Source of the DNA: Dictyostelium discoideum
Taxonomy: Eukaryota
Direction: 5' to 3'
Length of the DNA: 64,000 nt
NCBI GenBank assembly: GCA_000004695.1
Contig: CM000155.2
Span: 864,001 to 928,000 of the forward strand
Shown here: positions 1 to 64,000 of the stretch, piece by piece
Numbering within the stretch: the first letter of the stretch is position 1
How the letters are laid out: every line of letters starts with the position of its first letter
Notes under the pieces: generated by a model
The model's input: the letters and a program-made list of their open reading frames with translations, nothing else
Databases searched by the model: none
What the model was told of the DNA's origin: nothing
Position numbers and translations under genes: made by a program

Positions 1-655
1 AATTCATAAAAATAAATAAACTCAAAAATTTCATCTTTATTACCACAGGCAAAGGTAAAAACTGGCACCATACAAGAATTAGGCAAAATAACAATTTCAT
101 TAATAGAATAACTCCAAAATTATCACCGACAGCCAAAAAAGATCAAGAAGTGAATGCAGATTACGCCAACCACAGATTCCACAAAGAATACTTTGAATGG
201 AACTATAAAGCAATAGACTATGATCTAACTAGATCATTCGCATATAGAAACCTAATGGCCCTTATCCTCCACAACATTTGGATTTGGATTTGCAATCAAA
301 TATACAGTGAAGATCCTTTAACAAATGAATCACTATCATACAGCTCCCTTCTAAAGAAATGGCACAAATTGGCCACTCTAGAATACATCAAAAAAGCAAA
401 AGATCTGAAAAACTTATCAGCAAAAGACCATAATAATTTCAAAGATCCTAAGATCCTTCTCACCTCAACGATCAAGCTAAGAAAAACAACAGCTAATTAC
501 TATTGTATTCCAGAATCATCTCTCCCAAATATTATATCTTTTGATCAATTCATATGATTAAAATAACCCTTCAGCTTAAATGATAAGCCTATAAATAAAT
601 ATTAAATAAAAACTCGTATTAACACAGATGGACATATATCAATCTTGTTAATCCA

Positions 656-690
<35 letters not shown>
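1..690 (+). mobile_element. Window-truncated 3'-terminal fragment of a TRE-type non-LTR retrotransposon ('element 2' family). ORF2 C-terminus occupies 1..557, the 3' UTR 558..660 and an A30 tail 661..690.
   Basis: About 99% identical to 10651-11340, 11555-12255 and 16830-17522. The Cys/His-rich ORF2 tail ('WICNQIYSEDPL...') is present. The reading frame is open from base 3; the 'M' at 150 is a GTG artefact of the ORF track. The fragment ends in a poly(A) directly abutting the next element. Confidence 0.85.
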
Positions 691-691
<1 letters not shown>

Positions 692-824
692 AAAGAAATA
701 AACGAGAATTTATACATATAATAAATAAATCACTGTTATATCTTCACCGCCACATTCATTCCTCTTAATTTTACCCTTTTTTGCTCAGTAAAGCAAGGGC
801 TATTGTCCTATATACTTTTCAACA

Positions 825-2037
825 ATGGCTGATGACCACTCAACTGAATTACAGTTAAATCATACAGATAACAACACAACCAATACAAATAATACCTCCA
901 CAACCTCAACAACAAAAAACAAAAGTGCAAAAATCGACACACCTAAAAAACAAACCCCAACAAACCAACTCTCACTAAACAAAGGACTTGATAATCAATT
1001 AGATATCATTGCACCTCCATCAATCACAAGACCACTCTCTTTCTTAGAAAAAAAACAATAACACCATCAACATCAAGTGTTACTTTAATCAACCACACAT
1101 CCGTGAAGAATTAACCTCAAAAGATGACACAAGAATTCAACAAATTCACAAAAACATTCACAAACTCTTCGAAGATATACTGTCGCCATCAGCATTCAAA
1201 ATAATTGGCGCAACTGCCTTCGTAAATTGCAACGTTGATAAATTAACTTCAATAATCAACCTTCAAAACCAACTTGCACTAAATATCGACAAACTCAACT
1301 ATAGATTCGATATATCATCAAATGATTATGCAATCATTAAAACATTCATTCAAACGTACTCACCCAAACATGCAAACGATGCAATTACAAACAACCTCAC
1401 TAAATTCACCAGTTGTACATCAATTGAATCATTTACTGTCACATACTCATATGCTGTTGCGTTTAAAAGCTACATTATAACATATCATCTAATTGATCAC
1501 ACACACAACATTGTTGATCAAAAGATCGAACAACCATCTGGTATCACAAGATATATCAAAGCTGCAACACGTAGTGTCACTAAACACAAAATTCAACATG
1601 CAAAAAATGCAGATATGGCAACAACTATAAAAAATGCCATCACAAACCCAAACATGAACAAAAACAATCAACCACCAAAAAACAACATTAAAACCCCACC
1701 AATCAACGAAATTGCAAATTCCAATCGCAATAATAACTCACTTCAAAATAGTGGTTCAAAAGCTATACTAAATGAATCACTTGATATTAACAATCAATCC
1801 CAAAACAATAATGAAATTTCACACAAAAGTGATTCTTCAAATAATAATAACGGGAAAAACTCATTATCAATGAGCAATCCAACCGATCCAACAATTGTAC
1901 CACAAAAACCTCTACAATCTCAACCAAACAAACCAAGTGCACCAACTCAAAATACAATAAATACAAGAAGAAGCAGCAATGCCCTGACTACACAACCAGT
2001 CAATACTGGTGCTGCCAAACCTAGTAAGGTATGAGCT
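825..2037 (+). pseudogene. Element-1 ORF1 (Gag-like, nucleic-acid-binding protein; 402 aa when intact), disrupted by homopolymer frameshifts.
   Basis: It is split into frames 825-1061 / ... / 1615-2034. An A8 run at about 1048-1055 corresponds to A7 in the intact inverted copy, where 32843-34051 gives one continuous 402-aa ORF. Confidence 0.8.
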
Positions 2038-5000
2038 CAAAAATCAACTTTATAACATGGAATTGTAGAGGATTCACTGAAAACCCAAACAATCAACACA
2101 ATTCCTACCAAAAAGCTGTTGACACACTACAACTACTTATATCAAAACTTCCACCTCGTCCAACAATCTCAATACTCACTGAACTCAATTCATCACCATT
2201 ACAACTTAAACATGATTTTCCCGATCACATCATCTCTGTCACCAAACGAGGAAATGGTGTAATCATCATTAACCATAACCCAAACACACTCAAACTCAAA
2301 CACATATCAACAATTGATGGTAGAGCTATTTTAGCAGACGTTATATTTCCAAATCAATTACCAATTGGTATTCTTGGAATTTACGCACCAGCATCAAATA
2401 ATACCATCAAAAAGAATTCATATGCAACTTCACTACAAACACTTCTCCACAACCACTCAACAAACCCAATACCAAACCAATCCCAACATGTATCTATTAT
2501 CGCAGGAGATTTCAACTGTATCCACAACGACAATTCACTATTAGATGATATTATCCAATCCTACACATACCAACACCATCTAATTGATCAAGGTGAATTT
2601 AAAAACACTCCAACTCATACACATGGTAACAGATTAGATAGAATATATACTCAATACAATAGAATAGACCCTGAAAATATATATACTCAAGTCCACCAAA
2701 TTCCATCTTCATTATCAGATCATAATCCAATATCAACAACAATTTCTTCACCTTTTCAAATAAATAAACATAAGAAAAGATGGATATTATCACCTGGTAC
2801 TGCAAATGACCATGAAGCAATCAATATTATCAATCATTTAATAACTAATCACAATAACACATCAATCAATCAATTTACAAATTGGTCAAAAGTAAAATCA
2901 AAAATTATTAAAACTCTAAAAAACTATCAATATAACAAAGACAAACAAACTCAACGTGCAAAACAAATACTATTAGAAAAAGCAGCAAAATTCAAACATC
3001 TTGAAGAACAATGCATCGCTGAATACAATATTATATGTAACAAAAACAAATTACATCAAAACCACACAAACATATTAAAAAAACATATAAATGGAGAAAT
3101 ACCTAGCAAGTATCTATCAGCAATACTAAACAAAAGATCAAAAGATGCAAAAATTGAATCAATCCAATATGGTAACATCATTACATCCGACCCCGACCAA
3201 ATTGAAAATGCATTTGTTGAATTCTACACAAATCTGTATAGCTTACAAATATGTTGTCCAATTACTCACCAGCTCATGCTAAACACTTGGCCCATCATAA
3301 AAAATGAATATTGGAATGGTTTAGACTCACCATTTATACAAGAAGAAGTTGAAGCTGCAATTAAAACCTGTAACCCCAACAAATCACCCGGTCCAGATGG
3401 CGTTACAAATGCATTCTACATTAATCATTTAAACCAAGTTAAACCAATTCTCACTACATTATTCAACGATATACTAGAAAATCCTCACCACATCACAACA
3501 GAATTCACAGAAGGTCTTATACACACAATATACAAGAAAGGCAACCCCTTACTCATATCAAATCGACGTCCCATTACACTTCTTAACACTGATTACAAGA
3601 TCCTCTCAAAAGTAATCAATGCACGTCTTCTGAGAATACTTCCTTTCATCATCAACAACAACCAAACTGGTTTCGTACCCCACAGATTCATCATAGACAA
3701 CATCATCAACATCAATGAATTAATAAACTACCTCAAATCTAAAAACCTCCCTGGTATCATCACACTATTTGACTTCTTTAAAGCATTTGATTCTATCTCT
3801 CACGATAGCATTAAAAGAACATTAATTCATATTGGAATACCAATAAAATTAATAAATTTAATCCACAAGCTATTATCTGACTCACAAGCAAAAATTTCAA
3901 TTAATGGTAAAACGACCAGAAAATTCGATATTAAAAGAGGTGTAAAACAAGGTGACCCAATCTCAGCCACTTTATTTGTAATTGTAATTGAAATATTAGC
4001 AAGAACAATAAATGCAGACAATTCAATAATTGGATTACCAATTTCACCCAATCCACAAATTAAAATCAAATTTACCCAATTTGCAGACGACTCTACAACA
4101 TACAACATCAACTACGAACAACAACAACAATCAATCAAACATTTCGATAATTTCTGTGCTTCAACATCATCATCTTTAAATTTTGACAAAAGTGCAATAA
4201 TAGAAATCAACCCCCACAAAATCACTGATAAACACATAATAAACAACATTCCACAATCAAAAAGAATTCCAATAACCAAAAAAGATCAATCAGAAAGAGT
4301 TCTTGGCTATTTCTTTAATCATAATGGTTTACATAGGAAATTACCAGAAACAATGAAAACACTGTTTAAATCATTAGTGCTATGGAAAACTAGTGGTACA
4401 ACATTAAAAACAAAAACAACCATCATAAACACCTACTCACTATCACCAATAACATATTTATCATACCTTGAAGAATTTACAAAAGATGAAGAAATTCAAA
4501 TTAATAAATTAATCTCATGGTTTATGAATTCTCCCGCAAATTCTGAATCACCAACTCTCAATACCAATTCCATTGAAAACAACACATCAACCATCCATTC
4601 ACGTGCAAAAATACCTTTGATGTGTTATGATAGATCATTAAAACCATTAAAAGAAGGTGGTTGGGGTATGTGGAATATACAATTACGTCAAGTTGCTCAA
4701 AAGATTTGGATATACAACAGATTCTTACAAATGCATAAATCTGCAAACAATTCAATATACATGATAAGTTGGATGGATCAAATCATCAACAAATCAATCT
4801 CTTCTCCATACCTTATAAAAATAAAAAAAGAATGGGAAAACTATGCAACTCAAATTGGACATCTAAAAGATAAAGTTCAAATCCTACAACCAATATTAAC
4901 AAAAAACCAACCCTCTCAAACATTAAACACAAATAATATTTCACTACCACCAACACTCAAAGAAATCTACTCGACAATACTAAACAATCACCAATGCAAA

Positions 5001-5858
5001 TCAAAAGACTATATTGGCAAGAAATATTCAGATCTACTTCTTACTTCGCACCAACAATCAATACAACTATTATGGAAATACACATACGACCAACTTTTTG
5101 TCAAAATTCAAAAATTAAAAGATCCAAAAGGCCGAGATACAATGCAAAGATTCCATGCTAGATGTCTTCCGATTAATCATCTACACAACAAAGTTTGCCC
5201 CATTTGCAACAATGAAATGAATAATGATCCCTATGGTCATTTGTTTTTCAATTGTCAGCACACAATCAACTTCATTAACCACGACAAATTAAAATATTTT
5301 ATATATAAAAATTGCAATGGAAACAAAAACTGGTCACTAACAAAAAACCAAACAACAAAATTATACACACTCATCTATAAACCACAAACAAACAACAAAG
5401 CATTTAAACCAGATCCAACAATCAATATTAATTTTCATTTTGCAGAAAACGCACAATATAAAAAATACAGGTTCAACTGGAATTATATAAACACAAATCT
5501 TGATCTAGTCAGAACACATGCATATTGGAACATAATCTCATTAGTTATTCACCAAATATGGATATGGTTATGCAAATCATTATTTGACATCAATATAACT
5601 CAATCAATTGATAATTGGAACAACCAAATAAACAACACAACACTAGATTATGATATATTAAAATCAAAATGGCACAAGCTAATAAGATTGGAATATTCAA
5701 GAACTTTATCAAACTTTAACCAATACTCAATTAAAAACAACCTCACAAAAACTCAAAAAGAAACCCAATGGTCCGAAACCATCAAAAAATTTAAAAAAGA
5801 ATGGAGCATAAACACAAATGAACCAATTCCAACAATTACACCACCAATTAATTATTAA
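2031..5858 (+). CDS. Element-1 ORF2 polyprotein (1275 aa): AP endonuclease, reverse transcriptase and a C-terminal Cys/His-rich zinc-knuckle domain. The reading frame is intact.
   Basis: N-terminal APE motifs ('ITWNCRGF', 'IIAGDFN...', 'SDHNPI'). RT motifs ('RRPITLLNTDYKI', 'FDFFKAFDSISH', 'FTQFADDSTTY'). C-terminal 'HARCLPINHLHNKVCPICNNE...HLFFNC' Cys/His domain. Differs from the inverted copy by only about 8 aa. Confidence 0.92.
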   Translation: MSSKINFITWNCRGFTENPNNQHNSYQKAVDTLQLLISKLPPRPTISILTELNSSPLQLKHDFPDHIISVTKRGNGVIIINHNPNTLKLKHISTIDGRAILADVIFPNQLPIGILGIYAPASNNTIKKNSYATSLQTLLHNHSTNPIPNQSQHVSIIAGDFNCIHNDNSLLDDIIQSYTYQHHLIDQGEFKNTPTHTHGNRLDRIYTQYNRIDPENIYTQVHQIPSSLSDHNPISTTISSPFQINKHKKRWILSPGTANDHEAINIINHLITNHNNTSINQFTNWSKVKSKIIKTLKNYQYNKDKQTQRAKQILLEKAAKFKHLEEQCIAEYNIICNKNKLHQNHTNILKKHINGEIPSKYLSAILNKRSKDAKIESIQYGNIITSDPDQIENAFVEFYTNLYSLQICCPITHQLMLNTWPIIKNEYWNGLDSPFIQEEVEAAIKTCNPNKSPGPDGVTNAFYINHLNQVKPILTTLFNDILENPHHITTEFTEGLIHTIYKKGNPLLISNRRPITLLNTDYKILSKVINARLLRILPFIINNNQTGFVPHRFIIDNIININELINYLKSKNLPGIITLFDFFKAFDSISHDSIKRTLIHIGIPIKLINLIHKLLSDSQAKISINGKTTRKFDIKRGVKQGDPISATLFVIVIEILARTINADNSIIGLPISPNPQIKIKFTQFADDSTTYNINYEQQQQSIKHFDNFCASTSSSLNFDKSAIIEINPHKITDKHIINNIPQSKRIPITKKDQSERVLGYFFNHNGLHRKLPETMKTLFKSLVLWKTSGTTLKTKTTIINTYSLSPITYLSYLEEFTKDEEIQINKLISWFMNSPANSESPTLNTNSIENNTSTIHSRAKIPLMCYDRSLKPLKEGGWGMWNIQLRQVAQKIWIYNRFLQMHKSANNSIYMISWMDQIINKSISSPYLIKIKKEWENYATQIGHLKDKVQILQPILTKNQPSQTLNTNNISLPPTLKEIYSTILNNHQCKSKDYIGKKYSDLLLTSHQQSIQLLWKYTYDQLFVKIQKLKDPKGRDTMQRFHARCLPINHLHNKVCPICNNEMNNDPYGHLFFNCQHTINFINHDKLKYFIYKNCNGNKNWSLTKNQTTKLYTLIYKPQTNNKAFKPDPTININFHFAENAQYKKYRFNWNYINTNLDLVRTHAYWNIISLVIHQIWIWLCKSLFDINITQSIDNWNNQINNTTLDYDILKSKWHKLIRLEYSRTLSNFNQYSIKNNLTKTQKETQWSETIKKFKKEWSINTNEPIPTITPPINY

Positions 5859-5986
5859 TTACCTAATCTAAAATATAATACTATTTTAAATTCACAAAAA
5901 CTAAAAAACCTAAAATAAATAAATAAAAATAACATACTAATTGTATACTACAATAGTTTATTTATATCAAAAAAAAAAAAAAAAAA

Positions 5987-6094
5987 TAAATGAAGGCAAG
6001 GGTTCGATTCTCCTCTAAAGTTAAAAAAAACTCTTATAAAAACAATTAGAAATAGCTCTATTCCAGAACATTTTTGATATATTATTATTTATAA
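5987..6094 (+). other. A 108-bp unique spacer between element 1 and element 2. It carries a tRNA B-box-like motif (GGTTCGATTCT, 6012-6022). Likely a remnant of a tRNA 3' flank or extra-B-box that served as a target site.
   Basis: The spacer begins with the 15-mer 'TAAATGAAGGCAAGG'. The same 15-mer occurs 19 nt downstream of the tRNA-Phe gene (minus-strand sense at about 34233-34247). The B-box motif lies about 75-85 bp upstream of the 5' end of the next element. Confidence 0.5.
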
Positions 6095-6260
6095 AACCGT
6101 ACCGCTATCAAGAGGATACAAGATACACGTGAAAAGTAATTCATCCTTTTCTATCCTTAATCTCGGTCAATTTTAACCAATCTTTCGAAAAAAATCACCA
6201 ATCCACCACGATCTACAGATCTAACTTACCAAATCGCCGATTCAAAGGAATCCCATCGAG

Positions 6261-7509
6261 ATGAATTCCTACGCAGACGCGGCTAAAATGGCCAACCCCT
6301 CCACCCATATGGACGAGGCATCGGAGAACTTCATTAAGGAATTCTCCAAAAACAGCAGAGATAAAGGAAACTTACCCCAAACTATCAATAGGCCTCAAAG
6401 ACATCTCCAAATACTGCGAGACCATATTGAACATGACTGCGCTCTCAACCTACGAGAAAAACAACGGATTCTACCCAATTACACTCGAATTCCCCAAAAT
6501 GGATCTCAAGGGGTTAGAAGAAATGAGAAAAACACTCTCAAACTACGATATCCCAATCGACAAGATATACATAGGCAAAGGAACTAGAAAAATGATCCAC
6601 CTGATGATTAAAAAAGAACAATCTCTCCTAAATATCATTAGAGATAGAAGCAAATTGGGAACCTTCATCACCTCCAGTAGAGACTTCCACGTTCTCACAG
6701 GAAGAGTAAGAATTCCCAGAGAAAAGGCAGGAATAGTGGACGCCCTCATCAAAACTGCCTTTGCAGAAGAAATACCCTATGCAATATACAATACTATATA
6801 CTCCACCGACCACCTCATAGTATTCGGTCTAATAGAATGCAAAATAGGCGATCAAATGAAATCTGGCCAACACATTACAGAAATCGCAAACTTTACCATC
6901 AGAACGGCCACCAAAACCTACTCCTCACAAAAGAAAAACAAGAAAGTAGAGACAAACAACACGGAGGAACCATTAGAAGATAAGATGACAGATCCTCCTA
7001 ACACTCAAAACAGGATAGCAATCAAATCCTCTCAACCAAAACCACAACAACAAACAAACAACTCAGCAAACAATCAGTCTGATAAACAATCAACACAAGA
7101 GAAAAAAGCCCAAGCAAAAAAGTCGCTCTCAACCTCTTCCCCCCAAAAACCAAGCAGAATCTCAATCTGTCAAACCCACCACAACCACTACCACAACATC
7201 CAACGCCATCCAAAAAGACAATGCCAACAAAACGAGCACTAACATCCATTCATCCTCGGAAAACAGAGAGAAGACACCAAACATCCCTCCATCACATAAA
7301 CGCAAGAACGAGGAAATCCACTCAAACAACGAGGTCACCCAACTCTCACCAACAATAAACAGAAGCAACCCTTACATCCCATCCACCCCTAAGACACCTG
7401 TCAAAAAAGAAAGGAAAGGAATCATTGAGAGCTTCATAGAGAGTATCTACCCTTCACCATCCAAACCGCAGCTATACGACTCCCAAGAGGAGATCGATAT
7501 CATCTCATA
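6261..7509 (+). pseudogene. Element-2 ORF1 (417 aa in the intact copy), frameshifted by a 2-bp deletion near 6345.
   Basis: Copy 2 reads 'CTCCACAAAAACAGC' where this copy reads 'CTCCAAAAACAGC'. The ORF track splits the gene into 6261-6587 and 6427-7242. Confidence 0.8.
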
Positions 7510-10500
7510 ATGGTAGTAATCAAAATCAACCAATGGAATGTCAGAGGTTGGGGCACTGACACCTCCTTCAAAAACAAAACAGACTTTATCAAATCCCAAT
7601 CCCCCCCAAACTCATTGGCACTAACCATAGTCAATGAACTCAACGCCGACGCAACACAAGCACACCAGCTATTTCCTGGCTCCATCATTAGCGCAACCAA
7701 CAGAGGCAACGGAATAGGAATACTAAACCACAACAACCAAAACATAAAACTCTCACCAATATTCATAATAGAAGGTAGACTAATAATATCAGACATTCTA
7801 ATAAAAGATACCACAACGAGAATCTTGGCCATATACGCCCCGGCCCAACCTGATAAAAGAAAAATACTAGCTTCAACACTAAACAAACACTTCAACAACC
7901 AATACCACAACCTAACGTCTAACCCTAAAAAAAACATCGACATCATAGCAGGCGACTTCAATTGTTTAGACTTCAATGACAATCACACATCAAATGATGA
8001 TCAGGCAACTTGACAACACAATCCCCAGATGAGATGGCCACAGTAATCGAAGCCATCAGAATTTCAAATAACCTAATGGATATGGACCAACTAAATAAAA
8101 GACCCACCTTCTCAAGAACGATACACAACACAAACAATAACCTCACAAGAATCTTGGAAAGGAGACTAGACAGAATATACCTTAACAATAGCTTAATCAA
8201 CTACAGCCAATTATACTTAAGGAACCTAATCCCCCCAAAAATTAACGACATACCTCTATCAGATCACAACTTCCTATCAACCACTTTCACTCTACCCAAC
8301 ATACAGATGAACAAGCGCAGATGGAGATTAAAAAAATCCTCAATCCTCTCAAGCATAATGCTTAAGAAAATAGACTTCCTACTTAACGATTATTCAAGGG
8401 AGCTGTCATCCAACCATAACTCTATTTCCTTCTCTCAACTCAACAGCTTACTAAACAAAATAAAACAACTATACACCGAATTTCAAAAACAAAATGACTA
8501 CAACAATAAGGCAAACATCAAAAATCTAATCTCCCTACTAGAGACAGAATTTAAAGACCAAGCCTTCGCAACCCTTTCAGCAATAAATGAATCTAAAAAA
8601 AGAGAAGAACAACTTAAACAAGAATTGAACAACTATTGCGAAGAAACCTCACTCAAGTACATCTCCGCGAGAATCAAGAAAAGACACAATGATTTCACCA
8701 TCAACGCAGTAAAAGATGCACAAGGTAGAACAATTAACAAACAGGAATTGATCGAAGAAGAATACGTAAAATATTACTCAAATCTTTATGACTACAAAGA
8801 AGATGACCCACTATCTCATTACGAAATGTTGGAAAATTGGACAGTGACCAGGGACTCAACATGGGACAACCTTGAAAATGAATTCACCTCACAAGAAATC
8901 CTAGAAGTAATAAAACAACTGAACCCACACAAATCTCCAGGTCCAGATGGAATTCCAAACTTATTCTACATAACACACAAAGAAAAACTAGCTCCAATAC
9001 TGGCCTCAGCATTCAACGACACTCTAAGAAATCCTCATCTAATTAGCAAAAATTACAAAGAAGGCCTCATTATCACGATACCTAAAAAGGGAGACCCCGA
9101 ACTAATCAAAAACAGAAGACCAATTACACTGGCTAACTGTATATATAAAATCCACTCAAAACTAATAAACAATAGAATAATCCCAATACTATCGAAAGTG
9201 ATCAACCACAATCAAAAAGGTTTCGTACCAGGCAGATTCATTCTAGATAATATCATATCAATGAACGAATTAATCAACTATTGTAATGATAAAAGAATTA
9301 ACGGAATAATTACACTATATGATTTCGAAAAAGCTTTTGACTCGATCTCACACGGTTCAATACTCAGATCACTACAACACATCAACATTCCAACCAATAT
9401 AATCAACCTGATAATGAATCTACTCACCAAATCTGAAGCAAGAATTGAAATTAATGGTAGAACTACTATACCCTTTGAGATCAAAAGAGGAGTTAAACAA
9501 GGAGATCCACTATCACCCACCCTGTTCGTCCTTGTAATAGAGGCTTTAGCTAGAAAAATTTTACAAGATGACCGAATTACTGGCCTTCCTCTAAACAACA
9601 GCAACCACAGAGAGAAATTCCAAAGCTTTGCAGACGACTCGGCTTCAATGGTCCCAGACTCTCAACAACTTGAATTAGTACTACAACACTTCAATTCATT
9701 TTGCAAAGCCACTTCCTCAAAACTAAACATCGACAAATCTTCATCAATTCTTATAGGCAACCCAGACAATACCAACCAAAGAATTCCAATATCTACAAAT
9801 CCAGAAAGATACTTGGGATACTTCTTCACAGGCAAAGGGATAACAAGAAAAATGCCAGAATTATTAAACACAATAAGATCATCCTTAGTACTATGGAAAA
9901 CCACTGACTCAACAATCAAAACCAAAACCAACATCCTCAAAGCATTCGCACTCTCTAAATTAACCTACTATTCATATGTAGAGAACTTTAAGGAAGAGGA
10001 ATTAAACCAAATCAATAAATTAGTCGAATGGTTTTTATCGGCACCAAACAACAAAAATGCTAGTGGATTTCAAGTTATTAATTTAATGAGAACCAAAAGA
10101 GCAAGATACCCACTAAAAGTAGGGGGCTGGAACATTTGGAATATAGAATTGAGACAACTGGCGCAGAAACTTTGGATCATAAACCAGTTCATCCTAGCAC
10201 TAGAAACCAAACAAACAAACTCATCTCATCACAAAAGCTGGGAATATCAGATCCAAAAAAAACAAATTCACATCCAGATACCTAAAAGAAAACTTAGACG
10301 AATGGAACAAAATAAGAATAAAAAAAGCAATCTTCAACAATAATCTCACATCCATAAAAAACGAAAAAGGACAACCACTTTCACTGGCAGAATGGTATAC
10401 CACAATTCAAGACCAAAATCCAACCATCCCTAAAACGGAATTCCAATCATCTCTAAACTTAAGAGGCTACAGCTATAATCAACTCTTCAACAACATACTG

Positions 10501-11214
10501 AAGATAAAAGACCCTAAAACAAGAGACACAATGTTTAGATTCCATGCCAGATGCCTTCCAATAAACTACCTTCACAACAAACAATGCCCACTCTGCAAAG
10601 AAGATATGAGCAAAGACCCATACGGTCACCTGTTCTTCTCATGCAAGAAAACAAAACAATTCATAAAAATAAATAAACTCAAAAATTTCATCTTTATTAC
10701 CACAGGCAAAGGTAAAAACTGGCACCATACAAGAATTAGGCAAAATAACAATTTCATTAATAGAATAACTCCAAAATTATCACCGACAGCCAAAAAAGAT
10801 CAAGAAGTGAATGCAGATTACGCCAATCACAGATTCCACAAAGAATACTTTGAATGGAACTATAAAGCAATAGACTATGATCTAACCAGATCATTCGCAT
10901 ATAGAAACCTAATGGCCCTTATCCTCCACAACATTTGGATTTGGATTTGCAATCAAATATACAGTGAAGATCCTTTAACAGATGAATCACTATCATACAG
11001 CTCCCTTCTAAAGAAATGGCACAAATTGGCCACTCTAGAATACATCAAAAAAGCAAAAGATCTGAAAAACTTATCAGCAAAAGACCATAATAACTTCAAA
11101 GATCCTAAGATCCTTCTCACTTCAACGATCAAGCTAAGAAAAACAACAGCTAATTACTATTGTATTCCAGAATCATCTCTCCCTAATATTATATCTTTTG
11201 ATCAATTCATATGA
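7510..11214 (+). pseudogene. Element-2 ORF2 (APE-RT-Cys/His polyprotein) carrying two frameshifts: a 1-bp deletion near 8008 and a +1 A in an A-run near 10255.
   Basis: The ORF track gives 7510-8013, 8010-10343 and 10531-11214 in three frames. The sequence is otherwise about 99% identical to 13681-17383. RT motif 'FQSFADDSASM' is present. Confidence 0.8.
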
Positions 11215-11340
11215 TTAAAATAACCCTTCAGCTTAAATGATAAGCCTTTAAATAAATATTAAATAAAACTCGTATTAACACAGATGGACATATATCAATC
11301 TTGTTAATCCAATATTAAAAAAAAAAAAAAAAAAAAAAAA

Positions 11341-12219
11341 TAAAGGAATTCCAATCATCTCTAAACTTAAGAGGCTACAGCTATAATCAACTCTTCAACA
11401 ACATACTGAAGATAAAAGACCCTAAAACAAGAGACACAATGTTTAGATTCCATGCCAGATGCCTTCCAATAAACTACCTTCACAACAAACAATGCCCACT
11501 CTGCAAAGAAGATATGAGCAAAGACCCATACGGTCACCTGTTCTTCTCATGCAAGAAAACAAAACAATTCATAAAAATAAATAAACTCAAAAATTTCATC
11601 TATATTACCACAGGCAAAGGTAAAAACTGGCACCATACAAGAATTAGGCAAAATAACAATTTCATTAATAGAATAACTCCAAAACTATCACCGATAGCCA
11701 AAAAAGATCAAGAAGTGAATGCAGATTACGCCAACCTCAGATTCCACAAAGAATACTTTGAATGGAACTATAAAGCAATAGACTATGATCTAACTAGATC
11801 ATTCGCATATAGAAACCTAATGGCCCTTATCCTCCACAACATTTGGATTTGGATTTGCAATCAAATATACAGTGAAGATCCTTTAACAGATGAATCACTA
11901 TCATACAGCTCCCTTCTAAAGAAATGGCACAAATTGGCCACTCTAGAATACATCAAAAAAGCAAAAGATCTGAAAAACTTATCAGCAAAAGACCATAATA
12001 ACTTCAAAGATCCTAAGATCCTTCTCACTTCAACGATCAAGCTAAGAAAAACAACAGCTAATTACTATTGTATTCCAGAATCATCTCTCCCAAATATTAT
12101 ATCTTTTGATCAATTCATATGATTAAAATAACCCTTCAGCTTAAATGATAAGCATTTAAATAAATATTAAATAAAACTCGTATTAACACAGATGGACATA
12201 TATCAATCTTGTTAATCCA

Positions 12220-12256
<37 letters not shown>
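11341..12256 (+). mobile_element. 5'-truncated (about 0.9 kb) element-2 insertion. It contains only the ORF2 C-terminus, 3' UTR and poly(A) (12235-12255), as a dead-on-arrival copy.
   Basis: It begins abruptly inside ORF2 ('GGAATTCCAATCATCTCTAAAC', matching 10436) immediately after the poly(A) of copy 1. ORF 11439-12122 is identical in register to the ORF2 tail. Confidence 0.85.
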
Positions 12257-12263
<7 letters not shown>

Positions 12264-12426
12264 CGTACCGCGATCAAGAGGATACAAGATACACGTGAAA
12301 AGTAATTCATCCTTTTCTATCCTTAATCTCGGTCAATTTTAACCAATCTTTCAAAAAAAATCACCAATCCACCACGATCTACAGATCTAACTTACCAAAT
12401 CGCCGATTCAAAGGAATCCCATCGAG

Positions 12427-13680
12427 ATGAATTCCTACGCAGACGCGGCTAAAATGGCCAACCCCTCCACCCATATGGACGAGGCATCAGAGAACTTCAT
12501 TAAGGAATTCTCCACAAAAACAGCAGAGATAAAGGAGACCTACCCCAAATTATCAATAGGCCTCAAAGACATCTCCAAATACTGCGAGACCATATTGAAC
12601 ATGACTGCGCTCTCAACCTACGAGAAAAACAACGGATTCTACCCAATTACACTCGAATTCCCCAAAATGGATCTCATGGGGTTAGAAGAAATGAGAAAAA
12701 CACTCTCAAACTACGATATCCCAATCGACAAGATATACATAGGCAAAGGAACTAGAAAAATGATACACCTGATGATTAAAAACGAACAATCTCTCCTAAA
12801 TATCATTAGAGATAGAAGCAAATTGGGAACCTTCATCACCTCCAGTAGAGACTACCACGTCCTCACAGGAAGAGTAAGAATTCCAAGAGAAAAGGCAGGA
12901 ATAGTGGACGCCCTCATCAAAACTGCCTTTGCAGAAGAAATACCCTATGCAATATACCATACTACATACTCCACCGACCACCTCCTAGTATTCGGTCTAA
13001 TAGAATGCAAAATAGGCGATCAAATGAAATCTGGCCAACACAATACAGAAATCGCCAACTTTACCATCAGAACGGCCACCAAAACCTACTCCTCACAAAA
13101 GAAAAATAAGAAAGTAGAGTCAAACAACACGGAAGAACCATTAGAAGATGAGATGACAGATGATCCTCCCAACACCCAAAACAGGATAGCAATCAAATCC
13201 TCTCAACCAAAACCACAACAACAAACAAATGACCCAGCAAACAATCAGTCTGATAAACAATCAACCCAAGAGAAAAAAGCCCAATCAAAAAAGTCCTCTC
13301 AACCTCTTCCCCCCAAAAACCAAGCTTTATTTCAATCTGTCAAACCCACCACAACCACTACCACAACATTCAACGCCATCCAAAAAGACAATACCAACAA
13401 AACGAGCACTAACATCCATTCATCCTCGGAAAACAGAGAGAAGACACCAAACATCCCTCCATCACATAAACGCAAGAACGAGGAAATCCACTCAAACAAC
13501 GAGGTCACCCAACTCTCACCAACAATAAACAGAAGCAACCCTTACATCCCATCCACCCCTAAGACACCTGTCAATAAAGAAAGGAAAGGAATCATTGAGA
13601 GCTTCATAGAGAGTATCTACCCTTCACCATCTAAACCGCAGCTATACGACTCCCAAGAGGAGATCGATATCATCTCATAA
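12427..13680 (+). CDS. Element-2 ORF1 protein (417 aa, intact). Gag-like, with a basic, Ser/Thr/Pro/Gln-rich C-terminal half.
   Basis: Continuous ORF with a real ATG. Its stop overlaps the ORF2 ATG (TAATG). Confidence 0.85.
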   Translation: MNSYADAAKMANPSTHMDEASENFIKEFSTKTAEIKETYPKLSIGLKDISKYCETILNMTALSTYEKNNGFYPITLEFPKMDLMGLEEMRKTLSNYDIPIDKIYIGKGTRKMIHLMIKNEQSLLNIIRDRSKLGTFITSSRDYHVLTGRVRIPREKAGIVDALIKTAFAEEIPYAIYHTTYSTDHLLVFGLIECKIGDQMKSGQHNTEIANFTIRTATKTYSSQKKNKKVESNNTEEPLEDEMTDDPPNTQNRIAIKSSQPKPQQQTNDPANNQSDKQSTQEKKAQSKKSSQPLPPKNQALFQSVKPTTTTTTTFNAIQKDNTNKTSTNIHSSSENREKTPNIPPSHKRKNEEIHSNNEVTQLSPTINRSNPYIPSTPKTPVNKERKGIIESFIESIYPSPSKPQLYDSQEEIDIIS

Positions 13681-13783
13681 TGGTAGTAATCAAAATCAAC
13701 CAATGGAATGTCAGAGGTTGGGGCACTGACACCTCCTTCAAAAACAAAACAGACTTTATCAAATCCCAACCCCCCCAAACTCA

Positions 13784-16700
13784 TTGGCACTAACCATAGT
13801 CAATGAACTCAATGCTGACGCAACACAAGCACACCAGCTATTTCCTGGCTCCATCATTAGTGCAACCAACAGAGGCAACGGAATAGGAATACTAAACCAC
13901 AACAACCAAAACATAAAACTCTCACCAATATTCATAATAGAAGGTAGACTAATAATAGCAGACATTCTAATAAAAGATACCACAACGAGAATCTTGGCCA
14001 TATACGCCCCGGCCCAACCTGATAAAAGAAAAATACTAGCTTCAACACTAAACAAACACTTCAACAACCAATACCACAACCTAACGTCTAACCCTAAAAA
14101 AAACATCGACATCATAGCAGGTGACTTCAATTGTTTAGACTTCAATGACAATCACACATCAAATGACGACCAAGGCAACTTGACAACACAATCCCCAGAT
14201 GAGATGGCCACAGTAATTGAAGCCATCAGAATTTCAAATAACCTAATGGATATGGACCAACTAAATAAAAGACCCACCTTCTCAAGAACGATACACAACA
14301 CAAACAATAACCTCACAAGAATCTTGGAAAGGAGACTAGACAGAATATACCTTAACAATAGCATAATCAACTACAGCCAATTATACTTAAGGAACCTAAT
14401 CCCCCCAAAAATTAATGACATACCTCTATCAGATCACAACTTCCTATCAACCACCTTCACTCTACCCAACATACAGATGAACAAGCGCAGATGGAGATTA
14501 AAAAAATCCTCAATCCTCTCAAGCATAATGCTTAAGAAAATAGACTTCCTACTTAACGATTATTCAAGGGAGCTGTCATCCAACCATAACTCTATTTCCT
14601 TCTCTCAACTCAACAGCTTACTGAACAAAATAAAACAACTATACACAGAATTTCAAAAACAAAATGACTACAACAATAAGGCAAACATCAAAAATCTAAT
14701 CTCCCTACTAGAGACAGAATTTAAAGACCAAGCCTTCGCAACCCTCTCAGCAATAAATGAATCTAAAAAAAGAGAAGAACAACTTAAACAAGAATTGAAC
14801 AACTATTGCGAAGAAACCTCACTCAAGTACATCTCCGCGAGAATCAAGAAAAGACACAATGATTTCACCATCAACGCAGTAAAAGATGCACAAGGTAGAA
14901 CAATCAACAAACAGGAATTGATCGAAGAAGAATACGTAAAATATTACTCAAATCTTTATGACTACAAAGAAGATGACCCACCATCTCATTATGAAATGTT
15001 GGAAAATTGGACAGTGACCAGGGACTCAACATGGGACAACCTTGAAAATGAATTCACATCACAAGAGATCCTAGAAGTAATAAAACAATTGAACCCACAC
15101 AAATCTCCAGGCTCAGATGGAATTCCAAACTTATTCTACATAACACACAAAGAAAAACTAGCTCCAATACTGGCCTCAGCATTCAACGACACTCTAAGAA
15201 ATCCCCATCTAATTAGCAAAAATTACAAAGAAGGCCTCATTATCACGATACCTAAAAAGGGAGACCCCGAACTAATCAAAAACAGAAGACCAATTACACT
15301 GGCTAACTGTATATATAAAATCCACTCAAAACTAATAAACAATAGAATAATCCCAATACTAACGAAAGTGATCAACCACAATCAAAAAGGTTTCGTACCA
15401 GGCAGATTCATTCTAGATAATATCATATCAATGAACGAATTAATCAACTATTGTAATGATAAAAGAATTAACGGAATAATTACACTATATGATTTCGAAA
15501 AAGCTTTTGACTCGATCTCACACGGTTCAATACTCAGATCACTACAACACATCAACATTCCAACCAATATAATCAACCTGATAATGAATCTAATCACCAA
15601 ATCTGAAGCAAGAATTGAAATTAATGGTAGAACTACTATACCCTTTGAGATCAAAAGAGGAGTTAAACAAGGAGATCCACTATCACCCACCCTGTTCGTC
15701 CTTGTAATAGAGGCTTTAGCTAGAAAAATTTTACAAGATGACCGAATTACTGGCCTTCCTCTAAACAACAGCAACCACAGAGAGAAATTCCAAAGCTTTG
15801 CAGACGACTCGGCTTCAATGGTCCCAGACTCTCAACAACTTGAATTAGTACTACAACACTTCAATTCATTTTGCAAAGCCACCTCCTCAAAACTTAACAT
15901 CGACAAATCTTCATCAATTCTTATAGGCAACCCAGACAATACCAACCAAAGAATTCCAATATCTACAAATCCAGAAAGATACTTGGGATACTTCTTCACA
16001 GGTAAAGGGATAACAAGAAAAATGCCAGAAATATTAAACACAATAAGATCATCCTTAGTACTATGGAAAACCACTGACTCAACAATCAAAACCAAAACCA
16101 ACATCCTCAAAGCATTCGCACTCTCTAAATTAACCTACTATTCATATGTAGAGAACTTTAAGGAAGAGGAATTAAACCAAATCAATAAATTAGTCGAATG
16201 GTTTTTATCGGCACCAAACAACAAAAATGCTAGTGGATTTCAAGTTATTAATTTAATGAGAACCAAAAGAGCAAGATACCCACTAAAAGTAGGGGGCTGG
16301 AACATTTGGAATATAGAATTGAGACAACTGGCGCAGAAACTTTGGATCATAAACCAGTTCATCCTAGCACTAGAAACCAAACAAACAAACTCATCTCATC
16401 ACAAAAGCTGGGAATATCAGATCCAAAAAAACAAATTCACATCCAGATACCTAAAAGAAAACTTAGACGAATGGAACAAAATAAGAATAAAAAAAGCAAT
16501 CTTCAACAATAATCTCACATCCATAAAAAACGAAAATGGACAACCACTTTCACTGGCAGAATGGTATACCACAATTCAAGACCAAAATCCAACCATCCCT
16601 AAAACGGAATTCCAATCATCTCTAAACTTAAGAGGCTACAGCTATAATCAACTCTTCAACAACATACTGAAGATAAAAGACCCTAAAACAAGAGACACAA

Positions 16701-17383
16701 TGTTTAGATTCCATGCAAGATGCCTTCCAATAAACTACCTTCACAACAAACAATGCCCACTCTGCAAAGAAGATATGAGCAAAGACCCATACGGCCACCT
16801 GTTCTTCTCATGCAAGAAAACAAAACAATTCATAAAAATAAATAAACTCAAAAATTTCATCTATATTACCACAGGCAAAGGTAAAAACTGGCACCATACA
16901 AGAATTAGGCAAAATAACAATTTCATTAATAGAATAACTCCAAAATTATCACCGACAGCCAAAAAAGATCAAGAAGTGAATGCAGATTACGCCAACCACA
17001 GATTCCACAAAGAATACTTTGAATGGAACTATAAAGCAATAGACTATGATCTAACCAGATCATTCGCATATAGAAACCTAATGGCCCTTATCCTCCACAA
17101 CATTTGGATTTGGATTTGCAATCAAATATACAGTGAAGATCCTTTAACAGATGAATCACTATCATACAGCTCCCTTCTAAAGAAATGGCACAAATTGGCC
17201 ACTCTAGAATACATCAAAAAAGCAAAAGATCTGAAAAACTTATCAGCAAAAGACCATAATAACTTCAAAGATCCTAAGATCCTTCTCACTTCAACGATCA
17301 AGCTAAGAAAAACAACAGCTAATTACTATTGTATTCCAGAATCATCTCTCCCAAATATTATATCTTTTGATCAATTCATATGA
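13784..17383 (+). CDS. Element-2 ORF2 polyprotein (APE-RT-Cys/His). A 1199-aa ORF runs from an internal Met. The true start is at 13681, but a 1-bp deletion in the C7 run at about 13768-13775 separates the first about 30 codons.
   Basis: Copy 1 has 'CCCAATCCCCCCC' where this copy has 'CCCAACCCCCCC'. Downstream, the APE motifs ('IIAGDFNCLDF', 'SDHNFL'), RT motifs ('FDFEKAFDSISHGSI', 'FADD') and 'HARCLPINYLHNKQCPLCKED' are intact. Confidence 0.75.
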   Translation: MALTIVNELNADATQAHQLFPGSIISATNRGNGIGILNHNNQNIKLSPIFIIEGRLIIADILIKDTTTRILAIYAPAQPDKRKILASTLNKHFNNQYHNLTSNPKKNIDIIAGDFNCLDFNDNHTSNDDQGNLTTQSPDEMATVIEAIRISNNLMDMDQLNKRPTFSRTIHNTNNNLTRILERRLDRIYLNNSIINYSQLYLRNLIPPKINDIPLSDHNFLSTTFTLPNIQMNKRRWRLKKSSILSSIMLKKIDFLLNDYSRELSSNHNSISFSQLNSLLNKIKQLYTEFQKQNDYNNKANIKNLISLLETEFKDQAFATLSAINESKKREEQLKQELNNYCEETSLKYISARIKKRHNDFTINAVKDAQGRTINKQELIEEEYVKYYSNLYDYKEDDPPSHYEMLENWTVTRDSTWDNLENEFTSQEILEVIKQLNPHKSPGSDGIPNLFYITHKEKLAPILASAFNDTLRNPHLISKNYKEGLIITIPKKGDPELIKNRRPITLANCIYKIHSKLINNRIIPILTKVINHNQKGFVPGRFILDNIISMNELINYCNDKRINGIITLYDFEKAFDSISHGSILRSLQHINIPTNIINLIMNLITKSEARIEINGRTTIPFEIKRGVKQGDPLSPTLFVLVIEALARKILQDDRITGLPLNNSNHREKFQSFADDSASMVPDSQQLELVLQHFNSFCKATSSKLNIDKSSSILIGNPDNTNQRIPISTNPERYLGYFFTGKGITRKMPEILNTIRSSLVLWKTTDSTIKTKTNILKAFALSKLTYYSYVENFKEEELNQINKLVEWFLSAPNNKNASGFQVINLMRTKRARYPLKVGGWNIWNIELRQLAQKLWIINQFILALETKQTNSSHHKSWEYQIQKNKFTSRYLKENLDEWNKIRIKKAIFNNNLTSIKNENGQPLSLAEWYTTIQDQNPTIPKTEFQSSLNLRGYSYNQLFNNILKIKDPKTRDTMFRFHARCLPINYLHNKQCPLCKEDMSKDPYGHLFFSCKKTKQFIKINKLKNFIYITTGKGKNWHHTRIRQNNNFINRITPKLSPTAKKDQEVNADYANHRFHKEYFEWNYKAIDYDLTRSFAYRNLMALILHNIWIWICNQIYSEDPLTDESLSYSSLLKKWHKLATLEYIKKAKDLKNLSAKDHNNFKDPKILLTSTIKLRKTTANYYCIPESSLPNIISFDQFI

Positions 17384-17480
17384 TTAAAATAACCCTTCAG
17401 CTTAAATGATAAGCCTTTAAATAAATATTAAATAAAACTCGTATTAACACAGATGGACATATATCAATCTTGTTAATCCA

Positions 17481-17524
<44 letters not shown>

Positions 17525-17754
17525 ATTTATTTTGATGGAAATATATTTTTGAATTTAAAATGCTTTCGTCTTTTCTGTAAATATGGTCCGATTAATAAAT
17601 ATTAAAAATCTGAATAAAATATTTTATTTTTTAATGACGAATTATTTTATTTATTTGAATAAAAATCCTATTGAAAATAACAATTTTGAAAAATATCATT
17701 ATTTATTTATTTATTTATTTATTTTTTTATTCCAATTTATAAATACATAAAGAA

Positions 17755-19313
17755 ATGAATATTTTAAAATTAATAATATTTTTTTTGGTTTGCTTTTTTG
17801 TTAATAATGTAAAGTCACAAGATGAATCACCAATTAAATTAATCGTTAATCCAAATATTAAAAATGCATATGTAGTTGGTGAAAAGTGTGGTATTGAAAC
17901 ATTTACATGTAATTCAATTATTGATGCGGTTGCATACTTTAATTCAATTGCAGTATTAGTAGATAATGGAGCAATCTATCAACAATTAAATATAAAATTA
18001 TCAAATTATTCATATGGTATTATAGAGAACATTGTTAATTTATTTCAATTAAATTGTACAATCTCACCATTTGATGAGGAGGTAAAGTTGTGTTCGATAA
18101 TTTAAGTAATCCATTAAATAATACAGAATCAATGATAGAGTTATATGGACCAATTGTAAACGCTACAACATCAGTTTTAAATAGTTATATAAGCTTTAAT
18201 AATTTTAATGATTCAGTTATTTTAGTTTTATCTAATGATCAATATTCAAATGTTACAATTGATCAATTCAATTTCAACAATTATCAAACTCAAAAAAATG
18301 TACACATGATTGGGTTTACAAGATATTGGGCACCGGTTGATGGTGATTCTCTTACAGGTACAATCACAATTTCAAATTCCAACATTACAAATATCAACAA
18401 TAATGGAGGTGGTTTTACATCAAATGGTGTGTATTATTCTTATGGTATTAACATTACATTAGTTAATGTTATGATTTCTAATATTACTGCACAAATTCAA
18501 ACATTATTATATGTTGAAAATAGTATTGTAAATATAACCAATTGTGATTTTAATTATGTTAATACAAAGTAGAGGTAGTAGTATAGTAATGTTAAATTCA
18601 ACATTTAATTCATTATCATCAATGAACGGTGGCGCCTTATTAAACCATGATATTGAAAGCCCAAACCAAAAATCATCATTCAACATTACAGATTGCAAAG
18701 TTTTGAATTGTTGTTCCCAAGTAGGCAATGGTCATTCAATTATTTAATTCACTAAGTTTAGACGTTCCAATTATTAATATAAATAATAGTATATTTAATA
18801 ATAACAGTGGTTTTTATGGTGTACTTGAAAGTGACTATTATTCAATTAGTATAAATGATTGTTCATTTGATTCGAACTATGGTTCTTTGGCTAATCTTTT
18901 CTCTTTTTCATCTGGATCATTAACTGTTTCAAATTAAACAATTATCAATGTATTAGAAGAATCTCATGAAAAAGCCCAAATTTATAGTGGTACTGTTATA
19001 TTTGATAACTCAAATATTTTATTTGATGGTTGTACCTTTGGAAAAGAATATTTTAGTATTTCCTGTTATAAATCAAACATTGAATTTTCAAATTCAAATA
19101 ATTTAAATCTATTTTATATTTGTAATCAATGTGATCAATTAACTGTCAATTCAAATTCAATTTGTAAACAAAGTTCAACAACTTCAACTCTCAATTTTGA
19201 TAGTGATAGTAATGATTCTATAAAATTAATTCCAAACAACTTTTCAATATTTTTTATTATCTTTTTTATAATAATAATATTAACAACAACCAACAATAAT
19301 CTCTTTTAATTTT
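17755..19313 (+). pseudogene. Secreted, Asn-rich (N-glycosylation-rich) beta-helix-like cell-surface protein with an N-terminal signal peptide and a C-terminal hydrophobic (GPI/TM-like) tail. It is interrupted by at least four frameshifts and is a probable pseudogene.
   Basis: Signal peptide 'MNILKLIIFFLVCFFVNNVKSQ'. The coding signal continues through frames 1, 0, 1, 2, 0 (17755-18105, 18090-18572, 18544-18747, 18728-18937, 18942-19313). There are no intron-like gaps or compatible GT...AG phases at the junctions. It ends '...IFFIIFFIIIILTTTNNNLF'. Confidence 0.45.
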
Positions 19314-19872
19314 AATATATTGTTTTTTTTTTTTTTTAATTTTAATAATAATTTCTTTATTTATTTTTTAAAAATATAATTATAATTTATAATAAAACAA
19401 AAATAAAAAAAAAAAAAATAAACAAAGAGTATAAATTCAATTATAGATTTTAAAGAAAATTCATATTTGGTTTTGTTTAGAAAAAAAAAAAAAAAAAAAA
19501 AAATCCAGAACAAAACGGAGATATTTTTTTTAGTTTTTTTTGAATCCCAAATTTTTGCCTGGGAAATAATATTTTTTTTTTTTTTTTTATTTAACCCGAA
19601 AAACCAGGGTTAAAAACAAAAAAAAAAAAGATTAATGAAATCGTGATTATTTTTTTTTTTTTTTGTGTGTTTAATTATAACCAAACAAAAAATAATAAAA
19701 AATATTAAAAATAATTATTATTTTTTATATAATTATAAATAATTATATATAAAAAAATTATGACAATAATAAATAATGATAATATTAGTTTGTATTTTTT
19801 TTTTAAATATATCATTTTTTTTTTTTTTTTTTTTTTTTTTTTGACTAACTGAAATTTCTTATTGTTTCTAAC

Positions 19873-19916
<44 letters not shown>

Positions 19917-20094
19917 GATAATAATAATTATATAAATAATCAATTTTTAAATAATAATAATAATAATAATCATAAGGAAAAAAATGAAATATTAAAAAAA
20001 ATTTAAGGGAAAAAAAAATGTAAAAATAAAAGTAAAAAAAAAAAATAATAATAAATTTTTAGGAATTATAATGGGATTTTAAAAAACACTTTTT

Positions 20095-21299
20095 AGGGCA
20101 ACATCAGCAAAATTATCACAATTTATAGTATCGGGGGATTATAAAGGGCCATTTACAATCATAGGGTTAAAAACTAAAATTTTATCATTTTCATTAGTTA
20201 TTGAATTTATTTTATTAAAGATTGAATTAATTAAAGAGAGAAAAGATGGATTAAAGATTAATTTCGATGATGTAAAACATATAGATTATAATATTAATAG
20301 TAGTATAAGTGGTAGTTGTAACTATGAATTAAATTATACAAAACAGGATACCCTATTTCAAAGATTTCAAAGTAAATTTAAAATTGAACATACTATTAAT
20401 CCTGAAAATGGTGAAACCATCAACACTGGTATCACCCTTAAAAAATTATTTATAATTTCAATACCAATGTCAATTTTATTCGTTGCTTTAAATTGGATTT
20501 GGATGTTAGCAATTTCAATGACTGAAGTTAGTATTTCAACTGCATTATATCGTAAGTTGTATTTATTTATTTATTTATTCTAAACAACAAGTAATTAACA
20601 TGATTTTATCCCACTTTCATAGAAAGTGCATCAGTGTTTTGTTTCTTTTTATCAATTATAATATTAAAAGAAAAAGTTAAAATTTTAAAAACAATTTCAG
20701 TTATAATATTTATGGGAGGGATTGTTGGAATTGCAATTACAACAGTTGGAACATCAAAAGGTGAATATCCGCATGCAATCAAGGGAGAGATTTTAATGAT
20801 TATTTCAGCAGCAATGTGGGGTTTATATGAAGTTCTAACATCGAAATTCATTGGTGATGCTAATAGAACTATAGTTCATACTTATATGGGTTTAATTGCA
20901 TTTGTAAATTTAATATTGGGTATACCGGTAATTGTTATTTTAAATGTAACCAATTTTGAACCATTTTCAGTGCCATCAATATCAGTATTTGGAATGTTAT
21001 TATTGAATGCTTTTGTGGGTTTCTCTGTAAACTATTTAATTAATTGGGGTTTGTCAGTTACTTCACCATTATTCGTTAGATCTGGTGAATTAATGGTAAT
21101 AGTAGCAACTTTATTATTTGATATAATCATTAAACATATGAAACTACCTCTCTTGGCATTGCCTGGTTATTCTTTAATTGTTATTGGTTTTATCTTATCT
21201 GTTTATATTGAAAGTAGAGATATTAAACAACAACAAGAAAAAGAAAAAGAAAAACAAAAAAATAATAATGGTGAAACTGAATCATTATTAAATTATTAA
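20095..21299 (+). CDS. SLC35F/Thi74-like (DMT/EamA superfamily) multi-pass membrane transporter, paralog A. Exons run from about 20095 or earlier to 20551 and from 20623 to 21299. The 5' end is unresolved.
   Basis: GTAAGT donor at 20552 and acceptor at 20621-22. The spliced product '...ISTALYQSASVFCFFLSIIILKEK...' is collinear with paralog B. No ATG was found for exon 1, and its open frame begins right after a 'tttttag'. Confidence 0.6.
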
Positions 21300-21598
21300 A
21301 TTATAATTTTTAATTTTTTTTTTATATATCATTTATATAAATTAAAAAAACTATAATTTTAAATCTTAAAATAAATTTATTATTTTTTTAAAAAAAAAAA
21401 AAAAAAAATTTAATTAATGTTATAGATTTAAAAAAAAAAAAAAAAAAATAATAAAAAAAAAAAAAAAACTTTATTTGATAACTTTTTTTTTTTATAAAAA
21501 AAAAAAAAAAACTTTATTTGATAACTTTTTTTTTTTATAAAAAAAAAATAAAAATAAAAATAAATGATATATAATTCTTATCATTGTGTATCAATTAT

Positions 21599-21631
<33 letters not shown>

Positions 21632-22218
21632 CAAAAAAAAAAATCTATTATTATTGTCACCCACACTCGACAAAATTCATTACATTATAAAAATAACCAA
21701 ATTAAATAGATACACGATAATATTAAACTTTATTACTATGAAATATCATAATTTACATAATACATCTATATTTTATAATTATTATAATTTTAAATAAAAA
21801 AAAATATTATTAAAAAAAAAAACCGGGGAAAAGAAAAAAAAAAAAAAAAAAAGGGTTTTTTTTTTTTAAATAAAAAATTTTATTTAATCTACCTTTAGGG
21901 GCTAATTACCACAAATTTTTAAAAACATTAGTAGGGTGGAAAATAAAAATCTGGATTCAAATAGGGAAAAAACAAAGGTATTGGTGGGGAAAATATCCTC
22001 AACATATGCTATAAATTTTAATAAAAATCATAAAAAAGATTGTAAGTTTTTTTTTTTAAAATATAAAAATAAAAAACATAAAAAAAAATAATAAAAAATA
22101 AAAAATAAAAAAATAATAAATAATATAAAAATATAAAAATAAAAATATTTTTAAAAAATAAAACTATAAAAAAAAAAAAAAAAAAAAAATCTTCTTTTAA
22201 ATTTGTATTATAAAAGTA

Positions 22219-23767
22219 ATGATATTAAAATTGTATACTAATTTAATAAATAAAAAAAATGAAATTGAAAATAAAAATATTATTTTAGGTGAAATTAATA
22301 GTAATAATAATATTAATAATAATGAAAATAATGAAAATAGTAATAATATTGATAATAACAATAAATGCAAATTAGGATATGATAAAGAAAATATTAATAA
22401 TGACAATATTAATAATAATAATAATACTATTATCAGTAATAAAATAATAAAAGAAAATAAAAAGGGGGATAGAAATAAATTCCTGGGAATAATTATAGTA
22501 ATTTTAATTACAATATTTCAAACAGGATTTTCAGAATTATCATCATTTGTAGTAACTGGTGATTACAATTCACCATTTATGATTGGTTGGTTTAATACCA
22601 TTTTCTTATTATTTTCATTTTTAATTGAATTTATTTTAATTAAATTTGAACTTAATAAAGAGAAAAAAGAATTATTAAATATTAATAACGAACCACCACA
22701 AAAACAAGATACTATTTTAAAAAGATTTAAAAGTAAATTTAAAAATCAAATTATATTTGATAATGAAACTGGTGCCGAAACAATATCCCCAAATGGTATT
22801 ACTTTAAAAAAATTAATAATAATATCAATACCAATAACTATATTATATATTATATTAAATTGGTTATGGGTATTAAGTTTATCAATGACTGAAACCAGTA
22901 TTGCCACTGCCTTATATCGTAAGTTTTTATTTTTTTTTTTTTATTTTTTTTTTATCTTAATTTCAAATTAATAAAGATTAAAAAAAATAAAAATACACAC
23001 ATTTATATTAATAAAATTTTTCCTTTTTTTTTTTTTTTTTTTTTTTTTTAGAAAGCGCAACAGTTTTTTGTTTCTTTTTGTCAATTATAATTTTAAAAGA
23101 GAAAATTAGAATTTTAAAATCATTATCAATTTTAATATTTATGGGTGGCTTAGTTGGTATAGTAGTTGCAACAACAACAACAACAACAGATGGTGATGAT
23201 AAATTTCCAAATGCAATATTGGGTGATATTTTAATGATTGTATCAGCATTTTTATGGGGTTTATATGAAGTGTTAACATCGAAATTCATTGGTGATGCAA
23301 ATAGGACCATTGTAAATACATATATGGGTTTAATAGGATTATTTAATTTAATTATCGGTATACCAATAATTATAATATTAAATTTTATAAAATTTGAATT
23401 ATTCAAAATACCAGATTCGTATACATTCATAATGATATTAGTTAATGCAATTGTTGGTTTCTCAGTATTGTATCTGATTGTATGGGGTTTGTCAGTTACC
23501 TCACCATTATTCGTTAGATCAGGTGAATTAATGACAATTCCTTCAACTTTGATATTTGATATTCTATTTAAAAAAATGAAATTACCATTACTAGCTATAC
23601 CAGGTTACATTCTAATCGTTATTGGCTTCGTTTTATCAGTTTTCATTGAAAGTAGACAAATTAAAAAAAAAGAAAAATTAAAAAATCAAAAAGGTGAAAA
23701 TGGAAATGAAAAAAACCAAAAAAAAGAAAATCAACAATTTAATCAATTTTCTGAAATAAATTTATAA
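22219..23767 (+). CDS. SLC35F/Thi74-like membrane transporter, paralog B, a tandem duplicate of A. Exons 22219-22918 and 23052-23767, about 471 aa, with a poly-N N-terminus and at least nine predicted TM segments.
   Basis: Real ATG at 22219. GTAAGT donor at 22919 and acceptor AG at 23050-51. The proteins share 'WGLYEVLTSKFIGDANRTIV.TYMGLI...SVTSPLFVRSGELM' with paralog A. Confidence 0.7.
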
Positions 23768-23963
23768 AATAATTACATATTTATTTAACTACTACTTATT
23801 GTGTTGATTTATTCATATTTGTTTATTTAATTGGACATTCTTTTAACATAGATTCAGGAAAAGAAAAAAAGAGAAAAACAAATAAAAAAAGAAAAAAAAA
23901 TTGTTTTATTATTTTTAATTTTCTAATTTTACAGTATATTATTTTGAAGTACTTGGAATATTA

Positions 23964-23994
<31 letters not shown>

Positions 23995-24192
23995 CTAAAC
24001 TGGTATATCCTTGGGAAAAAGAAAAATTACTTTATGTTGGTTTTCCAAATTTTCTCTCTGATATTAATCTCTCAATTATTTAAAAGCAAACATTTTGATT
24101 CTTTAATTTCAATTCAGTATTAATTTCATATATTTAATGTACTGAATAATTTATACTCTTTTGTTATTTATTATATTTTTAAAAATTTTGTG

Positions 24193-24414
24193 TTACAATT
24201 TGTTTTTTTTTTTTTTTTTACATACTTTAATTAGGTAAAAAATACTAATTAGAAATAAAATTATTGTTATTGCAAAAATAAAAATATATCCTTGTAATTT
24301 ATAGAGGTGGTTTACTTCATCAATAATATTTTTATATTCATTATTTGAGAAATATTTTTCCAATTGTTTTGGTAATTCATTTGGGTATTTTAAAAAAATG
24401 CCATTATTAATCAT
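24193..24414 (-). CDS. Hypothetical 73-aa tail-anchored small protein with a single C-terminal TM segment.
   Basis: Real ATG. Hydrophilic N-terminus followed by 'IFIFAITIILFLISIFYLI' and a lysine tail. There is no homology call. It could instead be the terminal exon of a larger gene. Confidence 0.3.
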   Translation of the reverse strand: MINNGIFLKYPNELPKQLEKYFSNNEYKNIIDEVNHLYKLQGYIFIFAITIILFLISIFYLIKVCKKKKKNKL

Positions 24415-24445
24415 TTCAACTTCTACTTCTTCATTTTAATTAATA

Positions 24446-24487
<42 letters not shown>

Positions 24488-24969
24488 TTGTAAATAAAAT
24501 TAATAAATGAATAATAATTATAATAACAGGAAAAAAAAATTAATTAAAATGATTTTAAAAAAATAAAAAAAAAATAATAAAAAATAAAAATAAAAATAAA
24601 AATAAAAAAATGAAAAAAATAGATATTTTTAGTTTACATTGAACCACAATTATCTTCTGAAATTAAAATTTTTAGTACAATATAATTAACACACTTTTAT
24701 TTTACTAAAATTAAAAGATTAAACATTAATATTTTCTGTATTTGGTTGTTGTTCTTGTTCTTCTTCTTGTTCTACTTTTTGAATTTTTCTTTGTTTTTTA
24801 ATATTTCTTGCTTCAATAAAAATTGATAAAATAAAATCAATGACAATTAAGATATATTAAAAATAAAAAAGGAAAAAAATAAAAATAAAAATAAAAAAAA
24901 ATAAATTAATGTTTTAACAAATTCTGAATTTAGTAATATCATTCCTTAATATTATTTTTATATAATATC

Positions 24970-25020
<51 letters not shown>

Positions 25021-25476
25021 CACACGAACCCCTGGGAAAAGATTTAATAAAAAATTTGGAAAAAACGGGGGTGGGCCAAAAAAAAAAATTTTTTTTTTTA
25101 AAAAATTTTTTTTATTTTTTATTTTTTATTTTTAACTTTTTTTTTTTATTTTTTTTTTTTATTTTATTTTATTTTTGGAATAAAAAAAAAAAAAATTAAA
25201 TTAAATTAAGAAATCAATAAAAAAGAAAAAAAATAACCAGAAAACAGAAAAAAAAAAAAAAAAAAAATTCAGTACTGGATATATTTTTTGATCATTAATT
25301 ATTCATAGTTATTTTTGTTTAGGTTAAATTAAACTAATTTTTTTTTATTTTTTTTATTTTTTTTATTTTTTTTTTTTTTGAAAATGTGTTCGTTTTTTCT
25401 TTTTTATTATTTCTGGTTGATATCCTGGTAAAAATTGTGTGAAAAAAAAAATAAAAATAAAAAAATAAAAAAAATG

Positions 25477-25509
<33 letters not shown>

Positions 25510-25795
25510 AAAGTTTTAAATTTTTTAATTTTTTTTTTTTTTTTTTTATTTCAAAAAACTATTTAAAAAAAAATAGAGAATATAGTTATATATATAACAC
25601 ACAAAAAAATTCATATCACATTATTGTTTTTCATTAATTTATAAACAATAATATATATATAATAAACACTCTATCATTTAATTTTAATAAAAAAAAAAAA
25701 AAATTATAATATTGTATCAATATAAACACCTTTTTTTATATATAAAATAAAAAACAGCTTTTTTTTTTTTTTTTAGTGGGATTATATAAAGAGAA

Positions 25796-28606
25796 ATGAG
25801 CTTTTTAAGACCATCCATTTGGAGATCTTCTCCAATGCAAATGGTTCAATTGTTCGTTCAAATTGAAGCAGCTCATGACACTGTCGATGAGTTGGGTAAA
25901 TTAGGACTTATTCAATTTTTAGATGTAAGTAAAAAAAAAAAAAAAAAATTTTAAATATATGTTCAATATGGATAAAAAAAAAAAAAAAAAAAAAAATACA
26001 TATACAATTATAGTAGTAAGGGAAAAAAAAAAAAAAAAAAAGATTTATATACATTAAAAAAATAGTTTAAAAATAACTTTAGATATTTTTTTTTTTTTTT
26101 TCATTATTTTCTTTTCTGCATACCCAAAAAAAAATAAAAAAATAAATAAACCGCACACACCCACACAAACTCACCCCACATAATTTTTTATATTTCTTTT
26201 TTTTTCTTTTTTAAAAAAAAAAAAAAATTCTAATTGTGTATATATATATATATATTTTTTTTTTTTTAAAAAAAAAAATAGGATAATGAACATGTTAATT
26301 TATTCCAAAGAAATTTCGTAAATGAAGTTAAACGTTGTGATGATATGGAAAAGAAATTAAAATTCTTTGAAGATCAAGTTAAAAAGGAACCAAAATTACA
26401 AAAACTTTTACCAGATAATATGTTATCAGTTGTTGATGATGATTCACAAATGGATGAATTGGAAGGTCGTTTCGATGAATTAGAATCTGAATTAAAACAA
26501 GTTAATGCCAATCAAGAGACACTCCAAAGAAATTACAATGAATTAATTCAATTACGTCATGTATTGACCAAGGATTCAGTATTCTTCCAAGAGAATCCAA
26601 ATTTGATCGAAGGTGAAGGTCATGAACATAGCGCACGTAGTCCATTGCTTGCAGAGGATCAACACGTTTCAGAAGTTGCCAAACAAGGTGTTAAATTAGG
26701 TTTCATCACTGGTGTTATGAATACAGACAAGATGCCACAATTCCAACGTTCACTTTGGAGAACCACCCGTGGTAACAATTATGTCAAGGATGCACGTATC
26801 GAAGAGGAAATCATTGATCCACAAACTGGCGAGGAAACTGCCAAGACTGTATTCATTGTTTTCTTCCAAGGTGAGAGATTACAACAAAAAATTAAAAAGA
26901 TTTGTGAATCATTTGGTGCCAACATCTACGATTGTCCAGATAATTCATTCGAACGTTCAAATCTTTTACAAAAAGTTACTGTTCGTATCACTGATCTCTA
27001 TGAAGTTTTACAACGTTCAAAGGATCACAAGAGACAAACTTTAGCAGGTATCGTACCAAGACTTTACTCATGGAAGAAGAAGGTTTTACTCGAGAAATCA
27101 ATCTATCACACTATGAATCTTTTCGATTATGATGTTGGTAGAAAATGTTTAATCGCCAAAGGTTGGACACCAAAAGATAAGATCGAAGAGATTCAATTGG
27201 CTCTTCGTACAGCTACCACCCGTAGTGGTGCTTTGGTACCATCAGTTTTATCAATCATAAAGACTGAAGGTTCACCACCAACTCATTTCGAAACTAATAA
27301 ATACACAAGTTCATTCCAAGAGATTGTCAATGCCTATGGTATTGCACATTATCGTGAGGTTAATCCAGCCGTTTTAACCATCGTTACTTTCCCATTCCTT
27401 TTCGGTGTTATGTTTGGTGATGTTGGTCATGGTGCTCTCCTCTTACTCAGTGCCCTCGGTTTAATCTCTTTGGAAAAGAAATTGGCCGGTAAGAAATTGA
27501 ATGAATTAATTCAAATGCCTTTCGATGGTCGTTATGTACTCTTCCTTATGTCTCTCTTCTCCATTTATGTTGGTTTCATTTACAATGAATGTTTCTCAAT
27601 TCCAATGAATATTTTCGGTTCTCAATATAACCTTAATTCAACCACCGGTCTTTACACTTATCAACATACCGATCGTGTTTATCCAGTTGGTGTCGATCCA
27701 CTCTGGAAAGGTGCTCCAAATGAATTGGTCTACTATAACAGTTTCAAAATGAAGTTATCCATTATCTTTGGTGTCGTTCAAATGAGTGTTGGTATTTGTT
27801 TCTCATTGTTGAATTACTTAAATCAAAAAGGTCCAATCAAGATTGTAAACATTCTCACTCAATTCGTTCCACAAATGATTTTCCTTTGGTCTATCTTTGG
27901 TTATATGTCTGTCTTGATCATCTTAAAATGGGTCGTTCCATATCGTTCATTTGAGGTTGACAAAGTTGATCCACCATTCATTCTTCCAACCATTATCGCT
28001 ATGTTCTTGTCACCAGGTGGTACACCAGATGTTGTCTTCTTCTCTGGTCAAGGTGCTGTTCAAACCGCTCTCTTATTCTTGGCTCTCATTTCCATTCCAG
28101 TTATGTTGGTCATTAAACCATTGTTCATGAAGAGATTCCACTTCCAAGAAGTCGAAAGAAAGAAATTAGGTCACCACGAAGAGGAACATGATGATGAAGC
28201 TCTCTACACTGGTCATCACGGTGAAGAATTTGAAATGGGTGAAGTCTTTGTTCATCAAGTCATTCATACCATCGAGTTTGTTTTGGGTGCTGTTTCAAAT
28301 ACTGCCTCTTATCTTCGTTTATGGGCTCTTTCATTGGCTCACTCTGAGTTATCTTCTGTATTTTGGGAACGTATTCTCATTGGTCAAGTCGAACGTGGTA
28401 ATCCATTCTTGGCTTTCGTTGGTTTTGGTGCTTGGTTAGGTGCCTCTGTTGCTGTACTTTTACTTATGGAATCCCTTTCTGCTTTCTTGCACGCTCTTAG
28501 ACTTCATTGGGTAGAATTCCAAAATAAATTCTATATTGGTGATGGTGTTAGATTCATTCCATACAGTGCCACTCGTATTCTTTCTGGTTCTGAAGATGAT
28601 GAATAA
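25796..28606 (+). CDS. vatM: Vacuolar H+-ATPase V0 sector subunit a (100/116-kDa subunit). Exons 25796-25924 and 26282-28606, about 817 aa.
   Basis: Exon 1 'MSFLRPSIWRSSPMQMVQLFVQIEAAHDTVDELGKLGLIQFLD' followed by a GTAAGT donor. Exon 2 begins 'DNEHVNLFQRNFVNEVKRCDDMEKKLKF...', which is the canonical subunit-a N-terminus. The protein has multiple C-terminal TM helices ending '...LRLHWVEFQNKFY.GDG..F.P'. Confidence 0.93.
26148..26178. promoter_or_regulatory. C-rich / CACCC box 'CCGCACACACCCACACAAACTCACCCCACA' inside intron 1 of vatM. It is a possible intronic enhancer or G-box on the opposite strand.
   Basis: It is the only GC-rich segment in the 357-bp intron, which is otherwise almost pure A/T. 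Confidence 0.25.
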
Positions 28607-28620
28607 ATCATTTAACTAAC

Positions 28621-28651
<31 letters not shown>

Positions 28652-28710
28652 AATAAAATAAAATAAAATAAAACTTAAAAGGTGTTTTTAATAAGAAATC
28701 TCATTTTATT

Positions 28711-28897
28711 TTTTTTTTTATTTTTTTTTTTTTTTTTTGGATTATTAATGCCATTATGTTTCTATATTTGAAGGGTCTTTAAAATGGTTCGGATCTTTTG
28801 AAAGAGTTAATTTTAAATCTTTTGCTTTTTTAATATATTCTGGAATAGCGTTTGAAGTTGGCAAAAGTTTGGAAGGTTGTTTCCGATGTCTGTAAGA
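28711..28897 (-). mobile_element. Old, diverged 3'-terminal fragment of an element-2-like retrotransposon (ORF2 tail remnant plus poly(A)), lying immediately 3' of the inverted element-1 copy.
   Basis: The minus-strand ORF 28754-28936 encodes '...EYIKKAKDLKLTLSKDPNHFKDPSNIET'. Element 2 has 'EYIKKAKDLKNLSAKDHNNFKDPKILL' at the same position. A T-run at 28711-28738 is the poly(A) on the minus strand. Confidence 0.6.
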
Positions 28898-29018
28898 TTT
28901 TTTTTTTTGATATAAATAAACTATTGTAGTATACAATTAGTATGTTATTTTTATTTATTTATTTTAGGTTTTTTAGTTTTTGTGAATTTAAAATAGTATG
29001 TTATTTTAGATTAGGTAA

Positions 29019-32000
29019 TTAATAATTAATTGGTGGTGTAATTGTTGGAATTGGTTCATTTGTGTTTATGCTCCATTCTTTTTTAAATTTTTTGATGGTT
29101 TCGGACCATTGGGTTTCTTTTTGAGTTTTTGTGAGGTTGTTTTTAATTGAGTATTGGTTAAAGTTTGATAAAGTTCTTGAATATTCCAATCTTATTAGCT
29201 TGTGCCATTTTGATTTTAATATGTCATAATCTAGTGTTGTGTTGTTTATTTGGTTGTTCCAATTATCAATTGATTGAGTTATATTGATGTCAAATAATGA
29301 TTTGCATAACCATATCCATATTTGGTGAATAACTAATGAGATTATGTTCCAATATGCATGTGTTCTGACTAGATCAAGATTTGTGTTTATATAATTCCAG
29401 TTGAACCTGTATTTTTTATATTGTGCGTTTTCTGCAAAATGAAAATTAATATTGATAGTTGGATCTGGTTTAAATGCTTTGTTGTTTGTTTGTGGTTTAT
29501 AGATGAGTGTGTATAATTTTGTTGTTTGGTTTTTTGTTAGTGACCAGTTTTTGTTTCCATTGCAATTTTTATATATAAAATATTTTAATTTGTCGTGGTT
29601 AATGAAGTTGATTGTGTGCTGACAATTGAAAAACAAATGACCATAGGGATCATTATTCATTTCATTGTTGCAAATGGGGCAAACTTTGTTGTGTAGATGA
29701 TTAATCGGAAGACATCTAGCATGGAATCTTTGCATTGTATCACGGCCTTTTGGATCTTTTAATTTTTGAATTTTGACAAAAAGTTGGTCGTATGTGTATT
29801 TCCATAATAGTTGTATTGATTGTTGGTGCGAAGTAAGAAGTAGATCTGAATATTTCTTGCCAATATAGTCTTTTGATTTACATTGGTGATTGTTGAGTAT
29901 TGTCGAGTAGATTTCTTTGAGTGTTGGTGGTAGTGAAATATTATTTGTGTTTAATGTTTGAGAGGTTTGATTTTTTATTAATATTGGTTGTAGGATTTGA
30001 ACTTTATCTTTTAGATGTCCAATTTGAGTTGCATAGTTTTCCCATTCTTTTTTGATTTTTATAAGGTATGGAGAAGAGATTGATTTGTTGATGATTTGAT
30101 CCATCCAACTTATCATGTATATTGAATTGTTTGCAGATTTATGCATTTGTAAAAATCTGTTGTATATCCAAATCTTTTGAGCAACTTGTCGTAATTGTAT
30201 ATTCCACATACCCCAACCACCTTCTTTTAATGGTTTTAATGATCTATCATAACACATCAAAGGTATTTTTGCACGTGAATGGATGGTTGATGTGTTGTTT
30301 TCAATGGAATTGGTATTAGGAGTTGGTGATTCAGAATTTGCGGGAGAATTCATAAACCATGAGATTAATTTATTAATTTGAAATTCTTCATCTTTTGTAA
30401 ATTCTTCAAGGTATGATAAATATGTTATTGGTGATAGTGAGTAGGTGTTTATGATGGTTGTTTTTGTTTTTAATGTTGTGCCACTAGTTTTCCATAGTAC
30501 TAATGATTTATTCAATGTTTTCATTGTTTCTGGTAATTTCCTATGTAAACCATTATGATTAAAGAAATAGCCAAGAACTCTTTCTGATTGATCTTTTTTG
30601 GTTATTGGTATTCTTTTTGATTGTGGAATATTGTTTATTATGTGTTTATCAGTGATTTTGTGGGGGTTGATTTCTATTATTGCACTTTTGTCAAAATTTA
30701 ATGATGATGATGTTGAAGCGCAGAAATTATCGAAATGTTTGATTGATTGTTGTTGTTGTTCGTAGTTGATGTTGTATGTTGTAGAGTCGTCTGCAAATTG
30801 GGTAAATTTGATTTTAATTTGTGGATTGGGTGAAATTGGTAAACCAATTATTGAATTGTCTGCATTTATTGTTCTTGCTAATATTTCAATTACAATTACA
30901 AATAAAGTGGCTGAGATTGGGTCACCTTGTTTTACACCTCTTTTAATTTCGAATTTTCTGGTTGTTTTACCATTAATTGAAATTTTTGCTTGTGAGTCAG
31001 ATAATAGCTTGTGGATTAAATTTATTAATTTTATTGGTATACCAATATGAATTAATGTTCTTTTAATACTATCGTGAGAGATAGAATCAAATGCTTTAAA
31101 GAAGTCAAATAGTGTGATGATACCAGGGAGGTTTTTAGATTTGAGGTAGTTGATTAATTCATTGATGTTGATGATGTTGTCTATGATGAATCTGTGGGGT
31201 ACGAAACCAGTTTGGTTGTTGTTGATGATGAAAGGAAGTATTCTCAGAAGACGTGCATTGATTACTTTTGAGAGGATCTTGTAATCAGTGTTTAGAAGTG
31301 TAATGGGACGACGATTTGATATGAGTAACGGGTTGCCTTTCTTGTATATTGTGTGTATAAGACCTTCGGTGAATTCTGTTGTGATGTGGTGAGGATTTTC
31401 TAGTATATCGTTGAATAATGTAGTGAGAATTGGTTTAACTTGGTTTAAATGATTAATGTAGAATGCATTTGTAACGCCATCTGGACCGGGTGATTTGTTG
31501 GGGTTACAGGTTTTAATTGCAGCTTCAACTTCATCTTGTATAAATGGTGAGTCTAAACCATTCCAATATTCATTTTTTATGATGGGCCATGTGTTTAGCA
31601 TGAGCTGGTGAGTTATTGGACAACATATTTGTAAGCTATATAGATTTGTGTAGAATTCAACAAACGCATTTTCAATTTGGTCGGGGTCGGATGTAATGAT
31701 GTTACCATATTGGATTGATTCAATTTTTGCATCTTTTGATCTTTTGTTTAGTATTGCTGATAGATACTTGCTAGGTATTTCTCCATTTATATGTTTTTTT
31801 AATATGTTTGTGTGGTTTTGATGTAATTTGTTTTTGTTACATATAATATTGTATTCAGCGATGCATTGTTCTTCAAGATGTTTGAATTTTGCCGCTTTTT
31901 CTAAAAGTATTTGTTTTGCACGTTGAGTTTGTTTGTCTTTGTTATATTGATAGTTTTTTAGAGTTTTAATAATTTTTGATTTTACTTTTGACCAGTTTGT

Positions 32001-32846
32001 AAATTGATTGATTGATGTGTTATTGTGATTAGTTATTAAATGATTGATAATATTGATTGCTTCATGGTCATTTGCAGTACCAGGTGATAATATCCATCTT
32101 TTCTTATGTTTATTTATTTGAAAAGGTGAAGAAATTGTTGTTGATATTGGATTATGATCTGATAATGAAGATGGAATTTGGTGGACTTGAGTATATATAT
32201 TTTCAGGGTCTATTCTATTGTATTGAGTATATATTCTATCTAATATGTTACCATGTGTATGAGTTGGAGTGTTTTTAAATTCACCTTGATCAATTAGATG
32301 GTGTTGGTATGTGTAGGATTGGATAATATCATCTAATAGTGAATTGTCGTTGTGGATACAGTTGAAATCTCCTGCGATAATAGATACATGTTGGGATTGG
32401 TTTGGTATTGGGTTTGTTGAGTGGTTGTGGAGAAGTGTTTGTAGTGAAGTTGCATATGAATTCTTTTTGATGGTATTATTTGATGCTGGTGCGTAAATTC
32501 CAAGAATACCAATTGGTAATTGATTTGGAAATATAACGTCTGCTAAAATAGCTCTACCATCAATTGTTGATATGTGTTTGAGTTTGAGTGTGTTTGGGTT
32601 ATGGTTAATGATGATTACACCATTTCCTCGTTTGGTGACAGAGATGATGTGATCGGGAAAATCATGTTTAAGTTGTAATGGTGATGAATTGAGTTCAGTG
32701 AGTATTGAGATTGTTGGACGAGGTGGAAGTTTTGATATAAGTAGTTGTAGTGTGTCAACAGCTTTTTGGTAGGAATTGTGTTGATTGTTTGGGTTTTCAG
32801 TGAATCCTCTACAATTCCAAGTTATAAAGTTGATTTTTGAGCTCAT
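29019..32846 (-). CDS. Element-1 ORF2 polyprotein (APE-RT-Cys/His, 1275 aa), intact.
   Basis: About 99.4% identical in amino acids to the 2031-5858 product. All catalytic motifs are present. Confidence 0.92.
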   Translation of the reverse strand: MSSKINFITWNCRGFTENPNNQHNSYQKAVDTLQLLISKLPPRPTISILTELNSSPLQLKHDFPDHIISVTKRGNGVIIINHNPNTLKLKHISTIDGRAILADVIFPNQLPIGILGIYAPASNNTIKKNSYATSLQTLLHNHSTNPIPNQSQHVSIIAGDFNCIHNDNSLLDDIIQSYTYQHHLIDQGEFKNTPTHTHGNILDRIYTQYNRIDPENIYTQVHQIPSSLSDHNPISTTISSPFQINKHKKRWILSPGTANDHEAINIINHLITNHNNTSINQFTNWSKVKSKIIKTLKNYQYNKDKQTQRAKQILLEKAAKFKHLEEQCIAEYNIICNKNKLHQNHTNILKKHINGEIPSKYLSAILNKRSKDAKIESIQYGNIITSDPDQIENAFVEFYTNLYSLQICCPITHQLMLNTWPIIKNEYWNGLDSPFIQDEVEAAIKTCNPNKSPGPDGVTNAFYINHLNQVKPILTTLFNDILENPHHITTEFTEGLIHTIYKKGNPLLISNRRPITLLNTDYKILSKVINARLLRILPFIINNNQTGFVPHRFIIDNIININELINYLKSKNLPGIITLFDFFKAFDSISHDSIKRTLIHIGIPIKLINLIHKLLSDSQAKISINGKTTRKFEIKRGVKQGDPISATLFVIVIEILARTINADNSIIGLPISPNPQIKIKFTQFADDSTTYNINYEQQQQSIKHFDNFCASTSSSLNFDKSAIIEINPHKITDKHIINNIPQSKRIPITKKDQSERVLGYFFNHNGLHRKLPETMKTLNKSLVLWKTSGTTLKTKTTIINTYSLSPITYLSYLEEFTKDEEFQINKLISWFMNSPANSESPTPNTNSIENNTSTIHSRAKIPLMCYDRSLKPLKEGGWGMWNIQLRQVAQKIWIYNRFLQMHKSANNSIYMISWMDQIINKSISSPYLIKIKKEWENYATQIGHLKDKVQILQPILIKNQTSQTLNTNNISLPPTLKEIYSTILNNHQCKSKDYIGKKYSDLLLTSHQQSIQLLWKYTYDQLFVKIQKLKDPKGRDTMQRFHARCLPINHLHNKVCPICNNEMNNDPYGHLFFNCQHTINFINHDKLKYFIYKNCNGNKNWSLTKNQTTKLYTLIYKPQTNNKAFKPDPTININFHFAENAQYKKYRFNWNYINTNLDLVRTHAYWNIISLVIHQIWIWLCKSLFDINITQSIDNWNNQINNTTLDYDILKSKWHKLIRLEYSRTLSNFNQYSIKNNLTKTQKETQWSETIKKFKKEWSINTNEPIPTITPPINY

Positions 32847-34051
32847 ACCTTACTAGGTTTGGCAGCACCAGTATTGACTGGTTGTGTAGTCAGGGCATTG
32901 CTGCTTCTTCTTGTATTTATTGGATTTGGAGTTGGTGCACTTGGTTTGTTTGGTTGAGATTGTAGAGGTTTTTGTGGTACAATTGTTGGATCGGTTGGAT
33001 TGCTCATTGATAATGAGTTTTTCCCGTTATTATTATTTGAAGAATCACTTTTGTGTGAAATTTCATTATTGTTTTGGGATTGATTGTTAATATCAAGTGA
33101 TTCATTTAGTATAGCTTTTGAACCACTATTTTGAAGTGAGTTATTATTGCGATTGGAATTTGCAATTTCGTTGATTGGTGGGGTTTTAATGTTGTTTTTT
33201 GGTGGTTGATTGTTTTTGTTCATGTTTGGGTTTGTGATGGCATTTTTTATAGTTGTTGCCATATCTGCATTTTTTGCATGTTGAATTTTGTGTTTAGTGA
33301 CACTACGTGTTGCAGCTTTGATATATCTTGTGATACCAGATGGTTGTTCGATCTTTTGATCAACAATGTTGTGTGTGTGATCAATTAGCTGATATGTTAT
33401 AATGTAGCTTTTAAACGCAACAGCATATGAGTATGTGACAGTAAATGATTCAATTGATGTACAACTGGTGAATTTAGTGAGGTTGTTTGTAATTGCATCG
33501 TTTGCATGTTTGGGTGAGTACGTTTTAATGAATGTTTTAATGATTGCATAATCATTTGATGATATATCGAATCTATAGTTGAGTTTGTCGATATTTAGTG
33601 CAAGTTGGTTTTGAAGGTTGATTATTGAAGTTAATTTATCAACGTTGCAATTTACGAAGGCAGTTGCACCAATTATTTTGAATGCTGATGGCGACAGTAT
33701 ATCTTCGAAGAGTTTGTGAATGTTTTTGTGAATTTGTTGAATTCTTGTGTCATCTTTTGAGGTTAATTCTTCACGGATGTGTGGTTGATTAAAGTAACAC
33801 TTAATGTTGATGGTGTTATTGTTTTTTTCTAAGAAAGAGAGTGGTCTTGTGATTGATGGAGGTGCAATGATATCTAATTGATTATCAAGTCCTTTGTTTA
33901 GTGAGAGTTGGTTTGTTGGGGTTTGTTTTTTAGGTGTGTCGATTTTTGCACTTTTGTTTTTTGTTGTTGAGGTTGTGGAGGTATTATTTGTATTGGTTGT
34001 GTTGTTATCTGTATGATTTAACTGTAATTCAGTTGAGTGATCATCAGCCAT
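32843..34051 (-). CDS. Element-1 ORF1 protein (402 aa), intact.
   Basis: Continuous ORF. It matches the frameshifted fragments of the plus-strand copy (825-2037). Confidence 0.88.
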   Translation of the reverse strand: MADDHSTELQLNHTDNNTTNTNNTSTTSTTKNKSAKIDTPKKQTPTNQLSLNKGLDNQLDIIAPPSITRPLSFLEKNNNTINIKCYFNQPHIREELTSKDDTRIQQIHKNIHKLFEDILSPSAFKIIGATAFVNCNVDKLTSIINLQNQLALNIDKLNYRFDISSNDYAIIKTFIKTYSPKHANDAITNNLTKFTSCTSIESFTVTYSYAVAFKSYIITYQLIDHTHNIVDQKIEQPSGITRYIKAATRSVTKHKIQHAKNADMATTIKNAITNPNMNKNNQPPKNNIKTPPINEIANSNRNNNSLQNSGSKAILNESLDINNQSQNNNEISHKSDSSNNNNGKNSLSMSNPTDPTIVPQKPLQSQPNKPSAPTPNPINTRRSSNALTTQPVNTGAAKPSKV

Positions 34052-34265
34052 TGTTGAAAAGTATATAGGACGATAGCCCTTGCTTTATTGAGCAAAAAAG
34101 GGTAAAATTAAGAGGAATGAATGTGGCGGTGAAGATATAACAGTGATTTATTTATTATATGTATAAATTCTCGTTTATTTCTTTGTTTTTTCGGTTTTTT
34201 TTTTTTTTTTTTTTTACCTGTGATCAGACCTTCCTTGCCTTCATTTAGAAGGTTTTAAAAATTTT

Positions 34266-34339
34266 TGCCTCAGGCCGGGATCGAACCAGCGACCTTAAGA
34301 TCTTCAGTCTCACGCTCGTACCAACTGAGCTACTAAGGC
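34266..34339 (-). tRNA. tRNA-Phe (anticodon GAA), 74 nt, without an intron.
   Basis: The reverse complement reads GCCTTAGTAGCTCAGTTGGTACGAGCGTGAGACTGAAGATCTTAAGGTCGCTGGTTCGATCCCGGCCTGAGGCA. The acceptor stem has 7 bp (one G-U pair). A-box TAGCTCAGTTGG, anticodon loop CTGAAGA, B-box GGTTCGATCC. A TTTTT terminator lies 6 nt downstream on the coding strand. Confidence 0.9.
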
Positions 34340-34615
34340 TTGATGAAATTTATATTTTTTATACAAGGTGACCTTTTTTATAACTTTATTTAATAATTTG
34401 AATTAGTGAATATTGTTTTATTGGTTTTAAATTTAATGTTAAAAAAAAAAGGTTATTTATTAATATATTTAATTGAATAAAGGAAAGAGTTTTTCAAAAG
34501 AAAAATGTAGGAAATTAAAAAAAAAGATTGGAAATTAAAAAAAAAAAAAAAAAAAAAATTAAAAAAAAAATTTTATTTTACATTCAAACACACAAACATA
34601 CACACATACACCGAA

Positions 34616-35220
34616 ATGTCAGAAAAATTTAAACAAAATCGAAGAAAATTTGAATATCAAGGAAGAACTATATATGAATGGGATCAATCAATAGAAGAAA
34701 TTAACATATATATTCAACCTCCACCAGGTTTAACATCTAAAATGGTTGCATGTGAAATTACACCAACTCAATTAATTTTAGGTATTAAAGGTAATCCACC
34801 ATTCATTAATGTAAATATTCATCCCACTCCACACCACTTCACCCCACCCTATCCCCCAAATGTCAACACCTAATTTATAATTATAAAAATAATGATAATT
34901 ATAATAATAAGTTATTCATTCTCGGCTAACCTAAATTAATGTTAATAAAAAAGGAACCATTTTTTTCAACAATAAAACAAAAAGATAGTTTTTGGACTTT
35001 TGAAGATGGTATAATTCATGTTACACTTCAAAAAATGAATAAAGCAGAAACATGGATGGCAGCACTTAAAGGTCATTTAAATCAAAATGAAAGTTTATTA
35101 AATGAAGAGGATAAAAAAAAGATAATGTTAGAAAGATTTCAAGAAGAACATGATGGTTTCGATTTCTCTGGTGCTGAATTCACTGGTAATAATGTACCAG
35201 ATCCAAGAAAATGTAATTGA
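34616..35220 (+). CDS. NudC domain-containing protein 2 (NUDCD2)-like CS-domain co-chaperone. Exons 34616-34810 and 34954-35220, about 153 aa.
   Basis: '...IYEWDQSIEEINIYIQPPPGLTSKMVACEITPTQLILGIKG' and '...FEDGIIHVTLQK...LERFQEEHDGFDFSGAEFTGN' parallel human NUDCD2 ('LERFQKENPGFDFSGAEISGN'). A GTAAAT donor after 34810 and an aaaaaag acceptor before 34954. Confidence 0.75.
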
Positions 35221-35532
35221 TTTTTATATTTCTATTTTTATCATTTTTATTTTTATCATTTTTTATATATATGCTAACATTTTTTCTTTATTATTTACTG
35301 CTTTAGTTTTAGGAGGATTAAAAAAATAATAATAAAGTGATACACACATGTACAATTTAAAATAATAATCATGATTATTGGTGTAGAGACACCCACCTCA
35401 TCGATGCTTCATTTTTTTCATTTTTTTTTATTTTATTTTCCCATTTTTATTTTTTTTTTTTAAATTTCATTTTTATTTTTTTTTTTTTTTAAATTAATTT
35501 TGCTTTTTCACCAACAAATATAAAAATAATAA

Positions 35533-36456
35533 ATGAATAATAGTAATAATATTTTCAAATTTATAACATCAAATATTCAAAAACAAGTTATTTTAAATAA
35601 AAATAATAAAATTTTAAATAAATCATTATATTTAAATAACTATTATTATAATAAAAATATTGAAAATGCTAAAATTATAAATCAAACAGCAACAACAGCA
35701 ACGATAATTGTACCATCATTAAATAATAGAAATAATTTTAACAATATAATTAGAAATTATAGTAATAGAGGTTACCCACATCGTAGATATAATAATAGTA
35801 ACGATGATGATGATGATAATAATGGTAGATTAAACTTTTTACCAAGTAAAGATAATAAGGATTCACTATTGGAGAGAATATCAGGTGTACTTGTAGGACT
35901 TGCATCGGTTGCTTTATTAGTTTATGTATTTTATGATGGAGCTTTTGAAATTGTTATAAATAATTTAATTTTCAAGAAAACAGTTGACACATTAAGATCA
36001 AATGAAAAGGTTCAAGCAGTTTTTGGCCAAGATTTCACTGCTAAAGGTTTAGGTTTTCGTTCAAATGGCTCTTTTAATTATAAACATAGTGTTGATAAAA
36101 ATGGTGATAAAATAGTTTTTGTAAGTATATATTAAATTTAATATATATTACTCACAATTAGTATACTAATATTTATTCTTTAGATTAGTTTTATGATTGA
36201 ATCAGAGAAAGGAAAGATTGGAGTTGTTGAATGTAAATCTGTTAGAACTAGTACATTAGATTTAGAAATTAAAATATTAAAAGTTAAATATGAAAATTAT
36301 AAAACAATTACAATTGTTGATGAAGCATTACCAAAGAAATTTAATAATAAATTAAAGAATTTCCTTTCAATATTTGGTATAACAATTAATAATAATAATG
36401 GGAATGATAATAGTGGTGGTAGTAGTAGTAGTAGTAGTGGTGGATCATCAAATTAA
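35533..36456 (+). CDS. Mitochondrial import inner-membrane translocase subunit TIM21 homolog. Exons 35533-36120 and 36184-36456, about 286 aa.
   Basis: N-rich presequence, then a single TM segment ('VLVGLASVALLVYVFY'), then a C-terminal domain: 'KVQAVFGQDFTAKGLGFRSNGSFNYKHSVDKNGDKIVFV | ISFMIESEKGKIGVVECKSVRTSTLDLEIKILKVKY'. The TIM21 family has '...VIGVFGESVKGYG...KFYIEGSEPGKQGTVYAQV' at this position. GTAAGT donor at 36121, acceptor AG at 36182-83. Confidence 0.65.
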
Positions 36457-36573
36457 TATAAAAATAAAAATATAATATTATTCAATATAATTTAATAAAA
36501 AATAATTAAATTTTATTAATTTTTTGTATTTGTTTTTAGTTCATTTTGTGTTATTATTATTATTTAAATTTTA

Positions 36574-39500
36574 TTACTTTGATTTTGGTTTTGGTTTCGG
36601 TTTGGGTTTTGAAGTTGTTTTTTGTTTCTTTTTAATCTTTTCATCATCTGAAGATATTTCTTCTAGTTCAGATTCAGATTCTTCAGATTCTGGTTCAGAC
36701 TCTTCTTCAGATTCTTCTTCAGGTTCACTTTCATCCTTCTTTTGTCTTTTTGCATTTCTTTTTGTGGTTGTGGTAGTGGTGGTTGTAGATTTCTTTTTTG
36801 TAGGTTTCTTTAATTTTACATTTGATTTTTTATCATTTTTATTTGATAGATTATCTTTTTCTTTAATATTGCCATTATTGTCATTATCATCATCATTGTC
36901 ATCATCTAAAATATTTTTACTAAATTTAGAAGGTACCTGCATACCTTGAATATCATGTTTTTCATTCAATGATAAAAGATGAAAATTTAAAGTATCAATT
37001 TGCTTATTATTTGAAATGATTTCAATATTACCATTATTTGCCAATTGTAAACAAGATGTAAACATTCTACAAACCTCATAAGTTGGTGAATTCTTTGTTA
37101 TTTCACCAAATGGAACAGTTGCTTCTTTATTTATTATTATACAATCATCATCATCTTCTTCTTCATCTTCTTCGGTTTCAATGGTTGGTTTAATGATTTC
37201 TTCTTTTAATTTTTTATTTGTTGTTGCAAAAGGTTTCATACCATTTAAAAATTTATTACCATAAACATGAATATCAAAAGTTGGATGAGAATCTTGTTCA
37301 ATTAGAATTGGTGTTAATCTATTGTTCCAATCATTTACTCTTTGTGATAATGCAGTCTCTCTAACGTATTTGGAAGCACTTTCTAAATATTTCTCAACAT
37401 AGGATCTACATAACTCCTCATAGGTTTGTGTTGGTTTACTTAATTCAATATCAATCCCATTCTCTGATATAAATCTTTCTACTACATGTTCTTCTCCATT
37501 TGAATTACCAAAATTATATTGACTACCACCATTTTGAAATGGTCCATCATGATATTCAATATTATTATTATTATTATTATTATTATTATCACCACCTTCA
37601 TAATCTGAATCGTCACCCCCACCACCACCTAAATCACCATAGTCGTCATCATCGTCATCACCCCATCCCATACCAATACCATCTCCATTATTATCTTCAT
37701 TATTATTATTTTCTTGAGTAAAGAACTGTTCTTCATTATTATTATTATTACTGTCATATTCATCATTTAAATCAAAACCATTATTTTTATTTGCTAATCT
37801 TTGTTTTCTTAAAAGTTGTTTATTTTGTTGAATGTTTTTATTATAAAGATAATTTAATTCTTTAAAGAAACAACCTCTTAATGATAATGATTCATTTGGA
37901 AATGAAATGATTGGTTCTGTTGAAAACGATAATACTTTTTCTACTTTATTAGATTCGATTGTTGGTTTCTCTTTTTTCAATTTCTTTTTTTTATCAGAAT
38001 CTAAAAGATTGAATGGAATATTAAATGTTTTACCCTTTTTGAATGGTCTACTATTATTTTTAACATCTTCATCAAATGGATTTAATAATGCCCATGCATC
38101 TTTTGTTGTTGGTTGAACTTGAGCTTTTTTTCTATTTAATCTATCTTTTTTATCATTTAATTTTGAAGATGATGATGATAAATTATTATTATTATTACCA
38201 TTTTCTTGTAGTGTTGGTGGTAGTGGTGGCGGATTAGTACCATCATTATTGTCATCATGTTTCATACCAATACCATCATTATTATCATCATCATCATCAT
38301 CATCATTATTATCATCATCGCTACTATCTTGACCTGCACCTGCATTCTCAAAACCACTACCATCATCTTTATTATTTTCATTTAAATTTGTATTTGAAGA
38401 AGAGGGTTGTAGGGGGTGTTCTCCATTAGGGGGTAGTAACGAGTCATTACTTTTTTCATTTAACTTTTTAAAGAAATCACCACCACCACCACCGCCACCA
38501 TTCATTTGATAGTTATTATTATTATTATCATCTACATCATCAGTATATTGATTCCTGTGAAAATTTAATGGCTTATTATTTGATAGAAAGTTTTCATTAT
38601 CCAAGAAATCTAAACCTCTTAATACCATTGCACCATTCTTTGATACGATTGCATCATTCATTCTAAAATCACTCCTTTTTAAATCATTCTTTTTACCATA
38701 AATTTCATTACTATTACTTTGAATACTATGAATATCTTTTTCATCCATTTCATTGGTACCACTATCACCATTTAAATCCATCATTAAATTCCTATCAGTT
38801 GAACTACTATTATTCATTAATGCAATTTTATAAGTTGATTCATTTGATACTTGATCATCTTCATTCTCTTTTCTTTTATTTGATTTCATTTTTTTTCTTA
38901 TACCACCATCACCACCACCATCCTCTTCTTCATTCTCACCATCATTTAAATCAATATTATCATCTTCAATTAAAATATCATCTAATGCTAAAAATTCTAC
39001 ATCATCTTCATTTTCAATATCTCTATCAACACCTTCTGAATTAATTGATGTTGCATCTTTTCTTTTTCTAATTTTTTTTTTTTTTTTTTATTTTAAAAAT
39101 AAAATAAAATAAAATAAAATAAATAAAATAAATTGTTATTAAATTAATTCATTTTATATTTGTATATTTATTATTATTATTGTAAAATTTTTAATTACTT
39201 TTTTTGTGCTAATAAATCCAATGTTTGATAAAGTAAACTATATAGGTATTCTACTTTTTTACTATAAATAACTGCTGATCCTTGAATTAATAATGCAGCT
39301 AAATTTTTAAAAAAATAAAATTTATATATATCAGTATGATTTTATTACTTTTTTATTTTTTATTATTTTTTTATTTTTTATTTTTTTTTTTTTTCTTACC
39401 TTCAGCGAAATTTAAAGTTTTTACTTGATTAGTACCTTCAAATGTGAATGAAATTTTATCCAAATCTGATAAATAATCTTCCAATTCTTTTGAAATATCA

Positions 39501-39574
39501 ATTTGCCAATTTTCTGCAAGATCTCTAATTGGTTGAATTAGGTATGAATAATCTTTTGTTGCAGTAACTTCCAT
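36574..39574 (-). CDS. Condensin-II complex subunit H2 (kleisin-beta, NCAPH2) homolog. Exons 39574-39400, 39298-39199 and 39067-36574, about 922 aa, with long poly-N, poly-D and poly-G low-complexity inserts.
   Basis: N-terminus '[33 protein letters not shown]...NFAE|[25 protein letters not shown]' (human NCAPH2: '[33 protein letters not shown]...[25 protein letters not shown]'). C-terminal winged-helix region '[14 protein letters not shown]...[34 protein letters not shown]...[22 protein letters not shown]'. GTAAG and GTAATT donors with AG acceptors. The frame stays open upstream of the track's GTG 'M' at 38889. Confidence 0.85.
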
Positions 39575-39577
39575 CTA

Positions 39578-39608
<31 letters not shown>

Positions 39609-39841
39609 ATGTTATTAAACATCAACTAGTAGTTGATATGTTTTTGATTTAATTTTATTATTATATTTTAAATTTTTTTAATTTTTATTTTTAAAATAGT
39701 AAAACTAATATTTTTATAAAAAATACAGAAAAACAAATTTGTACTTAGTTTTAGAAAAAAAAAAATTTAAAACTAAAAAATTAAAAAAATTATGAAAATT
39801 GAAATTTTTTGGTGGGGAATTTTTAAAAAATTGGCGCCAAA

Positions 39842-39878
<37 letters not shown>

Positions 39879-40349
39879 AGTAAAAGTTTTTATTAATTTA
39901 ATTATTTACAAATGTAAGATATAAAATATCTTAAACTTTATTTACTTGGTATACTTGTAATATTGATCATATTAAGAATATATATTGTAATAATTAATTT
40001 TTTTTATAAAATTAATTTTTATTTTTATTTTCATAATTTTTTTTTTTTATTTTTATTTTTATTTTTTTTCATTTTTTAATTTTTAAAATTTGGGGGGAAA
40101 TTTTATCAGTTATAGTTTTTTTTTTTTTTTTTTTCATTTTTAATTTTTAATTTTTTTAACCCGAACAGATAGATTAAAACAAATAAACACACATAACCCA
40201 CACACACAATTAATATTTTTTTTTTTCTTTTTTTTCTTTTGTAATAACAATTTATCATAATAAATAAAAAAAAAAAAAAAAAAACTAGATAATAAAAAAA
40301 TAAAAAAAATAAAGAAAATTAAAAAAAAAAAAAAAGATAAATAAATAAA

Positions 40350-42031
40350 ATGGATCAACCAACAATTGAAGAATATGAAGAAACTACTACTACTACTGCC
40401 ACTACTACTACAGTCACAAAAAAAGATGAGAAATCAAAAGTAGAAATTGGTGAAGGTGAAGCAGGTATTACATTTGAAGATTATGAGGAAGAAGGTGAAG
40501 AAGAAGGTGAAGAGGAAGGTGAAGAGGAGGAAGAAGAAGAAGAAGAAGAAAAAGATAAAGAAACCATCATTAAAAGTGCAGAGGGAAATGAAAAAGCAGG
40601 TGATCTTTTGATGAAAGAAAAAGATTATTCATCTGCATGTGGTTTATATTGTGTTGCTTTAAAAAATTTGTAATTATTCTCTTTATAGTTAAATAAAATA
40701 AAATAATAATAAAAATAATAAAAATATTAATTAAAATTATTTAAATTAGATCATCAATTTATGGTGCATTATCACCAAAAGTTGCACATTTATATGTTAA
40801 ATATGGTAATTCATTAATTTTAACCTATAAACAAGAAGAATCTGAAAATTTAATGAATTTATTAGGTTCAAAGATTAAAGAAATTGCTGAAAAAGGTGAA
40901 GATTCAACTACCTCTTCAACTACTCCACCACAAACAACTACTACTACAACCACCACCACCACAACTACTACAACTACTACAACCACTCCTACTGAAGATG
41001 CACCAGATAAGAATGCATCAGATAAAAAAAATAGTAAAAAAGAAGAAGAAGAATCTGAAGATATTTCAACTGAAGAATCATCAAAACCTGTAAATAAACT
41101 AAACACAAAAGAAAATGAAGATGATGAAGCAACTCCAATTCAAATCGCTTGGGAAGTTTTAGAAACTGCAAGAGTAATCTATGAAAAAGAAAAAGATAAA
41201 CAAATTGAACTTTCAGATGTACATGTTTCATTAGGTGATTTATTCATTGATTCTGGTAATTTTTAAAATTTTATAAAATTATATATAATTCTAAATTTAA
41301 ATTTAATTTTATTAATAATTTTTAATTTTTATTTTTTAATTTACATATATTTAGATCAAATTGAAAATGCAATTGAAGAATATGATAAAGCATTAAGAAT
41401 TAGAAAAGATATTAGAGATAATGATTTAAGATCAATTGCAGAGATTCATTATGCAATGGGTTTAGCATTCCATGTTGATAATAAAGCACCAATCGCTGAG
41501 AAACATTATAGAACTGCCATTGATTTATTGGGTGATCAATTGAATAAGATACAACAATCATTGAATGGAGAAACTGATACTGATAAATTAAAGAGTTTGG
41601 CTGATGAAATTCAAGAATTGAAAAATATTATCGTTGATCTTCAAGGTAGATTGGATGAAGTTGTTCCAATTGATACCTCAAATGAACCAGTACCAAAAGA
41701 ACTTCAACAGGATGAACAACAACCAGTTTTCTCAACTTCTGCTAGTCAAAATCCAATTAAACCTGGAACTCCAGTTAATACTTTTGGTGTAGTTGGTAAA
41801 TCTGCAAGAAGAAGTATTACACCTCAAACTAATAATAGTAATAGTAGTTCAACTCCTTCAACTCCAAATAAATTTACTCCAATTGAAACAACAACAACTA
41901 CTGCATCCACAACTGAAACCAACAATACTTCAACAACCAATGGTAAGAGAAGACTTGAAGATCTTATGAATGGTGCTCAAGTACCAGAATCATTTTCAAC
42001 AAATTCCGAAGAAAAAAAACAAAAACTATAA
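40350..42031 (+). CDS. NASP / N1-N2 / Hif1-family SHNi-TPR histone H3-H4 chaperone homolog. Exons 40350-40669, 40750-41255 and 41355-42031, about 500 aa.
   Basis: Acidic poly-E tract, then TPR-like motifs 'KAGDLLMKEKDYSSACGLYCVALKNL|SSIYGALSPKVAHLYVKYGNSLILTYKQEES', then 'IAWEVLETARVIYEK...SDVHVSLGDLFIDS|DQIENAIEEYDKALRIRKDI..LRSIAEIHYAMGLAFHVDNKAPIAEKHYRTAIDLL' followed by a coiled coil. The intron boundaries are GTAATT...AG. Confidence 0.75.
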
Positions 42032-42093
42032 ATTATTAAAATAAAATAAAATAAATAATAAATAAAATTTATTCTATGTTTACAATAATTATT

Positions 42094-44415
<2,322 letters not shown>

Positions 44416-44467
44416 TCTATTATTTGTTACTAAAATTTCAATATCATAATAATAAAAACCATATTGA

Positions 44468-45205
44468 TTAAATAATATATTTATTATCTAAAATATATGA
44501 TACCATATTATCTTTATCTTTATTAAATTCCAAACACCATTTTATTGAATTTTTTTTTATATTATTTGTAATTATTTTATTTTTATCATTATTATTATTA
44601 TTATCAATAACTTTATTATTTATATAATTAATTAATAAATTTAATGTTAAAGTTGAAGAGTATTTTATTGAATATTCAATATGATAAGATGTAATTTTAA
44701 AATTTATTATTGATTCTGAAAATAATATTTCTAATAATTGGTTATTATCGGATCTAACAAGAAACATAACATGATCATTTTCAAATTGAAATTGGTATTG
44801 ATTTATTAATAATTTAAAAACTATTAAATGAATGTTTTTAATTTTTGATTGTCCACCAACGATTTTAACAGACTTTATAAAATCTATAATTTCACTTTTT
44901 GTAACTTGTATGAATTGTTTTGTTTCTAATTTATATTTCAATAAATCTAGGCAATTGTTTTTTACCATCCAACCAAATGAATAAATATTTTCAAATTTAA
45001 TTCTATTTTCTGTATAATAATACGTATAGTTTTGAAACTCAATATCCATATTTAGCATTAAATCAAAAATTAATCCATTTAAATATTTGTTTCTAAAAAC
45101 TTTCCAAAATAGTATCTCCCAAATATCCATTGGTATAATTGATTTATTCATTGGTTGAACTATAGATTTATTACTTAGAATATTAATTCCATTTTGTTTT
45201 TCCAT
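44468..45205 (-). CDS. Hypothetical Asn/Ile-rich protein (245-aa ORF with a real ATG at 45205). It is possibly exon 1 of the same gene as 42094-44415, 54 nt upstream in a different frame.
   Basis: Same strand and immediately adjacent. Similar composition. A possible but non-canonical GTGTTT...TAG short intron would join the two frames. This is unverified. Confidence 0.4.
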   Translation of the reverse strand: MEKQNGINILSNKSIVQPMNKSIIPMDIWEILFWKVFRNKYLNGLIFDLMLNMDIEFQNYTYYYTENRIKFENIYSFGWMVKNNCLDLLKYKLETKQFIQVTKSEIIDFIKSVKIVGGQSKIKNIHLIVFKLLINQYQFQFENDHVMFLVRSDNNQLLEILFSESIINFKITSYHIEYSIKYSSTLTLNLLINYINNKVIDNNNNNDKNKIITNNIKKNSIKWCLEFNKDKDNMVSYILDNKYII

Positions 45206-45613
45206 TCACTGGGAAATTAATTAAAAAGTTTATTTTTTAAAGGCTGAACTCTTAAATGAATTAAAATTATAAAAATAGTCGGCTTTTTTTTGTGTGAAAA
45301 ATTGTTTTTTTTTACATAAAAAAAAAAAAAATTAAAAAAAAAAAAAAAAACCAACACCATGCAAATTACTTTTTTCATGTAAAAATTTAAAAAATTTTTA
45401 TAATCTAAAAAAAATTTAAAAAAAATCTAAAAAAAAAAAAAATCTTAATTTACTTTTTAATTTATTTTTATTTTATTTTTTATTTAAATAATCTTTAAAT
45501 TGTAAATAATATTATTTATTCTATTAATTTCTTTTAAAAAAAAAAAAATTTCATTTTATTTAAAAATCATTTACATTACATTAAATAATAAAATAAAAAA
45601 AAAAAAATTAAAA

Positions 45614-45859
45614 ATGACAATAATTGGTAATATTTTTTTTATTTATTATTTTGTTTTATTTAAAAAAAAACTAATTTTAAATTTTAAATTAATTATAATA
45701 ATTATAGCACCAACTACTGGCTCTGTTTCAACTGTTAGTTCTGTATTTAAATATGGTTCAAATAGTATTTCAAGTGGTTCTGATTCTTGTTCTGGTTCTG
45801 GTTCTTATGCATATGGTGTTTCATATGGTGTTCCGAAAATAGGTGTCAGTTTAGGATAA
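45614..45859 (+). CDS. Small Ser/Gly-rich protein, similar to the Dictyostelium hssA/2C/7E-like short-protein class. It may contain an 81-nt in-frame intron at 45627-45707.
   Basis: Real ATG. '...APTTGSVSTVSSVFKYGSNSISSGSDSCSGSGSYAYGVSYGVPKIGVSLG'. GTAATA ... TATAG boundaries are present, but the intron length is a multiple of 3, so both readings are open. Confidence 0.35.
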   Translation: MTIIGNIFFIYYFVLFKKKLILNFKLIIIIIAPTTGSVSTVSSVFKYGSNSISSGSDSCSGSGSYAYGVSYGVPKIGVSLG

Positions 45860-47014
45860 AATGGACTAATCTTATAATTTTTAAACCACTATATTGGGAA
45901 AAGTGTTAAAATTAGCAACCCAAAGAAATCTTGAATTGATGGGTCATCTTGTAGGGGGTAGTGTGTATGAACCAATTAATAAGTGAATTTGACATGTCTA
46001 TTTGTATATTTTTTTATAAATTCATTGTTTCAAATTCCTGGAAAGTCGTATAATTCACTCATGTCCGAGTGATATTGAGTTATAATAATTTGATTTAATA
46101 AATTGAAATCAATTTGAATGTTTATATTTAATATTGAATGAAAAATAGAAAAATATTGAGATTTATTAAATATGGACATGGATTATTCAAACCTATCAAA
46201 ATACATTAGTATTGAAAAAACTGGAAATAGGAGGTGTGGCCATAAATAATTTTTTTTTTTTTTTTTTTGTGTGATAGTATATGTTCAGTTCACAAAAACA
46301 ATTGAAAATATCCTGGCACTAACAATAGCTTTAAAAAAAAAAAAAAAAAATTGGATAAAATATTAAAAAGATGGATATCCATTTTGGATAATTAAAAAAA
46401 ATATGGATGGATAAAGATAATCAAAAAAGACACTTTTTATCCAAAAATGGATATAGGTAAAACACTAGTTTATTAGGAGGAATTTTAGGAGGGAATAAAG
46501 GTTTACTTGGTGGTTTATTAGGTGGTTTTCCAAATGCAAATTTTGGTATCAATGTTGAAAAACTAAAAAAAAAAAAAAAAAAAAAAAAAACCAACCTTTA
46601 CTAAATAAAATTATAACATTACTACTATTTCATAAGCATTCATTTTTTAAAAAATAAAAAAAAATATTTAAAATAAATTATAATAATTTTAAAAAACGTT
46701 GATGATTTTAAAAAATAATTAAAAAAATAAAAAAAAGATAAAAAAATGATTATTTCATGATATATCAATGAAATTAAAGTAATAATTAAGAAAAGACAAA
46801 AAGCTGTGTTTAAAAAAAAAAAAAAAAAAAACAGAAAAATCAATTCTTGATATTTTATCAAAATAAAAAAATATTTGACACAAAAAAAAAAAAAAAAATC
46901 ATAATGAAAATAAAAAAAAACAAAAAAAAAGTTATAATACTAATAATAATAATAATAATAATAATAGTAATAATAATATAATAATAATAGTAGTAATAAT
47001 ATAATAATAATAAA

Positions 47015-47258
47015 ATGTCTACAACCAATACAAATAATTTATTTTCATATGAAAAATATACGAAACCTGAAGGTTATGATTATGATGAATGTGATGATTC
47101 CTCTGATGGCAGTGATGGTAATGATTATCTAGATAATGAATCTTTCACAGTAAACAAAAATTATAAAAATAATGGTGGTGGTAGTGGCATTTCAAAACCA
47201 AAAAAGAAACAACCATCGCAACCATTGCAAGAACAAGAACAACAACAACAAGAACAAG

Positions 47259-47329
<71 letters not shown>

Positions 47330-47794
47330 ACATTAGAAACTTCAGAAAATTTAACAACAACAACAGAGAAATCATCAAAAACTAATAAAAAACAAAACAA
47401 ACATGAAGAATTAAATGAAACAATAGAAGAAACAAATAAAACAAAGAAATTAACAAAATCAGAGGTACAATCAATTATAGATGATGAAATTGAAAATAAG
47501 AAAAAAGAGAGGTTACCTTCAAGTGAAGAAGTTTATAACCGTATTTTATATGACCATTTATTAAAGGATAAAATGGATGATTTTACCATATTCTATGAAG
47601 ATCGTTTCGATGGTTTAAAGAAAGCTGCTTTTAAATCTTTCGAATTTGGTGTTGTACCCTTACATAGAATTAAAAAATTTAGTTATTTAAATACAATAGT
47701 TTGGGATCGTACCGAAAGAATTTATGATTTCTCAATATTTGATTGTATTAATAATAATAATAATGAAAATAATGAAAATAATGAAAATATATAA
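47015..47794 (+). CDS. Protein with a C-terminal MJ1316/DUF504-type (RNA cyclic-group end recognition) domain and an N-terminal acidic/poly-Q region (259 aa).
   Basis: C-terminus 'EEVYNRILYDHLL...FTIFYEDRFDGLKKAAFKSFEFGVVPLHRIKKFSYLNTIVWDRTERIYDF' fits the DUF504 pattern (Y.DR..g....f....IPlHRI......vWdR..Ri). A (CAA)n tract encodes Q38. Confidence 0.5.
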
Positions 47795-47882
47795 ATAAAT
47801 TAAAAAAAAAAAATATATATTCATTTATTTATTCATTCATTATTTAATTTTACACATTATTTTTTTTTTTTTATTTTTATTT

Positions 47883-47932
47883 TTAGTAAGCATAGATTCT
47901 AGTATGTCTTCTTGAATCGCAACTACTATTAC

Positions 47933-48007
<75 letters not shown>

Positions 48008-48856
48008 CGTGACTATTGTTATTATTGTTGTTATTGTTATCATTATTATTATTATTTGTGTTGAAAATTTCATTACTTGAGGAAGTGATAGTTGTAGAAG
48101 AAATTTGTTGTAATTGTTGAATTTCTTGTTTCATTAAAAATAATTTATAATTGTTTTTATTCCTAAAGTGAGGTGGAGGAGAATTTGATTCACTCTTTGA
48201 TGAAGTAAACATACCAGTGAATTCTATATTATCGTGAATTCTAAGTACATGTAATTGTAATGAATCTTGTTGTAAATTTTGATCATCTTGTTGAATTTTC
48301 ATTCCATTACTAGAATTATTATTATTATTATTATTGTTTAGTTTATGTTGATTATTATTTTGATTATTATTTAAAGTTAAAGTATAGATGAAAGACCAAC
48401 CACTATCACCACCTGTTAATTTAAATTTTAAAGATTGACCATTAAAAGAGATAAATTCAGCCTCAAATTTATTTTTAGTATATTCAACGATGAAATTTAA
48501 ACCGTTGAAAGAGACTTTGGTTGAATTTAAAACTTGAACATCACACCACTGTTCGTGCCATGTACCAATGAATTGTGAAACTGATTTAATGGTTTGTAAT
48601 TCTTGAATGTAAACTTGTTTACATTGTTGAGTGTTTAATAGTTTTGGAAATTCATTCAATTGGAAATGATAACAAAAATTGAATCGAATCATTGGATAAA
48701 ATCCTCTCCATATCCAATCATCTTCTGCTAACACTCTAAATGAATAACAAACTCTACTTAAACAACATAATTCTATTGGTGTTAAATATGATAAAATATA
48801 TAATAATATATCATATGGTAATTCTTCACAAATTGTTAAATTTCTTTTTTTTGAAT
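47883..48856 (-). CDS. F-box domain protein. Its terminal exon is 48856-47883; the first exon and ATG are unresolved.
   Basis: 'LPYDILLYILSYLTPIELCCLSRVCYSFRVLAEDDWIW' is a canonical F-box. The track's 'M' at 48734 is a GTG. The frame is open up to the acceptor CTATTTTTAG at 48857-66. The C-terminal half is poly-N-rich. Confidence 0.65.
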
Positions 48857-49099
48857 CTAAAAATAGAAAAAAAAAATGAAAAAAAAAAAAAAAAAAAATG
48901 AAAAAAAAAAAATAAAAATAGAAAAATAATAAAAAAAAGGGTTAGTTGGTAATTATTTAATTATTTATTTTTATTTTTATTTTTTTATTTTTATTTTTAT
49001 TGGTCAATAAAAAATTATTTTAATAATTACTATAGCAATATAAATTTTCTTTCATTATAATATCCATTTTTGAAATAACAATAATAATAATTTTCCAAT

Positions 49100-49131
<32 letters not shown>

Positions 49132-49320
49132 GTTGAATAGAAAAATAAAATTAAAAAAAAAAAAACAAAAACAAAAAGGAAATTAAAAAGACCTTTGTTT
49201 TTTTTTATATAATTAATATATTTTTATATTTTTTAAAAAATTATTTATTTAATTTTTTCAATTTTTTTTTTTTTTTATATAATTATTTTTTTATAATTCT
49301 AAAAAGAAAAAAAAAAAAAA

Positions 49321-49400
49321 AAAAGTTTGGGGTGGGGAAAAAGGAGGTGTTTTTTTTTGGGGTGAAAGGGAAAAAAAAAAAAAAAGGGGTGGTTAAGGAT
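49321..49400. promoter_or_regulatory. Cluster of G-rich boxes (TTTGGGGTGGGG, TTGGGGTG, AAAGGG, GGGGTGG). They resemble Dictyostelium G-box / GBF-type (CAE) regulatory elements.
   Basis: A GC island in a run of poly-A/T exceeding 95% A+T. It lies about 470 bp upstream of the minus-strand F-box gene, whose upstream side is at higher coordinates. Confidence 0.3.
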
Positions 49401-49707
49401 AAAAAAAGCCCCCATGTGAGTAATGGGACAAGTTGGTTGGATTTTTAAAGTTTTGTTATAATTAATTATACCAATAATATTAAACCTTTTTTTTTGAATT
49501 CCTGTATTTATAAAACAAAAACAAAAAAAAAAAACAAAAAAAAAAAAAATTTTTGGATAAAAAAAAAAAAAAAAAAATAGAAAGAAAAAAAAATAAAAAA
49601 ATAAAAAAACAAACTATTAACTACCTCTCACTCAATAATAATTTTAATGGGGAAAATAAAAATTCAGTTTGACATAAATGCTTTTTTTTTTTTTTTTTTT
49701 TTTTTAA

Positions 49708-49749
<42 letters not shown>

Positions 49750-51090
49750 ACTAACGACATTTTTTTTTTAAAATAATGTAGAGTATTTAAATATGGAAAC
49801 AAATAAATATGTTTTTTTTTTTTTTTTTTTTTTTTTTAAACAGCCTGTTGCTTGCTTCTTTTTTTCCAATTTTTTTTTTTTTCAAATTCAATTCATTAAT
49901 CTGTTTAGTAAAACTCAAATTCAATTTTTTATAAATATCTTACTTCTCAATAAATATAATTTTATTGATATAAACATAAAAAAATAAATAAAATAAAAAT
50001 AATTTTTAAAATAATTATCTGTTTTCATTGAATTTATTTTATTTTATTTTATTTTATTTTTTTCATTTTTTGATATTTTTTTTTTTTTTAATATTTTATT
50101 TGTTAAAAAACAATCTATAAATTCTAAAATTAGTTTGTATTGTTTATATAATTATTTAAAAATAAATACCAATAATTATTAAAATTCCATTTTCAATTTT
50201 CAAAAATCATTTTTATTAGATTGAATGTAAATATTAAAATAAAATAAAAAAAAAAAAATAAAAAAAAGAAAAAGAAAAAAAAAATAAAAAAAAAAAGAAA
50301 AAAAAAACACACAGAGATTTTTTTATTTTTTTATTTTTTGTATTGATAAAAAAAAAAAAAAAAAAACAAAAAACAAAAAACAAAAAACAAATTATAATCA
50401 AAACAATTGCATTTCTTTTCATTTTTTAAAATATTTTGGTATTTTTGTTTTGTTTTTATTCAATTTTTGTAAGAATTTCTTTTACGAGGATTTTTTTTAA
50501 AAACAGATTGAATTTGGTAAAAAAAAAAAAGTACTTTTTTTTAAACAATTAAAATATTGTGATTAGAGTTTTAATCCTTAAAAAAGATTTTTTGAAATTA
50601 ATATTTTGATAAATTTTTATAAATCTATTCCTATTACTAAATTAGTTTATTTTATTTTATTTCGATTTTGATTTTGAATTTTTTTTTTTTTTTTTTTTTT
50701 TTTCCAAATTAATTTAATAATTTTCATTTTTTTAAAATCATATTATTTTTATAAAAAGGATCATTTTTATTATTATTTTTATTTATTTCAATAATAATAA
50801 GGGGATAAAAATATAAATTTCTTTTTTAGGATTTTAATTTAATATTGTCTAAATAAAGACCCAAAAATGAATAAAAATAATATTAATTCTAAATAAAAAA
50901 AAATTTGTTTTAAACAACATGTTTTTATTTTTTTATTTTTTTTATTTTTTTTTTCAATTTTTTTTTTTTTATTTTTTTGAATTTTTATTTTTTATTTTTT
51001 TTAAAAAAAAGCAAACTTATTATAAAAATTTATTTCATTCTTTCAATACGCGCCAAAATTTTCTTTTTTTTTTTTTTTAAACAAAAGTAA

Positions 51091-51703
51091 ATGAAAGAAG
51101 ATAAAATAAATAGAGTTTTAAATTGCAATTATAAAGAGTTTTTAGAAATATATAAAGATGAAAGTAGTCAAAATGATTATCATTTAAAAAGAGGCGATAT
51201 AAATATAAAATTTACAAATTGGGCACAACAGACAACAACATCATCATCATCATCATTATCAACTACAACACAAACTGTGAATGAAGAAAGAACTATTATA
51301 TTTCAAGCACCAATAAATGCACCACAATCTGTATTAAAAATTATTGGAAAAAATGCAACTACAATCAATGAAAAACAAAAGTTATCAATTAATCATAAAC
51401 AATCAAGTATACATATTCAAACTTTCTATCAACCAGATATTATGGGTGAATATTTTAGTGTTGAAACTGAATGGTTTCTTAACACAATCGACAATGAAAA
51501 ATGTTCATTAGAACTTTCAATTCGTGTAACTTTTAATATGACATTTGTTGGTAACCTCTTTGAAGTTTTCATTATTAAAGCTGCTTCAGAATCTGCTCTT
51601 CAATATGTTGATATTGTTGAAGAGTTTTTAATGAAATTAAATAAAGAAAAACAATTAAAACAACAACAACAATTATTACAACAGCAACAACAACAACAAA
51701 AAT

Positions 51704-51756
<53 letters not shown>

Positions 51757-52243
51757 CTACAACAACTACAACAACTACAACAACAACATAAAAAACAAAA
51801 TAAAAAAGGATTAAAGCAACAAAATAAAAATAAAAATAAAAATAATAATATTAATAATAATAATAATAATAATAATCAAATAGTTCAAAAGTTACCACAA
51901 GAACCATATGAAAATTGGACAGTAGATTGTAATGTTGATCAAGTAAAGAAAGATTTGAATGTACATTTAGATAATTTAAAATTAAATTCATTGAATGCGT
52001 CTCAAGGTTTATTAAAAGTAGAAATTTCAATATCAGAAATGAAATCTGAGCAACAATTACAAATACAACAATTACAATTACAACAGCAACAACACCAACT
52101 ATTACAACAGCAACAACAACAACAACATCAACAACAAAATGTAAATAATTCATCCTTAAACTCAACATCAACAAGTGGAGACTCATCTACATCATTTTTA
52201 TCACCTTATAACCTTGGTTTAACTTCAAATAGAATAAATCATC

Positions 52244-52322
<79 letters not shown>

Positions 52323-52366
52323 GCAACAATTACATATTTACCAACAGCAACAATTACATATATACC

Positions 52367-52402
<36 letters not shown>

Positions 52403-52505
52403 ATAATCATCAACAATTACAAATTTATCAAAAGCAACAACACCACCACCAACAATATCATATGCATAATCAACAACGGTTACAAATTGAAGGTAATAAT
52501 AATAA

Positions 52506-52580
<75 letters not shown>

Positions 52581-52881
52581 TAATAATATGGATATGAATA
52601 TGAACAATATAAATATATCAAACATTTTAACAGAGATAGAATATAATAATAGAGCATTAAAAGAACAAAGATTGGTTTCTGAAGAAAGGATTGAGGAAGA
52701 GATTGAATCAATCTCTCAATATTTCGATGATATGGTGAAGTTACAAGAAGAAAGTAAACCTTGGTTCCCATCTTTTATTAATATTTCTTCTGTAATTATT
52801 GCTTTAGCTGTAATTTTATCATTATTTTCAAAAAGACCTATAATTCAAAAACAATTATTAAATCAAAGAAATAAAATATAA
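51091..52881 (+). CDS. Putative VASt (GRAM/Aster-like sterol-transfer) domain membrane protein (596 aa) with poly-Q/poly-N low-complexity regions and a C-terminal TM anchor.
   Basis: N-terminal about 190-aa domain ('ERTIIFQAPINAPQSVLKIIGKNATTINEKQKL...YFSVETEWFLNTIDNEKCSLELSIRVTF...FEVFIIKAASESALQY'). C-terminal 'WFPSFINISSVIIALAVILSLF'. The domain assignment rests on pattern only. Confidence 0.4.
52243..52326 (+). repeat. (CAA)28 poly-Gln tract. It is the longest of several CAA/CAG runs in the VASt-like gene.
   Basis: Direct read of the sequence. Confidence 0.9.
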
Positions 52882-52887
52882 TTTAAA

Positions 52888-52923
<36 letters not shown>

Positions 52924-53760
52924 AAGAATTAAGAATTAAGAATTAAAAAAATAAATTATAAAAAAAAAAAAAAAAAAATTAATTGCAAATTATAATTAAA
53001 TATATCCATAATATTTATTGGTTTATTTATTGTCAATTTTAATTAATGTTTATTTTTTTTTTTTTTTTTTTTTTATCGTTTTTGGAATAATTTTTTATTT
53101 TAATTTTAATTCTTTTAGATATAATAAATTAAAAAAAAATCCTATTTATAAGAAATATAAAATTACCAATAAAAAAAAAATTTTTTAAGAAAAGAACATT
53201 GTTTTAAGAAAATTTAAGCCATTTCAATCAATAAAACCATTTTCAAATCCGATTTTTTTTTAATTTTTTTTTTTATTTTTTTTTTTTTTTAATTGGATAA
53301 AAATAAATTAATCGAGTGTCAAATTTTAAAATTTAATATTTTTTTTTTTTTTATTTTTTTTTTTTTTGGGGTAACAATTGTATATAATTTTTTTTTTTTT
53401 TTATTTTTTTTAAAAAAAAAAAACCAATATTCACACACCAATAAACAAACACATAAATTGTTATATATATATATATACAAAAAACACATTTATGTGTGGT
53501 TTTGTTATTTATTAGTATTAAAATATTTTTTTAAAAATAATAATTTTTTTTTTTTTTTTATAAATAAAATACATATACAAAACAACGACAAAATTAATTT
53601 TAAAATAATTTCATATTAACATTTCAATTCATTTAAAATTATATTAATATCCAACACTTTTTTTTTCTTAAAAAAAAAAATAATATAAAAAAAAAATTAA
53701 ATAAATAAACTATAATTAACATTTGTGTTTTAAATTATTACTTTCACATTCATTTGTGGA

Positions 53761-53765
<5 letters not shown>

Positions 53766-53791
<26 letters not shown>

Positions 53792-53815
53792 CAAAACAAA
53801 ACAAAACAAAACAAA
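53766..53815 (+). repeat. (CAAAA)10 microsatellite just upstream of the DENN gene ATG.
   Basis: Direct read of the sequence. Confidence 0.9.
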
Positions 53816-53875
53816 AAAAATAAAAAAATAAAAAAATAAAAAAATAAAAAAAATAAAAAAAAAATAAAAATAATT

Positions 53876-57680
<3,805 letters not shown>

Positions 57681-57790
57681 AAAAAAAAAAAAAAAAAAAA
57701 AAACTTTGTATATGTATATAATAAAGATACTATTTATTTTTTTAATTAAATAAAAAAAAAAAAAATATTTAAAATTAATTTATTCTTTTT

Positions 57791-59035
57791 TTATTTATCA
57801 CTTTCTTTTCCATCTTCTCTTTCATCTTCTTTTTCATCTTCTTTTTCATTTTCATCATGATTATTTTGTTTTGGATTTTCTTTATTTTTCTTTTTTGGTG
57901 TTGGTTGAAGTAAACCTGCTAATCCAACTAAATTAAATCTTTTACATTCATTATAATTTGAAACAATTGAAACTCCACAATAAAACTAAAATAATAATAA
58001 TAATTAATAATTAATTAATAATTAATAATTAATAATTTTATAAAATAAAAATAAAGAAATAAATAAAAATACCAACTTTTATAATTTCAATAATAATTGT
58101 TAATTCTGGATTATTTAAATCAACTTTATGATTTGGATTAATTAATTTTGCAATTTCTTGAATATATTCCATTTTATTAATTTTTTCATTATTTCTGGAT
58201 TTAAATTCAATTTTATATTTTATAATTTTTTCTATTGGATCACAAAAATATTTATCAATTAAAATTTTAATTTCTTCCATCATATTTGATAAATGAATAA
58301 ATTTTGAAATTGGTATAAGTCTTGAAATTTCTCTTATTTATAAAAAATTATAAAAAATAAAAAATAAAAAATAAAATAAATAAAATAAATAATGAATATA
58401 AAGTTATTAAGTTAATTTTTATAATTATTATTATTTTTTGAAAAAAAAAAAAAAGGAAATTTTTACTTTGTTTTTAAAGTTTTTGAAGTTTCACAATCTT
58501 TAAAAATTCTTGAAGTTAAAGAAATTGGGTCAATATTTGAATTTTCTTTAAATGCCATAAATGCAATACCATTACATTTTAATGTATATTTTTTATATGG
58601 TGCTGATTTACCTGTAGTTTCTTTAACTTGTTGTAATTCTTGTTCAAATGCTTTATTAAAATCAAAATCATCATTATTATCATTTTTATTATTATTATTA
58701 TTATTATTTTCATTAACATATTCATTTAATAAATTATATAAATCTTTTGTTGCTTGAACTTCTCTACCATTACCAAATGTAAAAAGTAATCCTGGTTGAC
58801 CAAATATTGGATCATTTAAAACGGCTTTTGATGGTTTTAATGTTGATGGTAATGATGATTCTTCTTTTTCTTCTTTTTTTTTACCTTTTTTACTTTTTTC
58901 TTTATTCTCTAATTCCACTTCATCTTTTTTTTCTTCTTCTTCTTCTTTTTCATTATCTTTTAATTTCTTTTTATTTTCATCATTTTCATCATTTTCATTT
59001 TCAATTTTTCTTTTTAATTCATTATTTTCTGACAT
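57791..59035 (-). CDS. THUMP domain-containing protein 1 (THUMPD1)-like. Exons 59035-58467, 58332-58077 and 57985-57791, about 339 aa.
   Basis: 'GLLFTFGNGREVQATKDLYNLLNEYV' (human THUMPD1: 'GILITCNMNERKCVEEAYSLLNEYG'). 'EISRLIPISKF...KYKIEFKSRNNEKINKMEYIQEIAKLINPNHKVDLNNPELTIIIEIIK|FYCGVSIVSNYNECKRFNL' (human: 'FQIVYKSRNNSHVNREEVIRELAGIVCTLNSENKVDLTNPQYTVVVEIIKAVCCLSVVKDYMLFRKYNL'). Donors GTAAAA and GTTGGT. The latter is non-canonical, so the last junction is tentative. Confidence 0.7.
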
Positions 59036-59282
59036 AATTATTTCTGTTTTTTTTTTTTTTTTTTCCTAAAATTATAACCAAAAAATTAAAATAAGAATAA
59101 AAAAATAAAAAAAATGAAAAAATGAAAAAAATGATCGTTTTTTTTGTTTACAAAAAAAAAAAAACTTTTTTTTTTTTTTTTTTTTTTTTTTAATCAAAAT
59201 TTTATATTATTTTCATCATTTTACATTTTTCTTTTTTTTTTTTAAATTATTATTTTTTTTAAAAAAAAAAAAAGAAAAAAAA

Positions 59283-60659
59283 ATGGAAAATGTAATTACA
59301 AATAATAATAAAGGATTACCAAAATCAATATTAAAATTTATACCAGAACCAATTCAACCATTATTTGAAAATCCATTTTTTTCAGCAGGTTTCGGATTGA
59401 TAGGTGTTGGTTCAATTTTAGCAATGGGTAGAAAAGGATTTCAACAAGCAATGATACAATCGAGAAGATATTTTTTTGTATCAGTAGAGGTACCAAGTAA
59501 AGATAAATCATTTCATTGGTTAATGGAATGGTTAGCAACTAAAAAGAATAAAAACACAAGACATGTTAGTGTTGAGACTACATTTCATCAACATGAATCT
59601 GGTGATATAGTATCAAGAATTAATTTTGTACCAAGTGTTGGTACACATTATGTATTTTATAGAGGTAGAGTTATAAAAGTTGAGCGTTCAAGAGAGAAGA
59701 ATGTAATAGATATGAATAGTGGTAATCTTTGGGAATCAATTACACTCACAACTTTAGGTACTGGTAGACAAGTTTTCCAAAATCTAATTGAAGAGGCAAA
59801 AGAGATGGCTTTAGAGAAAGAGGAGGGTAAAACTTTAATTTATACATCAATGGGCACCGATTGGAGAAGATTTGGCCACCCACGTAGAAAGAGACCCATT
59901 TCATCGGTCATTTTGGATAAAGGTAAATCGGAATTAATCATTCAAGATGTTAAGAAATTTTTAAATAATTCAGATTGGTACAATGATAGAGGTATTCCAT
60001 ATCGTCGTGGTTATCTTTTATATGGTCCACCAGGTACAGGTAAAAGTAGTTTTATCACTGCTTTAGCAGGTGAACTTCAATTAAGTATTTGTATACTAAA
60101 TCTTGCTGGTAAAAGTGTTAGTGACACTTCATTAAATCAATTATTAGCAACTGCACCACAAAGATCAATTATTTTATTAGAAGATATTGATTCTGCAATT
60201 CAAACTGGTAATCATGATTTATCAGCAAAAAGCAATTCTGCCAATGCACCTTCAATTTCATCAGGTGGATTACAATATCAAGGCTATTATGGCAATCCTT
60301 CAGTTAGTAGTGGTGGTTCTGCTTTAACTTTTAGTGGTTTATTAAATGCATTGGATGGTGTAGCCGCAAGTGAAGGACGTATTTTATTTATGACAACTAA
60401 TCATCTTGAAAAACTTGATAAAGTTTTAATTAGACCTGGTAGAGTTGATTTACAAATCGAAATTGGTTTATGTTCATCTTATCAAATGGAACAAATGTTT
60501 TTAAAATTTTATCCAACAGATTTCGATTTAGCGAAACAATTTGTTGAAAAACTTGAAAATTATAAATTTAGTCCTGCTCAACTTCAAGCTTACTTTATGA
60601 CTTATTCAAATAATTCAATTGAAGCAATTAATAATTTAAATGAATTAATAAAAAAATAA
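59283..60659 (+). CDS. Mitochondrial chaperone BCS1 (AAA+ ATPase for Rieske Fe-S protein / complex III assembly), single exon, 458 aa.
   Basis: BCS1 N-terminal domain followed by Walker A 'LLYGPPGTGKSSFITALAGEL' and Walker B 'IILLEDIDSA', then 'GLLNALDGVAASEGRILFMTTNHLEKLDKVLIRPGRVD'. Confidence 0.9.
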   Translation: MENVITNNNKGLPKSILKFIPEPIQPLFENPFFSAGFGLIGVGSILAMGRKGFQQAMIQSRRYFFVSVEVPSKDKSFHWLMEWLATKKNKNTRHVSVETTFHQHESGDIVSRINFVPSVGTHYVFYRGRVIKVERSREKNVIDMNSGNLWESITLTTLGTGRQVFQNLIEEAKEMALEKEEGKTLIYTSMGTDWRRFGHPRRKRPISSVILDKGKSELIIQDVKKFLNNSDWYNDRGIPYRRGYLLYGPPGTGKSSFITALAGELQLSICILNLAGKSVSDTSLNQLLATAPQRSIILLEDIDSAIQTGNHDLSAKSNSANAPSISSGGLQYQGYYGNPSVSSGGSALTFSGLLNALDGVAASEGRILFMTTNHLEKLDKVLIRPGRVDLQIEIGLCSSYQMEQMFLKFYPTDFDLAKQFVEKLENYKFSPAQLQAYFMTYSNNSIEAINNLNELIKK

Positions 60660-61220
60660 TAAAATAAAATGAATGTAATCGTTCTATTTTATTTTTAGAA
60701 TTTAATTATATTCATTTTTTGTATTTGGTTTTTTTATTTTTAGGGAATATATTTTAAATAACTTTTATAAAATCAATATTCTCACAATTTTTCTTTTTTT
60801 TTTTTTTAATTTTTTTTTTTTTTTTTGAGTATTAATTCAAAAAAAAAATATATATATATATTTTATTAAATAATGGAATATATATATTTGATATACCAAT
60901 TGTTACCTATATTTGGTTATCAAGTTGTGTATAAAAATGAATAGCCTATCCATCTAAAAAGAGCTATAATTGGTGATCAAAACTTATTATTTTATTCCAC
61001 CCAATAAAACAAAATGATTTTATGGTTGTTAATTTTTTTTTTTTTTTTTTAAAAAACAATTGATTTTCATATTTTAATGATTGTCAATTTTATTGATTGT
61101 GTTTAGATTTTAAAATATTTTTTTTTTTTTTTTTGTTTTCTGTCTAAACACTTCAATTAAATATAAATTTATATCTTTGCTGTTTTCAATAAAAAAAGGA
61201 AGATTACCAAAAAAAAAAAA

Positions 61221-61438
61221 ATTATTATAAAATTGACTTTTTCTTTTTAAAAAAATTTATAAGAATAAAATGTGATTACAATAATACTATTATTTTTAAG
61301 AAATAAATTAAAAAAAAAAAAAAATAAAAAAAAAAAAAAAAAAATTATTATAAAATTGACTTTTTCTTTTTAAACAAATTTATTTATAAGAATAAAATGT
61401 GATTACAATAATATTATTATTTTTAAGAAATAAATTAT
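61221..61438 (+). repeat. Intergenic tandem duplication: two units of about 93 bp (61221-61312 and 61344-61438) at about 95% identity, separated by an A-run.
   Basis: The unit 'ATTATTATAAAATTGACTTTTTCTTTTTAAA.AAATTTAT..AAGAATAAAATGTGATTACAATAATA.TATTATTTTTAAGAAATAAATTA' occurs twice. Confidence 0.85.
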
Positions 61439-62085
61439 AAAAAAAAAACTATAAAAAAAAAATAAAAAAAAAACAACCAATCGTTGTCTTGTATCTGTGA
61501 TTTCTTAAGATATTTGTTTTTATTGTTGACGTTATTGTTGTATGATGTTATATAGCGTCATGAACCATGCCCGGGTGAGGTTGAAAAAGATTTTGTTGTT
61601 GGTATGAAAATAAAAAAAAAAAATAAAAAAAATAATTGGGAATTGTTTTTTTTTTTTTTTTTTTTATAAATTAATTAATTCCACAAAAAAGTTTTTTCTC
61701 ATCGGTAAAATTTTCTTATCTATCGATTATCGTAATTTGATGTGACTCACGATTGAACAACAACCTTCGGTTTTTTTTTTTTTTTTTTTTTGTAAATACT
61801 TATTAAAAAAACGATTGTCAATTTTTTAGCAGATCAAGATTTTTCATTTGCAGATATAAGAATGATTCAAAAAAAAAAAAAAAAATCTTAATTTATTTAT
61901 TTTTAATTTTTTTTTTTTTTTTGTAAAATTAATTTTTTTTTTTTTTTTTTCTATAAATTTTCTTTACAAATGTTTTTTTTTTTTTTTTTCTTTAATAAAT
62001 TATTATTATTATTTTATTTATATAAGTATATATATAAAAAATAATTAATAAATTTATAAAAATATAAAAAAAAAAAAAAAAAAAA

Positions 62086-64000
62086 ATGAATAAATTATAT
62101 TTTTCAATTTATTTTATAATTTTATCAATTTTAGTTACTTTATCAAATGGTCAATTATTTCCAATTACTCCAGTCCATTCAGTAAATGTTACATTAATTG
62201 ATAATGCTTCTTCACTAATTAATGCATTCGAATTACATCCATACTCAACAGCCGACTCAAGCTGTAGCTCAAAATTTGAATTCCTTGTTGATGGCAATGG
62301 TGTTCCAATAGAATCCGTTGTTCTTTCTAAAGGTTGGCCACAAGAAAGATTAAGAGTCAGTGATTCAAAAATAGTATATTTATATTATGATTATAATGGT
62401 TTTGGTTCATATAATGTTACTATTAATATTAAATTAAAAGATACTCCATTAGTTCAATACCAATTAGAATTTTCATGCACTGGTAAGTAATAACATTTAT
62501 TAAAAAATAAAATAAAATAAAAATATATATATATATGTATTTACTAATATTTATTTACCAATAGAATTTGACTTAAGTAAAATTGAAATTAAATTTGCTC
62601 AAGAATATCCATTTTCTGTAGTCAACCAAAATTTTGCATCATGGGTTACTGTTAAAGGTTTTGATATTAAATCTACATCTTTATCAACCAGTGGTTCATC
62701 AGGTACTTTCGGTGCATATGGTATGTTTATTTGGAACACACAATATATTGTGGATCATGTATATGAAGATTGGAGTGTTACAATTTTATTTTATGGTGGT
62801 AAAACTTTAAATCTTACTACAAAATCATATTATTCTCAATGTATGTATTCTTTTTTTTTTTTTTTCAAAATATTATTAATATTTTATTTTTAAAAGGGTT
62901 ATTAATATTTAAAAAATTTTAATTTTTTATTTTTATTATTATTTTTTAGATGAAAATCAATTACCACCATTACCATATGAAACTAAATTCTTCCCACCAG
63001 ACATTCTTGATTCTGAACCATTTAATCCATTTGGATTTTATAGTTTCCCATTATCTAAATTTAAAATTAATACAACAATCTTTAGACCTTTCCAAGTTTT
63101 AAATGTTGTAAACTATGGTTCAATTTTATCATTCCCAACCAAAGGTATTAAAGGTGATATGGAATATAGTACCCTTTTTTTAAAAGTAACAGGTGAAAAC
63201 GTTAATGAAATAGATTTTACAATTATTAATCAAAATGGTCATAATCCACTTGTTAAAACTAATTTTACAATTGAATATAATAGTAAGTTTTATTATATAT
63301 ATATTTTTTTTATTATTATATTTTAAATAGTTTTTATTAATAATATATTTTCTTTTTATAGAATTCTTTTTCCCAAATTTATCAAATGTTCCAGTTAATC
63401 TTGAAGTTGAAAGTGATATGTTTTGTACATCATTTTCAAATAACTTTTTTAAATATACAAGTTATTTATATCAATTCGATACCAATTCTGTCGTAAAAGG
63501 TTTCCCATATGGTTTCTCTGGTGATAACAATAATTATAAAAATAATATTTGTTTTGAAAGAACACCACAAGCTACTTATATAAATTTTAGAACTGAAAAC
63601 AACTATGATGATTATAAAACTTTTAATGTTCCAGAATTACGTCGTAAGTTAACAAAAAAAAAAAAAAAAAAAAAAAAACTATTAAAGTCAAAATATTATT
63701 TTTTTTTAAATATTAATTTTATAAATAATTTTATTATTATTATAGCATATGAATTTTCACCAATAAAAGTTGAATCATATAATATTTTAACAGTTTCACC
63801 AACAAAATTCCTTTTAACAATTAATATTTCTTCAAGTGTTGGTATTAATGCAGTACAATTTTTATCAACAGTTTCAAAATCAAGTTATGAATTTTTAATT
63901 AGTGGTGATAAATATAATGGTACTTATCAAGCTGTTATCGATGTTTATAATACTCCATCATTTAGAGATGAAAATGGTAATTGGTTAAGACTTTATGATG
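62086..64000 (+). CDS. Secreted protein of unknown function with multiple exons. Exons 62086-62482, 62565-62840, 62950-63282, 63362-63643 and 63746 to beyond 64000. It has an N-terminal signal peptide and many N-glycosylation sequons, and the 3' end lies outside the window.
   Basis: 'MNKLYFSIYFIILSILVTLSNGQ' signal. Four GTAAGT/GTATGT donors with (T)nAG acceptors maintain one open frame (phases 1, 1, 1, 1). Confidence 0.65.

Follow-up and report, generated by a model that had tools for sequence, protein, structure and literature searches.

The closest described system for the gene considered here is the group around DDB_G0293836 (Q54B87_DICDI), an uncharacterised 523-aa protein of Dictyostelium discoideum AX4 on which a full-text literature search found no paper. 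Together with the orthologous and paralogous proteins of D. citrinum and D. dimigraforme (P0002-P0011), it matches our locus in length class, intronless build and signal peptide, at 43-56% identity. A second comparison is provided by right-handed parallel beta-helix proteins of the Beta_helix (PF13229) and Chlam_PMP (PF02415) types, which the predicted fold of an intact paralogue resembles at the fold level only; unlike these proteins, no DDB_G0293836-like member reaches the Pfam threshold. The third concerns the surroundings of the gene: TRE3 retrotransposons are described as inserting at a distance of ~100 bp downstream from tRNA genes (PMC5006619). Elements neighbouring our locus are TRE3-type in having two ORFs, an APE endonuclease together with a reverse transcriptase and a poly(A) tail, an assignment based on architecture and position and not on the named TRE3-A, TRE3-B, TRE3-C or TRE3-D sequences.

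We analysed a 64-kb window of AT-rich, Dictyostelium-like DNA (GC 0.11-0.41). Three-frame translation, family matches and an orthologue consensus outline what was once a single-exon ORF of ~520 codons on the forward strand at 17755-19309, from its ATG to its original TAA. With high confidence we interpret this stretch as a unitary, non-processed pseudogene of an intronless gene of ~520 codons, disabled by four private mutations and decayed independently in each sampled lineage. In contrast to the DDB_G0293836 group, the window copy carries three frameshifts and a stop, and it represents a separate old branch without an intact orthologue in any sampled genome.

The coding signal runs from the ATG at 17755 to the TAA at 19307-19309 and is spread over several frames. 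An earlier note on this DNA had counted five reading frames; in fact, three frameshifts and one nonsense codon divide the gene into five ORF pieces lying in three frames, all on the forward strand. These are 17755-18105 (frame 1), 18078-18572 (frame 0), 18574-18747 (frame 1), 18728-18937 (frame 2, closed by an in-frame TAA) and 18938-19309 (frame 2 again, beyond that TAA). Correcting the frames yields a conceptual protein of 515 aa. Judged by eye, its N-terminus MNILKLIIFFLVCFFVNNVKS (17755-17817, forward strand), which precedes QD, resembles a signal peptide, and the same feature is found at the N-terminus of most intact paralogues. The protein ends in SIKLIPNNFSIFFIIFFIIIILTTTNNNLF, and the hydrophobic character of this C-terminus is likewise apparent by eye. 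The hydrophobic tail NNFSIFFIIFFIIIILTTTNNNLF (19235-19306, forward strand) is a candidate GPI signal or membrane anchor, with an equivalent after SSTTSTL in all intact paralogues. Both repeat motifs quoted earlier are present in the conceptual protein; the 'dozens' of N-x-S/T sequons, on the other hand, come down to 18 in its 515 aa. From these sequence features we infer that the ancestral protein was glycosylated and anchored by GPI or in the membrane. On its own the first ORF encodes a 116-aa fragment that is predicted to be secreted, and the pseudogene locus may have a role through such a truncated product or as a regulatory RNA. Upstream of the ATG, 231 bp of native 5' flank are kept (17524-17754, forward strand), reaching back to the last retrotransposon poly(A), which ends at 17523, in agreement with the ~230 bp given before. 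BLAST homology to the region upstream of the orthologous locus L002 starts at 17685, and likeness was seen by eye upstream of this position as well.

The conceptual protein belongs to a Dictyostelium protein family, a membership directly visible in matches with E values down to 1e-195. Hypothetical Dictyostelium proteins of 505-530 aa were matched at E = 8e-114 to 3e-85, with 43-49% identity over 91-99% of the query. One matched cluster contains DDB_G0293836, so that the search for intact paralogues proposed earlier has returned several, including this one in D. discoideum AX4. When a paralogue was compared with the window by tblastn, its HSPs were colinear across the frames of the pseudogene, and no second family copy was detected within the 64 kb. 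In the family alignment (A2) most members have a signal peptide, and the N-terminal block is strongly conserved. The pseudogene N-terminus, MNILKLIIFFLVCFFVNNVKS followed by QDESPIKLIVNPNIKNAYVVGEKCGIETFTCNSI, aligns to invariant A2 columns, and the Cys-containing block is present. Also present, in frame 2, is the C-terminal C..C......IC..SSTTSTL block with its hydrophobic tail (YICNQCDQLTVNSNSICKQSSTTSTLNFDSDSNDSIKLIPNNFSIFFIIFFIIIIL). The blocks common to the pseudogene and the DDB_G0293836 group read SPI(K/T)LIVNPN...GEKCGIETFTCNSI.DAVAYFNSIAVLVDNG.IYQQLNIKLSN at the N-terminus and NLNPFYIC.QC.QLTVNSNSIC..SSTTSTLNF plus hydrophobic tail at the C-terminus. Four intact relatives (P0002, P0007, P0006 and P0004, of which P0006 and P0004 are orthologues of DDB_G0293836) are single-exon genes. 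An intact single-exon ORF of about 505-530 codons is what the window copy lacks, having three frameshifting deletions and one nonsense codon; it is a pseudogene member of the family and not a functional one.

The conceptual protein had no Pfam match at E <= 1, and none was obtained at E <= 0.01 for seven intact relatives (P0006, P0002, P0026, P0027, P0028, P0030 and P0032); PF13229 and PF02415 gave no above-threshold match in either the conceptual protein or the seven relatives scanned. An AlphaFold2 model of the paralogue P0006, rather than of the pseudogene, consists of repeated triplets of short strands (pLDDT 71.6, pTM 0.76). The top Foldseek matches of this model in the PDB are all right-handed beta-helix proteins, the matches being weak (E ~3e-4, TM 0.3-0.4), and they include the PfbA adhesin (4mr0), PL6 lyases, chondroitinase B (1dbg) and phage tailspikes. 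A profile search of 1.8 billion representatives produced 17 matches below 1e-30, all of them whole or fragmentary members of the family; the remoter matches (E = 1e-31 to 1e-11) are large repeat proteins with Chlam_PMP and Beta_helix domains, aligned via the central region of the family. The earlier description of the gene as beta-helix-like has support for the family at the level of the predicted fold, and its assignment as a pseudogene of a Dictyostelium family of putative secreted or membrane-anchored proteins agrees with the family matches and the predicted beta-helix. The set of sequences defines a small, fast-evolving dictyostelid family of predicted beta-helix proteins, secreted or anchored, with no Pfam model and no studied member.

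The lesions were placed by a DNA alignment (A1) of the window with the orthologous loci L002, L003 and L004, which were reached through gene models of other assemblies; four such models contained pieces of the pseudogene fused to an EamA-domain gene downstream. The majority consensus of the orthologous sequences is one uninterrupted ORF of 520 codons, from ATG to TAA. Against it, four disabling differences in the window, all on the forward strand, are directly observed. At codon 109 a 1-bp deletion (~18079-18080, +/-2 bp) shifts frame 1 to frame 0; in A1 column 355 the window has GATGAGG-AGG where the other sequences have GATGAAGGCGG and GATGAAGTGGG. A 17-bp deletion at codon 269 (18559-18567; A1 columns 846-862) shifts frame 0 to frame 1. 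It lies between two AATACA direct repeats and takes out the ...NT(F/Y)IGA... motif, which is conserved in the paralogues. The third lesion is a 2-bp deletion at codon 332, GGNGTC > GGTC (18730-18733, at ~18731; A1 column 1044), by which frame 1 becomes frame 2. The fourth, also placed by A1, is a nonsense mutation at 18935-18937, where C>A at 18936 turns TCA (Ser, codon 401) into TAA; L002, L003 and L004 all have TCA at this site, and TAA is found in a separate assembly, L001, and in an SRA-derived contig, L009. A fifth change of the window relative to the consensus is an in-frame 3-bp indel in the tail. All four junction intervals delimited by the earlier reading contain or adjoin one of the lesions mapped by alignment. 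Programmed frameshifting or readthrough was considered and rejected: the lesions are of different kinds and private to one haplotype, and the sequence is intact in the reconstructed ancestor.

That the lesions are real is equally a matter of observation. An intact gene misread through sequencing or assembly errors, the alternative raised by the earlier note, might be suspected in an AT-rich, homopolymer-rich genome, and the related locus L002 has an error-like excess of 1-bp indels. However, L001 (GCA_054883475.1, strain tag ACTFIT), an 11.7-kb contig from a separate assembly, is 100% identical to window positions 17530-19330 and hence across the gene. For the junctions, where the earlier note had proposed a check of raw reads, independent sequence data are provided by the Logan contig L009 (SRR28564540): it matches window positions 17941-19500 with 1 mismatch and 0 gaps and carries all four lesions. 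Moreover, the 69-aa ORF closed by the TAA of the fourth lesion was found on eight contigs assembled from public SRA runs. Among the lesions, the 17-bp and 2-bp deletions remove more than a single base and the nonsense change is a substitution, and in the same window transposon ORFs of 1199 aa and 1275 aa and the EamA exon of the downstream gene are intact. Identity with L001 and the gapless SRA-derived contig refute the error reading, which we regard as almost inconceivable. L001 and the SRA run probably belong to one laboratory lineage (NC4/AX) and give no measure of how far the allele has spread in nature. An intact gene in which short cryptic introns bridge the frame changes would match the automated models P0024, P0012, P0001 and UPI00004E2F56 (P0167), which splice around each lesion. 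This reading is nevertheless highly improbable, because sequence is missing at the lesions and none is added, because the four intact relatives examined all have a single exon that runs colinearly past each of the lesions, and because the 'introns' of the models cut conserved residues, such as GGNVVFDGLINPLNNTESMIE and the NTFIGA motif. The sole GT..AG pair at the first lesion, read from the sequence, is 25 nt long and out of phase, and the in-frame TAA is not removable without loss of conserved beta-helix strands. The absence of introns asserted earlier therefore holds, the intact members being single-exon and the frame changes simple deletions relative to the orthologues.

The lesions are spliced around in at least five deposited gene models (UPI00004E2F56, ACTFIT_007045/007046, ACTFIW_000205, ACTFIR_003426 and ACTFIY_009990), and four of these, all except ACTFIY_009990, join pieces of the pseudogene to the downstream EamA gene. 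The UniParc entry UPI00004E2F56, with 716 aa, is identical to the window. These spliced-around and EamA-fused models are artefacts. The fused ones give the EamA transporter a false N-terminus and hide the pseudogene, and the main value of our result lies in curation.

Lesions independent of those in the window are directly observed at the orthologous loci. In L002-L004 the neighbours of the pseudogene are the same as in the window, with tRNA-Phe upstream and the EamA gene downstream. L004 (D. cf. discoideum, ACTFIY) has frameshifts of its own: one base pair is inserted, and three deletions measure 10, 2 and 8 bp. In L003 (D. discoideum, ACTFIR) two large deletions took away the promoter together with the start codon and left little of the first two thirds of the gene, and a private stop is found in addition. 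Only ~150 bp are left in L005 (ACTFIZ), equivalent to window positions 18764-18910; they lie beside a DDE-transposase domain, to which the gene model fuses them. L002 (ACTFIW) shows 11 frameshifting indels and 2 stops. We rejected it as an independently decayed orthologue, since it differs from its close relative L003, with which it has 3.5 kb of flank in common, by 153 gap openings against 161 mismatches. The end of its contig is less than 6 kb away, the tRNA-Phe and the EamA gene of L002 are broken too, and its 1-bp indels are probably assembly errors. No disabling lesion is common to more than one lineage, and none of the sampled D. discoideum-complex lineages has an intact copy at the locus. 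Among sister species, D. citrinum and D. firmibasis contain neither a gene nor a remnant of the family in the interval from tRNA-Phe to the EamA gene. The family member of D. dimigraforme that lies nearest upstream, P0007, is intact and has ~50% identity with the reconstructed ancestor (tblastn gives 48%), its orthology being uncertain; the syntenic site of this species also holds a weak family remnant. As a unitary pseudogene should, the window copy sits at the ancestral syntenic position between native flanks, and neither a poly(A) tract nor a target-site duplication belongs to it. It is very doubtful that the losses within the complex, independent in at least three and perhaps five lineages, were driven by selection for loss instead of mere relaxed constraint; a surface beta-helix might, for example, have been exploited by a pathogen, predator or cheater. 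The position directly downstream of a tRNA gene, a landing zone for retrotransposons, could also have made the gene unusually prone to disruption. The repeated lineage-specific decay of the family is of possible interest for the evolution of the Dictyostelium cell surface.

Whether the gene died once or several times can be weighed by the pattern of substitutions, for which omega was obtained by Nei-Gojobori counting in a very AT-rich gene with a three-sequence consensus as ancestor, so that all values are rough. The lineages are genuinely diverged; the EamA exon of the neighbouring gene has a dS of 0.085-0.135 and an omega of ~0.09. A single ancient loss would have left the gene dead in the ancestor of the D. 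discoideum complex, for instance by a regulatory mutation, and the ORF lesions would be later neutral decay. Such a history is consistent with the want of an intact copy in any sampled lineage and of any lesion in common, and with codon-position differences between the window and L002 that are nearly uniform (40/31/48). In contrast, omega in the ancestral frame stays below 1. It is 0.51 on the private branch of the window (P = 0.012 against omega = 1) and lower still on the branch of L004 (0.27) and between the window and L004 as a pair (0.37), compared with 0.7-1.7 in shifted-frame controls; the value for the L004 branch is close to the baseline of 0.30 for an intact paralogue (ACTFIW against ACTFIZ). 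We consider a single loss unlikely, if worth keeping in mind. The residual purifying selection suggests a gene still working at the time the lineages split, with parallel losses thereafter. The amino-acid identity of AX4-type sequences to ACTFIW drops from 96.6% in the intact paralogue to 85.7% in the pseudogene. With parallel losses, the window copy would, very roughly, have been drifting for ~30% of its private branch after function was lost. The claim of a recently pseudogenised gene stands as to the pseudogene, and 'recently' is only loosely right given this rough ~30% and the lack of an intact copy among those sampled. A distinctly unlikely alternative makes a retrotransposon the first inactivating event: inserted 231 bp upstream, it would have cut off the promoter, with the ORF lesions following. 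The spacer between tRNA-Phe and the ATG, ~400 bp long in L004 and L002 (in L003 the start codon is deleted), is indeed split in the window by >17 kb of transposons, with 231 bp left by the gene. However, in L003 and L004 the pseudogene directly follows tRNA-Phe(GAA), both being on one strand with no transposon between them, and both copies are disabled; a transposon was therefore not needed for the death of the gene. The earlier proposal that inactivation was tied to the neighbouring transposons is not supported, although promoter truncation may have played a part in the window haplotype. In addition, the position of the array is accounted for by tRNA targeting (PMC5006619), and the sequence does not give the order of transposon insertion and ORF lesions.

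Returning to independent decay, the favoured reading, we would reconstruct the history as follows. The ancestral gene would have been intronless, with ~520 codons, at its original chromosomal position, and its product would have combined a signal peptide with a predicted right-handed beta-helix body and, at the C-terminus, a hydrophobic anchor signal. Purifying selection would still have acted on it after the D. discoideum-complex lineages parted, and decay would then have proceeded separately in each sampled lineage. In the window haplotype the 1-bp deletion, the 17-bp deletion between the short direct repeats, the 2-bp deletion and the C>A nonsense change together preclude a full-length product. 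The retrotransposon array would be a consequence of the tRNA-Phe once ~400 bp upstream, and is no more than a putative cause of inactivation. This order of events, and the reason for the relaxed selection, we infer.

Upstream of the pseudogene lie non-LTR retrotransposons, whose domains include an APE endonuclease and a reverse transcriptase. In the last one of the array, ORF2 (13784-17383) contains RVT_1 and Exo_endo_phos domains, and its poly(A) tail, read from the sequence, lies at 17486-17523 on the forward strand. The tRNA-Phe(GAA) itself was located with ARAGORN, synteny and junction sequences at 34266-34339 on the reverse strand, and the former upstream neighbours of the gene, encoding CS-domain and TIM21 proteins, are found at 34258-40143 in reverse orientation. 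The pseudogene lies between the two arms of a 5.3-kb inverted repeat. One is a two-ORF APE+RT retrotransposon at 660-5979 on the forward strand, recovered as two adjoining matches (660-1054 and 1049-5979); the other occupies 28898-34216 on the reverse strand and is 98-99% identical to the first. As in TRE3-type insertions, one window element begins at a distance of 34 bp downstream from tRNA-Phe, with a target-site duplication of 14 bp. The copy at 660-5979 ends in poly(A), followed by the 14-mer AAATGAAGGCAAGG (5988-6001) and then GGTTCGATTCTC, the whole 3' junction spanning 5988-6012 on the forward strand; GGTTCGATTCTC is the sequence that follows tRNA-Phe in other strains. The 5' junction of the same insertion is on the tRNA side, where the copy starts after AAATGAAGGCAAGG at 34233-34246 (reverse strand). 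The two junctions of one insertion are found on different copies, and the segment 5980-28897, with the pseudogene, is therefore flipped, an inversion of roughly 23 kb relative to other strains. As judged from these junctions, the flip would be due to recombination between the inverted copies or to the assembler. Undoing it would bring into a single orientation, one after another, tRNA-Phe, element A, the ex-B-like box, the 6.2-kb element array, the 231 bp and the pseudogene, an arrangement to be expected of TRE3-type elements with their insertion downstream of tRNA genes (PMC5006619). The tRNA-Phe is likely the target of the retrotransposon array, which marks the tRNA-Phe landing site and not the dead gene. 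The pseudogene is an ordinary dead gene and changes no general principle. Two modest points concern its setting: the parallel decay across lineages and the transposon-mediated rearrangement around it.

A V-ATPase subunit-a gene and two EamA genes share a ~23-kb segment with the pseudogene and the transposon array, and this segment is enclosed between the arms of a 5.3-kb inverted repeat. These arms are copies of a two-ORF retrotransposon (660-5979, plus strand, and 28898-34216, minus strand) and are 98-99% identical; the target-site duplications occupy 5988-6001 (+) and 34233-34246 (-). A single insertion targeted to tRNA-Phe has its 5' junction on one repeat copy, while its 3' junction is now found on the other. 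The relative orientation of the ~23-kb segment is also opposite in three other genomes. The split junctions and the opposite orientation therefore indicate either an inversion of the segment via recombination between the 5.3-kb copies, or a flip introduced during assembly.

The array itself (5980-17523) contains a 6.17-kb non-LTR retrotransposon twice in tandem. ORF2 is broken in the first copy (about 6000-11340) and intact, encoding 1199 aa, in the second (about 12250-17523). An additional 3' piece of the element, 908 bp in length, is duplicated (10434-11341 versus 11342-12250), and this 3' end recurs at positions 1-650. The array looks like the product of repeated insertion 3' of one and the same tRNA gene.

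Downstream of the pseudogene, two tandem EamA-type paralogues (20619-21258 and 23049-23795) share about 72-75% DNA identity, and this tandem pair is kept at all related loci. The EamA/SLC35F-like transporter gene at 19700-21300 probably has its real start 3' of 19310. In several assemblies its protein models carry a false N-terminus built from pseudogene fragments (P0167, P0012, P0008, P0013 and P0015); of the EamA models, ACTFIY_009989 (P0169, 446 aa) seems clean.

The orthologous ACTFIW locus (L002; GCA_054859355.1, JBTAPG010000039.1, positions 766-15718) lies at a contig end. When aligned to its close relative L003, gap openings and mismatches occurred at a ratio of ~1:1 across several kb, a tRNA-Phe gene and conserved protein genes included. 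This suggests an indel-rich, low-quality assembly region, and gene models there, such as ACTFIW_000205, are therefore unreliable.

The pseudogene's family seems prone to turnover. Further disrupted or truncated members occur in related species (protein models P0014, P0022, P0023, P0025, P0031 and P0038, and L010 4386-4807). One D. dimigraforme model joins an N-terminal family fragment to retrotransposon integrase sequence, and a degenerate family remnant is found 5' of the D. dimigraforme EamA orthologue. Intact family members are adjoined by genes (L006 1-352 and 8270-9805, L007 1-1653, L008 207-1905) whose 505-527-aa products had no Pfam match. Similar in size to the family, these neighbours may be tandem paralogues.
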